A DNA stretch of 64,000 nt, taken from assembly GCA_963771355.1 (NCBI GenBank), contig CAVYTA010000005.1, positions 864,001-928,000 on the forward strand, in the 5' to 3' direction. Shown here piece after piece: positions 1-64,000 of this stretch. Under the pieces are notes generated by a model that did no database searches, was not told the origin of the DNA, and worked only from the letters and a program-made list of their open reading frames with translations. Source of the stretch: an uncultured Candidatus Rokubacteria bacterium (GTDB lineage: Bacteria; Methylomirabilota; Methylomirabilia; Rokubacteriales; CSP1-6). The translations under genes were made by a program, and so were the position numbers. Positions within the stretch are counted from its first letter, which is position 1; each line of letters opens with the position of its first letter.

Positions 1-142
1 GGGCAAGGACATCGATGGCGATCACGTTCCAGTCGGTGATCTCGTCGGCGCGAGCGGATACGATCCCCGCAAGAGCCATGAACCCCCAGAGCGTCAGGAT
101 CACGAGGGCGAGTCTGAGGAGTCGACGTCGTCGTCCGTCCAT
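1..142 (-). CDS. N-terminus of a secreted protein, possibly vanadium haloperoxidase/PAP2-like (runs off window edge)
   Basis: Manual translation MDGRRRRLLRLALVILTLWGFMALAGIVSARA-DEITDWNVIAIDVL: signal peptide with ARA cleavage site, then a D-x-x-x-D-W-N motif; GGAGG RBS upstream. Confidence 0.55.
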   Translation of the reverse strand, partial: MDGRRRRLLRLALVILTLWGFMALAGIVSARADEITDWNVIAIDVLA

Positions 143-310
143 GGGGGACCTCCGGAGAGGAGCTCCATCCTTCACGCGAGTGCCACTGGATCAGCAACGG
201 GGAGAATGACCATCAGACTAGGAAACTTCGGGAGGAGAGTCAAGTTACCCCTGTGCTTACTCCGTGCGGAGGGCTGCGAATCTGAGGATCATGCGCACTT
301 TGCTCGGAGC

Positions 311-345
311 CCCACGAGCGCCGAGGTGAGCTCGACGCTCGTGGG
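311..345. terminator. GC-rich hairpin downstream of the small Cys protein gene
   Basis: cccacgagcg (311-320) pairs with cgctcgtggg (336-345). Confidence 0.4.
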
Positions 346-359
346 CGAGGTCCAGGGGA

Positions 360-533
360 TCAGATCTTCGTGAGCTGACCGGAGTGGATCAGCTCCACCA
401 GCAGGTTCCACTCTTCCTTCTTGAGCACGGCGAGGTTGCCCGCCTCCCCGATACGGACCTCGTCACCGACCGCCTCGACGTCGGGGCACTGCCCGCAACC
501 GGCTGGGCACAGGGTCACTTTGAACGTGTTCAT
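360..533 (-). CDS. 57-aa Cys-rich small protein (CPAGCGQCP), putative metal binder
   Basis: ATG at 533 with AGGAGGT RBS; directly downstream of the MerR-family gene. Confidence 0.7.
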   Translation of the reverse strand: MNTFKVTLCPAGCGQCPDVEAVGDEVRIGEAGNLAVLKKEEWNLLVELIHSGQLTKI

Positions 534-538
534 CTTGT

Positions 539-982
539 TCACCTCCTCTCCGTTCTGACTGATAGACCTTTCTGACTGATAGACTTTCGATACAGGGACA
601 GACCGCGGCCGGGCGATGGCGGGCTGGACCTCCACGACCGGAGCAATCCGCGGAGCTGCCCGCGAACCTGCTCCAGATCGGTCAGCACCCGCTCGATGTT
701 CTCAAGCTTGACGTTGACGAGACGCAGGACGTGCGTGCACGGGGTCTGCCCGGAACGCTTGAGCGCCGCAATCTGCTTGATCTCATCCAGCCGGAAGCCG
801 AGCCGCCGCGCCTGAGTGACAAACACGAGCAGCGCCAGCGTGTCGTCGGTGTAGACGCGATACCCAGCGGCCGTGCGGCGGGCGGGAGGTAAGATGCCGG
901 CTCGCTCATAGAGGCGAAGCGCCTTGCGGCTGACGCCACTCTTCGCCGCTACCTCACCGATCAGCAGCCCGCTCCTCGCCAT
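539..982 (-). CDS. MerR-family heavy-metal-responsive regulator, C-terminal frameshift
   Basis: LIGEVAAKSGVSRKALRLYE...GYRVY HTH and PCTHV; the metal-binding AAVCPCIES segment lies in another frame near 585-610. Confidence 0.85.
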   Translation of the reverse strand: MARSGLLIGEVAAKSGVSRKALRLYERAGILPPARRTAAGYRVYTDDTLALLVFVTQARRLGFRLDEIKQIAALKRSGQTPCTHVLRLVNVKLENIERVLTDLEQVRGQLRGLLRSWRSSPPSPGRGLSLYRKSISQKGLSVRTERR

Positions 983-988
983 GAATGG

Positions 989-1020
989 AGGGTAAACCCT
1001 GCCCCCGAGGGCAAGGTCAA
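989..1020 (-). promoter_or_regulatory. MerR-type long-spacer promoter/operator for the merR-small protein unit
   Basis: Minus strand TTGACC-20 nt-TACCCT with dyad ACCTTGCCC..GGGCAGGGT (CueR-box-like); ATG 6 nt after the -10. Confidence 0.7.
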
Positions 1021-1159
1021 GGGGGTTTGTAAGTTACGGCGAGCCGCCCCGGTCGGTGCCCGCCTCGCCGTGACCGGGGAGAAGGAGTATATTGCGTTCG
1101 GCGGCCTCGAGAAGGCTAGCAGATCAGTACCGGCCGGCGGCAACACGGAGGGGCCCAAC

Positions 1160-1324
1160 ATGCCGCACTATGAGTTCCACTGCGAGCGGTGCAAGAAGGA
1201 CGTGGTCCTCCCGTTGTCCATCAGGGACCGGGAGCGGGGGGACTACACATGTCCCGGCTGCGGAGGCAAGAAGCTGCAGCCGCTGATGGCCACGTTCTTC
1301 TCCCAAACGTCCAGAAAAGCGTGA
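1160..1324 (+). CDS. FmdB-family zinc ribbon protein
   Basis: MPHYEFHCERC...CPGCG; GGAGG RBS. Confidence 0.85.
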   Translation: MPHYEFHCERCKKDVVLPLSIRDRERGDYTCPGCGGKKLQPLMATFFSQTSRKA

Positions 1325-1334
1325 GGAGGAGCCC

Positions 1335-1862
1335 ATGAACTTGAAGGGTAAGCGGATTGCGATCCTGGCCGAAAACCTCTACCAAGAGATGGAGCTATGG
1401 GTGCCGTATTACCGCATGAAGGAGGAGGGGGCCGAGGTCAAGGTGGTGGGCGCCGGCGGGAGCCGGTCCTACACCTCCAAGCACGGTTACCCGGTCACGG
1501 TTGATGTCCAGGCCGACGCCGTGACCGCGGTGGAGTTCGACGCGGTGATCGTGCCGGGCGGGTATGCGCCGGACATGATGCGGCGGCATGATGCCATGGT
1601 GAAGCTGGTGCGGGAGGCCGCCCAGGGAGGCAAGGTGGTTGCGGCCATCTGCCATGCGGGGTGGATGCTGGCCAGCGCGGGGGTCATCAAGGGCAAGAAG
1701 GTCACCTCCTTCTTCTCCATCAAGGACGACATGGTGAACGCGGGCGGTCAGTGGTCGGACAGCGAGGTGGTGGTGGACGGCAACTTGATCACCTCGCGGA
1801 AGCCCGACGACCTCCCCGCCTTCTGCCGCGAGATCGTCCGGGCGCTGAGCAAGGCCGGCTAG
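1335..1862 (+). CDS. PfpI/DJ-1 family protein (type 1 glutamine amidotransferase-like)
   Basis: DAVIVPGG, AAICHAG, VVVDGNLITSRKPDDLPAF. Confidence 0.92.
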   Translation: MNLKGKRIAILAENLYQEMELWVPYYRMKEEGAEVKVVGAGGSRSYTSKHGYPVTVDVQADAVTAVEFDAVIVPGGYAPDMMRRHDAMVKLVREAAQGGKVVAAICHAGWMLASAGVIKGKKVTSFFSIKDDMVNAGGQWSDSEVVVDGNLITSRKPDDLPAFCREIVRALSKAG

Positions 1863-1952
1863 CCTTCGTTCGCCGAATCCGACCCCCTCGCCCCGCCGGC
1901 CGGCCCAGGCGGGGCAGGGGGCCGGACCTCACCCCCCACAGGAGGAGACTCC

Positions 1953-2426
1953 ATGAACCAGCTGGCAACAGTCGCCGCGATGCTCGTCGCGCTCGTCACG
2001 CTCATGCCGACGGCCGGGAGCCCCCAGGGCCACGGTGACCACGTGATGGTCACCCCGGCGGACCTCAAGTGGGCCGATGTGCCCTCGCTGCCGCCCGGCG
2101 CCAAGGTCGCCGTGATCGAGGGACCGATGAACGAGGCCAAGCCCTTCACGATGCGCCTGCGGCTCCCTGCCGACTACCAGGTCCCTGCGCACTTTCACAG
2201 CGCGATCGAGCACGTCACCGTGATCAGCGGCACCTTCAACATGGGCACCGGCGACAAGCTCGACACCAAGGCGACGCGGGCCCTCGGAGCGGGCAGCATC
2301 GCGATCATGCAGCCCGGCACCCGCCACTTCGCATGGACCAAGGAGGAAACCGTCGTCCAGGTCCACGGCGTGGGTCCGTGGACGGTCACCTACGTGAACC
2401 CGGCGGACGACCCGCGCAAGAAGTAG
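1953..2426 (+). CDS. Secreted cupin-domain protein (DUF4437-like)
   Basis: Signal peptide; PAHFHSAIEHVTVISG...PGTRHFAW cupin motifs. Confidence 0.8.
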   Translation: MNQLATVAAMLVALVTLMPTAGSPQGHGDHVMVTPADLKWADVPSLPPGAKVAVIEGPMNEAKPFTMRLRLPADYQVPAHFHSAIEHVTVISGTFNMGTGDKLDTKATRALGAGSIAIMQPGTRHFAWTKEETVVQVHGVGPWTVTYVNPADDPRKK

Positions 2427-2480
2427 CAACGGCGCGCGCCGGGCGGCCCGCGCACCCCGGTCGCCCGGCGCGCCGCAGCC

Positions 2481-2786
2481 TCAGCGGAGCATCCAGGGCA
2501 TCACCCAGAGCGCTAGCGAGGCCGGCGTAGCGATCCAGAGCATGACGCGCTGCTGGTGCCCCCCAGCGCCTCGACGGTATGCGAAGTAGTGCCCGAGGGC
2601 GAGCGAGGCGATCGACACGGGAATCAGGACGATCTGCAGCTCCGCCATCCTGGCGGCGAGAGCTCCGCTCGCCACGCCCAGCACTCCGAGCGAGGCGGTC
2701 AGGAGCGTCGCCGGTCAGAGAACCCAGAGGAACGCCGAGCCAGCCGACAGCCCGCTTGACCATCCCACCTTGTGATCATTCAACAT
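2481..2786 (-). CDS. MerT-like small membrane protein with in-frame TGA (putative selenocysteine) at codon 24
   Basis: ATG at 2786 with AAAGGA RBS; MLNDHKVGWSSGLSAGSAFLWVL-TGA(2715-2717)-PATLL... continues in frame into the 2481-2684 ORF; TM layout resembles MerT. Confidence 0.6.
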
Positions 2787-3450
2787 GTGCGATTCCTTTC
2801 TTGGTCCACGTGTCAGCGTCTGGGACTCGCCCACCGGGGGTGGGCTGGGCTATGCCGCGATAGAGGTACGAGCCCACCCGGGGTCCCGCAATGTAGCCCC
2901 GATTCACCTCCAAGGCTTCGAACCCACCCGATCGCAAGAGCCGGTCGATCGGTCGGTTCCAGTGGCAGCCACCCGCCACCCTCCGCCAGAGCGGCGTGAG
3001 CCGATCTTGCCACCGGACAACTGTCGGATCCGGCGAGCGTCCATGCTCGATGAAGATCAGCCGGCCCTGGGGCCGTAGCACACGACGCACCTCCTTGAGA
3101 GCCGCCACGGGATCCGGGATCGTGCAGAGCGTCCAGGTTGTAACGACGTCGTCCACCGACCCGGCCGCAAGCGGAATGGCCTCTGCCGGCCGGCAGAGGA
3201 ACTCCACCGGGAAGGCCGCGCCCTCCGCCCGCGAACGGGCCATCCGGAGCAGCTCCTCCGAGGGGTCCAGCGCGTAGAGCTTCAGCACCTCTCGGCTGTA
3301 GATCGGAAGGTTGAGTCCCGAGCCCACTCCGACCTCGAGGACCACACCTCTCGCCAGGGATACCCAGCGCGCCCGCTCGGGGCGGAGCGTACGGCTCCGC
3401 ATGGCGAGATCGGTGAGCGTCGGCAACACATGCTTGCGGTAGAGACCCAT
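2776..3450 (-). CDS. Class I SAM-dependent methyltransferase
   Basis: VLEVGVGSG motif I, DDVVTTWTLCTI, GGCHWNR. Confidence 0.9.
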   Translation of the reverse strand: MGLYRKHVLPTLTDLAMRSRTLRPERARWVSLARGVVLEVGVGSGLNLPIYSREVLKLYALDPSEELLRMARSRAEGAAFPVEFLCRPAEAIPLAAGSVDDVVTTWTLCTIPDPVAALKEVRRVLRPQGRLIFIEHGRSPDPTVVRWQDRLTPLWRRVAGGCHWNRPIDRLLRSGGFEALEVNRGYIAGPRVGSYLYRGIAQPTPGGRVPDADTWTKKGIAHVE

Positions 3451-3475
3451 CAGCCACCTCCTAGTAGCCAACCGC

Positions 3476-4181
3476 TCACCGGTGCATCTCCTGGCCCAAG
3501 GCTGCGACCAGCATCTGCACTACGGTGTCCTGCGCTACTCGCGGGTCGAACGGCTGCGGAGACGGATCCCAGTGGCGATGAACGGCCCAGAAGACCAGCG
3601 TCTCGATGATGAGCCGGGCGGCCACCATCGGGTCTGGGACCGGGCGCAACCGCCCCGCCCGGATGCCCCGCTCGAGGTATTGGGTCAGCAGGACCAGCAA
3701 CGCCTCGCGCCCCTGCGTGAACCAGAGCTTCGCGAGCGCCGGGTATTCAACCGCGCATCGGTCGACGAGCTTGATGCCGGTCCTGTTCCGCGCCATGGTT
3801 TCGTAGAGCTCACCCAGGATCCTGGTCAGCTCGGTCGCGTCCCCGGCGCCTCCGTGCCGCCTGAGTGCGACGAGGAGCGTCGGGCTCGCCGGCTGCTCGC
3901 GCGAGCCGCTGCTTGACCCACTGAAGAGTCCGGCCGCGGGCAGGCGTGCGGACCGGCAGACTTGGCGGCAGCGCGATCGGGCGCGGCGCGTCAGCGGAGC
4001 GGAGCACCGTGTCGAAGAGGGCGTCCTTGCTCTTCACGTAGAGGTAGACCGTACCCTTCGCCAGGCCCATCGCTTCGGCGATGTCACTCATCTGGGTGCG
4101 TCGGTACCCCTGGGCAATGAAGACACGCGTCGCAGCGTCGATGAGATCCTGAAAGCGCGAAGCGGGCACCCTGCGTGGCAC
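3476..4181 (-). CDS. TetR/AcrR regulator, frameshifted near 3800-3880
   Basis: HTH DIAEAMGLAKGTVYLY in ORF 3810-4181; C-terminal domain in ORF 3476-3796. Confidence 0.8.
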
Positions 4182-4188
4182 GGCTCCG

Positions 4189-4216
4189 ACTTTACATGAC
4201 CGACCCGGTCAGTCAA
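4189..4216 (-). promoter_or_regulatory. TetR promoter with overlapping palindromic operator
   Basis: Dyad TGACCGACC-C-GGTCAGTCA (4197-4215) overlapping TTGACT-16 nt-TAAAGT. Confidence 0.65.
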
Positions 4217-4261
4217 CTAGATTTTTCGAGGCCCCCGCTCGCCGGGGCTCTCTCGCCCTTC

Positions 4262-4693
4262 TCATCCGTCGCCCGCTCTGGCCGCCCGATCAGCGGCGAT
4301 GGTCTTCAACGAATCCTGTTCCAGCTTGAGCACGTGCTTGGCTACTACCCGGTAGGTCCACTGGTTGGGTGCGGTCTCACTGTTGAACTGCTCGTCGGTC
4401 AGCCCGATGAGTGAGCCGATCAGTCGCGCCCGCTCGGCGAGCCACTCGGCCAGGAGGCGTTGCATTGGCGACGCCGTGATCCGCGCCTCGTAGCGGCCCT
4501 CGAGGATCTGCGCGGTATGGATCTTTTCGTGATCGATATCGTTCGTGATGAGGGTCCAGACGTCCTTTCCTTGCGCGCAAGAGTGCGAGGATGGCGCCGC
4601 GAGCTCCCGATCGGACGCCTCGAGCAGGGCGTCCATGGTAGTCATCGTCTGCTCCATCAGCTCACGGATCGCACTGTGGACAGTCGCTGCCAT
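4262..4693 (-). CDS. DinB-like helical protein
   Basis: DHEKIH and WTYRVVAKHV motifs; GGAGG RBS. Confidence 0.6.
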   Translation of the reverse strand: MAATVHSAIRELMEQTMTTMDALLEASDRELAAPSSHSCAQGKDVWTLITNDIDHEKIHTAQILEGRYEARITASPMQRLLAEWLAERARLIGSLIGLTDEQFNSETAPNQWTYRVVAKHVLKLEQDSLKTIAADRAARAGDG

Positions 4694-4741
4694 AGTTGCC
4701 TCCTGTCGGAGAGTCACCGCTTCGCCAGGGTCCAGAGGCCG

Positions 4742-5680
4742 TCATCGCCTGGTCGGTGCCTTTGCGTACGATACCGCGGCTCGACCCGGACCGCCGGCCG
4801 CTTCAAGCAGGTCCACGAAGGCTCGTCCGCTCGCCCCCAGCGTTCGGGCCTCGTTGTGGATCACGTGAAAGTGACGTCGAATGCGATGCCCACGAAGCCG
4901 GAGCGCGGATAGCTGCCCGGTTCGGAGCTCGCCGACAATCGCGTGCGACGACACGAACGCGACGCCCAAGCCCGCCATCACCGCCTGCTTGATCGCCTCG
5001 GTGTGGCCCAGCTCCATCGTGGGTCCGATTCGGGCGCCGACGTGCTGCAGCGCTCGCTCGGTGACCTGACGACTGGCCGACCCCTCCTCCCGGATGAGCA
5101 GCCGTTCCGCGCCGAGCAGGTTGGGGGCGATCTCGCGGCGTCGGCTCCAACGATGCCCCGGCGGCACAATGAGCACCAGCTCATCACAAATTCCCTTGGC
5201 CAGGCATTCCTCGCCGGGGGGGAACCCGTGTCCCCCGACCACGCCGAGATCGAGCTCGTTGGCGCGGATCTGTGCCTCGATGTCGGCTGAATTGGCGATC
5301 CGCACGCGCAGGGTGATCCCGGGGTACTGCCTCTGGAAGCGAGCGGCGAGGTGAGGGAGAACGTAGATCCCGGGAGTGGTACTGGCGCCGATCAGCAGCG
5401 AGCCGCGCTTCAGCCCCTCGAGCTCGGCGACGGTCTCGCGCGCGCTGGCAAGGGTCGCGAGGACACGTTGTGCGTGCTCCTCGAAGATTCGCCCGGCCTC
5501 GGTGAGAGCGACTCGCCGATTGAGCCGGTCGAAGAGGCGGGCGCCCAGCTCTCGTTCGAGCTCCGCTACGTGCTGAGAGAGGGCCGGTTGACTGAGGTGC
5601 AGAACCTCCGCCGCGGCCCGGAAGCTTCCGGCGCGCGCCACCGCGAGAAATACCTCGACCTGCCGGAGGGTGATCTGCAT
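4742..5680 (-). CDS. LysR-family regulator, CysL-like
   Basis: LSQPALSQHV HTH; GASTTPGIYVLP, REEGSASR, EAIKQAVMAGLG. Confidence 0.92.
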   Translation of the reverse strand: MQITLRQVEVFLAVARAGSFRAAAEVLHLSQPALSQHVAELERELGARLFDRLNRRVALTEAGRIFEEHAQRVLATLASARETVAELEGLKRGSLLIGASTTPGIYVLPHLAARFQRQYPGITLRVRIANSADIEAQIRANELDLGVVGGHGFPPGEECLAKGICDELVLIVPPGHRWSRRREIAPNLLGAERLLIREEGSASRQVTERALQHVGARIGPTMELGHTEAIKQAVMAGLGVAFVSSHAIVGELRTGQLSALRLRGHRIRRHFHVIHNEARTLGASGRAFVDLLEAAGGPGRAAVSYAKAPTRR

Positions 5681-5751
5681 AAGCCAGGCCTTATCGAACG
5701 GATAACAACACGCGATTGGAGCTTAATCAAGCCTGCCCTTAGCTTCGAGGT

Positions 5752-6580
5752 GTGGATCTCGTTGCGCAGGAGCCCACGGTTCGGGTGGCAATCTTCGCCG
5801 CGGCCTTGAGCTTGGTCGCGGCCGGCGAGATCGTGGCCCCGCGGCGCCCCCTCACCGTCCCCCGCCGGTCTCGATGGCCCAGCAACCTCGCCATCGTTCT
5901 TCTCAACACCCTCTTGGTGCGGGCGTTGCTCCCCGTGACCGCGGTGAGCATGGCCATGCTGGCGGAGGAGCGAGGTTGGGGACTCTTTCACGCGTCCGGA
6001 CCCTTACCCGCCTGGCTCGTCGTTCCGGTTACCGTGGTCTTCCTGGATCTCGCCATTTACCTCCAGCACGTCCTCTTTCATGCCGTGCCTATTCTGTGGC
6101 GGTTGCATCGCATGCATCACGCCGACCTGGACGTGGACGTGACCACGGGCGCGCGGTTCCATCCCCTCGAGATCGTGCTTTCGATGCTCCTGAAGTTCGG
6201 GGTGATCGCCGCGCTCGGAGCTCCGCCGCTCGCCGTCCTCGTGTTCGAGCTCCTTCTCAGTACCGGCTCCCTGTTCAACCATGGAAATCTTCGTCTGCCG
6301 CTTCCGAGCCGACGGAATCCTCCGCTGGATCGTCGTGACCCCCGATATGCATCGCGTCCACCACTCCGTTGCCCCGGGGGAGACCAATCGCAATTTCGGG
6401 TTCACGTTCTCCTGGTGGGATTGGATCGGCGGAACCTACCGGGCGCAGCCAGCCGGCGGCCACGCCCGAATGTTGCTCGGGATCGCTCAGTTCCGGGACG
6501 TGAGCGACCTACGCCTTGATCGCCTCTTGCTCCAGCCTCTTCTCGACGGCCCGGGGTCGTCGATAGGTACGGGCCGCTAG
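5752..6580 (+). CDS. Sterol desaturase/fatty acid hydroxylase family, frameshift near 6300
   Basis: His boxes QHVLFH and LHRMHH, FNHGN, then VTPDMHRVHHS in the second frame. Confidence 0.85.
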
Positions 6581-6718
6581 TGTTGGCCTGGTCCCGTCCC
6601 GACCGGTCGGGCAATCCCCCGATCCAAGACCTCCCCGGTCGCCTTGGGCACGAAGCGAACGCGTTCCGCCTGTGCCGCCTTGTTCTTCATGGCGAGCTCG
6701 ATGAGTGTCGGCACATAC

Positions 6719-7856
6719 TTAGCGTAGACGCCCATCCCCCTCCTCTCGCCGGGATGCTTCGTAGCGTTGTCTAATGTCGGCCTCGGTCACTGGATACGCC
6801 GGTACAAGATCGCCATCGAGATTGCGGCGGATCACTCCGCTGTCGATTGCTCGCTCCTCCGCTCTGGCCTTGTCGTCGCTCGACCATCCGCGCGTCACCG
6901 GTAAACGCGAGAACTTCCCATAGTGAACGAGCGATTCCACCCAGGCCACCTCTTCGCTTCCCAGCCGTTCTCTCGCGCACTGGAGAAGCTCCTCGGAGGC
7001 CATCTCCAGGCGGCGCAATACAAAGCGGCCCGGTATCGCGAGGTCCGCATACTGCTCGAAAGCGTCTCGCATACCGTCGGAGGATCGTGCCGCGCGTCGT
7101 GATCCGCCCCACCCCGGTATCCCGCCCCGCCTTCCGTCACTTGCTCCTGGCGATGAAACACCGCCAGGAATGATCCGTCCACGACGTAGAACTTCTGGTG
7201 GATCCGATCCCGCTCGAGAACCATGACGTCTATCCCGTGTTCTTCGATATCGCGCCTGACGATCTTCAGCCCATGGGCGATGACCTCGTCGAGATCGACC
7301 ACTCGACGGTAGGTCACTCCGGCACCGAGCCGGTCGCTCAAGGTCGCCCAGAACGACGCCACCTGCGGTAGTCGAGGGGACTTGCTGACCGCCACGATGG
7401 TCCGGCGGGCCTGCCCCATGGCCTCACAAATCAACTGCGCAAACTCATCCGTCGTCGCGGCGTCCCACTCGTGGTGGGCGAGCGCCGCTGCGAACGGTCG
7501 ATGAGCCGGCTGGCGACCGCGATGATCTCATCGCATATGCCGTCGCAGAATGTCCCGCCGGCATCGCCTCGTTAGTGCGCCATAGCAGCTCCGAGCTCAG
7601 GGACCGCCAGGCGATGTTCGGACTGATCGCATAGTACTGACGGCGTCGCAATCTCCGATACACACTGCCGACAAGACCCCGTTCCTGTAGCTGCCGCAGC
7701 GCACTGCCGACCTCGGTCGAGCACTCCGCTGAGCATCGACACGATCGCTCTCTTCGGCACCGGACCGCACGTCAACACGACCCCATACACTTGGGTCGCG
7801 GTCCGATCGAACCCGAGCTCGCTCATGAGCTGAAACAGCCGCACTCTATCGTCCAA
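6719..7856 (-). pseudogene. TrmB-like regulator (HTH plus PLD-like domain), several frameshifts
   Basis: ELGFDRTATQVYGVVL start, YYAISPNIA and HQKFYVVD segments lie in successive frames. Confidence 0.55.
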
Positions 7857-7859
7857 CCC

Positions 7860-9061
7860 GTCCCCGCCTTTCGCCCCTGAGCATATTACGAAGTGCTTCG
7901 AGCGCGGCTCGCCGCCCGTGGCCCAGAGCGCGGCCGCGGCGAGCGTGCCGATCACGCCCGCCGCGCCCCCCGCCGCGAAGCCCACGACATACCCATGCTG
8001 CGTGATGATGGGCCCCAGCCCAAAGGAACCGAGCGCGAACCCCAGATAGAGGGACGTGCTATAGCCCCCCATGACGAGCCCCCTGGTCGCGGGCGTCGCG
8101 GCGGACGCCAGGGCTACGCCAACGGCGACAAACGCGATCCCGCTGACCGCACCGAAGACGGCCACCAGCAGGAGCAAGGGCGTCTGGCCACCGACGTGAG
8201 GCAGAAGAATCGTCGCGACAGATGCGACCAGGACGCCAACGATTGCGCAGGGAGCGGGCCGCCCGGTGCGATCCACGAGCCAGCCCGCCGGCAACCGGGC
8301 CACCGTGTTGGCGAGCCGAGGACGAGGAATACGAAGCCGATGGCTGCGGGCGTGAGTCCTCGATCATGGCCGAGCAGCGGAAAGAAGCTGAAGACGACAC
8401 CCTGAATGAGAAGGCCGCTGATGGACAGGATCCACCCGGCCCAGACGGCGGCATTGCCTCTGATGTCGGTAAACGTTGCGCCGGATCGAGAGGTCGGAAG
8501 GGCGGGGGGCCGAATGGGGAGGACGAGGCCAACGATCAGAGCGAAGGCGACGCCGACGGCGCTCGTAACGAATGCGGCACGGTAGCCCCACCATTCGGCA
8601 GCGAGGCCGCCCAGGTACGGCCCGACTCCAATCGCTGCCATAGTGCGCCGTCGAGTACCACGCGAAGGCGTGTCCAGCCCGGCCCGGAGCCGCCGCGTCG
8701 CCCACCAACGAGAGGGCGCTCGGTGTGAACGCCGCCACTCCGAGACCCGCGAGGCCATAGATTGCCATCAGGGCGAGCGGATCTCGACCAGAGGGAGGAG
8801 CAGGGAGGTCCCGATGCTGACGATCATTCCTCCTAGCAGGAACCGGCGCCGGCCCCAAACGTCCGAGGCACGACCGAACGGGATGGAGCCGACCGCCGCC
8901 ACCATCATGTGCGCACCGAGGATCAGCCCGACCCCCGTGGCGGAGGCCCCGTGGGTGACGGCATAGAGGGGCAGGATCGGACCACGCATCTGCGCCGCGG
9001 CGTAGTGGAGGAACGTAAGCAGGCAAACGACGGCGAGAACGCTAAGAGGATTCGACGCCAA
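7860..9061 (-). pseudogene. MFS transporter, several frameshifts
   Basis: GRASDVWGRRRF and GWLVDRTG motif-A copies across four frames. Confidence 0.8.
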
Positions 9062-9210
9062 GGCAAAGTCCCCCTGTCAACAGCTTTGAGGGACCTTACA
9101 GTCGCGGGCCTGGAGGCCCACGAACCCGTGGATCGAGGAGCGACCCACATCATTCCCTAACGTCGCCCTCGACAATAGTCTTCCATCGGACGTTCGTCAA
9201 GCTAAGCGGT

Positions 9211-9480
9211 CTATCGTTCTTCCGCTGCGTACGCCCCATACGCGAACGTCCGACGGTACGTGCGACCACAAGATCGAACCGTATCACCCGGCTACCGGGA
9301 GGCCACGTCATCGCAGGCGGGGCAGTCGCCCGGTGAGCGAGCGTCGCGGACCAGCGACCGGCGTCTTCTACACGCGCAGAGCGTGTCCCGCGCAGTGTGG
9401 GCACTCCACCAGGTCCCCCGACCGGGTTCCGTCGGGCAACGCGATCAGCGCGCCACAGTCGGGGCAGCCACTACCGGCAT
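9211..9480 (-). pseudogene. Double zinc-ribbon (LysW-like) Cys-rich protein, frameshifted
   Basis: Pieces CPDCGALIALPDGTRSGDLVECPHC and CPACDD...GDTVRSCGRTYRRTFAYGAYAAEER; ATG overlaps the upstream TGA (TGATG). Confidence 0.6.
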
Positions 9481-9695
9481 CACCGAATCCCAAGAGCCGC
9501 TGCAGCCGTCGCGGTCAAGCCGACGACAACTCGTCGTCTACGGTGATGACGGGGACTGCATCGCCCGGTTCGCGTGATGAGCTCATCGCGCGTGCGGATC
9601 TCGGAACGTTTTGGCGTGAAGGCGAGGCATGAGAAAGAAACTCTTTCGCGCTGAAAGCTGTAGGTGAGAATGACGGTGATCTGCCGAGTCGCCAC
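9480..9695 (-). pseudogene. Glutaredoxin/NrdH-like redoxin, heavily degraded
   Basis: Pieces in shifting frames: RQITV, AKEFLS, RDELITRTG, VPVITVDD. Confidence 0.5.
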
Positions 9696-9696
9696 G

Positions 9697-10362
9697 CTAG
9701 TATCTCGTGAGCAAGCCCCCGAAGATCCAGTGGCCGATCTTGAACGCTTCCGTGACGGTGGCTCCAGAGCCTTGAGCGGCCGGGTTCGCGTCTCGCCAGG
9801 CCCTCAGATGTTCTTCCGACCGGAAGAAGTTGATCGTCGTTCAGAGCGAGTCGAAGGCCTTGCACGGCTCGTCACCGCGCGCTCCGAACCACACCATCAG
9901 CCCTTCGGCGGTCCCCACCACTCCGTCCGGCGTTGTGGCGATCTTCAGCGGTTCACCGCAGTGATGGCAGGACGACGTGATCTCGACGGGTTCTCCGACC
10001 ATCGGCGCGATGCCGAGTGCGTCGGTCGCGCAGCAGGCGTAGCGCTCGCGGGCGCCTGACAGACGCAGGCGAAACGGCGTTGCCGCGGCCGAGAACGGGT
10101 AGGCGACGTCGATCCGACCAGTGCGGATCCGGATCAGGTCGTCAGCATCGAGCGCGACGAGGGCATCGTGGACCGCCTCGGCCCGACGGTCAGGCGAGCC
10201 GGCGACGATGTCCTCGACGGGAATCGGCCCGCCTCGCTGCAGAAAGGTCCGGAGGATGAGCCGGACGAGAGGCTGCTGCCGAGCCGCCCGGCGAGCGGCC
10301 TGCCGCTCAAGCGGATCGAGGGCCTTCAATTCGTCAGCCGTCAGGATCACCAGGTTTGCCAC
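9697..10362 (-). CDS. merB: Organomercurial lyase MerB-like, in-frame TGA (putative Sec) at the second catalytic Cys
   Basis: AYPFS and ACCATDALG (Cys96/Asp99 equivalent); after TGA (9841-9843) the frame continues [20 protein letters not shown]...[17 protein letters not shown] to TAG at 9697. Confidence 0.85.
9811..9828 (-). promoter_or_regulatory. Candidate bacterial SECIS element of merB
   Basis: UUCUUCC-GGUC-GGAAGAA perfect 7-bp stem; loop starts 19 nt after the UGA. Confidence 0.7.
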
Positions 10363-10389
10363 GATCGGCCTCCCCTCTCACTCGAACCG

Positions 10390-10420
10390 AGCGTAGAGTC
10401 TGTAGTAGCTCCAGACTCAA
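10390..10420 (-). promoter_or_regulatory. MerR-family operator/promoter driving the merB operon
   Basis: TTGAGT-19 nt-TACGCT with dyad GAGTCTGTAG..CTCCAGACTC. Confidence 0.85.
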
Positions 10421-10446
10421 GGATTATTTCAGAAGGGGGCAAGGGC

Positions 10447-10879
10447 ATGGCGGACACGGGGCGGATCGCCATCGGCGCGCTGTCGAAGCGGACCGGTACC
10501 AATATCGAGACCATCCGCTACTACGAGCGCGTCAGGTTGCTGCCCGCTCCGGCTCGGAGCTCGGGAGGCTACCGCCTGTATGGGACTGGGCACCTGAAGC
10601 GGCTGAGCTTCATCCGCCGGGCGCGCGCGCTCGGGTTCTCGCTCGCCGAGGTGCGAACCCTGCTGGCTCTTGCAGATCAGCGACGGCGCCCGTGCGCCGA
10701 GGTGCGGGTGGTGGCGGCGGCTCACCTTGATGACGTGAAAGGAAGATCGCGACTTGAAGGCGATGGAACATGCGCTGGCAGAGACCATCGCGCGCTGTGA
10801 GGCGGGTAGCGGCTCGCACTGTCCGGTGATCGACGCGCTATGTACCACCCGAGGCTACCCAGCCCAGAAGCGCGGATAG
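10447..10879 (+). CDS. MerR-family regulator with three-Cys metal site, copy 1, frameshift near 10750
   Basis: IETIRYYER, RRPCAEV, then ARCEAGSGSHCPVIDAL in the second frame. Confidence 0.85.
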
Positions 10880-10889
10880 AGCTCCCGGA

Positions 10890-11150
10890 GTTGCCAAGAC
10901 CAACCGGACGTCTGGGCGGCGGCGCTCGGTCAGATAGCGCTCCCGCACCGTCGGATCGCTCAGCGGCGTGCCGCTGGCGCAGCACATGATGGAGCGCGCG
11001 TCGTCGGTATGCGGCAGGCCCACGGCGTGGCCCAGCTCGTGGCCGCCCACCTCGACCAGGAGCGGCTCCGACTCCGGGTGGACGCCCCCAAGAGGCAGCA
11101 TCAGGTCGATGCGCACCGGGCGCTTGATCGCCCCGAGATCGTCGTGTTCG
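10890..11150 (-). pseudogene. Matrixin/metzincin peptidase fragment
   Basis: HELGHAVGLPH...SIM (HExxHxxGxxH plus Met-turn). Confidence 0.65.
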
Positions 11151-11169
11151 AGGTAGGTCCGGTTGGGCA

Positions 11170-12270
11170 CCTGAGGAAACCTCTCAGGGACGAGATTCTC
11201 CTCTCGGGCACCCGTGCCCAGATTGCCATCAAGCTCTTCGGTGCCGATCTCGGCATCTTGAGAACGAAGGCGGGCGAGATCCGCGACGCGATGGCCAGGG
11301 TCGCCGGAATCGTGGACCTGCTCGTCGAGCCTCAGGTCGGAGTGCCCCAGGTCCAGATCAATCTGGACCGGCGCGCCGCGGCGGCGGTCGGGCTTCGCGC
11401 GGAAGATCTCACGGAGACGGTGGAGACCGCCTTCAGCGGCCACGTCGTCTCCCAGGTGCTGCAGGAACAGCGAAGCTACGACATCCTCGTGCGCCTGGAC
11501 GACACCGCCCGGGAATCGGTCGGACGATCCGCCGAACCCTCATCGACACCCCCAGCGGTGCTCGCGTCCCCATCGGCCAGCCCGCCGGAGGTCCGGGTCG
11601 ATGCGGGACCGAACACCATCAACCGGGATAACGTGCAGCGGCGCATCATCGTGCAGGCCAACGTCACGGGCCGGGACCTCGGCAGCGTGATCGCCGAGGT
11701 CCGGCAGGCGATCGCCGCGCGGGTCGCGCTGCCGCAGGGATACTTCGTCCAGTACGGCGGGCAGTTCGAGTCGCAGGAGCGGGCGGTTCGGCAGATCGCG
11801 CTGCTTTCTGCCGCGGCCATCGGAGGGATCTTCCTCCTCCTCTACCTGGCGCTCCGTTCCAGCCGTTTGGCCACGCTCGTGATGGCCAACTTGCCGCTCG
11901 CGCTGATCGGCGGGGTCGTCATGGTGTTCGTGGCGGGCGGCACGCTGTCGATCGCCTCCCTCATCGGATTCATCGCGCTCTTCGGCATCGCGACCCGGAA
12001 CGGCATCATGCTCATCACCCACTACCGCCACCTCATGGAGGAGGAGGGCGTGGGCTTTCGGGACGCCATCGTTCAGGGATCGATGGAGCGGCTGAGCCCC
12101 ATCCTCATGACGGCGCTCGTCACCGGTATCGGCCTCGTTCCGTTGGCGCTCGGCGCCGGTCAACCGGGGAAGAGATCCAGCAGCCCATGGCTATCGTGAT
12201 CCTGGGCGGGATTGCCACCTCGACGGCGCTCAACATGATCGTCATTCCTGCGCTCTACCGTGAAGTTCGG
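11170..12270 (+). pseudogene. C-terminal fragment of a CzcA/CusA-type RND transporter
   Basis: YGGQFESQ, NLPLALIGG, FGIATRNG, ERLSPILMTAL; no N-terminal part. Confidence 0.8.
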
Positions 12271-12363
12271 ACGCGCGGAGGCGCGGCGGACGCGCGAGGA
12301 GCCGGCCGTAGGTACGGCCGCTCTCAGCGGCTAGCTGCCGGCTCATCCGGGCAGCACATCACC

Positions 12364-12555
12364 ATGCTGCTGCGGAGCATAGTCGCGCTTGGCGTCGTGG
12401 CTACCATCGCGGTGCTGATCGCGTGGGTGCTTGTTCGGCTGATGTGGTCGCCGCCCTCGTCTACCGCCGCTCGGGCAGCGCTGGTCTGCACTATTCTCAT
12501 CCTGACCGCTATTGGCCTGTGGGTCTTCTTCGTGCTGCCCGCATACTGGGACTGA
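12364..12555 (+). CDS. Small two-TM membrane protein
   Basis: Hydrophobic 63-aa ORF ending VLPAYWD. Confidence 0.45.
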   Translation: MLLRSIVALGVVATIAVLIAWVLVRLMWSPPSSTAARAALVCTILILTAIGLWVFFVLPAYWD

Positions 12556-12691
12556 TCTCGGAGGGCGGATTGAGCCGGTCACACGGAGCGACATATCCAC
12601 GCTGTGCGCCGCCGGGAGCGAGGAGCCCGCGCGCGGGGCGACCGCGGTCGCCGGCGATTGATCTGCTGGACCCTCCGCGAGGAGATTCCTG

Positions 12692-12860
12692 ATGGATAGC
12701 GTCTCCTTTGAGATGGTACTCATCGCGCTCGGCACCCTGGCCAATGGGTTCTTCTTCGAGTCCGAGTTCGCCCTGGTATCTCGCGCATCAGCCGGCTGGC
12801 CCAGCTGCGCGAGCAGGCCGTGCGGGGCGCGGCTGCCGCGATGCGCCTCAAGGAGAAGCC
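12692..12860 (+). pseudogene. N-terminal remnant of a CNNM/hemolysin-family (DUF21) protein
   Basis: LANGFFFESEFALVSR motif; truncated. Confidence 0.6.
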
Positions 12861-12861
12861 C

Positions 12862-12968
12862 CTGCTCGTTCGTAGAGGCGAAGCGCCTTGCGGCTGGCGC
12901 CGTTCTTCGCCGCCATCTCACCGATCAGCAGCCCGTTTCTCGCCATGACTGGAGGTAAGTCCTGCCCC
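12862..12968 (-). pseudogene. Remnant copy of the 539-982 MerR gene start plus half its operator
   Basis: MARNGLLIGEMAAKNGASRKALRLYERAG, near-identical to the 982 gene start. Confidence 0.75.
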
Positions 12969-13069
12969 GCGGGACTCCGAGCGCTCCGTCTCGAAGCAGG
13001 AAGTAGCAGAAACACAGCACATGCTGCCCGGAGGCGGCAAACGACCTCTTGAAAGGAGCGCACTTCCTC

Positions 13070-13399
13070 ATGGCTTCGGTGATCAACTCGATCGTGCTCT
13101 TCCTGGTGGCGGGCCTCTGCGAGATTGGGGGCGGCTACCTCGTGTGGCAGTGGTGGCGTAACGGGAAGTCGGCGTTCATCGGTGCTCTAGGAGCCGCGGT
13201 GCTCGTCCTCTACGGCATCGTGCCGACATACCAGCCGCAGCACTTCGGGCGTGTCTACGCGGCCTACGGCGGCGTTTTCGTCGTCCTCTCGGTCATCTGG
13301 GGTTGGGGCGTGGATGGCATCGCGCCAGACCGCTTCGACATCCTCGGCGGGCTCATCTGCTTGATCGGCGTCGCGGTGATCATGTACTGGCCCCGGTAG
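13070..13399 (+). CDS. ynfA: YnfA (UPF0060) family small membrane protein
   Basis: [30 protein letters not shown]. Confidence 0.9.
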
Positions 13400-13440
13400 G
13401 CCGCCCGGGAGGCTGCGATCAGCGCGGGCATGCCTACCTC

Positions 13441-13764
13441 CTAGCGCGTCGGCGGCGGCGCTCCCGAAGGCGGAGAACCCTTCGTCGACGCGCGGAACCC
13501 GAGGCGATCTATAGCCTCGATCATCTGCGGGACCGCCACCTGTGCGGGGTCGAAGGTCACGACCGCCTCCTTCGCCCTCAGGCTCACATCTGCCCGACTC
13601 AGACCCCTCAGCCCTTCCAGGGCCTTCTTCACTCCAACGGGGCAGGCGCCTCAGGTCATTCCGTCCACCGTGAGGACCACCGTGGACGTCGCGGCCTACA
13701 ACGCGGTGGATGCAACGACCAGCAGGCCCAGTAGCACGGCGACGACCGACACCCATCGATTCAC
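13441..13764 (-). CDS. merP: MerP-like periplasmic HMA protein with GMT-U-GAC (TGA, putative Sec); also a TAG in the signal peptide
   Basis: GTG at 13764 with AGGAGG RBS; MNRWVSVVAVLLGLLVVASTAL-TAG(13696)-AATSTVVLTVDGMT-TGA(13651)-GACPVGVKKAL...EAVVTFD aligns to MerP VWAATQTVTLAVPGMTCAACPITVKKAL. Confidence 0.8.
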
Positions 13765-14163
13765 TGCGTTCCTCCTATGGTGTGGCCGGTGTGAGACTGA
13801 TCAGCGGTCATCACGTACGCCAGCAGATCGGAGGTGAACTCGGGGAAATGATCGAGCACGATGGTCGTAGCGACGACCAGGCTCGCCAGGATCAGCAGCC
13901 CGAGCGTGATGCGACTGCCTGCCGTCCGGCAGGCTGGCCAGCGCGTCACAGCGCCGCCGCTCCCGCCGGTACAGGACGAAGCCGGCGACGATGCCGATGA
14001 TCCCGGCCGGGACCAGCAGCCAACGGTACTGCATCGTCGTCGCCATGAACGCGCCACTCCCAAGCCCAAGCACGATCACTGCGAGAGGGAGAAGACAGCA
14101 GAGCGAGGCGAGCGCCGCCCCCATCCACGCGACCAAGCCAGCAGCGAGCGCTGCACGTTTCAT
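13761..14163 (-). CDS. merT: MerT-like mercuric transport protein, frameshift near 13935
   Basis: ASLCCLLPLAVIVLG, QYRWLL, cytoplasmic C-x(4)-C; stop overlaps the merP start (GTGA). Confidence 0.8.
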
Positions 14164-14172
14164 AGTGTCCGC

Positions 14173-14328
14173 CTACCCTTCTGCTGGGGCGTACGCCCCA
14201 TACTCGAACGTCAGACGGTACGTGCGACCGCAGCATCGAACCGTATCTCCCGGCTTCACGTCGTCGGGGAGGGTCAGTACGTCATCGCACTCGGGGCAAC
14301 TCACCCGACAAGCGAGCGTCGCTCTCAC
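14173..14328 (-). CDS. Single zinc-ribbon protein, the distal half of the 9211-9480 gene
   Basis: CPECDDVLTLPDDVKPGDTVRCCGRTYRLTFEYGAYA. Confidence 0.6.
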   Translation of the reverse strand: MRATLACRVSCPECDDVLTLPDDVKPGDTVRCCGRTYRLTFEYGAYAPAEG

Positions 14329-14336
14329 CTGAGCTG

Positions 14337-14367
14337 AGGGTAGAGTCTGTAGTAACTCCAGACTCAA
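14337..14367 (-). promoter_or_regulatory. Second copy of the MerR-family operator/promoter
   Basis: TTGAGT-19 nt-TACCCT with dyad GAGTCTGTAGTAACTCCAGACTC. Confidence 0.85.
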
Positions 14368-14392
14368 GGACTATTCGGGGGGGGGCAAGGGC

Positions 14393-14798
14393 ATGGCGGA
14401 CACGGGGCGGATCGCCATCGGCGCGCTGTCGAAGCACACGGGGACGAACATCGAGACCATCCGCTACTACGAGCGCGTCGGGTTGCTGCCCGCTCCGGCT
14501 CGGAGCTCGGGAGGCTACCGCCTGTATGGGACGGGGCACCTGAAGCGGCTGAGCTTCATCCGCCGGGCCCGCGCTCGGGTTCTCGCTCGCCGAGGTGCGA
14601 ACGCTGCTGACTCTGGCAGATCGAGCGACGGCGCCCGTGCGCCGAGGTGCGGGTGGTGGTGGCGGCGCACCTTGATGACGTGAAAGGGAAGATCGCCGAC
14701 TTGAAGGCGATGGGGCATGCGCTGGCAGAGACCATCGCGCGCTGCGAGGCGGGGAGCGGCTCCCGCACTGTCCGGTGATCGACGCGCTCGATGCTTAG
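14393..14798 (+). CDS. MerR-family regulator, copy 2, frameshifted
   Basis: Near-identical to the 10447 copy at DNA level. Confidence 0.85.
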
Positions 14799-14813
14799 GG
14801 GCCAGCTCGTCAC

Positions 14814-15426
14814 CTAGGGGATCGTTAGCGGACGCAGGGCGCGCCTCGCTTCGCCGATAATCCTGATGGCCGAGGTAGCGAACATTGCGGCGGATCAGGA
14901 GACCCACCGCGATGTCCGGCCACGCGGAGCCCGTGAGGGCGACCCCGCCCGCCGCCATCAGCACTCCGGCATTGGCCATCACATCATTCCGGGAGCAGAG
15001 CCACGCGGAGCGCATGTTGATGTCGTCACCCCGACGCCGCCAGAGCAGGAACAGACAGATCACGTTGGCGGCCAACGCGAGGAGGCCGATGCCCCCCATG
15101 AGCCCGGCGGCCGGGACGATACCTCGGGCGATTTTCAGGATTGCTTCCAGGAGGACGCCGAGGCCGAAGATTGCCATCACGGTCCCTTTGAGCAGCGCCG
15201 CGCGCGCCTGCCAGACGCTACCCCGGCTCACGACATAGAGGCTGAAGCCGTACACGAGCGCGTCCCCGAGCATGTCCACCGAGTCCGCCAGGAGGGCCGT
15301 CGAGCCGGCGAGAAGCCCCGCACCAAACTCCACCAGGAACATAGCGGCATTGATACACAGGACGATCTGGAGCACCCGGCGCTGCCGGGCGGGAACATCA
15401 ACCATCACCTCACAGCAGTCTTTCAC
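14814..15426 (-). CDS. Cation diffusion facilitator-type transporter, frameshift near the C-terminus
   Basis: GSTALLADSVDMLGDA, DINMRSAWLCSRND, WPD; N-terminal DCC. Confidence 0.85.
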
Positions 15427-16740
15427 GGCACATTCATTATGCATGAGGGGCCCGGCTCGGAGCCACGCTTGCGGCGATGCGACCCGACGGCGGGACCGTC
15501 CCGCCTTCGATCGGAGAGCATGGAGTGCTGTGCGGGCACGTCTTCGTGTTTCAACTGGATGGCGTGTTTCCTAGTGCTCTCCGCCCGGAGGAGGAAGCTG
15601 CCCTCGGTGACCACCCTCTCCCCGGGGTGCAGCCCGGACACGACCGCATAGAACTCGCCCACCGGGACCCAGGCGTACCGTGCGCTGGATGAACTCCCCT
15701 CCTCGTCCTGGCGGCCACGAAGACCACCTGGCGCCCGCCGAGCGTCTGGACGGCCGCCTTCGGCACCAGCCGCCGTCGCCCGCCGCGGTCCGAAGACCAC
15801 GGTCACGAACATCCCCAGCCGAAGCCGCCCTCCGGGTTCGGCACCTCGACCCGGACCTTGGCCGTCCGCGCCTGGGGGTCGACCCGCGGGTCGATATAGG
15901 TCACGCGGCCCCGGAGCGCGTGCCGGGGTAGGCCGGCGTCTGATGGCGGCCTCGGAGCCGACGCCGACGCCGCGAAGTCCTGCTCGTAGAGATCGCCGAC
16001 CACCCAGACCTCGAGAGGTCGGTCACGACGAAGAGCTCCTGCCCATGCCGACCACCTGGCCGGGATTCGCGGACCGGCCGGTAATGACGCCGCCGATCGG
16101 CGCCGGTACCGTCACTTGGAGATGACCTGAGTGGACCTCGGAGGCCTCGACCTGTTCTGCCGTAGCCCGAGCAGCAGCAGCCGCTGGCGCGCGGCCGCGA
16201 CCTCGGTCGCGTGGCTGGCATGGACCGCCGTCACCTCCTCGAGCTCCTGACGGCTCGCCGCGCCGATCGCCGCGAGCGCCTGCGTGCGTTCGCGCTTCTG
16301 GTGGTCGGCCTCCAGCATGGCCCCCATGGAGAGATACTTCGTCTGGGCGTCGGCGAGCTCCGTGCTGAAGACGTGGCGAGCGGCTGCCGCGCCCCACCGC
16401 CGCGCCCAGCTCGACATGCACCTTGCGGACGATGCCGGCCGCGACGGGCGTGACTTTGGTCTCCCGGTAGGCGTTCGCCACCACACTGCCGGGCACGATG
16501 ACCTCCATTACGTGGAGCCGGCCGTCACCGGCGCGGTCTTGATCCCGGCTCGCGTTACCGCCTCGGGGTTCAGCACGACTCGACGTCCGCGGCGGCCGCC
16601 GGCGATGGCCGGCCGTCACGGGAGCCGCCGCCGGGGGGCGGCGGCCGATCGACACCCGAGCGGCGCGCCACCACAGTGCCGGCAGCCCCGAGCGCCGTGA
16701 AGCCGAGCGCGCCGCCAACCCAGAGAAGCGCGGCGACCGA
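15423..16740 (-). pseudogene. RND periplasmic adaptor (CusB/CzcB-like), many frameshifts
   Basis: VPAPIGGVI, YIDPRVDPQARTAKVRVEVPN, VVSGLHPGERVVTEGSFLL. Confidence 0.8.
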
Positions 16741-16745
16741 TCGGC

Positions 16746-18039
16746 TCACGATGCTTCTCCGATGGCTCGCTCGATCTCCACCGCGGCGTCATAGACCTGC
16801 TTGAGCACCTCCGTATACCCGTCTCGACCTCGATGAGCGGCGCTGCTCGGCGATGACGTCGAGCAGCGGACCGCGGCCGAGCCGTAGGCTCTGGCGGACG
16901 ACGTCGAGATTCTGCCGCGCCACGTCCCGCACGCCGCGCTCGTAGAGTCTCGAGCGAGCGCCGGGCCGCCTCGTACTGGGTGAAGGCCGCGGCGACCTCC
17001 TGGCGCACCATGAGCTCGAGCGAATTCCCGCCGCCGCTCCGGCCGCTCGCGCCTCGGCCTGCGCCGCCGCGATGTTGCCCTCGTTGCGGTTGCGCACGGG
17101 CAGGGTGATCGTGACCCCGCCGCCGACAATAATGGAAAGACGTCCTGGATCGGGCGCGTCGCCCCGCGGTCGTCAGGCCGCTCAGGTCGAAGCCGAAGTC
17201 CTGGCGCTGGTAGCCGACGTTGACGCTGGCGTCCCAGCGCCCCTCGGCCTCTTCCTTCCGGATCCGCGCCCGCGCCATCGCCGACCTCGGCCCGGGCCGC
17301 GCGGAGGTCGGGCCGGTCGGCGAGCGCCTGCGCTCGAGGCCCTCGTCGCGGTCGATCCGCACCGCCGGCGGCGTCCAGCTCGCCCCGCCGACTCGAGCGG
17401 CTCTCCGGCGGCAAGCCCGGCGAGCGCCTGAGCTGGAGCGTGCAGCACCTCGACCCGGCTCCAGGACTGCTGGGCTGGCCTCCAGGCGATTGACCTCGAC
17501 GAGCAGCAGGTTCTCGTCGAGCGGGGGCGCCGCCCCGCGGCGCACGCGCTCCCCGACGAGGCCGAGCGCCTGCCGGTTCGCCTGCGAGCAGCTCTCGCGT
17601 GACGGCAGGTTGCGCCGCGCGGCCAGCAGCTCCCCGGCCTTGAGCCGGATCTCGGCCCGCAGCCGCCGCTCCCGCTCGGCGAGCTGCGCCTGCTTGACCC
17701 CAGCTCGCGCTCGGCCACCCGACGCGGCCCTCCTTCCGGCCGTTCAGGTCGAGCGGCAGCGTCACGCCCACCGATGAGGTTGTTGTCCGGGCCCGGTGAC
17801 GCTTTCTGGCCCGCGAGGTCGAGCATCGGGTTCGGGCGAAGCCCCGCCTGCTGGACGCGCGCCGCGCGCCGCCTCCACCTCGGCGCGCGCCGCCTGCAGC
17901 TCGGGGTGTTCCGCGAGCGCCCGCGCGACGAGCTCGTCGACCGTGACTCGCGCCGCGGTCGGCGGCGCTCTGGGCCGACGCCACGACGGCGATCGCCACC
18001 AGGAGCAGCAGGACGGGCTCCCGCCGAGCGTCGCATCAC
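16746..18039 (-). pseudogene. TolC/CzcC-family outer membrane factor, many frameshifts
   Basis: QAGLRPNP, GVTLPLDL, RNRNEGNIAAA, LLDVIAEQR. Confidence 0.8.
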
Positions 18040-18047
18040 GGCACCTC

Positions 18048-18455
18048 CTAGCGCACCGGCACGGAGAACCGCGTCGAGCCCTTCCCCGCCGGCCCGTCCC
18101 AGGTCACCGTCACCTGCCGCGCGCCGCTGTCGGGGAAGCTGATCGTCCCCTGGTAGCGGCCCGGGCGCTTGTCCGGCGCAGCGTGGCCCCGGCGATCATC
18201 GGCGCCATGCCCGGCATCGCCATGCTGGTGCTGAGGCACCTTGCCGGCATCGACCGGCTTCCCGTCTTGGCCGAGGTGAACTCCAGCGACGAAGTGTTCT
18301 TCCCTGCGTCCACTGCCCGGACTCGCTCGCAGCGTCACGCACGTCCTTGGTCTTCTGCGTCTGGATGGCCTTGAGCTCGGCCCCCGGCCGGGCCGAGCGA
18401 GCCCGCCAGCGATCAGCAGACCGATCACGACACTCAGCACGATTGCACGTGTCAT
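18048..18455 (-). pseudogene. FixH/YtkA-like Met-rich periplasmic protein, frameshifted
   Basis: Signal peptide, SMAMPGMAPM, PGRYQGTISF. Confidence 0.6.
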
Positions 18456-18467
18456 TCGTCCTCCTTG

Positions 18468-21400
18468 TCATGGATGATCCTTCCTGTTCGATGCCGGCTG
18501 CTCGGGGCTCGGCTCCGTCCTGCGCCTCGCCTCGTCCCGCCGGAGCTCCCGCTCCCGAAGCCAGTAGAAGATCACCGGCGTCACGAGCAGCACGTGGCCA
18601 GCGAGCTGACCATGCCGCCCAGCACCGGCGTGGCCAGCGGCTTCATGACTTCGGCGCCCGTCGAGTGGCTCCACATGATCGGCAGCAGGCTCGCGACGAC
18701 GGTGGAGACCGTCATCACCTTGGGCCGCAGCCGCAGCAGCGCGCCCTCGGTCACCGCCTCCAGGAGCGCCGCCCGCGTCAGCCGCCCGCCCAGCGCCTCG
18801 CGCTTTGCGCGCCACGGCCTCTTCGAGATAGATCACCATCACCACCGCGGTCTGCACGGCGGTGCCGAAGAGCGCGATGAAGCCCACCCAGACGGCGACC
18901 GAGAAGTTGTAGCCCAGCGCATACAGCAGATAGATCCCGCCGGAGAGCGCAAAGGGCACCGCCAGGAGCACATGGGCGGCCTCGAGGAGCGAGTGGTAGG
19001 TGAGGTAGAGCAGGAGTAGATGACGCGAGCACCACCGGGATGACGATCTGGAGCCGCTGCGCGGGCGCGCACCTCGTTCTCGTACTGGCCGCTCCACTCG
19101 ATGTAGGAGCCCTGGCGGCAGCGTGACCGTCTCGGCGACGACCTGCCGGGCCTCCTCGACGAAGCTGCCGACGTCGCGCCCGCGGACGTTCAGGAGCACG
19201 GTGACGACGAGCAGCCCGTTCTCGCTGGCGATCATGGCCGGGCCGCGCGACCGGCCGGATGTCCGCCAGCTGCGCCAGCGGCACCTGCGTGCCGTTCGGC
19301 GCGGCGACGAGCACGCTCGCCAGCGCCTCGGGATGGCGCGGTACTGCGGCGCATAGCGCACGCGCACGGGGAAGCGCTGGCGCCCTTCGATGGTCAGGGT
19401 GAGGTTCGTCTCGCCGACGGCCGTCTCGATCACGTCCTGGATGGCGCCGACCGTGATGCCATAGCGCGCCGCCGCCTCGCGGTTCACGCGGATGTCGAGG
19501 TAGGGCGCGCCGGTCACCTGCTCCGGGTAGACATCCGCGGCGCCCGGGATGCTCCGCAGCACCTCGGCGACCGCCCGCGCCCGCTCCTCGAGGACCTTCA
19601 GATCGCTGCCAAAGATCTTCACGCCGACCTCGGAGCGGATGCCGGTGGTCAGCATGTTGATGCGGTTGATGATCGGCTGGGTCCAGATGTTCGCCACGCC
19701 GGGCAGGGTCGCGGCCGCATCCAGCTCGGCGATGAGCTTTTCGCGCGTCATCCCGGGCCGCCACTGCGGACTCGGGCTTGAGGTGCACGATCCGTCTCGG
19801 TCATGTTCACGGGCGCGGGGTCGGTCGAGGTCTCGGCGCGGCGCGATCTTGGCCACGACCACGGCGACTTCGGGAACCGCTGCGATGGCGGCGTTCTGCT
19901 TCTTCGTGATCTCGATGGCCTGCGGCAGCGAGATCGCCGGGTCGGTGACCGGCATGAACATCAGGTCGCCCTCGTTCAGCGGCGGCATGAACTCCCGGCC
20001 GATGCGCGGGCACGAGCGAGACGCGCGCCCGCGAAGACCAGGACGCGCCGCGCCGAGGGTCAGCGACGCGGTGCCGCAGCGCCCAGCCGAGCAGCGGGCC
20101 GATAGAGCCAGACGAGCGGCCGCATCACGGGATTGTCGTCCTCCCGCGGATCCGCCCGCCGAGGAGGAGCGTGCAGAGCACCGGCACCAGCGTCACGGCG
20201 AGCAGCGTCGCCCCATCATCGCGAAGGTCTTGGTGAAGGCGAGCGGATGGAAGAGCTTGCCCTCCTGGCCGGTGAGCGCAAAGACCGGGACGAAGGCGAG
20301 AATGATGATCGCCATCGAGAAGAAGATCGGCCGGCCGACCAGGCGCGTCGCGTCGAGCACGGTCGCGGCCAGACGCGCCGGCGGTCGCGGGGGTCGACCC
20401 CGCGCTGCTCGATGAAGCGGAAGGCGTTCTCGGTCACCACGATGGCCGCATCGACCAGGACGCCAATGGCGATGGCGATCCCGGCCAGCGACATGATGTT
20501 CGAGCTGATCCCGAGATAGCGCATGAAGAGAAACGCCGCCAGGACGGCCAGGGGCAGCGGGAGCGTGACGATCAGGACCGAGCGCAGATGCAGCAGAAAG
20601 ACGATGTGCACCAGCGTGACGATGAGGATCTCCTCGATGAGCGCGCGCTTGAGGGTGTCGACCGCCCGCTCGATGAGCGTCCGAGCGGTCATAGAAGGGC
20701 ACGATCCTCACGCCCGGCGGCAGCCCGGCCTGCGAGCGGCCTCGATCTTCTCCTTGACGCGCGTCGATGACGTCGACCGTGCTCACCCCGTAGCGCGCGA
20801 CCACGACGCCGCCCACCGCTTCTTCCGTGCCCTTCGACGAGCGCAGCCGCCCGGAAGGCGTCGCCGATCTTCACCGTCGGCGACCTGGCGGAGGAAGATC
20901 GGCGCGCCGTTCTCGGCGCCGATCACGATCTGCTCGATGTCGCTGACGCGCTCGATGAGCCCCAGGCCGCGCACGACGGACCAGGTGCCGCTGGCCTCGA
21001 CGACGTTGCCGCCGACGTTGCGGTTGCTCCGCATCACCGCCTCGACGACCGCGGAGAGCGGGATGCGGAAGGCGCGCAGCCGGTTGGGGTCGACATCGAT
21101 CTGGTACTGCCGGACCGCGCCCCCGACGCTGGCCACCTCGGCCACGCCCGGCACGGCGTTGAGCTGATAGCGGATAAACCAGTCCTGGAGCGACGCGCAG
21201 ATCGCGCAGGGCGTAGCCCTGGCCCCTCCACCGTGTACCAGAAGACCTGCCCGACCCCCGTGGCGTCCGGGCCCGAGGGTCGGCACGACGCCCGGCGGCA
21301 GCGACTTGCGAGCAGGTTCAGCCGCTCCAGGACGCGCGTGCGCGCGAAGTAGAGGTCGACGGCGTCCTCGAAGATGACGTTAATCATCGAGAAGCCAAAG

Positions 21401-21661
21401 GCCGAGGACGAGCGCACCACCCGCACGCCCGGCAGTCCCTGCAGGCTGACCGTGAGCGGATAGGTGATCTGGTCCTCGACTTCCTGCGGCGAGCGGCCCG
21501 GCCAGTCGGTGAAGACGATGACCTGGTTGTCGGAGAGGTCCGGGATGGCGTCGATCGGCGTGGTGAGCAAGCGCCCAGTAGCCCCAGCCCCCAAGCAGCA
21601 GGAAGACGACGATCACCAGGAAGCGGTTGCGCAGCGAGACCTCGATCAGCCAGTTGATCAT
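18468..21661 (-). pseudogene. cusA: CusA/SilA-type heavy-metal RND permease, many frameshifts
   Basis: [74 protein letters not shown]. Confidence 0.88.
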
Positions 21662-21775
21662 TGGCTCCCCTGGGGGCTCCCCTCGCCCGCGCCATGGATC
21701 GCTGTCCGCCTAGAAGTGGGCGGACGAGGACCGGCGCAGGCGACTCCGACAGCTAGGACGTGGAGCTAGAGCGCG

Positions 21776-22036
21776 CTACAGCGAGGAGGGAGCGAGTTTC
21801 GGGGGAGCGTCGAGAACGTGACCGCTATTCAGAGGTAGATGCCCATCGAGGCTGGATCCGACCCAGCGCACGGGCGCTTCGGACGCGACGGCAGCGGGTA
21901 TTTGCATGGCCGCGCTCGTGGTCCCGCAAAGCGCGTCGCAGCCGTCCATCCCGGCGCACGAAAAAGCCATGCCCACGGGTCCGAGAAGGACCCAGAGAAC
22001 CATGACCATCACGGTGACGAGCCGTCGCCGACTCAT
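21776..22036 (-). CDS. Small Cys-rich exported protein upstream of cusA (DUF2946/CzcI-like layout)
   Basis: Signal/TM segment, CAGMDGCDALC, C-terminal DAPPK. Confidence 0.55.
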   Translation of the reverse strand: MSRRRLVTVMVMVLWVLLGPVGMAFSCAGMDGCDALCGTTSAAMQIPAAVASEAPVRWVGSSLDGHLPLNSGHVLDAPPKLAPSSL

Positions 22037-22214
22037 GAGTGTTCCGAGTATCACAGGCGAAACGGACACCGTCAACAATTCAAAATCGCCTCTACAGCGC
22101 CACCCGCCGCAGCCGCAGCGACCACGATATCCAGAGGTGACTCAGCCCACCGCGCTCGCCATGATTGGGCTCAGGACGGCCAGGGCCGCATCGGAGATAG
22201 GCGCGAGTCACGGG

Positions 22215-23882
22215 CTAGGCCACCTTGGCCTCGATGACGACCTCGATCAGATGCGGACGTTTGGCCGCGATCGCTCGCGACAGGGCTCCAGTCAGCTCAC
22301 CGGGTGTCGTGATGCGCTCCGCCGAGAGCCCGAGCCCACGGGCGAGATCGAGGAAGCCCAGCCTCGGCTTCCCGAGATCCATGTGGAGGTAGGGGCGTTC
22401 GGGCTTGGCCCCGAAACGCTGCCGGTACACGTCCATGTTGTGCTTGAGGATGCGGTACTCGCCGTTGTTGAGGATGACGAACACGATGGGTAAATCGTGG
22501 TGGGCGGCCGTCCACAGGGCCTGGATGCTGTACATGGACGAGCCGTCACCCGAGATGGCCACCACCGGCCGGTCGGGGCAAGCGACCTTGACGCCGAGCG
22601 CCCCCGGCAGAGCCTGTCCGATGCCGCCGCCCCGCGCTCCAAAGTAGTCGCCCGGCTTGCTGAAGCTCAGCGTGCGGGCGAGATCGGGGCCCGCCGTGAT
22701 CGCCTCGTCCACCACGATGGCGTCGGCGGGCAGCGCCGAAACGATGTCGGCCATGAGCCGGGGCATGGAGATGGGAGTGTTGTCCCAGCGCTTTTGGGCG
22801 CGGGCTCGTTGGGCCGCGGCGTCTTGGTCCTTGAGCCCCTTGAGCGCCTGGTTGCGCCGGGCGGCCGCCTCACGGTATGCCGCCGAAGCCTTGCCATTCA
22901 CCTCGGCCAATAGCGCCGCGAGCGTGGCCTTCGGATCACCAATCAGCCCCACCTCCACGCCGTGGTTGTACGACAGCCGATGCGACGAGACCTCGACCTG
23001 GATCAAGGCCGCGTCCTTGGGGAACGGAGACCCCGGAGAGAACCACACCTCTTCAAAGAAGGGGCCGCCGACGAGCAAAATGGCATCGGCACCCTCCAGC
23101 GCCTTCCGGATCGACAGGGTGTCGAATCCAAGCGCCAGCCGGAAGTTGGGGTGGTTGCTGGGAACGGAAGCGTGCATGCGGATGCCCTCGGTCCAGATCG
23201 CGGCTCCCATCGCCTCGGCCAGTGCCACGACCTCGGCTCCCGCTCCGAAACGCGCCACCTCGTCCCCTACGACGATAACGGGGTTCTCCCGGCCCGCCAG
23301 GAGGGCGGCGGCCCCGGCGACTCCGGCGGGTGCCGCGGGGCCCGCCCGGTATAGCTTGCCGGGGGCCACGGGCTCGTTCTCCGACTCCTGCTCCAAAACG
23401 TCGATGGGCAGGGCCACGAACACGGGACCGGCGGGCGGATCATTCGCCACTTTGAACGCGCGATGTAGGAGCAGTGGCAACTCGTCGGCTCGCTCGGCCT
23501 GGACACTCCACTTCGTCACGGGGGCCGCCATGGCGACCAGATCGTGCCCCAGCAGGGGATCGCGGAGACGCATGCGCGTGTCCTGCTGCCCGGCGGTGAC
23601 CACGACGGCAGCATTCGCCTTGAGCGCGTTGTACATCATGCCGATAGCGTTACCGAGCCCAGGCGCCACGTGAACGTTCACGACGCCCGTTTTGCCGCTG
23701 GCCTGCGCGTAGTAGCTAGCCGCGCCCACGGCCACCCCCTCGTGGAGAGCCTCAATGTAATTGAGTTGGGGGTAGTCGAGCAGGCTGTCGATGATGGGGC
23801 TCTCAGTGGTCCCCGGATTGCCAAAGATGTAGCTCACGCCATGAGCTATGAGGCTTTCCATCAGGATCTGTCTACCGAGCAT
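22215..23882 (-). CDS. ThDP-dependent enzyme, benzoylformate decarboxylase-like
   Basis: FGNPGTTE, NVHVAPGLGNA, GDGSSMYSIQALWTAA...NN. Confidence 0.88.
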   Translation of the reverse strand: MLGRQILMESLIAHGVSYIFGNPGTTESPIIDSLLDYPQLNYIEALHEGVAVGAASYYAQASGKTGVVNVHVAPGLGNAIGMMYNALKANAAVVVTAGQQDTRMRLRDPLLGHDLVAMAAPVTKWSVQAERADELPLLLHRAFKVANDPPAGPVFVALPIDVLEQESENEPVAPGKLYRAGPAAPAGVAGAAALLAGRENPVIVVGDEVARFGAGAEVVALAEAMGAAIWTEGIRMHASVPSNHPNFRLALGFDTLSIRKALEGADAILLVGGPFFEEVWFSPGSPFPKDAALIQVEVSSHRLSYNHGVEVGLIGDPKATLAALLAEVNGKASAAYREAAARRNQALKGLKDQDAAAQRARAQKRWDNTPISMPRLMADIVSALPADAIVVDEAITAGPDLARTLSFSKPGDYFGARGGGIGQALPGALGVKVACPDRPVVAISGDGSSMYSIQALWTAAHHDLPIVFVILNNGEYRILKHNMDVYRQRFGAKPERPYLHMDLGKPRLGFLDLARGLGLSAERITTPGELTGALSRAIAAKRPHLIEVVIEAKVA

Positions 23883-24345
23883 GGGATCTCCTAGCGTGCC
23901 GGAGTTGGCCGCGGGTGGCGCTCTGCTGCGGCCGGCGGACCCCATGGTGCCACTACTCGCATCCGCTTGAAAAGCAAACTTCGAACAGGGCGCTGCCAAG
24001 AGGCGAGAACGCTTGGAACGTCTATCCAGACAACCCTGGCGGCTCCGGGAGGTCAAAAACGGGTAGTTTGGATGTGTGTCGAATTTGAAGTTGGACCCCG
24101 GATTTGTGCCCGACCCAAAGAAAGTTGAAGAGACGGCCCGCTTCAATGAGGAGTTTGGCAAGGCCGGCCGAAGGCCCGGTCGGACACCGAGGCGCTCGAG
24201 GTGTGGGTCTAAGTCTCGGCCTGCACCTATCCGGACGGCACGCCCGTGCTGTCCGGGAAGCCTGGGCGCGTTCAGGTCATCCGGTGGGAGTTGCTCTCGA
24301 ACGCCATGTTGCTCGATGCGTCGCCGAAGGTCGGCTCCGGAGGAG

Positions 24346-25320
24346 TCATTCGATGACCTGATCTGCGCGCTGGATCAGCGCCGGCGGGATCGTCAGGCGG
24401 AGCGCCTTGGCGGTCTTCAGGTTGATCACCAGCTCGAAGCGCGTCGCCTGAAGCATCGGCACTTCGCCGACGGCCTTTCCGTCGAGGATGCGCGCGCTTT
24501 GATCTGCGGCCAGCCGGAACATGTCCGTGTTATTCGCGCCGTACGACATCAGGCCGCCGACATCCACGAAGTCACGGAATGCGTACATCGACGGGAGCCG
24601 CTGCCTCAGCGCGAAATCGACGATCCGCTGCATCTCCATGAACGCGATCGGGTCGGGGTAGACGAACAGGGCGTCGGGCCGCTCCTGCGCGACGGCGTCG
24701 AGCGCACGGGGCACGTCGCTCTTGGACCAGAAGCCAACGGTGGGCAGCTTGATTCCGAGCCGGGGAGCTGCATCCTGCGCACGCTTGAGGCCGGAGGGCG
24801 AGTCCTCAGGCTCGGAGAAGAACACGATACGCGAGGCCATCGGCACGGCTTCCTTGAACACTTCCAGCCGTTTGGCGGTCAGTTCCGACGTCATACACGT
24901 CACGCCGGTTACGTTGCCCCCATGTCTCGCCAGCTGAGACACATGGTCGAAGGCATCGCATGAGTACACGACGAGCGGTGTCTTCCTGACGACGCTCTGG
25001 CTGAGCCGAGCCATCTTCGAACCGGGAGCAAAGATCACGTCGACGCCACTGCGCTCCAGCTCGGATATGAGCGCAGGCACGCGCTGGTAGTCGTCACCGG
25101 CCCACCGCGGCTCGAATGTGACGTTCCGTCCCTCCACGTAGCCGCGCTCGGCGAGGCGCGCCTTGAACGCCTGCCACGACGGATTCAGCTGGGGAGACGC
25201 CGAACCAAGGGCCACCCAGCCCACGCGATACACCTTGTTGCCAGCCTGGGCCGCGACCTCGCCAGCCTGGGTCAGCACACCAAGCACGAGCGTGAGAACC
25301 AAGACTGTGCTCCGGGCCAT
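24346..25320 (-). CDS. Stand-alone ABC substrate-binding protein (ABC_sub_bind type)
   Basis: GYVEGRNV, GGNVTG, GGLMSYG, FELVINLKTAKAL. Confidence 0.85.
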   Translation of the reverse strand: MARSTVLVLTLVLGVLTQAGEVAAQAGNKVYRVGWVALGSASPQLNPSWQAFKARLAERGYVEGRNVTFEPRWAGDDYQRVPALISELERSGVDVIFAPGSKMARLSQSVVRKTPLVVYSCDAFDHVSQLARHGGNVTGVTCMTSELTAKRLEVFKEAVPMASRIVFFSEPEDSPSGLKRAQDAAPRLGIKLPTVGFWSKSDVPRALDAVAQERPDALFVYPDPIAFMEMQRIVDFALRQRLPSMYAFRDFVDVGGLMSYGANNTDMFRLAADQSARILDGKAVGEVPMLQATRFELVINLKTAKALRLTIPPALIQRADQVIE

Positions 25321-25660
25321 GGGCGATCCTCCCTGACAGCAATCGTGTTTCGATGATGCCCTGCGCCAAGTGGGACCCTGCTCGTCGTTACTGTCTCGAA
25401 ACCTATTCAAGATGCGCCCGGAGCGTCAAGGCGCGCTGCGATAGAGCTCAACTGAGCCCTTGGAGCGGGGACGGATATGTGCCATCGGTGCTTACGGCTC
25501 CTAGGCGGCGGTGCCCCCGGCTGCTAGGGCGGCCAGCCTGATCCTCGGCGCCGTCGTCCCGGCCCTCCGCCGCCGCTCGCCCCGCTCGGGCCGGACGGCA
25601 GCGGAGGAGCCAGGTCGGCGGTGGCCCAACCGCATTCGCACCCATGCTACAGTCCCGGGA

Positions 25661-26452
25661 ATGCCGATGCTCAAACTCATGATCGGAGCGATTGCCATGG
25701 CTGCCCTCACCTCCTGCGCCTCCACGCCGCCCGTACCCCCCGCGGCGAAGGCCGAGCTCACGCCCACCGGCAAGCTGCGCGTGGGCATCAACTACGGCAA
25801 TGTGCTCCTCGCCACCAAGGACCCGGCCACCGGGGAATTCCGCGGCGTGGCCCCCGACCTCGCGCGGGAACTGGGACGCCGCCTGGGGACGCCCGTGGAG
25901 TGGGTCGGCTACGAGTCCGCCGGGAAGATGGCCGAGGCGGTGAAGACCGGCGCCTGGGACGTCGCCTTCCTCGGCGCCGAGCCCGCCCGCGCCGGCGAGA
26001 TCGCCTTCACTCCGGCCTATCTGGAGATCGAGGCGACCTATCTGGTGCCGGCCGGGTCGCCGCTCCGCAGCGTCGCGGACGTGGACCGCGAGGGGATCCG
26101 CATCGCGGTGGCCGACAAGGCGGCCTACGAGCTCTATCTCACGCGCACTCTCCAGCGCGCCAAGCTGGTGCGCGCCCCGAACCTCGCGGCCTCGTACGAG
26201 CTCTTCGTGACCGAGAAGCTGGATGCCCTCGCCGGCCTCAAGACCTTTCTCCTGGTGGAAGCGGCGAAGATCCCCGGCTCGCGGGTGCTCGACGGCCGGT
26301 TCACAGGGGTGCAGCAGGCCATCGCCACACCCAAGCCCCGCGCGGCCGGCGCCCAGTACCTGCGCGAGTTCGTCGCGGACGCGAAGGGGTCGGGGCTCGT
26401 GGCCCAGGCGATCGAGAAGCACGGCGTGCGCGGGGTGTCGGTCGCGCCGTAG
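25661..26452 (+). CDS. Polar amino-acid-type substrate-binding lipoprotein
   Basis: LTSC lipobox; PTGKLRVGINYGN, WDVAFL. Confidence 0.85.
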   Translation: MPMLKLMIGAIAMAALTSCASTPPVPPAAKAELTPTGKLRVGINYGNVLLATKDPATGEFRGVAPDLARELGRRLGTPVEWVGYESAGKMAEAVKTGAWDVAFLGAEPARAGEIAFTPAYLEIEATYLVPAGSPLRSVADVDREGIRIAVADKAAYELYLTRTLQRAKLVRAPNLAASYELFVTEKLDALAGLKTFLLVEAAKIPGSRVLDGRFTGVQQAIATPKPRAAGAQYLREFVADAKGSGLVAQAIEKHGVRGVSVAP

Positions 26453-26482
26453 CGGCTGAGATCCCTCGAAGACCGCGCCGTC

Positions 26483-26887
26483 ATGGGGGTGACGATTGGC
26501 CGCGTCGCGCTGCTGGTGCGCGACTACGACGAGGCGATCGCGTACTTCACGGGACGGCTGGGGTTTTCCCTCCTCGAGGACACCGCGCTGGGGGGCGGCA
26601 AGCGATGGGTGCTCGTCGCGCCGCCGGGAGGCGCCCGGCCCGCGTTGCTTCTCGCGAAGGCGGTGACCGCGGAGCAGGAACGCCGCGTGGGCGACCAGAC
26701 GGGCGGCCGCGTCTTCCTCTTCCTCGAGACGGATGACTTCTGGCGTGACTACCGCGACATGCGATCGCGCGGGGTGAGCTTCGCGGAGGAGCCGCGTCGG
26801 GAGGCCTACGGCGCGGTGGCCGTCTTCACGGATCTCTACGGAAACAAGTGGGACCTGGTGGAGCGAAGCGCTAGAGCTGGCCCTTGA
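26483..26887 (+). CDS. VOC/glyoxalase family protein
   Basis: VRDYDEAIAYF, QTGGRVFLFLETDDF, DLYGNKWDL. Confidence 0.88.
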   Translation: MGVTIGRVALLVRDYDEAIAYFTGRLGFSLLEDTALGGGKRWVLVAPPGGARPALLLAKAVTAEQERRVGDQTGGRVFLFLETDDFWRDYRDMRSRGVSFAEEPRREAYGAVAVFTDLYGNKWDLVERSARAGP

Positions 26888-28274
26888 GTATCTTGCCGGT
26901 CGCGCTCTTGGGGAGCTCGGGGACCACCGTCAGGCGCCGAGGGTACTTGTAGCCCGCCAGGGCCTCGCGGCAGTGGGCAATCAGCGCCGCGGGATCCGCC
27001 GCCGCGCCCGCGTGGAGCGTGACGAATGCCGCGACTTCCTCGCCGAGATCGGGATGCGGCACGCCGACCACGGCGGCCTCGGCCACCGCGGGGTGCGTGA
27101 GCAGCACGGCCTCCACCTCGGCCGGCACCACGGAGTAGCCCCCGCGCAGGATCAGCTCCTTCTGCCGTCCCGCAATGGTGACGAAGCCCTCGGCGGACAC
27201 GGTGGCGAGGTCGCCGGTGCGGAACCAGCCATCGACCAGGACCGCGCGGGTTTCTTCATGCGCCTCGAGATAGCCCTCCATGACGGCGGGGCTCCGGATC
27301 CAGAGCTCGCCCGTCTCGCCGGCGGGCCGCGGGCGGCCCGCATCGTCCACGATGCGCAGCTCGACGCCGGGCACGGGCCGGCCGATGGCGTCGGGCACGT
27401 CCACCGGATCGTCGGCGCGGAACGAGATCGGCCGGAAGAGCTCGGTCATCCCGTAACCGCGCAGGATGCGCACGCCGGTGCGCGCGCGCCACTCCTGCGC
27501 GAGGTCCCAGGGGCAGGGCGCGGCGCCCGAGACGGCAAGGCGGAGGCTCTTCAGGTCGGCCGGATCCAGGGCCGGCGCATCGAGCAGGCGCCGGAACATG
27601 GTGGCCACGCCGGGGAACACGGTCACGCCGTGCCGCGCGATGGCGGCCAGCGCGCCGGCGGGCGTGAAGGGCTCCACCATGGCCACGCGCGCGCCGCCCA
27701 GGATCGGGGCCAGCAGGGCGCCGTTGATCCCGAAGGAATGCGACAGCGGCAGCGCGGCCAGCACGCAGTCCGTGCCGGTGAGCCCCATCACCGGGCCCGC
27801 CCAGGATACGAGCGCGGCGTCCAGCGCGGCGTGCGAGAGCACGGCGCCCTTGGGCCGGCCCGTGCTGCCGGACGTGTAGAGGATGAGCGCCGGGGCGCGC
27901 GGCTCCAGCGGACGCGACCAGTCGGCCGTCTCCTCGCCGATCGCGTCCAGGACGATGCGCGGCCGCAGGTCGGCGAGGATGCGGGCGCGCTCCGCCGCTG
28001 CCAGCACGGGATTGAGCGGGCTCACGGTGGCTCCCGCCATGAGCCCGCCCAGCAGCGCGACCGCGAAGCGCCAGCCATTGGGCAGGAGCAGCGCCACGCG
28101 ATCGCCCGGTTTCAGCCCCTGCTCCACGAGGCGCCGGGCCACGCCGCCGGCGCGCTGGACGAGCTCGCGCCACGTCAGGGTCGTGTCGGGGGCGAAGAGA
28201 GCGGGCGCGTTTCCACGGCGCTGAACCGTTCGCTCCAGCGCGGTCAGCAGCCGCGGGACGCGCGGGGCGGGCAC
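26871..28274 (-). CDS. Acyl-CoA ligase (AMP-binding)
   Basis: [31 protein letters not shown]; start approximate. Confidence 0.88.
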
Positions 28275-28279
28275 CGCGG

Positions 28280-29635
28280 CTAGAGCCCGAAGGCCTTGAG
28301 GTCGATGCGCTGCGCGACCTCGGGGGGCACGCGGTGCCGCGGCGTGTAGGCGGCGAGGGAGGGCTTGGCGGTGGCGTCCACGCCCCATTTGGCGGAAAGC
28401 CCGTCCTCCTTGGTGGAGGGGTCCAGGTCCGAGCCGCGCGCCTGCGTGATCACGGTGATGTCGCGGTCGGGCTGGCAGCGGGTGGCGAGGGCCCAGTTCA
28501 CCTGGCGGTCATCGAAGACATCGACGTCGTGGTCCACCACCACCACGCGCTTCATGTAGAGGTCGGCGCCCAGCACGGCGAGAATGGCGTTCTTGGCCTG
28601 GCCGGGCAGGCGCTGCTCGATCGAGACGTAGCAGGTGAAGGGGCCCGGCACGCGCACCGCCTTGACGGAGGGGATCATGGCCCGGACGGCCCGGTAGAGG
28701 TTGGCCTCCATCGGGATCGTGGACAGCAGCAGGTGATCCAGGTGGGCCACCGTGATGTCCTGGAACCACGCGCCGGCGCGATGAGTGATGGCCTTGACCT
28801 TCACCACCTCACGGTCGCGCTGTCCCAGGCTATAGCCGGTGAACTCGCCGAAAGGACCCTCGGGCGTGCGCGCGCCGGGCAGGATCTCGGCCTCGATCAC
28901 CATCTCGGCATGCGCGGGGACCAGCACGTCCGACGTCTCGCACTTCACCAGCTCGAGGGGCTCGCCGAGGAGCGCGCCCATGATGGCCCGCTCGTCCTCG
29001 TCGATGGAGCCGATGGCGAGGGAGCCGAGAGCGATGGCCGGGTGCACGCCGATGGCGAAGGCCACCGGGAGCGGCTCGCCGCGCGCCTCGGCGATGCGCT
29101 GGAACTCCCAGAGGTGCTTGCCCAGCGTGAGGTGGATGGAGGTGGTGTCGCGCCCCTTGATCATGAGGCGGTTGTAGGCGCAGTTCCACGTCTCGCTGGC
29201 GGGGTCCTTGGCGAAGGAGATGGCGGAGGTCAGATACACGCCGGCGTCGCCCTCGTGGTGGACGATCTGGGGCAGATCGTGGAGGTCGATCTGGTCGCCC
29301 TTGAGGATCACGTCCTTGACCGGGCCCTTGGCGACCACCCTCGGGGGGATCGGCTTGTCCATGGCGGCCAGGTAGGTGCGGAGCATCTGGTCCGGCGCGC
29401 AGCGCATGGCGGCGGCCAAGCGCGAGCGGCTCGCGTGGAGATTGGTCAGCACCGGGAAGCGCGTGCCCTTCACCTTCTCGAAGAGGAGCACCGGCCGCTT
29501 CTTCGCCTCGCGCTCCAGCTTGACCACGATGGCGGTGATCTCGAAGGCGGGATCCACCTCCTGGGTGACGACCTGGAACTCGTCGGGCTTCCGCCGCTTG
29601 ACCGCGTCGAGATAGGTGCGGAGGTCCTGGGCCAT
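28280..29635 (-). CDS. UbiD-family prFMN decarboxylase
   Basis: PEGPFGEFTGY, VVVDHDVD, WALATR. Confidence 0.92.
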   Translation of the reverse strand: MAQDLRTYLDAVKRRKPDEFQVVTQEVDPAFEITAIVVKLEREAKKRPVLLFEKVKGTRFPVLTNLHASRSRLAAAMRCAPDQMLRTYLAAMDKPIPPRVVAKGPVKDVILKGDQIDLHDLPQIVHHEGDAGVYLTSAISFAKDPASETWNCAYNRLMIKGRDTTSIHLTLGKHLWEFQRIAEARGEPLPVAFAIGVHPAIALGSLAIGSIDEDERAIMGALLGEPLELVKCETSDVLVPAHAEMVIEAEILPGARTPEGPFGEFTGYSLGQRDREVVKVKAITHRAGAWFQDITVAHLDHLLLSTIPMEANLYRAVRAMIPSVKAVRVPGPFTCYVSIEQRLPGQAKNAILAVLGADLYMKRVVVVDHDVDVFDDRQVNWALATRCQPDRDITVITQARGSDLDPSTKEDGLSAKWGVDATAKPSLAAYTPRHRVPPEVAQRIDLKAFGL

Positions 29636-29644
29636 GGCGGACTC

Positions 29645-30661
29645 CTAGAAGCCGTAGAGGCGGCGGCAGTTGTCCCCGAGCACCTTCTGCTTCTGCGCGT
29701 CGGTCATGTCGCCGCGCATGCGGATCTCGTCGATGTTGCCGGGATAGGAGTTGTCCCAGTGGGGGAAGTCGGAGGCATAGACGATCTGGTTTTCCCCCAC
29801 CAGCTTGAGCGCCTGGGGCAGCATCCACTCGTCCGCCTCGCAGGAGAAGTAGATGTTGCCGCTGCGGCAGTAGGCGCTCGGCTCCTTCTTGAGCGCGGGG
29901 GCCTCGGCGGCGCGCTTGGCATACTCGTCGTCCATGCGCTCCATCCAGTAGGGGGCCCAGCCGCAGCCCGCTTCCAGGAAGGCCAGCTTGAGCCGGGGGA
30001 AGCGCTCGGGCACGCCCTCGAAGATCATGGAGGTGAGCTGCCGCATCTGCCCGAACGCATGCGAGCAGGTGTGCGCCTGGATGAAGCGCGGGAAGAGATC
30101 GAGGCCGGCGCCGCCCAGATGCGAGCCGGAGGCGTGTATCCCCAGCGGCACGCCGAGGCGCTCCGCCTCCGCGTAGACGGGGTCGAAGGCGGCGTCCCCG
30201 AGCAGGTGAGTGCCGTCGGCGGCGAGCATGGCGCCGGAGAGGGCCAGCTCCTTCACCGCGCGGCGCAGCTCCCCGGCGCACGCGGCGGGGTCCTGCACCG
30301 GCAGCAGCGCCACCGCCTTGAGCCGCGGGCTCTTGGTGACGAACTCCTCGTGGAGCATGGTGTTGTACGCCTTGCACAGGGCCACCGCCCACTCGCGATC
30401 CTTGAGGAAGCTCATGAACAGGCCGAGCGTGGGATAGAGCACGGTGAGCTCCATCCCGCCCTTGTCCAGCGCGCGCAGCCAGGATTCCGCGTCGCCGGCG
30501 GCGTCGCCCAGGGTGCCCAGGAGCCGGCGGTCCCAGCCGTCCCAGGGGTAGAAGGAGAAGGTGTGCGGGCGCTTCTTGTGCTGGTCGTCCAGATATTTCG
30601 CCACCTGCTCCTGGGACTCGGTCACGTGGCCGTCGGCGTCGAGGATGGCGTGGGCGCTCAT
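29645..30661 (-). CDS. Amidohydrolase-2 family protein
   Basis: DADGHVTE, FLEAGCGW, YASDFPHWD. Confidence 0.9.
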   Translation of the reverse strand: MSAHAILDADGHVTESQEQVAKYLDDQHKKRPHTFSFYPWDGWDRRLLGTLGDAAGDAESWLRALDKGGMELTVLYPTLGLFMSFLKDREWAVALCKAYNTMLHEEFVTKSPRLKAVALLPVQDPAACAGELRRAVKELALSGAMLAADGTHLLGDAAFDPVYAEAERLGVPLGIHASGSHLGGAGLDLFPRFIQAHTCSHAFGQMRQLTSMIFEGVPERFPRLKLAFLEAGCGWAPYWMERMDDEYAKRAAEAPALKKEPSAYCRSGNIYFSCEADEWMLPQALKLVGENQIVYASDFPHWDNSYPGNIDEIRMRGDMTDAQKQKVLGDNCRRLYGF

Positions 30662-31665
30662 GGCTTGCCCCTCCAGCGGGCGACGGCATCGGGGTTGACG
30701 GCATGGGCGGGGGGCTCACCACGTCCCACCGCGAGGATCTGGTCGAGGGCCAGGCGCAGGTTGGCCCGCCGCCCCGCCTCGCTGTGCGCGATATTGTGGG
30801 GGGTCAGGATGAGCCGCTCGGGATCGATGTTCCGATAGGGGTGGTCCGCCGGCATCGGCTCCTTGACGAAGGCGTCCACCGCGGCGCCGGCTATCCATTG
30901 CTCGCCGAGCGCGCGCGCCACCGCCTCTTCGTCCACCACCTCGCCGCGGGCGGTGTTGACGAGGATCGCGGTCGGCTTCATGCGACGGAGCTCCTTCTCG
31001 CCGATGAGATTGCGCGTCTCGTCGGTGAGGGTGCAGTGCAGCGACACGATGTCGGCCTCGGCGAGGAGGGTGGGCAGGTCCAGGAGCGTCACGCCGAGCT
31101 TCGCGGCGCGGTCGGCGGCCACGTACGGGTCCGCGGCGACCAGCCGCACGTCCCACCCCGCCAGTCGGCGCGAGACGTGGGTGCCGATGCGGCCCAGGCC
31201 GATGAGGCCCACCGTCTTGCCGAAGAGGAAGTCGCCGCGATCCTCTCGCTTGGCCCACTCGCCCCGCCGCAGCTTGGCCTCGTTGTGCTTGATGCGCTTG
31301 AGCAGCATCAGGATCACGCCCACGGTGGCCTCGGCCACCGCCACGAAGTTCTCGGCGGTGGGGCTATTGGCGACCAGGATGCCCAGCCGGGAGGCGGTGG
31401 GAATGTCGATCTTGTCCGTCCCGATGAAGGGGACGATGACCAGGCGCAGGCGCGTCGCGGCCTGGAGCACCGCCGGCGAGAAGGTCTCCAGATGGGAGGC
31501 CAGCACGACGTCGGCGTCGCGGCAGGCCTCCGCCAGCTCGGCCTCGCTATAGGCCCGGCGCCCGGGCATGTCCAGCGGCCGGCCGATCACGACCTCGTGG
31601 CCGGCGGCGCGAAGCGCGTCCAGCTCCTCGGCGGGGCCGCTCGGTCCGGTGGCGAGGATCTTCAT
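30658..31665 (-). CDS. D-2-hydroxyacid dehydrogenase family protein
   Basis: GLIGLGRIG, VNTARG, TPHNI. Confidence 0.9.
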   Translation of the reverse strand: MKILATGPSGPAEELDALRAAGHEVVIGRPLDMPGRRAYSEAELAEACRDADVVLASHLETFSPAVLQAATRLRLVIVPFIGTDKIDIPTASRLGILVANSPTAENFVAVAEATVGVILMLLKRIKHNEAKLRRGEWAKREDRGDFLFGKTVGLIGLGRIGTHVSRRLAGWDVRLVAADPYVAADRAAKLGVTLLDLPTLLAEADIVSLHCTLTDETRNLIGEKELRRMKPTAILVNTARGEVVDEEAVARALGEQWIAGAAVDAFVKEPMPADHPYRNIDPERLILTPHNIAHSEAGRRANLRLALDQILAVGRGEPPAHAVNPDAVARWRGKP

Positions 31666-31678
31666 GGCGTGTCCTCCG

Positions 31679-33391
31679 CTACGGCTTCTTGCAGATGATG
31701 TTGACCAGGGCCTGGCGCTTCTCGTTGCGCACCACGTCGAGGGCTTTCTTCAGCACGCCGGGCAAAGCCGCTGGATCTTCGACCTTTTCCCCCCAGCCCC
31801 CCGAGGCGCGACACACCATCTCGTAGTCGGGCGCGGGGTCGAGCTGATAGAGCGGCATGGTCTCGGCGCGCATGGCCCAGCCGTCCTTGGCGAGGGAGGC
31901 CACGGAGCGCTTCACCGCGTTCCAGGCGCGATTGTTGAAGACCACGAAGAGCGCGGGGATCTGATAGGCCCGCGACACCCAGTGGCTGGCCGTCGGGCTG
32001 CCGAAGATGTAGGTGCCATCTCCCATGCAGGAGATCACGGTCTTGCCCGGCGCGGCAAGCCGGGCCCCGAGCGCGGCGCCCAGCGCCCAGCCGAGGCCGC
32101 CCGCCGGTGAGGAGCCGAAGTAGGACCCGGGCACCCGCATGCGCGTTTGCGAGGAGTCGAGATCGTACTCGTTCACGACGATCGTATTGTCGTCGATGCA
32201 GTCGGCCACGCAGCGCGAGGCCCAGGCCATGTCGATGGGGGAGTCACCGCTCACCGCGCGGGCGCGGGTGGCGACGGCGTCGCGCTGCTCCACGGCCTCG
32301 GCCTCCCACTTCCGGCGCCGCTCGGCGACGACCTTCCCGTCCACGAGCGGCTTCAGCGCGGCGGCCAGCGCGGCCAGGGTGAGCCGCGGGGCGCCGGCGA
32401 GGGCGCCGTCGGTGGGGAAGCCGCGCACCGGATAGCGCGAGTAGAGCGGGTCCATCCCGATCTGGATGATGCGCGCCTCGGCCGACGGCGTTCTCAGCGC
32501 GGGGAACCACGGCGCGTCCGCCTCGACGACGACCACCGCGTCCGCGGTGGCGAGATGCGGGCCCGCGTCGAAGCCGGCGTGCAGGGGATGGTCCTGAGGG
32601 AAGTTGAGATAGGTGCGGGCGGGATCCTCGAAGACGGGGGCGCCGAGGGTCTCCGCGAGCGCGACCAGGGCCGGCACCGCGCGCGGGTCGCGGCCGGCCG
32701 CCTTGCTGAGGATGATCGGGTTGCCCGAGTCGGCGAGCAGGCGTGCCGTCGCCGCGATCTCGTCGGGTCCGGCCACGGTGGGGCCGTTCGGCGCCAGGCG
32801 CGGCGGATCGGCATACTCGAAGGTCTCGTGCGGCTCGGCCAGCACTTCGCGGGGCAGCGTGAGATAGACGGGCCCCGCGGGCTCGCTGCGCGCGATGGCC
32901 AGCGCCCGATCCACCACCGTCTCGAGTTGAAGGAAATTTCGCAGCTCGTAGTCCCACTTGACGAACTCGCGCGCCAGGCCGCCCTGGTCGAAGGCCTCCT
33001 GCGCCCAGTGAATGGGGCGGTCGCGGCTGCCGAGCAGCCCGCTCTCGGTGATGGGCGTGCGCCCCGCGGTGAAGAGGATGGGCACCTGCGATCGCGCGGC
33101 GTTGATGAGGCCACCCAGCGCATTGGCGGCGCCCACGATCACGTGGACCATCACCGCCTGCGGCTTGCCCGAGACCATGGCGTAGCCATGGGCCATGGCG
33201 ACCGCGGGGATCTCGTGCGGCACCGTGATGGGCGTGGGGCAGGCGAGCCCATTGGCCTGGCGGCGGGCATAGGCCTCGATCAGCGGCGCGAAGTCGGTCC
33301 CCGCATTGGCGAAGAGGTAGTCGACCCCGCGCGCGGCGAGGAGCTCGAGATAGGCGTCGGCGGTGCTCTCGATGGTGGCGGTCTTCTTCAT
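31679..33391 (-). CDS. ThDP-requiring enzyme, acetolactate synthase-like
   Basis: FANAGTDF, PHE, GDGTYIF...NN. Confidence 0.88.
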   Translation of the reverse strand: MKKTATIESTADAYLELLAARGVDYLFANAGTDFAPLIEAYARRQANGLACPTPITVPHEIPAVAMAHGYAMVSGKPQAVMVHVIVGAANALGGLINAARSQVPILFTAGRTPITESGLLGSRDRPIHWAQEAFDQGGLAREFVKWDYELRNFLQLETVVDRALAIARSEPAGPVYLTLPREVLAEPHETFEYADPPRLAPNGPTVAGPDEIAATARLLADSGNPIILSKAAGRDPRAVPALVALAETLGAPVFEDPARTYLNFPQDHPLHAGFDAGPHLATADAVVVVEADAPWFPALRTPSAEARIIQIGMDPLYSRYPVRGFPTDGALAGAPRLTLAALAAALKPLVDGKVVAERRRKWEAEAVEQRDAVATRARAVSGDSPIDMAWASRCVADCIDDNTIVVNEYDLDSSQTRMRVPGSYFGSSPAGGLGWALGAALGARLAAPGKTVISCMGDGTYIFGSPTASHWVSRAYQIPALFVVFNNRAWNAVKRSVASLAKDGWAMRAETMPLYQLDPAPDYEMVCRASGGWGEKVEDPAALPGVLKKALDVVRNEKRQALVNIICKKP

Positions 33392-35316
33392 GCTGGGATC
33401 CTCACACGTTTCGGGGAAGTGGCGGCCCACTCGACGAGGAGCATGGATGCTCCCAGGGCGAGGCCGATCGCGTCGGCGGCCAGCTCGGGCAGGCCGGGCA
33501 CGGGGGGCAGGATGAAGAAGAGCGCGGCGGCGGCCGCCCACCCGCGCCGACCCCAGCCCAGCGGCCGGAACAGGTAACCCGCGCAGGCGATGCCGAGCAG
33601 GACGACCCCCATCGACGCGGTGACCACCGCGCCGACGATCTCACCCAGAGGAGCGTGCCCGATGAGGGCCGGGTGATAGACGAAGAGGAACGGCACGATA
33701 TAGGCGACGATGCCCAGCCGCATGCCGGCCCAGCCCGTCTTCCAGAAGTCGGCCTTGGCGATGGCGGCCGCCGCATAGGTGGCGAGGCAGTCCGGCGGCG
33801 TGATGAGAGAGAGCATGCCGAAATAGAAGAGGAAGAGGTGCGCGGCCAGCGGCACGATCCCGAGCTGAGCCAGCGCGGGGCCCACCAGCACGGCGAGGGT
33901 GACGTAGACCACCGTGGTCGGCAGCGACATGCCGAGGACGATGCTCACCAGCGCGGTGAGGACGAGCAGCAGGAACAGATGCCCGCCCGCCATGGAGATC
34001 AGCAGCAGGGGCAGCTTGGAGACGAAGCCGGAGAGCTGGAGCGCGCCGATCACGAGGCCGGCCATGGTGGTGATGGCGACGAGGTCCAGCATGGTGCGCC
34101 CGGTGGACTCGAGGCAGTCGAGCACGCCCGCCCAGGAGGGCCGCGTCTCCTTCTGGAGCATGCCGACGAGGAAGGTCGCGCCCACCGCGAGCATGCCCGC
34201 CTGTCCCGCGTTCCACGACGCGACCATGAGCGTATAGACCAGCACGCCGAGCGGGACCAGGAAGACCCAGCCGCGCCGCATGATGACCCGCAGCCGCGGC
34301 AGGTCGGCGCGGGGCAGCCCCCCGAGCCCGCGCTTGGCCGCCTCGAGGTCCACCTGGACGAACAGCGCCAGGTAGTAGAGCGCGGCGGGAATGGCGGCGG
34401 CGAGCGCGACCTGACCATAGGGGATGGACAGGTACTCGGCGATGAGGAAGGCCGCCGCGCCCATCACCGGCGGCATGATCTGGCCGCCATTGGAGGACAC
34501 CGCCTCGATGGCGGCCGCGAGGTGGGGCGGATAGCCGGCGCGCTTCATCATCGGGATGGTGATGGCACCGTCCACCACCACGTTGGCGACGGCGCTACCC
34601 GAGACGGTGCCGTAGAGGCTCGAGGACACCACCGCCATCTTGGCCGGCCCGCCGCGATAGCGGCCCATCGCCACCAGGGCGAGACCGGTGAGGAACTTGT
34701 CGCCGCCCACCGCGGTGAGCGCCTGGCCGAAGAAGATGTAGGCGACCACGATGCTCGCGGTGACCGCCAGGGGCAGCCCGAAGAGGCCGTTGCTGTCGAG
34801 GTAGAGGTAGACCGCGATGCGGTCCCAGCCAGAGCCCTTGGCATGGAAGAGTCCGGGGAACAGATAGGCGAACTTCGCGTAGAGGATGCAGGCAAGCGCG
34901 ATCCACATGAGCGCCCAGCCCGCCAGGCGCCGCACCGCCTCGAGGACCAGGCCGATGGCGAGCGCGCCCAGCAGCACCTTGTCCCAGGAGGCGATGCCCA
35001 GCGTGTAGGCGATACGCGGGTAGAGGAAGAAGACGTAGAGGCCGGCGGCGAGGCCGCCCGCGGCCAGCAGCCAGTCGTACCAGGGGGCGCGGTGCGAGGG
35101 AGCGCGCGGGCCCGCGCGGGAGGCCAGGAAGACGGGCGCGATCCCGAGCGCGAAGAAGAGGCCGAGGAACTGCTCGTTGAAGAGCGCCCATGGCAGCCAG
35201 TGGTGAAGCCCCAGCGCCCACGCCGCCCCCACCACGGTGAGGACGATGAGCAGCGCGCGCTCGACCCGCCGGGCGACGCCGTCGAGCTGCCGGTACTTCG
35301 GCAGGAGATCGGTCAT
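33388..35316 (-). CDS. TRAP transporter fused 4TM/12TM permease
   Basis: GGPAKMAV, SGSAVAN, GGQIMPPVMGA. Confidence 0.92.
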   Translation of the reverse strand: MTDLLPKYRQLDGVARRVERALLIVLTVVGAAWALGLHHWLPWALFNEQFLGLFFALGIAPVFLASRAGPRAPSHRAPWYDWLLAAGGLAAGLYVFFLYPRIAYTLGIASWDKVLLGALAIGLVLEAVRRLAGWALMWIALACILYAKFAYLFPGLFHAKGSGWDRIAVYLYLDSNGLFGLPLAVTASIVVAYIFFGQALTAVGGDKFLTGLALVAMGRYRGGPAKMAVVSSSLYGTVSGSAVANVVVDGAITIPMMKRAGYPPHLAAAIEAVSSNGGQIMPPVMGAAAFLIAEYLSIPYGQVALAAAIPAALYYLALFVQVDLEAAKRGLGGLPRADLPRLRVIMRRGWVFLVPLGVLVYTLMVASWNAGQAGMLAVGATFLVGMLQKETRPSWAGVLDCLESTGRTMLDLVAITTMAGLVIGALQLSGFVSKLPLLLISMAGGHLFLLLVLTALVSIVLGMSLPTTVVYVTLAVLVGPALAQLGIVPLAAHLFLFYFGMLSLITPPDCLATYAAAAIAKADFWKTGWAGMRLGIVAYIVPFLFVYHPALIGHAPLGEIVGAVVTASMGVVLLGIACAGYLFRPLGWGRRGWAAAAALFFILPPVPGLPELAADAIGLALGASMLLVEWAATSPKRVRIPA

Positions 35317-35319
35317 GCG

Positions 35320-36345
35320 CTACCGGCTGATGTTCATGAGCTTCTGCTGCGCCTGCTCCATGGCGGGGGTCCAGACGCCGCGCTCCTTGTAGAAGCGCAC
35401 CGCGCCCGGGTGATAGGGAATGGTCGCGTCCGGGTCGACCGCCCGCTCGCGCGTCCACTCGTTGAACACGGTGTGGATGGGCTTGAGCTTGTCCACGCCC
35501 TCCCAGATCCCGCGCGCCACCGCCTCCACCACCGCGTCGGGCGCGTTCTTGCCCGCCGCCACGTAGAGGTCGTAGGCGATGACGCAGATGTCCTCGAGGA
35601 CGCCGGTGGCCGTGCCCGCCTTGATCCAGCGCGGGTAGTAACCGGGCACCGCGGCGCGCAGGCGCTTCTCGCCCTCGGGGGAGCAGTCGATCGAGACATG
35701 GCGCACGCCCACCGCCGCGTCGGCTTCCTTCACCTTCGCCCCGTTCAGGGAGAACTCGGTGACGTCGGCGCGCCCCTGCACGAGAGCGTCCACGCCCTCG
35801 TTCACGGCGGGCACGGGCACCACGCGCACGTCGTTCCAGGTGAGCCCGGCGCTGGCGAGATGGCCGAACATGTTGTACCAGACGGCCAGGTGCGCGGGGT
35901 ACTCGCCGGTCATGCGCTTGCCCTTCACGTCGTGCACGCTCTTGATGGGCGAGTCCTTCTTCACCAGGAGCGCGACCAGGAAAGGCGAGCCGCGCATGAC
36001 GAGCCGCACGTTGGGCGCGCTGGGGAAGGGGTTGCGCCCGCCGACCTTGAAGTCCGGCCCGCGATAGGCGAGCGCCATGTCCACCGCGTTGACCACGCCG
36101 AACTCCATCTCCCCGGTGTTCAGCAGCGGGAGGAAGGTGCTCGAGCCGGAGTAGGGCTGGACGACCAGCTTCAGCGGGCCGCCGCCCTCGGCGAGCACCT
36201 TGGCGAGCCCGCTGCCGACCGCATAGAACACCGAGCCCGGCGGGTTGGTGCCGATGGTCACGCTCTGGGCGGCGGCGATGGCCGGCAGCGCGAGCCCCCC
36301 GGCGAGCAGGAGCAGGGAGGCGGCAGCGCGAGCGAATCCCCTCAT
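35320..36345 (-). CDS. TAXI-family TRAP solute receptor
   Basis: IGTNPPGSVFYAVG, PYHPGAVRFYKE. Confidence 0.92.
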   Translation of the reverse strand: MRGFARAAASLLLLAGGLALPAIAAAQSVTIGTNPPGSVFYAVGSGLAKVLAEGGGPLKLVVQPYSGSSTFLPLLNTGEMEFGVVNAVDMALAYRGPDFKVGGRNPFPSAPNVRLVMRGSPFLVALLVKKDSPIKSVHDVKGKRMTGEYPAHLAVWYNMFGHLASAGLTWNDVRVVPVPAVNEGVDALVQGRADVTEFSLNGAKVKEADAAVGVRHVSIDCSPEGEKRLRAAVPGYYPRWIKAGTATGVLEDICVIAYDLYVAAGKNAPDAVVEAVARGIWEGVDKLKPIHTVFNEWTRERAVDPDATIPYHPGAVRFYKERGVWTPAMEQAQQKLMNISR

Positions 36346-36422
36346 CGAGATCTCCTCCTTGAGCAGGGTGGGCGCTAACTTAGCGCGCCCCCGCCGCCGG
36401 GCGCAAGGGCGGCGCGGCGCCT

Positions 36423-37226
36423 CTACTTGCCCGTCCAGCGCGGCTTGCGCTTCTCGATGAAGGCGGCCGCGCCCTCGCGGAAGTCCGCGCTGGTGTAGGT
36501 CCGGGCGATGAGGTCGTCGCCGTCGGGGAGGCCGCGATGGTCGCGGATCCGGCGCAGCGATTCCTTGGTGACCTGGAGGGTGATGGGGGCGTGGTCGGCG
36601 ATCTCCAGGGCGATGGCCTTGACGCGGGCCTCGATCTCCTCCGGCGCCACGATCTCGTGGACGTAGCCGGCGGCGAGCGCCTCCTGGGCGGTGAGGAAGC
36701 GGGCCCGGAAGATCACGTCCTTCACGAGGGAGGTTCCGAGCAGATCCACGAAGCGCGCGTAGGCGTCCATGGAGAGGCAGTTGCCGAGGGTGCGTGCGAT
36801 GGGCGCCCCGAACTTGGCGTCGGGGGTGGCGATGCGGATGTCGCAGCAGGCGGTGATGCCGAAGCCGCCACCCACCGCGAAGCCCTGGATCTGCGCGATC
36901 ACGGGCTTCTTCACGCGCTCGAGCCGGGCGGAGCGCGCGGCGCCGTCGCGCTCGTAGGCGAGCCCGTCCTCGGCGGTCTCGAACACCTTGAACTGGCTGA
37001 TGTCGGTGCCGGCGACGAAGGCCTTGCCGCCCGCGCCACGGAGGACGAGGACGCGCACCGAGTCGTCGGCATCCACCTCCTCGCAGACCTGGAGCAGCCG
37101 CTCGTACATGGCCCAGGTCATCGCGTTGCGGGTCTGGGGGCGATTGAACGTCAGCGTCATGATCGGTCCGTCACGAGTGACGAGCGCGTCCGGGGTATTC
37201 ACGGGTGTTTCCAAGGGTGCCTCCAC
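36423..37226 (-). CDS. Enoyl-CoA hydratase/isomerase
   Basis: AFVAGTDI, AVGGG, DFREGAAAFIEKR. Confidence 0.9.
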   Translation of the reverse strand: MEAPLETPVNTPDALVTRDGPIMTLTFNRPQTRNAMTWAMYERLLQVCEEVDADDSVRVLVLRGAGGKAFVAGTDISQFKVFETAEDGLAYERDGAARSARLERVKKPVIAQIQGFAVGGGFGITACCDIRIATPDAKFGAPIARTLGNCLSMDAYARFVDLLGTSLVKDVIFRARFLTAQEALAAGYVHEIVAPEEIEARVKAIALEIADHAPITLQVTKESLRRIRDHRGLPDGDDLIARTYTSADFREGAAAFIEKRKPRWTGK

Positions 37227-37299
37227 GGGTGCCTCCTCGCGGGAATTTGTGGGCGGAGGATACCATCCGCTCGAGGAATCGTGCTAGCCTAACCCCCCT

Positions 37300-38583
37300 A
37301 TGGCGGGCGCCCTCGACGGCATTCGCATTGTCGATCAGACCCAGGTGATGGCCGGGCCCTTCGCGAGCATGCTCCTCGCCGACATGGGGGCCGAGGTGAT
37401 CAAGGTGGAGCCGCCCGACGGCGAGCACTCGCGCCATGTCGGGCTGCAGGCCGCGCCGGGCGTCGCCGCCTCGTTTCTCGCCGTCAACCGCGGGAAGAAG
37501 GGGCTCACCCTCGACCTCAAGCAACCCGAGGGCGTGGCGGTGCTCAAGCGCCTGGTCGAGACGGCGGACGTGCTGGTGGAGAACTACCGGCCTGGGGTGG
37601 CGAAGCGGCTCGGCGTGGACTGGGAGACGCTCGCCGCCATCAACCCGCGGCTCATCTACTGCTCCGTCTCCGGCTTCGGCCAGACCGGACCGTACGCCGC
37701 GCGCGGCGGCTACGATCTCATCGCCCAGGGCATGTCGGGCATCATGAGCGCCACCGGCAGCGAGGACGGGCCACCGGTGAAGGTGGGCGTGCCCATCGCC
37801 GATCTGGGCGCCGGCCTCTTCGCCGTGCTGGGCATTCTCTGCGCGCTGCGGGCGCGCCGGCTCACCGGGCGCGGCCAGCAGGTGGACACCTCGCTCTACG
37901 AGGCGGCGCTGGCGCTCTCCGCCTGGGAGGCGACCGAGTACTGGTACACGGGGCAGATCCCCAAGCGGCTCGGCACCGCCCACCGGCTGAACGCGCCCTA
38001 TCAGGCCTTCCGGGCCAGCGACGGGTTCTTCACCGTGGGCGCCTCCAACGAGAAGCTCTGGCCCATGTTCGCGCGCCTGCTGGGGCTCGAGCACCTCACC
38101 CAGGATCCCCGCTTCAAGGGCGTGGGGAGCCGCGTGAAGAACCGGGCCGCGCTCGAGGCCGAGCTCGAAAAGGTGACGAGCACGGAGACGCGCGCCCACT
38201 GGCTGGCCAAGTGCGAGGAAGCGGGCATTCCCGCCGGCCCCATCTATACGGTGCCGGAGGCGCACGCCGATCCGCACGCGCAGGCGCGCCGCATGGTGGA
38301 GACGCTGGAGCACCCGCAGGCGGGCCGGGTGAAGGTGCTGGGCAACCCGGTGAAGCTCTCGCGCTCGCCGGCCGTCCTGCGCTCGGCCGCGCCCGTGCTC
38401 GGCGCCGACACCGACGCCGTGCTGGCCGGCATCGGCTACATCGACTCCGAGATCGCCGCGCTTCGCGCGCGGAAGGTGCTTGGCGAGGTGCAGCCGAAGG
38501 CGAGCCGAGCGGATATGGAAATGCTTCCCGAGCGGAGCGAGGGGGGCGAGGCGCAGCCGAAGGCGAGCCGAGCGGATACATGA
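37300..38583 (+). CDS. CaiB/BaiF family III CoA-transferase with a repeat-derived C-terminal tail
   Basis: AGPFASMLLADMGAEVIKVE, ENYRPG, GYDLIAQ. Confidence 0.92.
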   Translation: MAGALDGIRIVDQTQVMAGPFASMLLADMGAEVIKVEPPDGEHSRHVGLQAAPGVAASFLAVNRGKKGLTLDLKQPEGVAVLKRLVETADVLVENYRPGVAKRLGVDWETLAAINPRLIYCSVSGFGQTGPYAARGGYDLIAQGMSGIMSATGSEDGPPVKVGVPIADLGAGLFAVLGILCALRARRLTGRGQQVDTSLYEAALALSAWEATEYWYTGQIPKRLGTAHRLNAPYQAFRASDGFFTVGASNEKLWPMFARLLGLEHLTQDPRFKGVGSRVKNRAALEAELEKVTSTETRAHWLAKCEEAGIPAGPIYTVPEAHADPHAQARRMVETLEHPQAGRVKVLGNPVKLSRSPAVLRSAAPVLGADTDAVLAGIGYIDSEIAALRARKVLGEVQPKASRADMEMLPERSEGGEAQPKASRADT

Positions 38584-38606
38584 TGGGTTCGCGAGCGGAG
38601 CGAGCG
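38482..38606 (+). repeat. Two tandem units (63-bp period) of the GGCGAGGyGCAGCCGAAGGCGAG repeat family
   Basis: Units start at 38482 and 38545. Confidence 0.8.
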
Positions 38607-38623
38607 CAGTTGTTCGGACGCGC

Positions 38624-39187
38624 ATGATCCGCTCGGTGCCCGGCCGCACGCCCACGGTGCATCCCGGCGCCTTCGTGGACATCGCGGCCCAGGTGATCGG
38701 CGACGTGACCATCGAGGAGGGCGCCAGCGTGTGGCCCTTCAGCATCCTGCGCGGCGACCAGGACAACTACGTGCGCCTGGGGCGTAACTCCAACGTGCAG
38801 GACAACTCCGTGCTCCACGTCACGCCCGAGTTCCCGTGCATCGTGGGCGCGGGCGTGACCATCGGCCACCGCTGCGTGGTGCACGCCTGCACCATCATGG
38901 ACAACGTGCGCATCGGCATCGGGGCGGTGGTGCTCACCGGTGCGGTGGTGGAGGAGTACGCGCAGGTCGGCGCGGGCGCCCTGGTGCCGCAGGGCAAGGT
39001 GGTCCCCGCGGGCTGGCTGGTCATGGGCGTGCCCGCCAAGCCCGTCCGCAAGATGTCGGACGACGAGCTCGAGGACATCCGCCGCAACGCCACCGACTAC
39101 CTCGACCTCTGGCATCGCGACTACCGAGGCACGTGGGACACCAGGGACCAGCAACCGACGAGAGGTGGCAGTGGCTTGGCGAGGTAA
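38624..39187 (+). CDS. Gamma carbonic anhydrase-like hexapeptide-repeat protein
   Basis: LRGD, NVQDNSVLH, TIGHRCVVHACT. Confidence 0.9.
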   Translation: MIRSVPGRTPTVHPGAFVDIAAQVIGDVTIEEGASVWPFSILRGDQDNYVRLGRNSNVQDNSVLHVTPEFPCIVGAGVTIGHRCVVHACTIMDNVRIGIGAVVLTGAVVEEYAQVGAGALVPQGKVVPAGWLVMGVPAKPVRKMSDDELEDIRRNATDYLDLWHRDYRGTWDTRDQQPTRGGSGLAR

Positions 39188-39241
39188 GCCGCGTCGAGCG
39201 GCGAGCCGAGCGGATACATAATCAAGGGCGATAGAAATCAC

Positions 39242-40459
39242 ATGAAACCATTGAGCGGCACGCGCGTCATCGACTTCACTCAGGCCATGGCGGCGCCCTA
39301 TTGCACGATGAACCTGGCCGACATGGGCGCGGACGTGATCAAGCTCGAGCCGCCGGGCGAAGGCGAGCCCACGCGCCAGCTCGGCTCCGCCCACAAGCGA
39401 GGCCACAGCGCGACCTTCATGACCATGAACCGCGGCAAGCGCGGCCTGGCGGTGGACCTCAAGCAGCCCGAGGGCGTGGAGATCGTCAAGCGGCTGACGA
39501 AGACCGCCGACGTGTTCGTCCAGAACTACCGCCCCGGCGTGGCCGAGCGGCTCGGGCTGGGCTGGGACGCGCTATCCCGGGTGAACCCGCGGCTGGTGTA
39601 CTGCGCGGTGTCCGGCTTCGGCGGCACCGGCCCCTACGCGCCCCGCGGCGGCTACGACCTCATCGCGCAGGGCATGTCGGGCATCATGAGCGTGACCGGC
39701 GACGAGGACGGCGCCCCCGCGAAATCCGGCGTGCCGCTCTCCGATCTCTCGGCGGGGCTCTTCTCCGCCTACGGGATCCTCTGCGCATTGGAGCATCGCG
39801 ACCGCACCGGCGAGGGCCAGCTCGTGGACACCTCGCTCCTGGAGGCGGCCATGGCGCTGACCATCTGGGAATCGGCCGAGTACTGGGTGACGGGCGAGGC
39901 GCCACGCGCGCTGGGCTCCGCCCATCGCCTCTCCGCGCCCTACCAGGCGCTGCGCGCCGCCGACGGCTACTTCACGGTGGGCGCCAATAATGACCGGCTC
40001 TTCGAGGGGCTCTGCCGCGCCATCGGCCGGTCCGATCTCGCCGCGGACACGCGCTTCGCCGCCGGCAAGACGAGGCAGGAGAACCGGAAGACGCTCATCG
40101 CCGAGCTCGAGCGCACCACCGCCACCGAGGGGCGCGCCTTCTGGCTGGAGCGCCTCGACAAGGAAGGCGTCCCCGCGGGACCCATCAATAACTACGCCGA
40201 GGCCCTCGCCGACCCGCACACGCTGGCGCGGAAGATGGTGGTGGACCTGGTGCACCCGGGGGCGGGCCCCATCAAGGCGCTCGGCGTGCCGGTGAAGCTC
40301 TCGGAGACGCCGGGAGCGGTCGATCGCGCGGCGCCGCTCCTCGGCCAGCACACCGAGGAGATCCTGGTCGAGCTGGGCTATTCCGAGACCGAGCGCCGCG
40401 CGCTCGAGGCCAAGGACATCATTCAACGCTGGCCGAAGCCAGGAGGAACGGCTCCATGA
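39242..40459 (+). CDS. CaiB/BaiF family III CoA-transferase
   Basis: ADMGADVIKLE, QNYRPG, GYDLIAQ. Confidence 0.92.
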   Translation: MKPLSGTRVIDFTQAMAAPYCTMNLADMGADVIKLEPPGEGEPTRQLGSAHKRGHSATFMTMNRGKRGLAVDLKQPEGVEIVKRLTKTADVFVQNYRPGVAERLGLGWDALSRVNPRLVYCAVSGFGGTGPYAPRGGYDLIAQGMSGIMSVTGDEDGAPAKSGVPLSDLSAGLFSAYGILCALEHRDRTGEGQLVDTSLLEAAMALTIWESAEYWVTGEAPRALGSAHRLSAPYQALRAADGYFTVGANNDRLFEGLCRAIGRSDLAADTRFAAGKTRQENRKTLIAELERTTATEGRAFWLERLDKEGVPAGPINNYAEALADPHTLARKMVVDLVHPGAGPIKALGVPVKLSETPGAVDRAAPLLGQHTEEILVELGYSETERRALEAKDIIQRWPKPGGTAP

Positions 40460-41439
40460 AGACCCGTACGCTCGCCCTGCTATGCACCCTCGCCGTGCTC
40501 GTCCCCGGGCTCGCCGCTCTCGCGCTCGCCCAGGCCAAGTACCCGTCGAAGACCATCGAGGTGGTCGTGCCCTTCGCGCCCGGCGGCGGCACCGATAACC
40601 TCATGCGGATGATCACCGGCATCATCGAGGAGAACAAGTGGTCGCCGGTCGCGATGAACGTCAACAACCGCACCGGCGGCAGCGGCGCCGTCGGCTACTC
40701 CTACCTGATCGGCAAGAAGGGTGACTCCCACGTGGTGGCAGGCGCCACGCCCATGGTCGTGTCCGGGAAGCTGGAAGGGCGTCTCCCCGGCGATCACCAT
40801 GACGTCATGACGATCCTCATGATCGTGGCCATCGACGACCTCATGCTCTCGGTGCGGACGGAATCGCCCTTCAAGACGGTCGACGACTTCGTCAAGGCCG
40901 CGCGCGAGAAGCCGGGCGTGCTCACCGTCGGCGGCACCGGGACCAATACCGAGGACCACATCTTCCACTACCTCTTCGAGCAGGCGGCCAAGATCAAGGT
41001 GAAGTACGTGCCCTTCAACTCGGGCGGTGAGGTGACCACCGCGCTGATGGGCGGGCACATCGACGCCGCGGTGGAGAACCCCAACGAGATCGTGGCGCAG
41101 GTCGAGGCCAAGAAGGCGCGCAATCTCGCGGTGGCTTCCCGCAAGCGGCTCACCGACGCGCCCGACGTGCCCACCTTCGCGGAGCGGGGCTACGAGTTCT
41201 TCTGGGAGCAGATGCGCGGCGTGGTGGGGCCGGCGGGCATGAGCCCCGAGGCCGTGAAGTGGTGGCAGGACACGCTCAAGAAGGTGACCGAAAACAAGAA
41301 GTGGCAGGAGTCGTACATCAAGCGCAATCTCCTGACCCCCACCGCGTGGTCGGGGGATGAAGCCAACAAGTATCTCGACGGACTCACCGCCAAGTACGAG
41401 AAGGCGCTCGGGGACCTGGGCGCGCTGAAGAAGAAGTAG
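40456..41439 (+). CDS. tctC: Tripartite tricarboxylate transporter substrate-binding protein
   Basis: YPSKTIEVVVPFAPGGGTD, PDVPTF. Confidence 0.9.
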   Translation: MKTRTLALLCTLAVLVPGLAALALAQAKYPSKTIEVVVPFAPGGGTDNLMRMITGIIEENKWSPVAMNVNNRTGGSGAVGYSYLIGKKGDSHVVAGATPMVVSGKLEGRLPGDHHDVMTILMIVAIDDLMLSVRTESPFKTVDDFVKAAREKPGVLTVGGTGTNTEDHIFHYLFEQAAKIKVKYVPFNSGGEVTTALMGGHIDAAVENPNEIVAQVEAKKARNLAVASRKRLTDAPDVPTFAERGYEFFWEQMRGVVGPAGMSPEAVKWWQDTLKKVTENKKWQESYIKRNLLTPTAWSGDEANKYLDGLTAKYEKALGDLGALKKK

Positions 41440-41444
41440 CGCGC

Positions 41445-41900
41445 GTGCGGCGCGCGGACCAGATCGCCGGGGCCGGGCTGCTCCTGCTCGGGGTGGCTTT
41501 CTCGGGGATGGCTGTCTGGAAGTACACGTACTGGGGGCCCACCGGTCCCGGCTCGGGCTTCCTGCCCTTCTGGCTGGGGCTCACCATGGCGGTGCTCGCC
41601 GCCGGGCTCCTGCTCGGGACCCGGCGCGCCCGCGAGCCCGGCGCCCGCTGGCTCCCGGAAGGCGCCGGGCTGCGCCGCCTGGCGATCGTGCTCGGCGTGA
41701 CGGCGGGACTGGTCGCGCTGCTCAAGGTCGTCGGGATGGCGGTGGGGACCGTGCTCTTCCTGGTCGTGATCCTCCGGATGGTGGAGGGGATGGCGTGGCG
41801 GACCGTGCTCGCCATTTCCCTCGGGGCGGCCGCGTTCAACTATCTCGTCTTCACCTACTGGCTGCGCGTCCCGTTCCCGGTCGGCGTCCTGGGCTTCTGA
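41445..41900 (+). CDS. tctB: TTT small membrane subunit
   Basis: GPGSGFLP; four TM; lies between tctC and tctA. Confidence 0.85.
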   Translation: MRRADQIAGAGLLLLGVAFSGMAVWKYTYWGPTGPGSGFLPFWLGLTMAVLAAGLLLGTRRAREPGARWLPEGAGLRRLAIVLGVTAGLVALLKVVGMAVGTVLFLVVILRMVEGMAWRTVLAISLGAAAFNYLVFTYWLRVPFPVGVLGF

Positions 41901-43414
41901 TGGATTTCCTCGCCAACCTCCAGCTCGGGTTCAGCATCGCCTTCACACCGTTCAACCTCGTCATGGCGGCGGCGGGGGTGACGGTGGGCACGCTCATCGG
42001 CGCCCTGCCCGGCATCGGCCCGGTCTCCGGGGTGGCGCTCCTCCTGCCGCTCACCTTCGGCATGGAACCCGTCTCCGGGATCATCATGCTCGCGTCCCTG
42101 TACGCCGGATCCATGTACGGCGGCACCATCACCTCGGTGCTGATCAATACCCCGGGCGAGTCCGCGTCGGTGGTGACCTGCATCGACGGCTATCAGATGG
42201 CGCTGCAGGGACGGGCGGGGCCCGCGCTGGGCGTCGCCGCCATCGGCTCCTTCGTGGCGGGCACCGTGGGCGTGGTGCTCCTCATGCTGATGTCGCCGCT
42301 GCTCGCGCGCTGGGCGCTCTCCTTCGGTCCACCGGAGACCTTCGCCCTCATGCTGCTGGGCCTCACCACCGTGACCGGGCTCACCGGGGACAACGCGCTC
42401 AAGGGCTACATCAGCATGGTGTTCGGTCTCATGCTGGCCATGGTGGGCTTCGACATCATCTCGGGCGACGCCCGCTATGCCTTCGGCTTCAACGAGCTGC
42501 TGGACGGCGTCGAGTTCCTGCCCGTGGCCATCGGCCTCTTCGGGCTGGGCGAGGTCCTCGTGGGAGCGGAGCAGGTCGCCGACATGCGCATCCTCCGCGC
42601 CCGCTTCGGCATCCGCGACGTCATGCTCACCGCCACGGACTGGGCGCGGAGCCGCGCGGCCATCGCCCGCGGCACCGTGATCGGGTTCCTCATCGGCGTG
42701 CTGCCCGGGGCCGGACCGACCATCGCGTCCTTCCTGGCCTACACGCTGGAGAAGAAGGTCTCGAAGCACCCCGAGGAGTTCGGACACGGCGCCATCGAGG
42801 GCGTGGCGGCGCCCGAGTCGGCGAACAATGCCGCCTCCTCGGCGGCCTTCGTGCCCATGCTCACGCTGGGCATCCCGGGCTCCGCCACCACCGCGGTGAT
42901 GCTGGGCGGGCTCATGATGTGGGGGCTCCGGCCGGGTCCGCTGCTCTTCGAGAAGAACCCGGACTTCGTCTGGGGCCTCATCGCGTCGCTCTACATCGCC
43001 AATGTGATGCTCCTCGTGCTGAACATCGGGTTCATCCCCATGTTCGTGCGGGCGCTTCGCATCCCGTACGGCGTCCTCATGCCGCTCATCATCATCTTCT
43101 GCGTCACCGGCGCCTACTCGCTGAACAACAAGGTCTGGGACGTGGGCGTGATGCTCATCTTCGGGGTGCTCGGCTACGTGATGAAGAAGCTCGACTATTC
43201 CCCGGCGGCCCTCACCCTGGCCCTGGTCATCGGCCCCCTCGCCGAGCGGGCGCTGCGCCAGTCGCTGATCATCTCGGACTCGGGGGCCGCGATCTTCTTC
43301 ATGCGGCCCATCGCGGCGGTGCTGACCCTGCTCGCGCTGTCCGCCATCGCCGTGCCCGCCGTGCGCGCGCTCCGGCAGGCGGTGCGCGGCCGTCCCCGCG
43401 TCCCCGTGGCCTGA
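41900..43414 (+). CDS. tctA: TTT large permease
   Basis: GALPGIG, YGGTITSVLINTPG, APESANNA. Confidence 0.93.
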   Translation: MDFLANLQLGFSIAFTPFNLVMAAAGVTVGTLIGALPGIGPVSGVALLLPLTFGMEPVSGIIMLASLYAGSMYGGTITSVLINTPGESASVVTCIDGYQMALQGRAGPALGVAAIGSFVAGTVGVVLLMLMSPLLARWALSFGPPETFALMLLGLTTVTGLTGDNALKGYISMVFGLMLAMVGFDIISGDARYAFGFNELLDGVEFLPVAIGLFGLGEVLVGAEQVADMRILRARFGIRDVMLTATDWARSRAAIARGTVIGFLIGVLPGAGPTIASFLAYTLEKKVSKHPEEFGHGAIEGVAAPESANNAASSAAFVPMLTLGIPGSATTAVMLGGLMMWGLRPGPLLFEKNPDFVWGLIASLYIANVMLLVLNIGFIPMFVRALRIPYGVLMPLIIIFCVTGAYSLNNKVWDVGVMLIFGVLGYVMKKLDYSPAALTLALVIGPLAERALRQSLIISDSGAAIFFMRPIAAVLTLLALSAIAVPAVRALRQAVRGRPRVPVA

Positions 43415-43447
43415 ATCAAGACCCGCGGCAAGCGGGGGAGATCGGCG

Positions 43448-44767
43448 ATGCGCGAAGATCGGTATGGCCTTCCCCTCAGCTCCCCGTCCGACCGCGCGGT
43501 CGCGGCGTACCGCGAGGGCGTGGACCACATCCTCTGCGCCACCCCGGGCGCCGATCGCGCGTTCACCGAGGCGCTGGCCGCGGACCCCGGCTTCGCCCTG
43601 GCCGCCGCCGGGCTCGCCCGCACCCAGCAGATCCACGGGCGCATACCGGAAGCGAAGGCCGCGATCGCGCAGGCGCGCGCCCGCGCGGGCGGGGTGTCGC
43701 GGCGAGAGCGGCAGCACGTGGAGGCGATCGGCCTCCTCCTCGATGGCAATGCGGCGGGCGCGCTGGCCGCCGTCCGCGCGCATACGGCCGAGTTCCCTCG
43801 CGACGCTCTCGTCCTGAGCCTGGCCGTGGGCGCCTTCGGTCTCATCGCCTTCAGCGGTCGGCTCGATCACGACGCGCTGCTGCTGGAGCTCCTCGACGGG
43901 CTGGCGCCGCACTATGCCGGCGACTGGTGGTTCCCCTTCGCCCACGGCTGGGCGCACAACGAGGCGCGCCGCCATCCCGAGGCCCGGCGGCTCATGGAGC
44001 AGGCGCGGGAGCGGCAGCCGCGCAGCGCCAATGTCGCGCACGGCCTCGCCCATATCGCCTACGAAACGGGCGACATCGAGGGGGGCGCGCGCTACCTCGA
44101 AGGCTGGCTTCCCGCGTACGAGCGGGCGTCCGCGCTGCACTGCCACCTCTCCTGGCATCTGGCCCTCTTCGAGCTGGGGCGGGGGCGGACGGACGCCGCG
44201 CTCCGCATCTACGAGGACAGCATCGCGCCGGGCGCCTCGGTAGCACCGCCGCTCAACACGCTCTCCGACTCCGCCGCCTTTCTCTGGCGGCTCGGTCTCT
44301 ATGGGGAAGCAGGGGCCGCGGAGCGGTGGACCCCGGTGCGCGACTTCGCCCGGCAGGCCTTCCCGCGCCCGGGCTTTGCGTTTGCCGACATCCACTGCGC
44401 GCTGACGTATGCCGGCGTGGGCGATCTCGAGGCCCACGCGTCGCTGGTGGGCGCCTTCCGGGAGGCCGACCGCGCCGGGCGCTTGCCGGCTGGGCCGGGG
44501 GTGGCGGAGCTCGCGGAGGGACTTCGGGCCTTCGCGGCCGGTGACTATGAAGGGGCGATTCTCCGCATCGAGCCGGTGGCGGGCGAGGTGACCCGGCTGG
44601 GGGGCAGCCATGCCCAGCGCGACATCTTCGAGGAAACTCTCATCCAGGCCTACTTGCGCACCAATCGCGGGGCAAAGGCGGCGGCGATCCTGCGCCGGCG
44701 GCTGGATCGACGGCCCTCGGCCAGGGACCGAGACTGGCTGGGTCGGGCTGACGGCTTGGGCGCGTAA
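43448..44767 (+). CDS. TPR protein, TTC38-like
   Basis: HCHLSWHLAL, LGGSHAQRD. Confidence 0.8.
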   Translation: MREDRYGLPLSSPSDRAVAAYREGVDHILCATPGADRAFTEALAADPGFALAAAGLARTQQIHGRIPEAKAAIAQARARAGGVSRRERQHVEAIGLLLDGNAAGALAAVRAHTAEFPRDALVLSLAVGAFGLIAFSGRLDHDALLLELLDGLAPHYAGDWWFPFAHGWAHNEARRHPEARRLMEQARERQPRSANVAHGLAHIAYETGDIEGGARYLEGWLPAYERASALHCHLSWHLALFELGRGRTDAALRIYEDSIAPGASVAPPLNTLSDSAAFLWRLGLYGEAGAAERWTPVRDFARQAFPRPGFAFADIHCALTYAGVGDLEAHASLVGAFREADRAGRLPAGPGVAELAEGLRAFAAGDYEGAILRIEPVAGEVTRLGGSHAQRDIFEETLIQAYLRTNRGAKAAAILRRRLDRRPSARDRDWLGRADGLGA

Positions 44768-44909
44768 ACCCTTATTAAACCGACCAAAGCCTTGACAGTC
44801 CCGGGGGCCTCGGCTAGACTCACGCAACTTCGACAGTCTGGCTGACACGCGCCTCACGGTGCCCACGGGTGAAGGAAACGCTCTCCAACGGCGTAGACGG
44901 AAGACAGGC

Positions 44910-46880
44910 GTGACGACCGTGGGCCCACGCCCGGCCGACGCGCTTGACCCCGCCCGGGACACTTTCCCCAAGCTGGTCGCTTCCAACGCCACGCGCCTTG
45001 CCGGCAAGGTCGCGATCCGCGAGAAGCAGCTCGGCATCTGGCAGGCCCATACGTGGAGCGAGTACCTGGCCGAGTCCCGACTGATCGCGCTGGGCCTGGC
45101 CGCGCTGGGCTTCGCCCGGGGCGATCGGACCGCGGTGATCGGCGACAATCGCCCGCCGCTGTACTGGGCCATGCTGGCCACCCAGGCGCTGGGCGGCGTG
45201 CCGGTGCCGCTGTACCAGGACTCCATCGAGAAGGAGATGCAGTTCATCCTGGACCACGCCGAGGCCCGCTTCGCGGTGGTGGAGGACCAGGAGCAGGTGG
45301 ACAAGCTCCTGCACGTGCGCGCGGAGTGCCCGCGGCTCGAGTACATCGTCTACGACGATCCCCGGGGCCTGCGGCACTACCAGGAGCCGTTCCTCCTGAG
45401 TCTCGCCGAGCTCAAGGAGCGCGGCGCCAAGTTCGCCGCCGACAATCCCGGCTGGTTCGAGGCGGAGGTGGCCAAGGGCACCGGGGACGACCTCGCGGTG
45501 ATCTGCTATACCTCCGGCACCACCGGCCAGCCCAAGGGCGCCATGCTCTCCCACCGGAACCTCATCGTCACCGCGCGCAACGCGATCGAGCGCGAGGGCC
45601 TGCGCGAGTCCGACGAGGTGGTGGCGTACCTCCCCATGGCCTGGGTGGGCGACCACATGTTCTCCTTCAGCCAGTCGGTGGTGGCGGGCTTCGCCACCAA
45701 CTGCCCGGAGAGCGCGGCCACGGTGCTCTCCGACCTCAAGGAGATCGGCCCCACCTACTTCTTCGCGCCGCCCCGCATCTGGGAGAACATCCTCACCGCG
45801 GTGATGATCCGCGTGGACGACGCGTGGGCGCCGAAGCGGGCCATGATCCGCTACTTCCTGGATCTGGCGCGCCGTACCGAGCGCGCGCGGCTCGCGCACC
45901 GGACCCCCGCCCTGGGCGATCGCCTCCTCTACGCGCTGGGGCGCGTGCTGGTGTACGGCCCCCTGCGCGACAACCTGGGAATGGGGCGCATCCGCCTGGC
46001 CTATACCGCGGGGGAGGCCATCGGGCCCGAGCTCTTCGAGTTCTACCGCTCGCTCGGCATCAACGTGAAGCAGCTCTACGGGATGACGGAGTCGAGCGCG
46101 CTGATCTGCATCCAGAAGGACGGCGACGTGAAGCTGGACACCGTCGGCACCCCGCTCCCCGAGGTGGAGGTGCGCATCACCGAGGGCGGCGAAGTGGTCG
46201 TTCGCAGCCCGGGCGTCTTCCTCGGCTACTACAAGAACCCCGAGGCCACGCGGGAGACGCTGGAGGATGGCTGGATCCGCACCGGCGACGCCGGCGTGTT
46301 CGACCGCGACGGGCACCTCAAGATCATCGACCGCGCCCGCGACGTGGGCCGGCTCTCCGACGGCACCCTCTTCGCCCCCAAGTACCTCGAGAACAAGGTC
46401 AAGTTCTCGCCCTTCGTGAAGGAGGCGGTGTGCGTGGGGGACGGGCGGCCGCACGTGGTCGCGCTCCTCAACATCGACCTCGCCGCGGTGGGCAGCTGGG
46501 CCGAGCGGCGCAACATCGCCTACACGTCCTACGCCGACCTGGCCCAGAAGCCGGAGGTCTACGACCTGGTCCGGCACGAGGTCAACCGCGTGAACCGGAG
46601 CCTGGTGACGGAGGGCGACCTGGCCGGCACCCAGATCCGGAAGTTCCTGCTCCTGCACAAGGAGCTGGATGCGGACGATCAGGAGATCACCCGCACGCGC
46701 AAGGTGCGGCGGGGTTTCGTGGCCCAGAAGTACGCGCCCCTCATCGAGGGGCTCTACGGCGGCGTGGATCACGTGAACGTGGAGGCCCAGGTCACGTACG
46801 AGGACGGCCGGGTGGGCATGATGCGGGCGGACATCCGCATCGCGGAGGCCGAGATCGCGGGCGCAGGGACGGCACCATGA
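44910..46880 (+). CDS. Long-chain acyl-CoA ligase (cassette 1)
   Basis: YTSGTTGQPKG, YGMTE, TGDAG. Confidence 0.9.
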   Translation: MTTVGPRPADALDPARDTFPKLVASNATRLAGKVAIREKQLGIWQAHTWSEYLAESRLIALGLAALGFARGDRTAVIGDNRPPLYWAMLATQALGGVPVPLYQDSIEKEMQFILDHAEARFAVVEDQEQVDKLLHVRAECPRLEYIVYDDPRGLRHYQEPFLLSLAELKERGAKFAADNPGWFEAEVAKGTGDDLAVICYTSGTTGQPKGAMLSHRNLIVTARNAIEREGLRESDEVVAYLPMAWVGDHMFSFSQSVVAGFATNCPESAATVLSDLKEIGPTYFFAPPRIWENILTAVMIRVDDAWAPKRAMIRYFLDLARRTERARLAHRTPALGDRLLYALGRVLVYGPLRDNLGMGRIRLAYTAGEAIGPELFEFYRSLGINVKQLYGMTESSALICIQKDGDVKLDTVGTPLPEVEVRITEGGEVVVRSPGVFLGYYKNPEATRETLEDGWIRTGDAGVFDRDGHLKIIDRARDVGRLSDGTLFAPKYLENKVKFSPFVKEAVCVGDGRPHVVALLNIDLAAVGSWAERRNIAYTSYADLAQKPEVYDLVRHEVNRVNRSLVTEGDLAGTQIRKFLLLHKELDADDQEITRTRKVRRGFVAQKYAPLIEGLYGGVDHVNVEAQVTYEDGRVGMMRADIRIAEAEIAGAGTAP

Positions 46881-47665
46881 GCGATGCCGGGCGGCCCACT
46901 CCACTGCTCGAAGTGGACGGGATCGGCGTGCGCTTCGGCGCGGTGCAGGCGCTCGATGGGGTGAGTCTCGAGATCGCGCGCGGGGAGATCGCCGCCATCA
47001 TCGGCCCCAACGGGGCCGGGAAGACCACGCTGCTCAACGTGATCAGCGGCTTCTATCACCCCAACGAGGGCGCCATCCGCTTCGCGGGCGCGGATCGCAC
47101 CCACCTCAAGCCCTACGAGGTGGCCACCCTCGGGATCGCCCGGACCTTCCAGAACGTGGCGCTCTTCAAGGGCATGAGCGTGCTCGACAACATCATGACC
47201 GGGCGGCTCCTCAAGATGCACGGGTCGTTCCTGCTGGAGGCGTTGTACTGGGGGCCGGCCCGCCGTCAGGAGCTCGAGCACCGGGCCTTCGTGGAGCGCG
47301 TCATCGACTTCCTCGAGATCCAGGCCATCCGCAAGATGCCCGCCGGGCGCCTGCCCTACGGCCTGCAGAAGCGGGTGGAGCTGGCGCGGGCGCTGGCCGC
47401 CGAGCCCACCCTCCTCCTCCTCGACGAGCCCATGGCGGGCATGAACGTCGAGGAGAAGGAGGACATGTGCCGGTTCATCCTGGGGGTGAACGACGAGTTC
47501 GGGACCACCATCGCCCTCATCGAGCACGACATGAGCGTGGTGATGGACATCTCCGGGCACGTGGTGGCGCTGGACTACGGGCGCAAGATCGCCGACGGGA
47601 CGCCGGACCAGGTGCGGGCCGATCCGGCGGTCATCGACGCCTACCTGGGGGTGGCGCATGCTTAG
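46877..47665 (+). CDS. Branched-chain-type ABC ATPase (LivG-like)
   Basis: GPNGAGKT, LPYG, LLDEP. Confidence 0.92.
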   Translation: MSDAGRPTPLLEVDGIGVRFGAVQALDGVSLEIARGEIAAIIGPNGAGKTTLLNVISGFYHPNEGAIRFAGADRTHLKPYEVATLGIARTFQNVALFKGMSVLDNIMTGRLLKMHGSFLLEALYWGPARRQELEHRAFVERVIDFLEIQAIRKMPAGRLPYGLQKRVELARALAAEPTLLLLDEPMAGMNVEEKEDMCRFILGVNDEFGTTIALIEHDMSVVMDISGHVVALDYGRKIADGTPDQVRADPAVIDAYLGVAHA

Positions 47666-48596
47666 CCTCCTCCACGCGGTGTTCGTGGCGCCCCTCCTCG
47701 ACATGGCGGGGTCGCCGACCTTTCTCGCCGAGGTGCTGATCGGCGGCATCGCGGCCGGGCTCATGTACTCGCTGGTGGCGCTGGGCTTCGTCCTCATCTT
47801 CAAGGCCTCGGGGGTGTTCAACTTCGCCCAGGGCGTGATGGTGCTGTTCGCCGCCCTCACGCTGGTGGGGCTCATGGAGATGGGGCTGCCGGTGGCGGTG
47901 GCGCTCCTGGCCACGGTCGCGGTCATGGTGGCGCTGGCCTTCGGCATCGAGCGCGTGGTGCTGCGGCCGCTCGTGAACCAGGCGCCCATCATCCTCTTCA
48001 TGGCCACCATCGGGCTCAACTTCTTCCTGGAGGGCTTCGGCGAGATGGTGTGGGGCGCCAACGTCAAGAAGCTCGACGTGGGCATCCCCGACGAGTCCTT
48101 CAAGGTGGCGGGCATCCTGCTGAACAAGCTCGAGCTGACGGCGGCCGGCACCGCCGCGGTCCTGGTGGCGGTGCTGGCGGTGTTCTTCCAGCGCACGCGT
48201 ATCGGCCGCGCGCTCCGCGCGGTGGCCGACGACCATGAGGCCGCGCTGTCCATCGGCATCCCGCTCAAGACCATCTGGGTGGTGGTGTGGGCGGTGGCGG
48301 GGCTGGTGGCCATCGTCACCGGCATCATGTGGGGGGCGAAGAGCGGCGTCCAGTTCAGCCTCTCCCTCATCGCGCTCAAGGCGCTGCCGGTCCTCATCCT
48401 GGGCGGCTTCACCTCGGTGCCGGGAGCCATCGTGGGCGGGCTCATCGTGGGCACGGGAGAGAAGCTCGGCGAGGTGTACTGGGGCCCGCTGGTGGGCGGG
48501 GCCATCGAGAACTGGTTCGCCTACATGCTGGCCCTCGTCTTCCTCGTCTTCCGGCCTCAGGGCCTGTTCGGCGAGCGGATAATCGAGCGCGTGTAG
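47658..48596 (+). CDS. ABC permease (LivH-like)
   Basis: FNFAQG, GRALRAVAD, RPQGLFG. Confidence 0.92.
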   Translation: MLSLLHAVFVAPLLDMAGSPTFLAEVLIGGIAAGLMYSLVALGFVLIFKASGVFNFAQGVMVLFAALTLVGLMEMGLPVAVALLATVAVMVALAFGIERVVLRPLVNQAPIILFMATIGLNFFLEGFGEMVWGANVKKLDVGIPDESFKVAGILLNKLELTAAGTAAVLVAVLAVFFQRTRIGRALRAVADDHEAALSIGIPLKTIWVVVWAVAGLVAIVTGIMWGAKSGVQFSLSLIALKALPVLILGGFTSVPGAIVGGLIVGTGEKLGEVYWGPLVGGAIENWFAYMLALVFLVFRPQGLFGERIIERV

Positions 48597-48779
48597 TGCG
48601 AGGCGCAGCCGAAGGCGAGACGAGCGAAATCTGAGAATGCTTGCGCGAGCGGACAGTAGTGCGAGGCGCAGCCGAAGGCGAGACGAGCGAAATCTGAGAA
48701 TGCTTGCGCGAGCGGACAGTAGTGCGAGGCGCAGCCGAAGGCGAGACGAGCGAAATCTGAGAATGCTTGCGCGAGCGGA
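48593..48779 (+). repeat. Three nearly identical 63-bp tandem repeats
   Basis: GTAGTGCGAGGCGCAGCCGAAGGCGAGACGAGCGAAATCTGAGAATGCTTGCGCGAGCGGACA starting at 48593, 48656 and 48719. Confidence 0.95.
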
Positions 48780-48788
48780 GCGAGCGAC

Positions 48789-49865
48789 GTGATCTACAGG
48801 GAAGCGGGGCAGTTCAAGAGCAGCTACGCCAGCGACCAGGCGATCTTCCCCATCGTCCAGGACCGGTGGGTGGTGCTGGTGCTGATCGCGGCTGCGGTGG
48901 TGGTGCCCACCGCGCTCGGCAGCGACTACTGGCTGCAGGCCGTCCTGATCCCGTTCCTCATCTACGCGCTGGCCACGCTGGGACTCAACGTCCTCACCGG
49001 CTACGCGGGCCAGCTCTCCCTCGGCACCGGCGGCTTCATGGCGGTGGGCGGCTACGCCGCCTTCAAGCTCGCCACCGCGTTTCCCGGGCTCAATATCCTC
49101 GTGGTCTTCGTCCTGTCCGGCCTCGCCGCCGCCGCGGTGGGGCTGGTCTTCGGCATCCCGAGCCTCAGGATCAAGGGGTTCTATCTCGCGGTGGCGACGC
49201 TGGCCTCGCAGTTCTTCCTGATCTGGCTCTTCAACAAGGTGGCGTGGTTCTCCGACTACGCGCCCTCGGGCACCATCACCGCTCCGGCGCGCACCGTGCT
49301 GGGCGTGATGGTGACGGGCCCCAACGCGACGCCCGGTGCCCGCTACCTGGTGGCCATCGGTGTGGCCATCGTCTTCGGGCTCCTGGTCAAGAACCTCGTC
49401 CGGGGCCGGGTGGGACGGGCGTGGATGGCCATCCGGGACCGCGACATCGCCGCCGAGATCATCGGGGTGCGGCCGCTCCGCACCAAGCTGCTCGCCTTCG
49501 GGATCTCCTCGTTCCTCTGCGGCATCGCCGGCGCCGAGTACGTGTTCCTCTATCTCGGTAGCGCGGAGACCCAGGCCTTCGACATCAACCTCTCGTTCCT
49601 CGTGCTGTTCATGGTCATCATCGGCGGGCTGGGCAGCGTGCTCGGCTCGTTCCTGGGGGCGGCCTTCATCGTCATGGTCCCCATCTTCCTGGCCAACGCG
49701 CCGCACGCGCTGGGGCTCCACATGCCGGTGGCGCTACAGAAGCAGCTCGAGCTCATGGTCTTCGGCGGCCTCATCCTCTTCTTCCTGATCGTGGAGCCCA
49801 ACGGCCTCGCGCGGCTCTGGCAGATCACGAAGGAGAAGCTGCGGCTCTGGCCGTTCCCGCACTAA
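48789..49865 (+). CDS. ABC permease (LivM-like)
   Basis: GYAGQLSLG, YLAVATLA, GRAWMAIRD. Confidence 0.92.
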   Translation: MIYREAGQFKSSYASDQAIFPIVQDRWVVLVLIAAAVVVPTALGSDYWLQAVLIPFLIYALATLGLNVLTGYAGQLSLGTGGFMAVGGYAAFKLATAFPGLNILVVFVLSGLAAAAVGLVFGIPSLRIKGFYLAVATLASQFFLIWLFNKVAWFSDYAPSGTITAPARTVLGVMVTGPNATPGARYLVAIGVAIVFGLLVKNLVRGRVGRAWMAIRDRDIAAEIIGVRPLRTKLLAFGISSFLCGIAGAEYVFLYLGSAETQAFDINLSFLVLFMVIIGGLGSVLGSFLGAAFIVMVPIFLANAPHALGLHMPVALQKQLELMVFGGLILFFLIVEPNGLARLWQITKEKLRLWPFPH

Positions 49866-49883
49866 CCCAGAGGAGAAATCACT

Positions 49884-51203
49884 ATGCGGAACCGGATTTT
49901 GCTGATCTTCGCCCTGGCCGCCGTCATCGCCGTCGGCCCCCTGGCGGGCGTCTTGCTCGCCCAGGGCGGAAGCATCTTCATCCCGCTGCTCGTCTACCGC
50001 ACCGGTCCCTACGCGCCGAGCGGCATCCCCATCGCCAACGGCTTCGTCGACTACTTCACCCTCGTCAACGAGCGGGACGGCGGCATCAACGGGGTCAAGA
50101 TCGCCTGGGAGGAGTGCGAGACCCAGTACGACACCAAGCAGGGCGTTGAGTGCTACGAGCGCCTGAAGGGCAAGAGCCCCGTCCTGGTGAATCCGTACTC
50201 CACCGGCATCACCTATCAGCTCGTCCCCAAGGCCCCGGTGGACAAGGTGGTGGTCTTCTCCATGGGCTACGGCATGACCGCCGCCGCCGACGGCCGCTGG
50301 TTCCCCTGGGTGTTCGGCTTCCCCACCACGTACTGGAGCCAGGCCTCCGCGGTGATCCGCTATATCGGCACGCAGGAGGGCGGGCTCGACAAGCTGAAGG
50401 GGAAGAAGATCGCCCACATCTTCCACAACAGCCCCTACGGCAAGGAGGCGAACCCGACGCTGGAAGAGCTGGCGAAGAAGTACGGCTTCGAGCTCACCCA
50501 GCTCGCGGTGGACCATCCGGGCCAGGAGCAGAAGTCCACCTGGCTCCAGGTGCGCCGGCTCAATCCCGACTGGATCTTCATGTCCGGCTGGGGCGTGATG
50601 AACCAGGTGGCGGTGAAGGAAGCGGCCGCCATCGGCTTCAAGATGGATCGGTTCATCGGCAACTGGTGGTCAGCGAACGACTCCGACGTGGTCCCCGCCG
50701 GCGACGGCGCCAAGGGCTACAAGGGCGCCACCTTCCACGCCCCCGGCAGCAACTTCAAGGTGCATGCCGAGGTCGTGAAGCACGTCTACGACAAGGGGAA
50801 GGGCGCGGGCAAGAAGGAAGCCATGGGCGAGCCGCTCTACAACCGGGGCATCGTCAACGCGATGTTCGCGGCGGAAGCCATCCGCACCGCCATGGGGAAG
50901 CACGGCAACAAGGTGCTCACCGCGGAGCAGGTGCGCTGGGGCTTCGAGAACCTGAACCTCACCGAGCAGCGGCTGGACCAGCTGGGGATGAAGGGCTTCA
51001 CCCACCCGGTGAAGGTGACCTGCGAGGATCACGAGGGCAATGGCCCCGTCCTCATCCAGCAGTGGGACGGCAAGAAGTGGGCGCTGGTGTCCGACTGGGT
51101 GGCGCCGATGCGCGACGTGGTCCGGCCCAAGCTCGAGGAGGCAGCGATAGTCGAGGGCAAGAAGCTGAACTACACCATGCGGGACTGCGCGGCGGAGAAG
51201 TAG
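49884..51203 (+). CDS. ABC substrate-binding protein (Leu/Ile/Val-binding fold)
   Basis: YRTGPYAPSG, GGINGV, CEDHEG. Confidence 0.9.
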   Translation: MRNRILLIFALAAVIAVGPLAGVLLAQGGSIFIPLLVYRTGPYAPSGIPIANGFVDYFTLVNERDGGINGVKIAWEECETQYDTKQGVECYERLKGKSPVLVNPYSTGITYQLVPKAPVDKVVVFSMGYGMTAAADGRWFPWVFGFPTTYWSQASAVIRYIGTQEGGLDKLKGKKIAHIFHNSPYGKEANPTLEELAKKYGFELTQLAVDHPGQEQKSTWLQVRRLNPDWIFMSGWGVMNQVAVKEAAAIGFKMDRFIGNWWSANDSDVVPAGDGAKGYKGATFHAPGSNFKVHAEVVKHVYDKGKGAGKKEAMGEPLYNRGIVNAMFAAEAIRTAMGKHGNKVLTAEQVRWGFENLNLTEQRLDQLGMKGFTHPVKVTCEDHEGNGPVLIQQWDGKKWALVSDWVAPMRDVVRPKLEEAAIVEGKKLNYTMRDCAAEK

Positions 51204-51214
51204 GGGAGCCGCGT

Positions 51215-52048
51215 TTGAGCGTCGCCCGTCCCCTGGTGGAGAGAGCCCGGCCGCTGCTGGCGGTCAACAACATCGAGGTGATCTACGATCACGTCATCCT
51301 CGTGCTGAAGGGCGTCTCGCTGGAGGTTCCCGAGGAGGGCATCGTCGCCCTCCTCGGGGCCAACGGCGCGGGCAAGAGCACCACCCTCAAGGCGATCTCC
51401 GGGCTGCTCCGGACGGAGCGAGGCGAGGTCACGAAGGGCGGGATCGAGCTGGACGGTGAGGCCATCCATCGCCACGACCCCGCGGACGTCGTGCGCCGCG
51501 GGGTGGTCCAGGTGATGGAAGGCCGCCACGTGTTCGAGCATCTGAGCGTGGAAGAGAACCTGCTCGTGGGCGCCTATACCCGGCGCAACGGGCGGGAGGT
51601 GAAGCAGGCCCTCGATCGCGTGTATACCTATTTCCCACGGCTCGTCGCGCGGCGGGGCGTGAGCGCGGGGTATATCTCGGGAGGCGAGCAGCAGATGCTG
51701 GCCATCGGGCGCGCCCTCATGGCGCATCCCCGGCTCATGCTGCTGGACGAGCCGTCCATGGGGCTGGCCCCCATGCTGGTGGCCGAGATCTATGAGATCG
51801 TGGCGCGGCTGAACCGCGAAGAGCGGGTGGCGGTGCTCCTGGCGGAGCAGAATGCGTCGATGGCGCTCCGGGTGGCGCGCTACGCCTACGTGATGGAGAA
51901 CGGACGCGTCGTGCTGGACGGCGACCGCGGTACCATCAGCGAGAACGAGGACATCAAGGAGTTCTACTTGGGCCTTTCCGGGGTCGGCCAGCGTCGCAGC
52001 TACCGGGATGTGAAGTCCTACCGCCGGCGGAAGCGGTGGCTGTCATGA
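51215..52048 (+). CDS. ABC ATPase (LivF-like)
   Basis: GANGAGKS, SGGEQQMLA, YRRRKRWL. Confidence 0.92.
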   Translation: MSVARPLVERARPLLAVNNIEVIYDHVILVLKGVSLEVPEEGIVALLGANGAGKSTTLKAISGLLRTERGEVTKGGIELDGEAIHRHDPADVVRRGVVQVMEGRHVFEHLSVEENLLVGAYTRRNGREVKQALDRVYTYFPRLVARRGVSAGYISGGEQQMLAIGRALMAHPRLMLLDEPSMGLAPMLVAEIYEIVARLNREERVAVLLAEQNASMALRVARYAYVMENGRVVLDGDRGTISENEDIKEFYLGLSGVGQRRSYRDVKSYRRRKRWLS

Positions 52049-52833
52049 GCGCCCAGCTCGAGGTCCGCGACGTCTCCAAGTCGTTCGGCGGCGTGCAGGC
52101 CGTCACCACGGTGAGCCTCGATGTCCAGCAGGGCGAGCTGCTCTCCGTGATCGGCCCCAACGGGGCCGGGAAGACCTCGCTGCTCAACATGATCAGCGGC
52201 TTCTACCATCCCAACTCGGGCCGCATCGTGCTGGAGGGCACCGACGTCACCGACTTCGCGCCCTCCCGCATCGCCTCTCTCGGGGTGGCGCGGACCTTCC
52301 AGAACATCGCGCTGTTCCGGGGCATGACGGTGCTCGACAACCTCATGCTCGGCCGCCACGTCCACATGCGCTCCGGCGTGCTCGCCTCCTTCATCTACTG
52401 GGGCCTCGCCCAGAAGGAGGAGGTCGCGCACCGGCGCGCGGTGGAGGACATCATCGACTTCCTCAAGATCCAGGACCTGCGCCGGCGGCCCACCGGCTCC
52501 CTCCCCTACGGGCTCCAGAAGCGGGTGGAGCTGGGCCGGGCCCTCGCGCTGCAGCCCAAGGTGCTGTTGCTCGACGAGCCCATGGGCGGCATGAACCAGG
52601 AGGAGAAGGAAGATATGGCGCGCTTCATCCTCGACGTGAACGAGGAGTGGGGCACGACAGTTATCTTGATTGAGCACGACATGGGCGTGGTCATGGATAT
52701 CTCGGACCGGGTGGCCGTCCTCGACATGGGGCAGAAGATCGCCGACGGCACGCCGGACGAGGTCCGCGCCAACCCGCGCGTCATCAAGGCCTACCTCGGC
52801 GAGACCAAGGCGCCGCGCCCCGGAGGGCGCTGA
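52045..52833 (+). CDS. ABC ATPase (LivG-like, cassette 2)
   Basis: GPNGAGKT, LPYG, LLDEP. Confidence 0.92.
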   Translation: MSAQLEVRDVSKSFGGVQAVTTVSLDVQQGELLSVIGPNGAGKTSLLNMISGFYHPNSGRIVLEGTDVTDFAPSRIASLGVARTFQNIALFRGMTVLDNLMLGRHVHMRSGVLASFIYWGLAQKEEVAHRRAVEDIIDFLKIQDLRRRPTGSLPYGLQKRVELGRALALQPKVLLLDEPMGGMNQEEKEDMARFILDVNEEWGTTVILIEHDMGVVMDISDRVAVLDMGQKIADGTPDEVRANPRVIKAYLGETKAPRPGGR

Positions 52834-52834
52834 C

Positions 52835-54754
52835 ATGGCCGACTTCCCATCCACCCTGCCGCGCCTCATGCAGCGCAATGCCCGCGAGCTCGCCGACCGC
52901 CCGGCCCTGCGCGAGAAGGATCGGGGCATCTGGCAGACGTACCGCTGGCGCGACTACCACGATCAGGTGCGTGACCTCGCCCTCGGCCTGGCCGCCCTCG
53001 GCTTCGCGCGCGGCGACGCGCTCAGCGTGATCGGCGACAACCGGCCCCGGCTGTACTGGGCGCAGATGGCGGCCATGAGCCTCGGGGGCCGCTCCGTGCC
53101 TGTCTACCAGGATGCCATCGCGAAGGAGCTGGCCTTCGTCCTCGATCACGCCGAGGTCACGGTGGTGGTGGCCGAGGACCAGGAGCAGGTGGACAAGATC
53201 CTCGCCCTCAAGGATCGGCTGCCGAAGCTCCGGCTCATGGTCTACGACGATCCGCGGGGGATGGTCCACTACAAGGCGGACTGGGTGAAGTCGTTCGCGG
53301 AGGTGCAGGCCCTGGGTCGGGAGCGTGTGGCCCGTGAGCCGGCCGCCTTCGAAGCCGAGGTGGAGCGCGGTCGGCCGGAGGATGTGGCCCTGATCTGCTA
53401 CACCTCGGGCACCACCGGCAACCCCAAGGGCGCCATGCTCACCCACGCCAACGTGATCGCCGTCGCGCGCTCGTTCGTGAGCGTGGAGAAGATCATCGCC
53501 TCCGACGACTATCTCGCCTATCTGCCCATGGCCTGGGTGGGGGACGCCCTGTACAGCATGGTGCTGAGCCTGGTGGTGGGCTTTTGCATGAACTGTCCGG
53601 AAAGCCCGGAAACGGTGCAGCGCGACCTGCGCGAGCTCGGGCCCACCGCGCTCCTGGCCCCGCCGCGCATCTGGGAGAACATGCTGACGGCGGTCCAGGT
53701 TCGCGCCGCCGACGCCACTCCGCTCAAGCGGCGCGTGTTCGACTACTTCCGACGGGTTGCGGAGGCGGCGGAGATTATTCGGGCCGAGGGCAAGCCGCTG
53801 CCGCTCGGGCTCCGGCTCAAGCACGCGCTCGGCGAGTTCTTCGTCTACCGGCCGGTGCGCGACCAGCTCGGCCTTCTCCGGGCCCGGTGGTGCCTCACCG
53901 GCGGGGCGCCGCTCGGGCCGGATACCTTCCGCTTCTTCCGGGCCTTCGGCGTGAACCTCAAGCAGATCTATGGCTCCACCGAGACCACCGGATTGGCCTC
54001 GCTGCAACCGGATGGGGAAGCCGATCCCAATACCGCGGGTCGGCCCTGCCCCGGGATCGAGGTCCGCATCGGGGACCGGGGCGAGGTGCTCGTCAAGAGC
54101 CCGGGGATCTTCAAGGGGTACTTCAAGGCGGAAGAAGCCACCCACGAGGTCATCGATCGTGAGGGCTGGTTCCACACCGGCGACGCCGGCTTCATCGACC
54201 CGCGCGGCCACCTCGTCATCATCGATCGCGCCAAGGATGTCGGGGCCATGCAGGACGGTACCCCCTTCGCCCCGCAGTTCATCGAGAACAAGCTCAAGTA
54301 CAGCCCGTTCATCCGCGAGGCGGTGTGTTTCGGCAACGAGCGGCCCTACGTCGTCGCCATGGTCGCCATCGACATGAACACGGCTGGGAACTGGGCAGAG
54401 CGGCGGGGGCTCCCTTACACGAGCTACATGGACCTTGCCCAGAAGGCGGAGGTCCGGCGCCTTCTCGTGGAAGAGATCGCCAAGGCCAACGCCACGCTGC
54501 CGGAGTCCACTCGCATCCGCCGCCTGCTCCTCCTCACCAAGGACCTCGAGGCCGACGACGCCGAGATGACCCGGACCCGAAAAGTCCGCCGGCGGTTCGT
54601 GGCCGAGAAGTACGCGCCGGTGATCGAGGCCTTTTACGGCGGCGCGGGCGAGGTGGAGCTATCGACGAGCATCACCTACGAGGACGGCCGGCAGGCTGTC
54701 GTTCGATCGCGCGTCCACATCGAGGACGTGGAGAGAGAGCCCGCCCATGTCTGA
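52835..54754 (+). CDS. Long-chain acyl-CoA ligase (cassette 2)
   Basis: YTSGTTGNPKG, YGSTE, TGDAG. Confidence 0.9.
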   Translation: MADFPSTLPRLMQRNARELADRPALREKDRGIWQTYRWRDYHDQVRDLALGLAALGFARGDALSVIGDNRPRLYWAQMAAMSLGGRSVPVYQDAIAKELAFVLDHAEVTVVVAEDQEQVDKILALKDRLPKLRLMVYDDPRGMVHYKADWVKSFAEVQALGRERVAREPAAFEAEVERGRPEDVALICYTSGTTGNPKGAMLTHANVIAVARSFVSVEKIIASDDYLAYLPMAWVGDALYSMVLSLVVGFCMNCPESPETVQRDLRELGPTALLAPPRIWENMLTAVQVRAADATPLKRRVFDYFRRVAEAAEIIRAEGKPLPLGLRLKHALGEFFVYRPVRDQLGLLRARWCLTGGAPLGPDTFRFFRAFGVNLKQIYGSTETTGLASLQPDGEADPNTAGRPCPGIEVRIGDRGEVLVKSPGIFKGYFKAEEATHEVIDREGWFHTGDAGFIDPRGHLVIIDRAKDVGAMQDGTPFAPQFIENKLKYSPFIREAVCFGNERPYVVAMVAIDMNTAGNWAERRGLPYTSYMDLAQKAEVRRLLVEEIAKANATLPESTRIRRLLLLTKDLEADDAEMTRTRKVRRRFVAEKYAPVIEAFYGGAGEVELSTSITYEDGRQAVVRSRVHIEDVEREPAHV

Positions 54755-55643
54755 CGCGCTCGCCTTCTTCTTTCTGCTCATGTCCAACGGCGTGATGATC
54801 GGCCTGATGTACTCGCTGGTCGCGCTGGGCTTCGTCCTCGTCTACAAGGCCACCGACGCGGTCAACTTCGCCCAGGGCGAGTTCGTCATGATCGCGGCTC
54901 TCGCCGTCGCCCTGAGCATGCTCGCCGCCGGGGCGCCCCTCTGGGTGGCGGTCATCGTCGGGATCGCGGGGATGATCGCCTTCGGCTTCGCGCTGGAGCG
55001 GGTCGTCCTCCGCAAGCTCATCGGGCGCCCGGTGATTGCCGTGGTCATGGCCACCATTGGCCTGGCCGCCATCCTACGTGGCGTCGGGCCCACCTTCTTC
55101 GGAGCGGGCACCAAGAACCTGCCGCTCCCCATCAGCGACGAGCCTTTCATGCTCGGCCCGCTCTTCATCCCGCCCATCCAGGTGCTCGGCGCCGCGGTCA
55201 GCGTGATTTTCATCGGCGGCTTCGGCTGGTTCTTCCTCAAGTCCCGCAAGGGGATCGCGATGCGCGCGGTGGCCGACAACCAGCAGGTGGCCATGGCGAT
55301 GGGCATCAACGTCCAGCGCTACTTCGGCCTCGCCTGGGCCATGACGGGGATCGTCTCGGCGCTGGGCGGCATCATCTGGGGCAACATGCTCGGGGTCGAC
55401 GTGAACCTCTCGCTCGTCGGCTTCAAGGTGTTCCCGGTGGTGATCCTGGGCGGACTCGACTCCATCCCGGGCGCCATCGTCGGAGGGCTCATCGTGGGCC
55501 TCGTGGAGAACGTGGCCGCCGGCTACGTGGACCCCTACGTGGGCGGGGGCACCAAGGACTTCGCGCCGTACGTGCTGATGATCCTCGCCCTCATGATCCG
55601 GCCCTACGGCATCTTCGGCAAGCGCATCATCGAGAGGATATAG
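54747..55643 (+). CDS. ABC permease (LivH-like)
   Basis: NFAQGE, RPYGIFG. Confidence 0.92.
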   Translation: MSDALAFFFLLMSNGVMIGLMYSLVALGFVLVYKATDAVNFAQGEFVMIAALAVALSMLAAGAPLWVAVIVGIAGMIAFGFALERVVLRKLIGRPVIAVVMATIGLAAILRGVGPTFFGAGTKNLPLPISDEPFMLGPLFIPPIQVLGAAVSVIFIGGFGWFFLKSRKGIAMRAVADNQQVAMAMGINVQRYFGLAWAMTGIVSALGGIIWGNMLGVDVNLSLVGFKVFPVVILGGLDSIPGAIVGGLIVGLVENVAAGYVDPYVGGGTKDFAPYVLMILALMIRPYGIFGKRIIERI

Positions 55644-55765
55644 AGCGATGATAAGAGCCCATCTGCTTCGTTGGCGCCCTCGGCCACACGCTCAACGTAC
55701 CAGGGGTACGCCTCGCGTGCGGCCGTCGGGCGCCGCCTCGCATCTGGGCCCTTCTCATCGCTCTA
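55641..55765. repeat. 125-bp palindromic MITE/REP-like element
   Basis: Terminal IR TAGAGCGATGAtAAGaGCCCA / TGGGCcCTTcTCATCGCTCTA with nested inner stems. Confidence 0.8.
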
Positions 55766-55796
55766 CAGGGGCCCGGCTGGTGGGGGGAGGCGGCGC

Positions 55797-56864
55797 GTGA
55801 TCCATCGCGAGTGCGGCGTCCTCAAGACCAGCTACGAGGCGGACATGGCGCTGTACCCCCTGCCCATCGCGCGGTGGACGGTGGGGGTCCTCGCGGTGCT
55901 GTTCTTCGCCGTCCTCCCCTTGACGCTCCACGAGTACTACCTCTCGATCGGCAACCTCGTCTGGATCGCGGTCATCGGCGCGCTGGGCCTCAACATCCTC
56001 GTGGGCTATACCGGGCAAGTCTCCATCGGCCACGGGGCCTTCATGTCGGTGGGCGCCTACACCGCCGCCAACCTGGCCACGCGGCTCGACTCGCCGTGGC
56101 CGGTGAACATCCTCGCGGGCGGCCTCATGGCGGCGGCGGTGGGGGCGGTGGTGGGCATTCCCTCCCTGCGCATCAAGGGGCTCTACCTGGCCATCGCGAC
56201 GCTGGCCGGTCAGCTCATCATCGAGTGGATCATCAACCACGTGACCTTCATCAGCGGGGGGGTGCAGGCCTCCATCGAGGTGCCGCGCCCGCGTCTGGGC
56301 ACCATCCCGCTCGCCAGCCAGCGTCAGCTGTACTTCTTCCTCCTGGCCTTCGTGGTGCTCGCCATCATCGCCACCCTCAATCTCGTGCGCAGCCGGGTGG
56401 GACGGGCCTTCATCGCCATCCGCGATCAGGACATCGCCGCGGAGATCATCGGCATCGACATCTTTCGCTACAAGCTCCTCGCCTTCGCGATCTCGTCGTT
56501 CTATGCCGGCGTCACCGGCGTGCTCTACACCTACTTCCTCGGCATCGCCAACTACGAGCAGTTCCAGATCAACGTGTCCATCGACTACCTCGCCATGATC
56601 ATCGTGGGAGGGCTGGGTTCGATTCTGGGCTCGGTCCTCGGCGCCATGTTCATCACCCTGCTCCCCATCGTCATCCGTCTGAGCATGGAGGCCTTCGGGG
56701 GCATGTTCCTCGAGCCCCAGACCGTGCTGAACCTCATCCCCAACCTGCGTCTCATGATGTTCGGCGCCCTCATCATCTTCTTTCTCGTCGTCGAGCCGGA
56801 AGGGTTGAATCGGCTCTGGCGGAACATCCGGAACTATTTCCGGATCTGGCCATTCGCGTACTGA
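55797..56864 (+). CDS. ABC permease (LivM-like)
   Basis: GYTGQVSIGH, GRAFIAIRD. Confidence 0.92.
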   Translation: MIHRECGVLKTSYEADMALYPLPIARWTVGVLAVLFFAVLPLTLHEYYLSIGNLVWIAVIGALGLNILVGYTGQVSIGHGAFMSVGAYTAANLATRLDSPWPVNILAGGLMAAAVGAVVGIPSLRIKGLYLAIATLAGQLIIEWIINHVTFISGGVQASIEVPRPRLGTIPLASQRQLYFFLLAFVVLAIIATLNLVRSRVGRAFIAIRDQDIAAEIIGIDIFRYKLLAFAISSFYAGVTGVLYTYFLGIANYEQFQINVSIDYLAMIIVGGLGSILGSVLGAMFITLLPIVIRLSMEAFGGMFLEPQTVLNLIPNLRLMMFGALIIFFLVVEPEGLNRLWRNIRNYFRIWPFAY

Positions 56865-56889
56865 GGTACGCGAGGAAAGGAGAACTATC

Positions 56890-58135
56890 ATGCGACTTCG
56901 ACTGATCGTTCTGCTGGTTTTGATTGGCGTGACGGGGCTGCTCGCGGGGCCGTCGCCGGTGGCGGCGAGCCACGAGATCGTGATCGGCATGCAATGCGAT
57001 CGCACGGGGGCGACCCAGATCGTGGGTACCGTCCTCTGCCCGGGCAAGCACGACTACATCGCTCTCGTGAACAGCAAGGGCGGCGTGGAGGGCCACAAGA
57101 TCAAGGCCCTCGAGGTCGATCACGAGTACAAGGTGCCGCCGGGGGTGGAGTCCTACGAGCGCCACAAGAAGGAAGGCGCGGTGTCCATCGACGTCTACGG
57201 CACCCCGCACATCTATGCGCTCGCCGCCAAGCTGACGGAGGATCGCATCCCGGGCACCTCCCCGGGCTTCGGCAGCGCCGCCGCCGCCGACGGCATCCGG
57301 TACCCTTACATCTTCCCCATCGCCGCCACCTACTGGTCGCAGGGCACCGCGTCGGTGGACTTCGCGAAGAAGCAGCTGGGCGGCAGTCTCAAGGGAAAGA
57401 AGATCGCGTACATCTTCTATGACAACCCCGCCGGGCGCGAGCCGATCGAGGTGCTCGAGGACCTCGCGACCCTCGAGGGCTTCCAGCTCAGGGACGTTCG
57501 CGGTGCCGCCTCCCGGCGTGGAGATGGGCGCCCAGGTGCTCGACATCGCGCAGCGGTTCCGCGCCGACTTCGTGATCGCCCATCTGTTCGGCGGCGCGCC
57601 CGCGGTGTCGATCAAGGAGCTCAAGCGCGTGGGGTATCCGCTGCGCAAGGTCATCGCGTTCGTGTGGGGCTCGGCGGAGGCCAATATCGAGGCGGCGGGC
57701 GGCTTCGCCGTCGCCGAGGGCTACTACACCATGCAGTTCGCCGGCGTGGGCCAGGACTACCCGGTGCTGAACGAGATCCGCGAGATGTACAAGAAGCAGG
57801 GGAAGCCGGCGCCGAAGGAGATGGCGTCCACCGTCTTCTACAACCGCGGCGTCCTCATCGCGGCGGTCCACGTGGAGGCGATCCGCCACGCCCTCAAGGC
57901 CAAGCCGGACGGGAAGATCACCGGAGTGGACGTGAAGGCGGGCTTCGAGAAGATCTCCAACTTCACCCTGGGCGGACTGGTGCCGCCGCTCAAGATCACG
58001 CCGACCGACCACGAGGGCGGCGGGCTCGTCCAGATCTGGCAGGTGAAGGGCGGCAAGTTCGAGAAGACCACGGAGTGGTTCTCGGCGTATCCCGACGTGT
58101 TGGCCAAGCACATCAAGGCCGCGGGCTCGAAGTAG
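56890..58135 (+). CDS. ABC substrate-binding protein, single frameshift near 57490
   Basis: N-half in the 56890 frame, C-half in ORF 57419-58135 (DHEGGG). Confidence 0.85.
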
Positions 58136-58159
58136 CCGCGCGGAGAACGGAGATGCGCG

Positions 58160-58183
58160 GGAGGGGGCTCCGACGCCCCCTCC
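58160..58183. repeat. Short REP-like hairpin after the SBP gene
   Basis: GGAGGGGGC-TCCGAC-GCCCCCTCC. Confidence 0.55.
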
Positions 58184-58197
58184 GACGCGACATCGCG

Positions 58198-58992
58198 ATG
58201 CTGAGTCTCAACAACGTCGAGGTCATCTACGACAGTGTCATCCTCGTCCTCAAGGGGGTGTCCATCGCCTGCGAGGACGGGCGCATCACCACCCTGCTCG
58301 GGGCCAATGGGGCGGGAAAGACGACCACCCTCAAGGCCATCTCCGGGGTGCTGCGCACCGAGCGGGGCGAGGTGACCAAGGGCTCGGTCGAGCTCAACGG
58401 ACAGCGCATCGACCGGTTGCCGCCCTACGACGTGGTTCGGCGCGGTGTGGTCCAGGTCTTCGAGGGCCGCCGCGTGTTCGAGCACCTCACCACCGAGGAG
58501 AATCTCGTGGCGGGCGCCCACACCCAGCCCGACCGCGTCAAGGTCGCCGCGGGCATCGAGCGCGTGTACCAGTACTTCCCGCGGCTGAAGGAGCGGCGCC
58601 ACGTCCAGTCGGGATACCTTTCGGGGGGCGAGCAGCAGATGCTCGTCATCGGGCGCGCCCTGATGTCGACGCCCAAGGTCATGCTCCTCGACGAGCCCTC
58701 GCTCGGGCTGGCGCCGATGCTCGTCGAAGAGATATTCGCGATCGTCCAGCGCCTCAACCAGCAGGAGAAGCTCACCGTGCTGCTCGTCGAGCAGAATGCC
58801 ACCATGGCGCTCAGCATCGCCGACCACGGCTACGTCATGGAGAACGGCCGGATCGTGCTGGAGGGCACGGGCGACTCGCTCCGCGAGAACCCGGACATCA
58901 AGGAGTTCTATCTCGGCCTCACCGAGGTGGGCGCGCGGAAGTCGTACCGCGACGTCAAGCACTACAAGCGCCGCAAGCGCTGGCTGAGCTAG
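58198..58992 (+). CDS. ABC ATPase (LivF-like)
   Basis: GANGAGKT, SGGEQQMLV. Confidence 0.92.
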   Translation: MLSLNNVEVIYDSVILVLKGVSIACEDGRITTLLGANGAGKTTTLKAISGVLRTERGEVTKGSVELNGQRIDRLPPYDVVRRGVVQVFEGRRVFEHLTTEENLVAGAHTQPDRVKVAAGIERVYQYFPRLKERRHVQSGYLSGGEQQMLVIGRALMSTPKVMLLDEPSLGLAPMLVEEIFAIVQRLNQQEKLTVLLVEQNATMALSIADHGYVMENGRIVLEGTGDSLRENPDIKEFYLGLTEVGARKSYRDVKHYKRRKRWLS

Positions 58993-58995
58993 CCC

Positions 58996-60519
58996 GTGGC
59001 CGCGCAGGACCTCACCGTCTACGACATCTTCGCGCGCGGCGCCGCCTTGTACGGCGCGGCGCCCGCGGTGTTCCAGGGTGAGAGGGAGCTGACGTTCGAC
59101 GCGCTCCGGCGGCGCGTGGATGCCCTCGCGGGCGGGCTGGCCGCCCAGGGGCTGGTCAAGGGCGACCGGATCTGCGTGCTGGCCCAGAACGACCTCGCCT
59201 ACCTCGAGCTCTACGGCGCCTGCGCGCGGCAGGGCATCATCGCCTATCCCATCAACTGGCGGCTCACCGGCGAGGAAGTGGAGCGCGTGCTGGAGCGCGC
59301 CGCGCCGAGGATGATGGTGGTGGATGCCTCCACCCTGAGCGTGGTGGGGGCGTGGCCCGGCACGAAGCCGGCCATCCCGCACTGGTATCAGCTCGGCGAG
59401 ACGCCGGCCGCCGGCTTCAAGGCCTTCGCCGCGCTGTACCGGGAGGGCCCCGCGCCCGAGCCGGCGGCGGTGGGTGACGACGACGTGTTCGCGGTGATCT
59501 CCACCGCGGCGATGGACTTGACCCCGCGCGGGGCCGCGCTCACCCACGCCAACGTCATCGCGGCCAACCTCACCATCATGGCCGCCAGTGGCCTCGGTCC
59601 GTCGGACCGCTATCTGGTGGCCTTGCCGCTCTTCCACATCACGGCGCTGGGCTGGGCCCTGGCCGTGCTCCACGCGGGCGGCGCCAGCGTGGTGATGACG
59701 CGCTTCGACGGGGACGAGGCGGTGCGGCTCATCGATCGCCATCGGGTCACCCATCTCTCCGATTTTCCGCCCGTGCTCGCCACCGTGCTCGATGCCGCCG
59801 AGAAGCAGGGGAGCCGGCTGGCAAGCCTCACGCACGTCTCGGGTCTCGACGCCCCCCCGACCATCCAGCGGCTGCACGAGAAGACGGGCGCGAAGTTCTG
59901 GACCGGCTTCGGGCAATCGGAGACCAGCGGGTTCGTGTCCATCGTCCGCGTGCTCGACAAGCCGGGCTCGGCGGGGAAGCCGGTGCCGGCGGCCCAGGTG
60001 CGCCTGGTCGACGACTACGACCGCGAGGTGCCGGTGGGGACCCCGGGAGAGATCACCGTGCGGGGCCCGCTCGTCTTCCAGGGCTACTACGCGCAGCCCG
60101 ACGTCACCGCCTACACGCTCCGGAACGGCTGGCATCACACGGGCGACGTGGGGCGCTTCGACGCCGACGGGTATCTCTATTACGTCAAGCGGAAGCCGGA
60201 GAAGGAGCTGATCAAGCCGGGCGGCGAGAACGTCTATCCGGCCGAGGTGGAGACGGTGATCATGGAGATGGCGGGGGTGAGCGGGGTGTGCGTCTACGGC
60301 ATCCCCGACCCGCGCTGGGGCGAGGCGGTCAAGGCGGTGGTGGAGGTGAAAGCGCCGGCTACCTACACCGGCCCGGCGGTGACGGACTTCGTGGGGTCCC
60401 GGATCGCCCGCTTCAAGCGGCCGCACGTGGTGGTGTTCACCGACGCGCTGCCGCGCAATGCCGAGGGCGCGGTGGATCGGGACGCGGTCAAGGCCAAGTG
60501 GGGAGAGGGCGCAGCGTGA
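58996..60519 (+). CDS. Acyl-CoA ligase-like protein with a degenerate P-loop
   Basis: FGQSET, WHHTGD, IKPGGENVYP; P-loop region reads ISTAAMDLTPRGA. Confidence 0.85.
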   Translation: MAAQDLTVYDIFARGAALYGAAPAVFQGERELTFDALRRRVDALAGGLAAQGLVKGDRICVLAQNDLAYLELYGACARQGIIAYPINWRLTGEEVERVLERAAPRMMVVDASTLSVVGAWPGTKPAIPHWYQLGETPAAGFKAFAALYREGPAPEPAAVGDDDVFAVISTAAMDLTPRGAALTHANVIAANLTIMAASGLGPSDRYLVALPLFHITALGWALAVLHAGGASVVMTRFDGDEAVRLIDRHRVTHLSDFPPVLATVLDAAEKQGSRLASLTHVSGLDAPPTIQRLHEKTGAKFWTGFGQSETSGFVSIVRVLDKPGSAGKPVPAAQVRLVDDYDREVPVGTPGEITVRGPLVFQGYYAQPDVTAYTLRNGWHHTGDVGRFDADGYLYYVKRKPEKELIKPGGENVYPAEVETVIMEMAGVSGVCVYGIPDPRWGEAVKAVVEVKAPATYTGPAVTDFVGSRIARFKRPHVVVFTDALPRNAEGAVDRDAVKAKWGEGAA

Positions 60520-61720
60520 AGGTGTTCAACGAGCAGCACGACATGTTCCGGCAGGCGGTGCGGTCCTTCGTGGACAAGGAGGTCGCGCCCCACATCGAGG
60601 AGTGGGAGGAAGCGGGCCAGATTCCCCGATCCATCTGGCCGCGCATGGGCGAGCTGGGCTTTCTCGGCGTGGAGTACGACGAGAAGTACGGCGGGGCCGG
60701 CGCGGATTTCCTCACCTCCGCGGTGCTCCACGAGGAGATGGCGCGCTCGCGCTCCGGCTCCCTCGCCATGGCGGTGGGCGTGCAGAACGACATGGCCTCA
60801 CCGCATCTGTACTGGACGGGGAGCGAGGCCCTGAAGGAAAAGTATCTCCCCGGCGTCTGCACGGGCCGGTACCTCTGCGCGATCGCGGTGACCGAGCCGG
60901 GCGGCGGCTCCGACGTGGCCGCCATCAAGACTCGCGCGGTGCGTGACGGCGACCATTACGTCCTCAACGGCTCCAAGATGTTCATCACCAACGGCGCCAT
61001 GGCGGATCTCTACTTCGTCGCCGCGAGAATCCAGACTGCAGGGTCAGTTGGGCGAGGCGCAGCCGAAGGCGAGACGAGCAAAAATACGAAAGATGGAAGA
61101 GCGCCCGTCGCCACCAGGGCATCTCCATGTTCCTGGTGGAGCGTCCCACGCCGGGCTTCACCGTGAGCCGCAAGCTGGACAAGATGGGCATGCGCGCCTC
61201 GGACACCGCCGAGCTGGCCTTCCAGGACGTGCGCGTACCCGCCGAGAACCTCCTGGGCCAGGAAGGTGGAGGCTTCTACGAGGTCATGCGCATCTTCCAG
61301 CGCGAGCGCCTGGTGGCGGGGCTGCACGCGACGGCGGGCTGCCAGCGCGCCCTCGAGGACACCATCGCCTATGTTCAGGGGCGCCACGCCTTCGAGGGCC
61401 CGCTGTCCGAGAAGCAGGTGGTGCGACACAAGCTGGCCGAGCTGGCCACCCTCATCGAGGCCGGCCGCTGGCTCACCTATGCCGCCTGCCTCAAGTATCG
61501 GGATCACGAGGACGCGGTGCGCGAGATCTCCATGGTGAAGCTCTTCACCGCGGACATGGCGCAACGGGTGGCCTATGACTGCGTCCAGCTTCACGGCGGC
61601 TACGGCTACATGCGCGAATACCCCATCGAGCGCTTCTTCCGCGACTACCGGCTCATGACCATCGGCGGCGGCACCTCCGAGATCATGAAGGAGATCATCG
61701 CCAAGCAGATGCGGCTGTGA
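60516..61720 (+). CDS. Acyl-CoA dehydrogenase with internal repeat insertion and a frameshift near 61105
   Basis: TEPGGGSD, NGSKMFITNG, QLHGGYGY, GGGTSEI. Confidence 0.9.
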
Positions 61721-62643
61721 GAGGTCGCTCCGCCGCGCTGCTGGCGGCGGGTCTGCTCACGGCCGGTTGCGCGGCCGGCTCCGGGGCGCTACCGGCGCCC
61801 GCCCTGACGGCGCCGCTGCCGGACCGCGACGGCCCCATCGAGTTCCTCTCGGGGCAGCAGCGGCTCAGCGCGCAGCTTTCCCTCCCGGATGGGCCCGGGC
61901 CCTTTCCCGCGATGATCCTCATGCACGGCTGTGCCGGGGTGGGCCGGGCCGAGCGCGGGTGGGCGGGCGCCCTGGTCTCCTGGGGCTATGCCGCCTTCGT
62001 GGTGGATAGCTTCACCGGCCGCGGCCTCCGCGAGGTGTGCACCCAGGCCCGCACGCTCGTGGGTACCCAGCGGGTGCCCGATGCCTACGACGCGCTGGCG
62101 GCGGTCGGGCGCCATCCCCGCGTGAACGGTACCCGTATCGGCCTCATGGGCTTCTCGCACGGCGGCGGTACCACGCTGGGCGCGGCCACCCGCTGGTCGC
62201 GCGAGTTCTATCTTGGGCGCGGGGGCGCCGGCTTCCGTGGCTTCTGGCCCTTCTATCCCGGCTGCAACGTGGACTATCCGGAGCTGGCGCAGCTCTCCGC
62301 CCCCCTGCGCATCCATATTGGTGCCGCGGACGACTGGACGCGCGCCGCCCCCTGCGAGAGTCTGGCCGCGTCGCTGCGGGCCGGCGGCCAGGACGTGGTC
62401 ATCACGGTGTATCCTGGGGCCCATCACAGCTTCGACAGCGTGGGCCGTGCGGTGACGCGCCTGCCGAACGTGGACAACGGCTCCGCGTGTTACTGGCGGC
62501 TCGCGAGCATGACCGGCCCCACGCTCAACCCGGCGGAGATCCTGGGCTGCCGGAGCAAGGGCGCGACGGTGGGCTATAGCGCCGAGGCGACCCAGGCCGC
62601 CCGCGAGCGGGTGCGGGACGAGCTGGCCGCCATTCTCAAGTGA
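61717..62643 (+). CDS. Dienelactone hydrolase-family lipoprotein
   Basis: TAGC lipobox, GFSHGG, YPGAHHSFD. Confidence 0.85.
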   Translation: MRGRSAALLAAGLLTAGCAAGSGALPAPALTAPLPDRDGPIEFLSGQQRLSAQLSLPDGPGPFPAMILMHGCAGVGRAERGWAGALVSWGYAAFVVDSFTGRGLREVCTQARTLVGTQRVPDAYDALAAVGRHPRVNGTRIGLMGFSHGGGTTLGAATRWSREFYLGRGGAGFRGFWPFYPGCNVDYPELAQLSAPLRIHIGAADDWTRAAPCESLAASLRAGGQDVVITVYPGAHHSFDSVGRAVTRLPNVDNGSACYWRLASMTGPTLNPAEILGCRSKGATVGYSAEATQAARERVRDELAAILK

Positions 62644-62686
62644 GCCTGAGCGACGTGATCCTGAGATGCGTGACCTTGAGGTGACC

Positions 62687-63439
62687 ATGCGACTTCCGGA
62701 CAAGGTGGCGATCGTGACCGGCGGGGCCAGCGGGCTCGGCCGCGGTATCGCGCTGGCGCTGGCGCGCGAGGGCGCGCGGGTGGCGGTGGTGGATCTCAAC
62801 GAGGCGGGCGCGCGCGACACCGTGGCGGCCATCGCCAAGGACGGCGGGCAGGCCGCGGCCTGGCGCGCCGACATCAGCGACAAGGCGCGCATCGATCAGG
62901 TAGTAGCGGAGATTATTTCGCGCTGGGGGACGGTGGACATCCTCGTCAACAACGCGGGGCTCGATCGGGTGGGGCCGTTCGTGAGCTCCAGCGAGGCGGA
63001 GTGGGACCTGATCCTCCGCGTGAACCTCAAGGGCCCCATCGTCTGCACCCGCGCGGTGCTGGACGAGATGACCCGCAAGGGCTACGGCAAGATCGTCAAT
63101 ATCGCTTCCGACGCGGGGCGCGTGGGCTCCACCGGCGAGGCCGTCTACTCCGCGGCCAAGGGCGGCATCATCGCCTTCACCAAGACCATCGCCCGCGAGA
63201 CGGCACGCCACCGCCTCAACGTGAACTGCGTGTGCCCGGGTCCGTCGGACACGCCGCTTTTCCAGGAGGTGGCGGCGGGCAATCCCAAGCTCGCCGAGAG
63301 CCTCAAGCGGGTGATTCCCTTCGGCCGCCTGGGCACCGCCGAGGACCTCGCTCCCGCTGTCGTCTTCCTCGCCTCCGATGAGTCGGGCTTCGTGACCGGG
63401 CAGACGCTCTCCGTGTCCGGCGGCCTGACCATGCTCTGA
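62687..63439 (+). CDS. Short-chain dehydrogenase, BadH-like
   Basis: TGGASGLG, SDAGRVGSTGEAVYSAAKGG, VCPGPSDT. Confidence 0.88.
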   Translation: MRLPDKVAIVTGGASGLGRGIALALAREGARVAVVDLNEAGARDTVAAIAKDGGQAAAWRADISDKARIDQVVAEIISRWGTVDILVNNAGLDRVGPFVSSSEAEWDLILRVNLKGPIVCTRAVLDEMTRKGYGKIVNIASDAGRVGSTGEAVYSAAKGGIIAFTKTIARETARHRLNVNCVCPGPSDTPLFQEVAAGNPKLAESLKRVIPFGRLGTAEDLAPAVVFLASDESGFVTGQTLSVSGGLTML

Positions 63440-64000
63440 GCGGCGTAGCCGGCGCCCCGCCCGATCTGGTCGTCGTGGGGCACCTCACCCTCGACGTCAC
63501 CGCGAGCGGGACGCGCCCCGGGGGCGCCGCCTACTACGCCGCCCTCACCGCCCACCGACTCGGCCTGCGCGTCGGACTCCTCACCTCCTTCGGCGAGGAC
63601 AACCCGGCCGATACCTTGCCGGGCGGGATCGTGCTGGCGCGGGTACCCGCCCCCCAGACCACGGTGTTCCGTCTGGTGGAGTCGGGGGCGGGGCGCACCC
63701 TGACGCTCGTCTCCCGTGCCGACGATCTGGAGGTCGATGATCTTCCCCCGGGCTGGGACGGGGCTCCGCTGGCGATGCTTTGCCCGGTGATCAACGAGGT
63801 GGATCCGGGCCTCGCGGAGGCCCTGGGTGCCGCCTCCCTGGGTGTCCTGCCCCAGGGCTGGATGCGCCGCCGCGCCCAAGGCGGCCTCATCGTCCCCCAG
63901 CTCTGGGAGGGCGCGCCCGCAGTACTGGCGTGGGCGCAGCTCATGGTGGCGAGCGAGGAGGATGTGGCAGGCTTCCGGGAGGACGCGGTGGAGTGGTTGC
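63436..64000 (+). CDS. PfkB-family carbohydrate kinase, truncated by window end
   Basis: PDLVVVGHLTLD...PGGAAYYAALTAHRLG. Confidence 0.8.
   Translation, partial: MSGVAGAPPDLVVVGHLTLDVTASGTRPGGAAYYAALTAHRLGLRVGLLTSFGEDNPADTLPGGIVLARVPAPQTTVFRLVESGAGRTLTLVSRADDLEVDDLPPGWDGAPLAMLCPVINEVDPGLAEALGAASLGVLPQGWMRRRAQGGLIVPQLWEGAPAVLAWAQLMVASEEDVAGFREDAVEWL

Follow-up and report, generated by a model that had tools for sequence, protein, structure and literature searches.

The window, by which we mean the whole 64,000-nucleotide stretch of DNA analysed here, contains three genes interrupted by an in-frame TGA (2715-2717, 9841-9843 and 13651-13653, all on the minus strand), and this raises the question of whether these codons specify selenocysteine (Sec) and whether the genes form one system acting on metals. 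A preliminary description had reported the three TGAs, which an ORF check of the window sequence confirmed, and had proposed a single relay in which the binding, transport and lyase steps all use selenolates. The reading that we favour, with a probability of about 75%, is that all three TGAs are predicted Sec codons, two of them within what is left of an operon under MerR control, whose selenolates would bind and act on a mercury-type metal or organometal.

Genes with in-frame TGA codons

We identified a MerB-like lyase gene, hereafter MerB(U), at 9697..10362 (minus strand), with 221 codons and a TAG stop, a GTG start preceded 6 nt upstream by a GGGGAGG Shine-Dalgarno sequence, and the TGA (9843-9841) at residue 174. 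The match to Pfam MerB (1.7e-29) spans residues 90-215 and therefore crosses the TGA. C111, D114 and U174 align to Cys96, Asp99 and Cys159 of MerB (PDB 1S6L), the C160S mutant 3F2G retains Cys159, the partner of U174 in the alignment, and the MerB(U) profile matches MerB2 (5C17) at 1.4e-32. Relatives aligned over the full length, differing chiefly in third codon positions, and the Sec column held TGA in 19 out of 21 relatives' copies and Cys in the other two. Across 80 loci from species genomes the site was TGA in 77, Cys (TGC) in 2 and unreadable in 1, so the alternation of TGA and TGY anticipated among homologues is real at this site. Databases cut MerB(U) proteins short.

The second gene is MerP-like (13441..13764, minus strand) and comprises a signal peptide, an in-frame TAG and then an HMA domain containing the TGA. 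It starts at GTG 13764, with GGAGG 6 nt upstream and a GTGA overlap with the MerT stop; the TAG (13698-13696, codon 23) lies inside the signal peptide and aligns to Ala in an intact operon of a relative (L081). In the HMA ORF (13444-13680, minus strand; Pfam HMA 3.3e-13, residues 2-62), the TGA (13653-13651) is residue 10, within the motif GMT-U-GAC (UxxC). With 96 bits against NCBIfam NF041115 (cut-off 95), the predicted product of the window HMA gene belongs to the known family of UxxU metal-binding selenoproteins.

The third gene (2481..2786, minus strand) would encode a small three-helix membrane protein of 101 aa, with no Cys and with Sec at residue 24 (TGA 2717-2715, context LWVL-U-PA). 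It had no Pfam match, and its match to NCBIfam merT_RC607 was weak (4e-5; 23.9 bits, cut-off 130). The same codon was TGA in 9/9 copies, third codon positions varied most on both sides of it, and all 73 database clusters of this protein begin downstream of the TGA. The start of the gene overlaps by 11 nt the end of its upstream partner, a SAM-dependent methyltransferase gene (2776..3471, minus strand; Pfam Methyltransf_11, 4.3e-22), and the pairing is kept in two relatives (G002 and G005). The preliminary description had included this protein in the relay, but the gene (2715) lies 7 kb away from the mer-like genes, and from its gene order the predicted MerT-like Sec protein is part of a separate, conserved TetR-methyltransferase operon.

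A hairpin follows each TGA, as had been claimed, although the distances (13, 26 and 18 nt) differ slightly from the 19-32 nt first given. The SECIS-type hairpin UCUUCC-GGUC-GGAAGA of MerB(U) (9812..9827, minus strand) starts 13 nt after the UGA; its 6/6 base pairs were kept in 76 out of 77 Sec-form relatives and its GGUC loop in 75, and it was missing from both Cys forms. Codon choice within it was fixed (CGG 77/77, GAA 72/77; in the remainder of these genes the figures are 36% and 16%), and the predicted structure is held by this synonymous-site conservation. It is nearly invariant in the main clade, so column-wise covariation is absent; in a divergent MerB(U) clade the stem reads GCUC-GGUC-GAGC, with the loop unchanged and the position shifted by 4 nt. 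The HMA hairpin GGCCCU-GGA-AGGGCU (13610..13624, minus strand), which starts 26 nt after the UGA, was found in 6/6 Sec-HMA genes compared, again nearly invariant and thus without covariation. The stem-loop of the small membrane gene (2646..2697, minus strand; inner stem 18 nt past the UGA) had 90% of cells paired over 9 sequences and one compensatory pair only, a weak covariation level that 58/500 shuffles reached. This stem-loop alone beat shuffled sequence on folding (z = -3.08, 0/200 shuffles as stable), while the MerB and HMA hairpins (z = +1.08 and +0.92) folded no better than shuffles; these two predicted elements are supported by their conservation in relatives and not by their stability.

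The operon in relatives and its likely substrate

Relatives with the operon were mostly MAGs titled Rokubacteria or Methylomirabilota. The order there is a divergent MerR, MerB(U), a YruB-type glutaredoxin (Grx; U-x-x-C), a double LysW-like Zn ribbon, MerT (Cys-Cys) and MerP (U-x-x-U), with L081 as an intact example. MerB, Grx and Zn ribbon followed one another at 21 out of 80 loci, and 12 of these 21 ran on into MerT and/or HMA; a divergent MerR was also present at 21/80 loci. In relatives, the system does include a redoxin and a double zinc-ribbon protein, as had been suggested. The first position of the Grx motif was TGA in 26/26 loci, and the MerP motif was UxxU in 10, UxxC in 1 and CxxU in 1 of 12 loci. 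The operon's actual MerT has Cys-Cys, not Sec, in 13/14 loci, which runs against the proposed use of Sec at the transport step. The MerR control that had been proposed agrees with the promoter upstream of the lyase in the relatives, which is of MerR type, contains a dyad and has a 19-bp spacer (TTGAnn-N19-TAnnnT in 12 out of 13 MerR-MerB intergenic regions, two window copies counted). Roughly two in three MerB(U) loci had no mer-like neighbours, their surroundings being luciferase-like monooxygenases, hydrolases and transport genes. The gene combination had been thought undescribed, and we found no description of it in the literature searched.

The intact cluster likely handles mercury-type metal compounds. 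In such an operon, the metal species would be captured by periplasmic MerP(U) and transferred inward via MerT, its carbon-metal bond would be cleaved by MerB(U) through Cys111, Asp114 and Sec174, and the Sec-glutaredoxin and Zn-ribbon protein would remove the metal or re-reduce the enzyme.

It is less likely, in our view, that Sec is right and mercury is not, and that the substrate is a different soft metal (Cu, Ag, Au, Cd, Pb) or an organometalloid, or the role one in selenium/redox metabolism, in which case the MerB-like enzyme would cleave a different bond. The intact MerR of L081 scored nearly equally as an Hg-MerR (125.9 bits), CueR (122.8) and CadR/PbrR (111.7), all under the cut-offs, and MerB(U) missed the NCBIfam equivalog cut-offs for MerB (76.9 against 193, far below, and 56.4 against 200). 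MerA exceeded its cut-off in 2 out of 41 relatives and was not found in 39/41 genomes, while in the window's genome the best match (377 bits) was under the cut-off of 454; simple detoxification would not readily explain import by MerT and MerP in the absence of MerA. Many paralogues occur in catabolic contexts, and the preprint of Haft & Gwadz (bioRxiv 10.1101/2022.07.06.499078) puts forward a similar argument for SaoL, the MerB-like 'selenocysteine-assisted organometallic lyase' (NCBIfam NF040728). Against this, all recognisable parts are mer-like (MerR, MerB with a Cys96/Asp99/Cys159-type triad, MerT and MerP), MerE is present in one genome (G027), and the divergent MerB(U) clade adjoins a true MerA in another (G022; 571.7 bits).

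State of the operon in the window

Judged from the assembled sequence, the window operon is two partial copies, rearranged and mostly broken, between which we mapped duplicated segments. Copy A comprises MerR1, the MerB(U) gene, and the Grx and Zn-ribbon genes, both broken in the assembled sequence. Its MerR-type promoter P1 (10390..10420, minus strand), read from the sequence, is TTGAGT-N19-TACGCT with the dyad GAGTCTG-N9-CAGACTC. MerR copy 1 (10447..10870, plus strand) lacks a single nucleotide at each of two places when compared with copy 2 and with G005, and is therefore frameshifted as assembled. DNA alignment, with four relatives for Grx, showed that the YruB-type glutaredoxin remnant (9480..9693, minus strand) has lost the T-U-Q-S-C motif through an 11-nt deletion and carries further indels, and that the double Zn-ribbon gene (9211..9480, minus strand) has a readable first ribbon, then a stop/frameshift, and a second ribbon from which 12 nt are deleted. 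No intact Grx was found anywhere in the window's genome by tblastn.

Copy B comprises MerR2 (14393..14815, plus strand), with several indels and, like MerR1, frameshifted as assembled; a promoter/operator copy P2 (14322..14375, minus strand), 87% identical to P1 and fused directly to the second ribbon alone of the double Zn-ribbon gene (14173..14303, minus strand); a MerT-like gene (13761..14163, minus strand) with Cys-Cys in TM1 and a C-x4-C loop, in which 4 nt inserted near 13932-13935 shift the frame; and the MerP-like gene stopped by TAG. There was no MerT or MerP after copy A, no MerB or Grx in copy B, and no further copy of these operon genes in the genome. The proposed single relay is hence not intact here, with a Grx lacking UxxC, an interrupted Zn ribbon and frameshifted MerRs. 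RND genes, intact elsewhere in the genome, were fragmented in this region only.

Some of the window's indels may be assembly errors, not decay. Most differences between the window and near-identical contigs were indels (at 11522, 12169, 12260 and 14762), a signature of consensus error; at 14762, in MerR2, an otherwise identical X3 contig is two bases shorter. An X5 contig matches 9329-9556 with 1 substitution and 6 gaps, and an X5 contig joins 9329 to 14303, giving the canonical uninterrupted Zn-ribbon gene. One could then suppose an intact three-selenoprotein relay whose frameshifts and stops are all errors in a strain-variable, hard-to-assemble region. We regard this as improbable: the MerP TAG, the MerT insertion and the P2-ribbon junction are identical in X1, X3 and X4 contigs, the Grx region lacks 11 nt including its UxxC motif and the Zn-ribbon gene 12 nt, each copy lacks the genes named above, and the third Sec gene sits in another operon. 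In particular, an X1 contig (13632-14276) is identical over the MerT insertion, an X3 contig (14246-14410) over the P2-ribbon junction, and the X1 contig and an X4 contig (13526-13797), both from public runs, match the window exactly across the TGA at 13651-13653. The MerT insertion and MerP TAG are both present in contigs of two runs, contrary to a working MerT/MerP here; since the runs matching copy B may be the very samples that were assembled, they are not independent support. Related-strain contigs span 2715-2717 and 9841-9843, with no difference among the matches listed, and no near-identical X1-X4 contig covered 9150-9725 or MerR1.

Returning to the reading of a decayed operon, only MerB(U) among its genes in the window looks intact, and the lyase alone can probably still be made in this genome. 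The two window Sec genes (MerB-like and HMA) are predicted to be leftovers of a selenium-using cluster common in Rokubacteria.

Selenocysteine machinery

The search for selA/selB/selC/selD raised in the preliminary description recovered all the components in the window's genome: a tRNA-Sec gene (C7:111447-111544) and, by profile search, SelA (501 bits), the SelB wing domain (73.8 bits) and SelD (266 bits). TGA occupies the canonical Sec site of three Sec-type fdhA genes, and the genome is predicted to have a complete Sec system that is used in fdhA. In line with the original claim, the three window TGAs are best read as predicted Sec codons that occupy ligand positions, rather than as nonsense changes that arose at random. 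That they are ordinary stops in truncated genes or pseudogenes is very improbable and already contradicted by the homologue comparisons, for although public databases annotate these proteins as ending or beginning at the TGA and pseudogenes do occur in the surrounding region, homologues keep TGA at the same codon (77/80 for MerB, 9/9 for the small membrane gene, 6/6 for HMA), in-frame coding-type conservation persists past it, the MerB site also occurs as Cys, the TGAs are followed by hairpins whose synonymous codons are fixed, and the Sec system is complete and in use.

Comparison with known systems

Mer operons of the Tn21/Tn501 type are composed of merR-merT-merP-merA, with or without merB. 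The operon reported here shares with them the divergent MerR, the 19-bp-spacer promoter, the dyad operator, MerT, periplasmic MerP and MerB, and differs in having no MerA, in Sec at the ligand positions of MerP, MerB and glutaredoxin, and in the added glutaredoxin and double Zn-ribbon genes. The complete Pfam MerB domain is common to MerB(U) and MerB (plasmid R831b, PDB 1S6L and 3F0P; MerB2, 5C17); in MerB(U) the residues matching Cys96 and Asp99 never vary, the match to Cys117 is C132, and Cys159 becomes Sec, with no MerA partner found in the window's genome.

Under the NCBIfam cut-offs MerB(U) is neither canonical MerB nor SaoL, and it is much nearer to the former than SaoL is. SaoL, as described by Haft & Gwadz, is likewise a MerB homologue with Sec aligned to MerB Cys159 and truncated at the UGA in databases. 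MerB(U) scored 53.6 bits against NF040728 (cut-off 140), with the match confined to residues 34-144; its motif is L-U-T instead of C-U, its neighbours are MerR, Grx, Zn ribbon, MerT and MerP instead of an SAO ABC transporter locus, and its hosts are soil Rokubacteria-type MAGs instead of the anaerobic Firmicutes, spirochaetes and deltaproteobacteria given for SaoL.

The NF041115 family (UxxU metal-binding (seleno)protein) corresponds to the 'putative mercuric reductase' that reviews give for the selenoproteome of the Olavius symbiont (PMC9312934, PMC13188914). The window HMA protein has the GMT-U-x-x-U/C motif in common with this family, against which relatives scored 113.5 bits, but the window copy is UxxC where the family is UxxU, and its signal peptide is interrupted by TAG. 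Finally, MerT-family selenoproteins have been described as PF02411 'putative mercuric transport protein' with C/SxxU and as the MerT/CopZ fusion selenoprotein NF045683 (PMC13188914, Haft preprint). As far as these sources describe them, they resemble the 101-aa window protein in being small membrane proteins with a first-helix Sec where MerT has Cys-Cys; the window protein departs from them in its absence of a Pfam match, of Cys and of a cytoplasmic Cys pair, and in its methyltransferase partner and TetR regulator.

Selenocysteine machinery and in-frame TGA codons

The three in-frame TGA codons reported in the preliminary description were recovered on the minus strand, at 9843–9841, 13653–13651 and 2717–2715. 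The window corresponds to C5:864001–928000 of the host genome (5.5 Mb, 70% G+C, 8 contigs), which we searched as a whole for the machinery of selenocysteine (Sec, U) insertion, and tRNA-Sec, SelA, SelB and SelD were all present. In particular, the tRNA-Sec gene (C7:111447–111544) was grouped on contig 7 with SelA (501 bits) and the SelB wing domain (73.8 bits), and SelD (266 bits) was found on contig 4. Three fdhA-type genes of the same genome served as positive control: each had a TGA at the canonical HQAR(L/V)-U-HS site, followed about 12 nt 3' of the UGA by a hairpin with a loop starting with GG. Judged from sequence and comparison, Sec is the predicted reading of these codons, strongly supported for the MerB-like and HMA genes and well supported for the small membrane protein gene.

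A MerB-like gene with predicted Sec at the catalytic position

The MerB-like ORF (9700–10362, minus strand) encoded a complete MerB domain once the TGA was read through (Pfam E-value 1.7e-29, residues 90–215, profile positions 1–126 of 126), with a PF03243 score of 102.8 bits against a gathering score of 27. U174 aligned to Cys159 of solved MerB, the first C of F-C-C in structure 1S6L, which is also retained in the C160S mutant 3F2G. The invariant C111 and D114 corresponded to Cys96 and Asp99. At catalytic position 159 the predicted residue is Sec, chemically analogous to the defining Cys but different from it. Its scores remained below the cut-offs of the NCBIfam MerB equivalogs NF009710 (76.9 vs 193) and NF033555 (56.4 vs 200).

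A read-through search of 41 related genomes, a tally that includes the host itself and one unpublished genome, recovered matches in 34, with TGA in 41 out of 44 places among the matches listed. When 21 copies were aligned, the TGA fell in a single column in 19 of them and the other 2 had Cys there (SICLTLNFF). A wider scan of species genomes gave 124 relatives; the top 80 were retained, and 64 of these 80 had Rokubacteria, Rokuibacteriota or Methylomirabilota titles. Alternation of TGA and Cys codons at this site, which had been proposed as a check, was indeed observed among the best 80 of the 124 loci (77 TGA, 2 Cys and 1 unreadable). In public protein databases, the best 120 of 684 clusters ended at the UGA (167–188 residues, 75–78% query cover), under names such as 'hypothetical', 'alkylmercury lyase-like' or 'organomercurial lyase'.

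A hairpin, UCUUCC-GGUC-GGAAGA, begins 13 nt 3' of the MerB UGA. All six pairs were kept in 76 of the 77 Sec forms and the GGUC loop in 75, and both Cys forms were devoid of the hairpin. Codon choice within it was strongly biased relative to the rest of the same genes: CGG for Arg in 77/77 (36% of Arg codons elsewhere), GAA for Glu in 72/77 (16% of Glu codons elsewhere) and TCG for Ser in 75/77 (44% of Ser codons elsewhere). In a divergent Sec clade the stem was different (GCUC/GAGC), the loop was again GGUC and the position was shifted by 4 nt. The folding energy of the single window hairpin was not better than that of shuffled sequences (z = +1.08), so the case for it rests on the comparison among relatives, which identifies it as a putative SECIS-type stem-loop.

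We also inspected ten MerB(U) paralogues without mer-like neighbours (L062, L065, L066, L070, L071, L073, L077, L105, L114 and L119). They were located among luciferase-like monooxygenases, hydrolases, an amidase, a Rieske oxygenase and binding proteins, and 3 out of the 10 sat between luciferase-like monooxygenases and alpha/beta hydrolases. These surroundings hint that some members of the MerB(U) family have a role unrelated to mercury.

Organisation of the operon in related genomes

In 21 of the 80 best loci, MerB(U) was followed by a YruB-type glutaredoxin (Grx) and then by a protein of about 94 residues with two LysW-like Zn ribbons; MerT and/or an HMA gene came next in 12 of those 21. 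A divergent MerR gene was likewise found in 21 of the 80; contig ends truncate many of the loci. The MerR–MerB intergenic regions contained TTGAGT-N19-TACnnT with a 7–9-nt dyad in 12 out of 13 cases, both window copies counted. A stretch reading 'MSLELLQTL...' was considered as the start of the Zn-ribbon protein and rejected, as it corresponds to the MerR-type promoter.

The intact operon is exemplified by the related locus L081. Its MerR has three Cys and scored below all cut-offs (Hg-MerR 125.9 against 150.85, CueR 122.8, CadR/PbrR 111.7). Besides MerB(U) and the Zn-ribbon protein, it encodes a Grx with T-U-Q-S-C (83.8 bits vs 88.55 for GlrX_YruB), a MerT with Cys-Cys and a C-x4-C loop, and a MerP with a signal peptide and GMT-U-GT-U (113.5 bits against NF041115, the family of UxxU metal-binding (seleno)proteins). 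Across loci, the TGA occupied the first motif position of Grx in 26/26 and MerT had Cys-Cys in 13/14. MerT was fused to an HMA domain in four genomes (G027, G039, G037 and G026), and a MerE-like protein was added in some genomes.

The HMA gene

The HMA ORF of the window (13444–13680, minus strand) contained an HMA domain with GMT-U-GAC (Pfam E-value 3.3e-13) and scored 96.0 against NF041115, above the cut-off of 95. The TGA was present in 6/6 HMA genes compared, at a position where related HMA domains have Cys; four of the six had UxxU and two, the window gene included, had UxxC. Among the best 80 loci, 12 MerP motifs were readable (10 UxxU, 1 UxxC and 1 CxxU). A hairpin, GGCCCU-GG(A/C)-AGGGCU, lay 26 nt 3' of the first UGA in the window gene and its five relatives (6/6), while the folding energy of the single window hairpin gave no support against shuffles (z = +0.92).

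We rejected the start at GTG 13680, which would give a cytoplasmic protein, as the original design, because GTG 13764 follows a GGAGG site and overlaps the MerT stop (GTGA), and because an in-frame signal peptide is present in relatives. Read from GTG 13764, the signal peptide is ended by a TAG at codon 23, where L081 has Ala. The closest relative retaining both MerT and MerP (L058, 2689–2925 and upstream) had a MerP signal peptide and HMA domain that were mutually out of frame, as well as a partial Grx match without the TGA. This suggests that the same genes are decaying in a sister lineage.

A small predicted Sec membrane protein in a methyltransferase operon

The third TGA lies in a gene for a small membrane protein (2484–2786, minus strand) of 101 residues and three helices when read through. 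A Pfam search gave no match, the cut-offs of the MerT families PF02411, NF010314 and NF033560 were not reached, and the likeness to merT_RC607 was weak (4e-5, 23.9 bits vs a cut-off of 130). Copies were limited to two same-genus genomes among the 41 searched and to six metagenome contigs. The TGA was at codon 24 in 9/9 copies, with identity down to 69%, and all 73 database clusters started just 3' of it; no full-length Cys form was found among these clusters and copies. Variable columns were richest at third codon positions on both sides of the TGA (6, 8 and 15 for the three positions before it; 30, 17 and 51 after it). The 3' stem-loop was more stable than 200/200 shuffles (z = -3.08), and covariation in it was weak and not significant (1 compensatory pair, equalled by 58/500 shuffles).

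This gene shares 11 nt with the end of a SAM-methyltransferase gene and lies downstream of a TetR gene. The same layout is retained in two related genomes (G002 and G005), and we therefore place the small Sec gene outside the MerR unit, which is 7 kb off. The TetR gene (3476–4181, minus strand) showed a frame change near 3901, and related-strain contigs of three sequencing runs had one base fewer near that position.

State of the operon in the window

Two partial copies of the operon were recognised. The promoter and MerR segment at 10375–10815 recurs at 14322–14762 (87–97% identity), and the end of the Zn-ribbon gene at 9211–9293 recurs at 14173–14255 (86%). Copy A has promoter P1 and an intact MerB(U), and its other genes are damaged as assembled: MerR1 is frameshifted by two 1-nt deletions, 11 nt, among them the UxxC motif, are missing from the Grx remnant, and the Zn-ribbon gene has a stop and a 12-nt deletion. 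MerT and MerP do not follow. In copy B, MerR2 is frameshifted as assembled by several indels, promoter P2 is fused straight to the second ribbon, a 4-nt insertion in the C-D-A-L-A-C loop breaks MerT, and MerP is the gene with the TAG in its signal peptide described above. No second copies of these operon genes were found elsewhere in the genome.

One explanation is that all the indels are assembly errors. It was rejected for copy B, where contigs identical to the window were found in public sequencing runs that may be the assembly's own samples: 13632–14276 in run X1, 13526–13797 and 13789–13939 in X4, and 14246–14410 in X3. These contigs reproduce all four features (TGA, TAG, 4-nt insertion and P2–ribbon junction), and we treat the copy B defects as real. 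No near-identical contig of X1–X4 covered 9150–9725 or 10302–10877, so for Grx, MerR1 and the Zn-ribbon gene of copy A the defects are known as assembled only. Other near-identical contigs differed mainly by indels at 11522, 12169, 12260 and 14762. A contig of run X5 matched 9329–9556 with one substitution and six gaps and then continued at 14303; this joint, 14303 to 9329, restores the canonical uninterrupted Zn-ribbon gene of a single operon. Other strains, seen in X5 and X6 contigs, skip 9293–9670 (378 nt after MerB) and 10390–11022, and in one such variant MerR1 is replaced by 16 other letters. Clearly, this locus is especially prone to rearrangement at the strain level.

RND (CzcA-type) efflux genes in the window (16500–21600 and 11009–12555) are split into five or more frame-shifted pieces and a C-terminal fragment, whereas four other RND genes of the genome are whole. 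This part of the window resembles a metal-resistance island that is either decaying or poorly assembled. A second MerR-family regulator, intact and 147 aa long, was found at 539–982 (minus strand), and a degraded sequence resembling its N-terminus at 12509–13063 (minus strand), between the RND fragment and YnfA.

The window would retain an intact gene for a hidden selenoenzyme, a gene for a hidden Sec membrane protein and the wreckage of the remaining operon. The single intact relay of three Sec proteins put forward in the preliminary description is not supported, since the operon is largely broken and the small Sec gene belongs to a separate TetR–methyltransferase operon.

MerA and candidate reductases

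No MerA over the cut-off was found in the host genome (best 377 bits vs 454), a search for a substitute within the window found none, and only 2 of the 41 related genomes had a MerA over the cut-off. One of these two, G022, encodes MerA (571.7 bits) on the same contig as, and near, a divergent MerB(U) with the motif HT-U-PLINFFCSVEH (L054/L136, G022:C41, 657–3521), with HMA genes nearby. In this lineage Sec-MerB occurs alongside a conventional reductase.

Outside the window, the host encodes a Sec flavoprotein of the pyridine-nucleotide disulfide oxidoreductase type (C6:100973–102304, minus strand; L135, 5974–7305). Its in-frame TGA lies in GGTCVNWG-U-IPKK, with Sec at the second active-site Cys, and is followed 3' by a hairpin with a GG loop. 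The best NCBIfam match was the MerA model (345 bits, under the cut-off of 454), and the C-terminal Cys pair was absent. Related oxidoreductases with C-L-G-x-G-U and 36% identity to this protein directly adjoin the MerB(U)–Grx(U) operon in two other genomes (L037, 3192–4508, G027:C3; L039, 3333–4649, G039:C116), and these could be the reductase partner otherwise missing from the operon.

Proposed function and significance

Sec positions, gene order, promoter type and MerA scarcity are the parts of the model covered by sequence and comparison. In the pathway we propose, MerP(U) would capture a metal species in the periplasm, MerT would pass it inward, MerB(U) would cleave the carbon–metal bond, and Grx(U) with the Zn-ribbon protein might remove the metal or re-reduce the enzyme. 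The MerR scores do not discriminate among the Hg, Cu and Cd/Pb sensor types. Taken jointly, these elements raise the possibility, which we regard as tentative (roughly three chances in ten), that the Rokubacteria, a phylum abundant in soil, operate a selenium-based mer system without MerA. Such a system would combine a periplasmic bis-selenolate MerP, a MerB selenolate at Cys159 and a Sec-glutaredoxin that removes the metal together with a double Zn-ribbon protein. It would demethylate methylmercury or other organometals and lock the metal to Se instead of reducing and volatilising it, and every mer gene survey would have missed it because UGA cuts the genes.

The operon is of interest for mercury-gene surveys and for selenoenzyme chemistry, although the window itself offers a poor and mostly broken example, and experiments are better directed at intact relatives, L081 for instance. 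Hg–Se bonds are very strong, which raises the question of how a MerB-fold enzyme with a catalytic selenolate would free its product; the Sec-glutaredoxin and Sec-MerP encoded alongside are relevant to the same question. Surveys of mercury-cycling genes use called proteins and demand Cys96, Asp99 and Cys159, and they are blind to the MerB(U) clade because database clusters (the best 120 of 684) end at the Sec codon. The portion of Christakis et al. 2021 (PMC8261052) available to us lists one MerB for Rokubacteria and does not mention selenocysteine.

Comparison with known systems

The gene combination had been proposed as undescribed, and our search of the full-text literature, with supplements outside its scope, likewise found no description of a rokubacterial Sec mer-like operon. 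The nearest published case is SaoL, described in the accessible part of Haft and Gwadz as a MerB-like selenoprotein with a C-U motif and Sec aligning to Cys159, encoded in a nine-gene ABC-transporter locus of anaerobes; there the authors knew of no selenoprotein in mercury resistance, and their preprint mentions neither Rokubacteria nor MerR. Two reviews, in the sections available, give SaoL as the sole MerB-like selenoprotein and also list a MerT-like 'putative mercuric transport protein' and a UxxU protein. The window protein differs from SaoL (NF040728) in score (53.6 vs a cut-off of 140) and in motif (L-U-T vs C-U), and NCBIfam scans of the operon neighbours detected no Sao family of the nine-gene neighbourhood. 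The window HMA protein departs from the UxxU motif of NF041115, having U-G-A-C. With the Tn21/Tn501-type mer operon, the operon shares the divergent MerR promoter with a 19-bp spacer and a dyad, but the host genome lacks a MerA over the cut-off. The Sec forms of mer-type proteins described here are a variant of kinds already known.

Follow-up and report, generated by a model that had tools for sequence, protein, structure and literature searches.

The locus described here raises the question of whether a TGA codon within a MerB-family gene marks the end of that gene or is read as selenocysteine (Sec). The whole stretch of DNA that was analysed, called the window below, comprises 64,000 nt from an uncultured Candidatus Rokubacteria bacterium (GTDB lineage Bacteria; Methylomirabilota; Methylomirabilia; Rokubacteriales; CSP1-6) and corresponds to positions 864,001–928,000 of the forward strand of contig CAVYTA010000005.1 in assembly GCA_963771355.1; all coordinates given are positions within the window. 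On the minus strand, an uninterrupted open reading frame (ORF) of 173 residues (9841..10362) closes with ...AFDSL followed by TGA, and 47 further codons (TTINFF...GGLLTRY) follow in the same frame up to a TAG, giving 221 residues in total. A preliminary description of this DNA had pointed out both the end of the ORF at ...AFDSL and the 47-codon continuation, and both were found in the sequence, with the TGA at 9841–9843 and the TAG at 9697–9699. The TGA is the sole interruption of the MerB-family gene, whose features are as follows.

9700..10362, minus strand: predicted MerB-like selenoprotein gene of 221 codons, with a GTG start at 10362 and a TAG stop at 9697–9699
9841..9843, minus strand: in-frame TGA, codon 174, predicted Sec codon, which aligns with MerB Cys159
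10030..10041, minus strand: codons for C111-A-T-D114, the equivalents of MerB Cys96 and Asp99 in the PDB alignment
10369..10373, minus strand: ribosome-binding site GGAGG, 6 nt 5′ of the GTG start, seen in the sequence and kept in the upstream regions of relatives

The position of the start codon is common to close relatives, in which it is ATG, GTG or TTG. When the read-through protein was compared with the Pfam profile PF03243, it scored 102.8 bits (E 1.7e-29; cut-off 27) and covered profile positions 1–126 of 126. Only positions 1–77 of 126 were covered by the TGA-terminated ORF, so the truncated product would lack the final third of that domain. The preliminary description had matched the sequence around the TGA to the Cys159 segment of MerB and had suggested an HMM alignment as a check; in that alignment, and likewise in the PDB alignment, codon 174 fell on Cys159 (‘sfC-S-hvhFF’ in 3f2g). 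In MerB2 (5c17) it likewise met the corresponding Cys. In the PDB alignment, C111 corresponded to Cys96, D114 to Asp99 and C132 to Cys117, and the Cys96/Asp99 pair (CATD) was intact, as had been claimed. C111 was invariant across an alignment of 45 sequences (A2), and the Cys96, Asp99 and Cys159 positions were retained throughout the main clade of homologues.

An AlphaFold2 model of the read-through protein, for which 45 homologues were supplied, reached a mean pLDDT of 93.2 and a pTM of 0.90. When the model was searched against the PDB at E ≤ 0.001, 11 chains were matched, all of them MerB or MerB2 (TM 0.55–0.78). The crystal structures of MerB from plasmid R831b and of MerB2 from Bacillus (PDB 3F0P, 3F2G, 1S6L and 5C17) share the fold with TM values of 0.65–0.78 and hold Cys96, Asp99, Cys117 and Cys159 at the same positions. 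The window protein differs from them in having a predicted Sec in place of Cys159 and no Cys160, at an identity of 22–25%. It also differs from canonical MerB in scoring below the cut-offs of the NCBIfam models NF009710 (76.9 versus 193) and NF033555 (56.4 versus 200).

The alignment column of the TGA was examined in 83 distinct homologous loci. The codon was TGA in 66 and TGT or TGC in 17, proportions that do not describe a random sample, as one of the three sets (20 loci) was chosen to include stop-free rows. In the set drawn from the genomes of relatives, TGA was found in 54 of 56 loci and a Cys codon in the other two; the second set held TGA in 8/8, one of these loci being a contig already counted; and in the chosen third set the column was TGA in 5 and TGT or TGC in 15 of 20. 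The TGA column was shared at protein identities down to about 20–30%. Of 54 Sec rows, 44 had Leu directly ahead of the predicted Sec (U), and the window protein likewise has L-U. Among 61 genomes (the window’s own and 60 relatives), a homologue was found in 48, and nearly all matches had exactly one in-frame TGA; when the search took in 251 genomes of the phylum, a match at E ≤ 1e-10 was found in 114, and 115 of the 136 matches, counted as rows, held an in-frame TGA. These counts, as well as those for SelB given below, take in four unpublished genomes (G016, G030, G094 and G135). On a quick tree built from 82 rows, 65 of them Sec and 17 Cys, at least three switches between Sec and Cys were needed, two of these being forced by well-supported branches. 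In the Cys-form homologues, the frame runs unbroken past the column.

To these codon counts can be added the pattern of substitution. In a comparison among nine close relatives, tail codons 187–218 gave a median dN/dS of 0.17 at a dS of 1.05, and the part upstream of the TGA gave 0.30. Judged from these ratios, the 47-codon tail is under purifying selection.

Downstream of the TGA, within the coding region, lies the element that would recruit the Sec machinery.

9811..9828, minus strand: SECIS-like hairpin UUCUUCC-GGUC-GGAAGAA, a perfect 7-bp stem with a tetraloop, which encodes F-F-R-S-E-E

The 5′ arm UUCUUCC occupies 9828–9822, the loop GGUC 9821–9818 and the 3′ arm GGAAGAA 9817–9811; the stem begins 12 nt and the loop 19 nt past the UGA. 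The perfect hairpin and its 19-nt loop distance, reported in the preliminary description, were thus found in the sequence, and the likeness to Escherichia coli fdhF that it had noted also held. In fdhF, 18 nt separate the TGA from GGTC, which lies in the apical loop of the SECIS (selenocysteine insertion sequence), and in both genes the hairpin lies inside the coding region. The fdhF SECIS stem has a bulged U, whereas the window stem is short and perfectly paired, with no such bulge.

The hairpin score was taken as that of the best simple hairpin beginning 6–21 nt 3′ of the codon. The median was −7.25 kcal/mol for Sec forms (n = 64, two more being cut by contig ends), the weakest of which scored −4.6, and −1.3 kcal/mol for Cys forms (n = 17), the best of which reached −4.4, so that the two groups did not overlap; a hairpin was found 10–18 nt past the TGA in 64 of 64 Sec forms with enough downstream sequence and a comparable one in 0 of 17 Cys forms, the relatives in this comparison not being independent of each other. 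Four subfamilies retained the hairpin, as UUCUUCC-GGUC-GGAAGAA, CUCUUCC-GGUC-GGAAGAG, UGCUC-GGUC-GAGCA (with the stem shifted by four bases) and UUCUUC-UGUACG-GAAGAA. Across 52 sequences, 93% of the stem cells were paired. Codon choice within the stem was nearly fixed: Arg at +7 was CGG in 48/48 sequences (38% elsewhere in these genes), Ser at +8 was TCG in 52/52 (40% elsewhere) and Glu at +9 was GAA in 40/46, as against 12% (83/710) elsewhere. In these alignments the synonymous sites of the hairpin codons are frozen.

Several other analyses of the element were also performed. Folding of the 54-nt stretch gave no advantage over shuffled sequence (z = +1.16), and another structure came out as its minimum-energy fold. 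Under a strict definition of covariation, one pair showed a change on both sides, with a score of 0.133 versus 0.111 for shuffles; the stem hardly varies. An Rfam scan of 9650–9950 at E ≤ 10 returned two chance-level matches and no SECIS family. In the genome’s own FdhA genes, G-rich loops are similarly spaced from the UGA. It is by its conservation, and not by folding energy alone, that the candidate element is seen to go beyond chance.

The genome of the window was searched for the components of Sec insertion. As in the E. coli-type system, genes for SelA, SelB, SelC and SelD are all present, each over its curated cut-off (selA 555 bits, selB 367, tRNA-Sec or selC 69, selD 266). Three FdhA homologues were also found, each with one in-frame TGA, and two of them are frame-split. 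Deng et al. are said to have described (2026, Cell Rep) 63 selenoprotein genes in one Methylomirabilota genome. In 46 genomes of relatives the match carries a TGA, and SelB exceeded its cut-off in 38 of them. At E ≤ 1e-60, SelB had no match in eight of these 46 TGA-form genomes, all metagenome-assembled and one of them 99% complete, and likewise none in G014, which is 98% complete and one of two genomes with Cys forms only. On these sequence comparisons, we have high confidence that the UGA would be read as Sec. The central claim of the preliminary description, namely a MerB-family selenoprotein decoded through the GGUC hairpin, is supported by the TGA column, the association of hairpin and TGA, the selection on the tail, and the presence of selA, selB, selC and selD.

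The reliability of the sequence was assessed together with the surroundings of the gene, which are as follows.

10447..10879, plus strand: divergent MerR-family metal-sensor gene (Pfam MerR HTH and MerR-DNA-bind), in two frames in this assembly
10390..10420, minus strand: putative MerR-type promoter/operator seen in the sequence, with TTGAGT, a 19-nt spacer containing the dyad GAGTCTG...CAGACTC, and TACGCT
9480..9696, minus strand: glutaredoxin-like gene directly 3′ of the merB-like gene, broken by many 1-nt deletions in this assembly
9150..9493, minus strand: tandem zinc-ribbon (LysW-like) gene, third of the operon, found by tblastn of window pieces and frame-broken in this assembly

In addition to the merR, glutaredoxin-like and zinc-ribbon genes, the genes for an MFS transporter and a TetR protein, among others, are frame-split in this assembly. 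Short-read contigs from three DNA studies span the TGA and the hairpin at high identity, and no difference is listed there. In merR, the assembly lacks a single base after each of positions 10740 and 10749, and contigs from the three studies have both; the same short-read contigs have extra bases at many places in 9368–9592. One 412-nt short-read contig over 9329–9698 showed 2 substitutions and 29 gap positions. A comparison with relatives showed 17 bases missing from the window in 9600–9699 and 10–14 in 9500–9599, at a mismatch of only 7–14%. Because many single-base losses are accompanied by few substitutions, the breaks in the neighbours look like assembly errors, and on sequence grounds they are probably that and not decay. 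Within 9700–10362 gap positions are few and scattered, reaching about three per 100 nt at the most, and the frame is unbroken; such gaps may be read as in-frame variation among homologues. The contrast drawn in the preliminary description, of an indel-free gene among indel-rich neighbours, accordingly stands for this assembly, but it is most likely an artefact of assembly and no sign of selective preservation, the breaks being absent from the short-read contigs.

In metatranscriptome libraries from two studies, contigs were found that lie on the gene, including its whole tail (9689–9841), and the three runs concerned cover nothing else in 7000–13000. As this stretch itself served to pick the runs, and as carried-over DNA is possible, such contigs may be taken as a weak hint that the merB-like gene is transcribed.

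Two explanations would do without Sec. The TGA might be a nonsense mutation or a sequencing error in a pseudogene that lies in a decaying island, a picture suggested by the frame-broken neighbours in this assembly. It is extremely unlikely, as the same TGA recurs in the 66 loci at identities as low as those given above, the tail bears the mark of purifying selection, and independent short-read contigs contain the TGA and lack the neighbours’ breaks. Moreover, the 663-nt gene has no indels, compared with 27–31 missing bases in the next 200 nt. The conserved column, the selected tail and the short-read contigs led us to reject the pseudogene reading. It could be supposed instead that the TGA terminates translation and the 173-residue product works, the frame beyond it being preserved on some other account or decoded by placing a standard amino acid at the TGA. 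Protein databases would seem to speak for this. A search of 5.8 billion proteins gave 684 homologues at E ≤ 1e-10, and the best 120 of these are all about 173 residues long, the named ones being called ‘hypothetical’ or ‘alkylmercury lyase(-like)’; the tail was found within no database protein of 121–387 residues. These lengths, however, are the output of gene callers and not protein evidence. The truncated product would have an incomplete MerB domain, the tail is conserved in the same frame at a dN/dS of 0.17 and completes the predicted MerB fold at high confidence, and the Cys-form homologues continue straight past the column. Termination with a functional 173-residue product is thus very unlikely, and it was rejected on the incomplete domain, the selected tail and the uninterrupted Cys forms.

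The TGA at 9841–9843 is therefore most likely decoded as Sec via the conserved hairpin, yielding a 221-residue enzyme predicted to cleave metal–carbon bonds, a reading to which we give a probability of roughly 0.85. The stretch 9700–10362 is a real, intact and unannotated selenoprotein gene of the MerB family, and it belongs to a large Rokubacteria/Methylomirabilota clade whose members the databases end at 173 amino acids. The named relatives are metagenome-assembled Candidatus Rokubacteria or Methylomirabilota from soil, one of them being labelled Acidobacteria.

The principle is not new, as a MerB-family selenoprotein with its Sec at the place of Cys159 has been published: SaoL, the nearest relative so far described. 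In the accessible part of a preprint (Haft & Gwadz, bioRxiv 10.1101/2022.07.06.499078), SaoL is presented as a MerB-like ‘selenocysteine-assisted organometallic lyase’ (NCBIfam NF040728), its Sec is aligned with MerB Cys159, and an organomercurial lyase role for it is doubted. As far as that part of the preprint goes, the window protein and SaoL have in common the MerB family (PF03243), Sec at Cys159 with the Cys96 and Asp99 equivalents kept, a hairpin directly 3′ of the UGA, and a premature end in databases, which for SaoL lies about 50 residues before the true end. They differ in several respects. Against NF040728 the window protein scored 53.6 bits, under the cut-off of 140, and was matched over residues 34–144 only; it has L-U where SaoL has the dipeptide C-U. 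Pfam scans of the window at 2.8–20 kb and of four relatives’ loci showed nothing like the nine-gene SAO locus (ABC transporter, SaoE and others), and the window gene has instead the divergent MerR gene and the operon with the Sec-glutaredoxin and zinc-ribbon genes. The window family occurs in soil Rokubacteria and Methylomirabilota, whereas SaoL is reported, in the text available, from anaerobes only. The identification of the window protein as SaoL was rejected on its score under the cut-off, the missing C-U and the missing SAO neighbourhood. In the sections of reviews that were accessible, SaoL alone stands under the MerB-like heading. No MerB-family selenoprotein other than SaoL was found in the accessible parts of the literature searched (including PMC9312934, PMC13188914, PMC2398784, PMC5029168, PMC12013277 and the SaoL preprint), and recent selenoprotein surveys could list the clade.

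The genes that flank the merB-like gene bear on its function. The arrangement of the putative promoter/operator is kept in seven loci with a divergent merR. Promoters with a long, 19-bp spacer are typical of those switched on by MerR-family activators, and it is because such promoters are known that 10390–10420 was called one. Intact merR orthologues had TIGR02051 (MerR) as their best model, at 133–134 bits and thus under the cut-off of 150.85, with their CueR and CadR scores close behind. In the closest relatives, the glutaredoxin-like gene begins a few bases past the merB stop and encodes a protein of 80 residues (PF00462 at 1.4e-16; TIGR02196 at 79 bits versus a cut-off of 88.55), with an in-frame TGA in the motif T-U-Q-S-C. 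The intact zinc-ribbon protein of one relative (locus L081) has 94 residues and matches PF21344 at 7.3e-10, and in some relatives the zinc-ribbon gene has TGA at the second Cys of CPxC motifs. Of 27 distinct loci flanked by 1.5 kb or more of sequence, about 11 had the trio of merB-like, glutaredoxin-like and zinc-ribbon genes. The neighbourhood is not conserved beyond the closest subclade, and loci L080, L083 and L084 have unrelated neighbours, so mercury is only a possible substrate.

The other genes of canonical mer operons were searched for as well. No merA, merT or merP was seen in the window flanks or in the loci of five relatives, and in this lack of a link to merA, merT or merP in the loci examined the gene differs from canonical merB. 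In locus L077, merT and merP were absent downstream of the zinc-ribbon gene, where the ORF list has a MetE-like gene. In the window genome, no MerA scored over the curated cut-off, the best candidate reaching 377 bits versus 454.

A mechanism may be proposed from these features. SelB would bind the GGUC-loop hairpin and bring Sec-tRNA to the UGA, and Sec174 would form a MerB-type site with Cys111 and Asp114. In MerB, mercury is held by two thiolates, and the leaving carbon receives its proton from Asp99. In the window protein, the selenolate and a thiolate would bind the metal of an organomercurial or other organometal, and Asp114 would protonate the carbon. The divergent MerR-type metal sensor would turn the gene on via the 19-nt-spacer promoter, and the metal product may be passed to the co-transcribed Sec-glutaredoxin (UxxC), to the zinc-ribbon protein, or to both. 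Compared with a thiolate, a selenolate is expected to take up soft metals more rapidly and to hold them more firmly, so that capture may be quicker and release hindered. The Hg–Se bond in particular is expected to part only with difficulty, a point against simple turnover.

On its sequence, a role as organomercurial lyase can be put forward for the enzyme with moderate confidence. The substrate could be another organometal; the protein falls short of the curated MerB models, and the metal of the regulator is ambiguous among MerR, CueR and CadR. Sec might thus be inserted as described and the protein nevertheless act on another organometal or organometalloid, or serve as a high-affinity trap or chaperone for Hg(II) or soft metals together with the Sec-glutaredoxin. 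This is the less likely course, yet a serious one. It would fit the scores under the curated MerB cut-offs, the lack of a MerA over cut-off in the genome, the failure to see merA, merT and merP in the annotated loci, and a MerR-like sensor that stays under the MerR cut-off and is nearly equal on CueR and CadR; the same doubt is argued for SaoL in the available part of the preprint of Haft & Gwadz (10.1101/2022.07.06.499078). A mere binder, on the other hand, needs no proton donor, and the main clade keeps the Cys96, Asp99 and Cys159 positions; the fold matches MerB structures only, and the best family of the regulator is still MerR. A more far-reaching proposal keeps mercury and adds a pathway. 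The gene would be part of a selenium-based, MerA-free handling of organomercury, in which a MerR-type sensor controls the three-gene operon, Sec-MerB cleaves the Hg–C bond, and Hg(II) is passed by selenol/thiol exchange to the Sec-glutaredoxin and the Cys/Sec zinc-ribbon protein and is sequestered, not reduced to Hg(0). We regard this proposal as speculative and rather improbable.

With the principle in print for SaoL, the step forward is a moderate one. Annotation and surveys of mercury detoxification cut these genes at the TGA, and as a result a large merB-like clade of a common soil phylum is miscounted or discarded. If the MerA-free handling of organomercury were true, soil Rokubacteria would be an overlooked sink for methylmercury, one that merB surveys would miss because the genes are called truncated. 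A predicted Sec at a ligand position of a metal–carbon lyase would also bear on the interaction of selenium and mercury in cells, and the natural Sec/Cys pairs of this family are ready material for asking what Sec adds to the chemistry.

The merB-like gene of the window is followed by two further genes of its operon, and these were compared with their counterparts at homologous loci from relatives:

9480-9696, minus strand: glutaredoxin-like gene, immediately 3' of the merB-like gene
9150-9493, minus strand: tandem zinc-ribbon (LysW-like) gene, third gene of the operon
L078:3369-3608 and L081:6668-6904: intact glutaredoxin-like copies
L081:6909-7190, and L022, L046, L020 and L054: zinc-ribbon gene

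In the relatives, the glutaredoxin-like gene is predicted to encode a selenoprotein of 80 residues with the motif T-U-Q-S-C (UxxC), and it carries a hairpin of its own. The window copy has many single-base deletions, by which the TGA and the frame were both lost. In the zinc-ribbon gene, TGA replaces the second Cys of CPxC motifs in several relatives (up to three times in one copy), which suggests that selenocysteine serves there as a metal ligand.

The frame breaks of the neighbouring genes look like assembly deletions, since single G or C bases missing from the window at 10740 and 10749 (in merR), and within 9368-9592, are present in short-read contigs from three studies and coincide exactly with the sites of the breaks. 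The merB-like gene, located between the broken stretches, has no such missing bases. Elsewhere in the window's own genome (G000), the FdhA genes at G000:C7:2068-5047 and G000:C6:1158243-1161351 each matched the family model in two pieces in different frames, consistent with single-base assembly errors there as well. The flanks of the merB-like locus (2779-8767 and 10880-20192) resemble a metal and efflux island, with the following genes:

3479-4208: TetR gene, in two frames
5743-6577: fatty-acid hydroxylase gene, in two frames
7575-9076: MFS transporter, spread over three frames
10880-12552 and 18471-20192: AcrB-type fragments
13007-13396: YnfA-family gene
14333-14680: second MerR
14518-15570: cation-efflux gene

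The same merR/merB-like/glutaredoxin/zinc-ribbon arrangement was also observed at L079 (contig QHVJ01000423.1, labelled "Acidobacteria bacterium"). The merB-like protein there is 78% identical, and part of the glutaredoxin gene's interior is deleted; the label probably stems from binning or labelling.

Many metagenome and metatranscriptome contigs matched the window only across 9808-9844, which holds the TGA and the hairpin, and then diverged; therefore, this stretch of ∼36 nt is common, at the nucleotide level, to otherwise diverged soil homologues. Within a distant MerB-like subfamily (Q-C-G-F-E type), some members, namely those at loci L063 (G017:C148) and L065 (G049:C172), have TGA a second time, in the column of Cys96. 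Every one of these TGAs has its own hairpin on the 3' side (GCUGGC-GGUCC-GCUGGC in one of the pair, GCCGGC-AGUUA-GCUGGC in the other). One further gene of G000 also bears an in-frame TGA:

G000:C6:100973-102304, minus strand: MerA-like pyridine-nucleotide disulfide oxidoreductase (339 bits with the MerA model, below the cut-off)

This TGA lies within G-G-T-C-V-N-W-G-U, with a GGUA-loop hairpin ∼17 nt after it, and its position puts the predicted selenocysteine at the second Cys of the CxxxxC redox pair.
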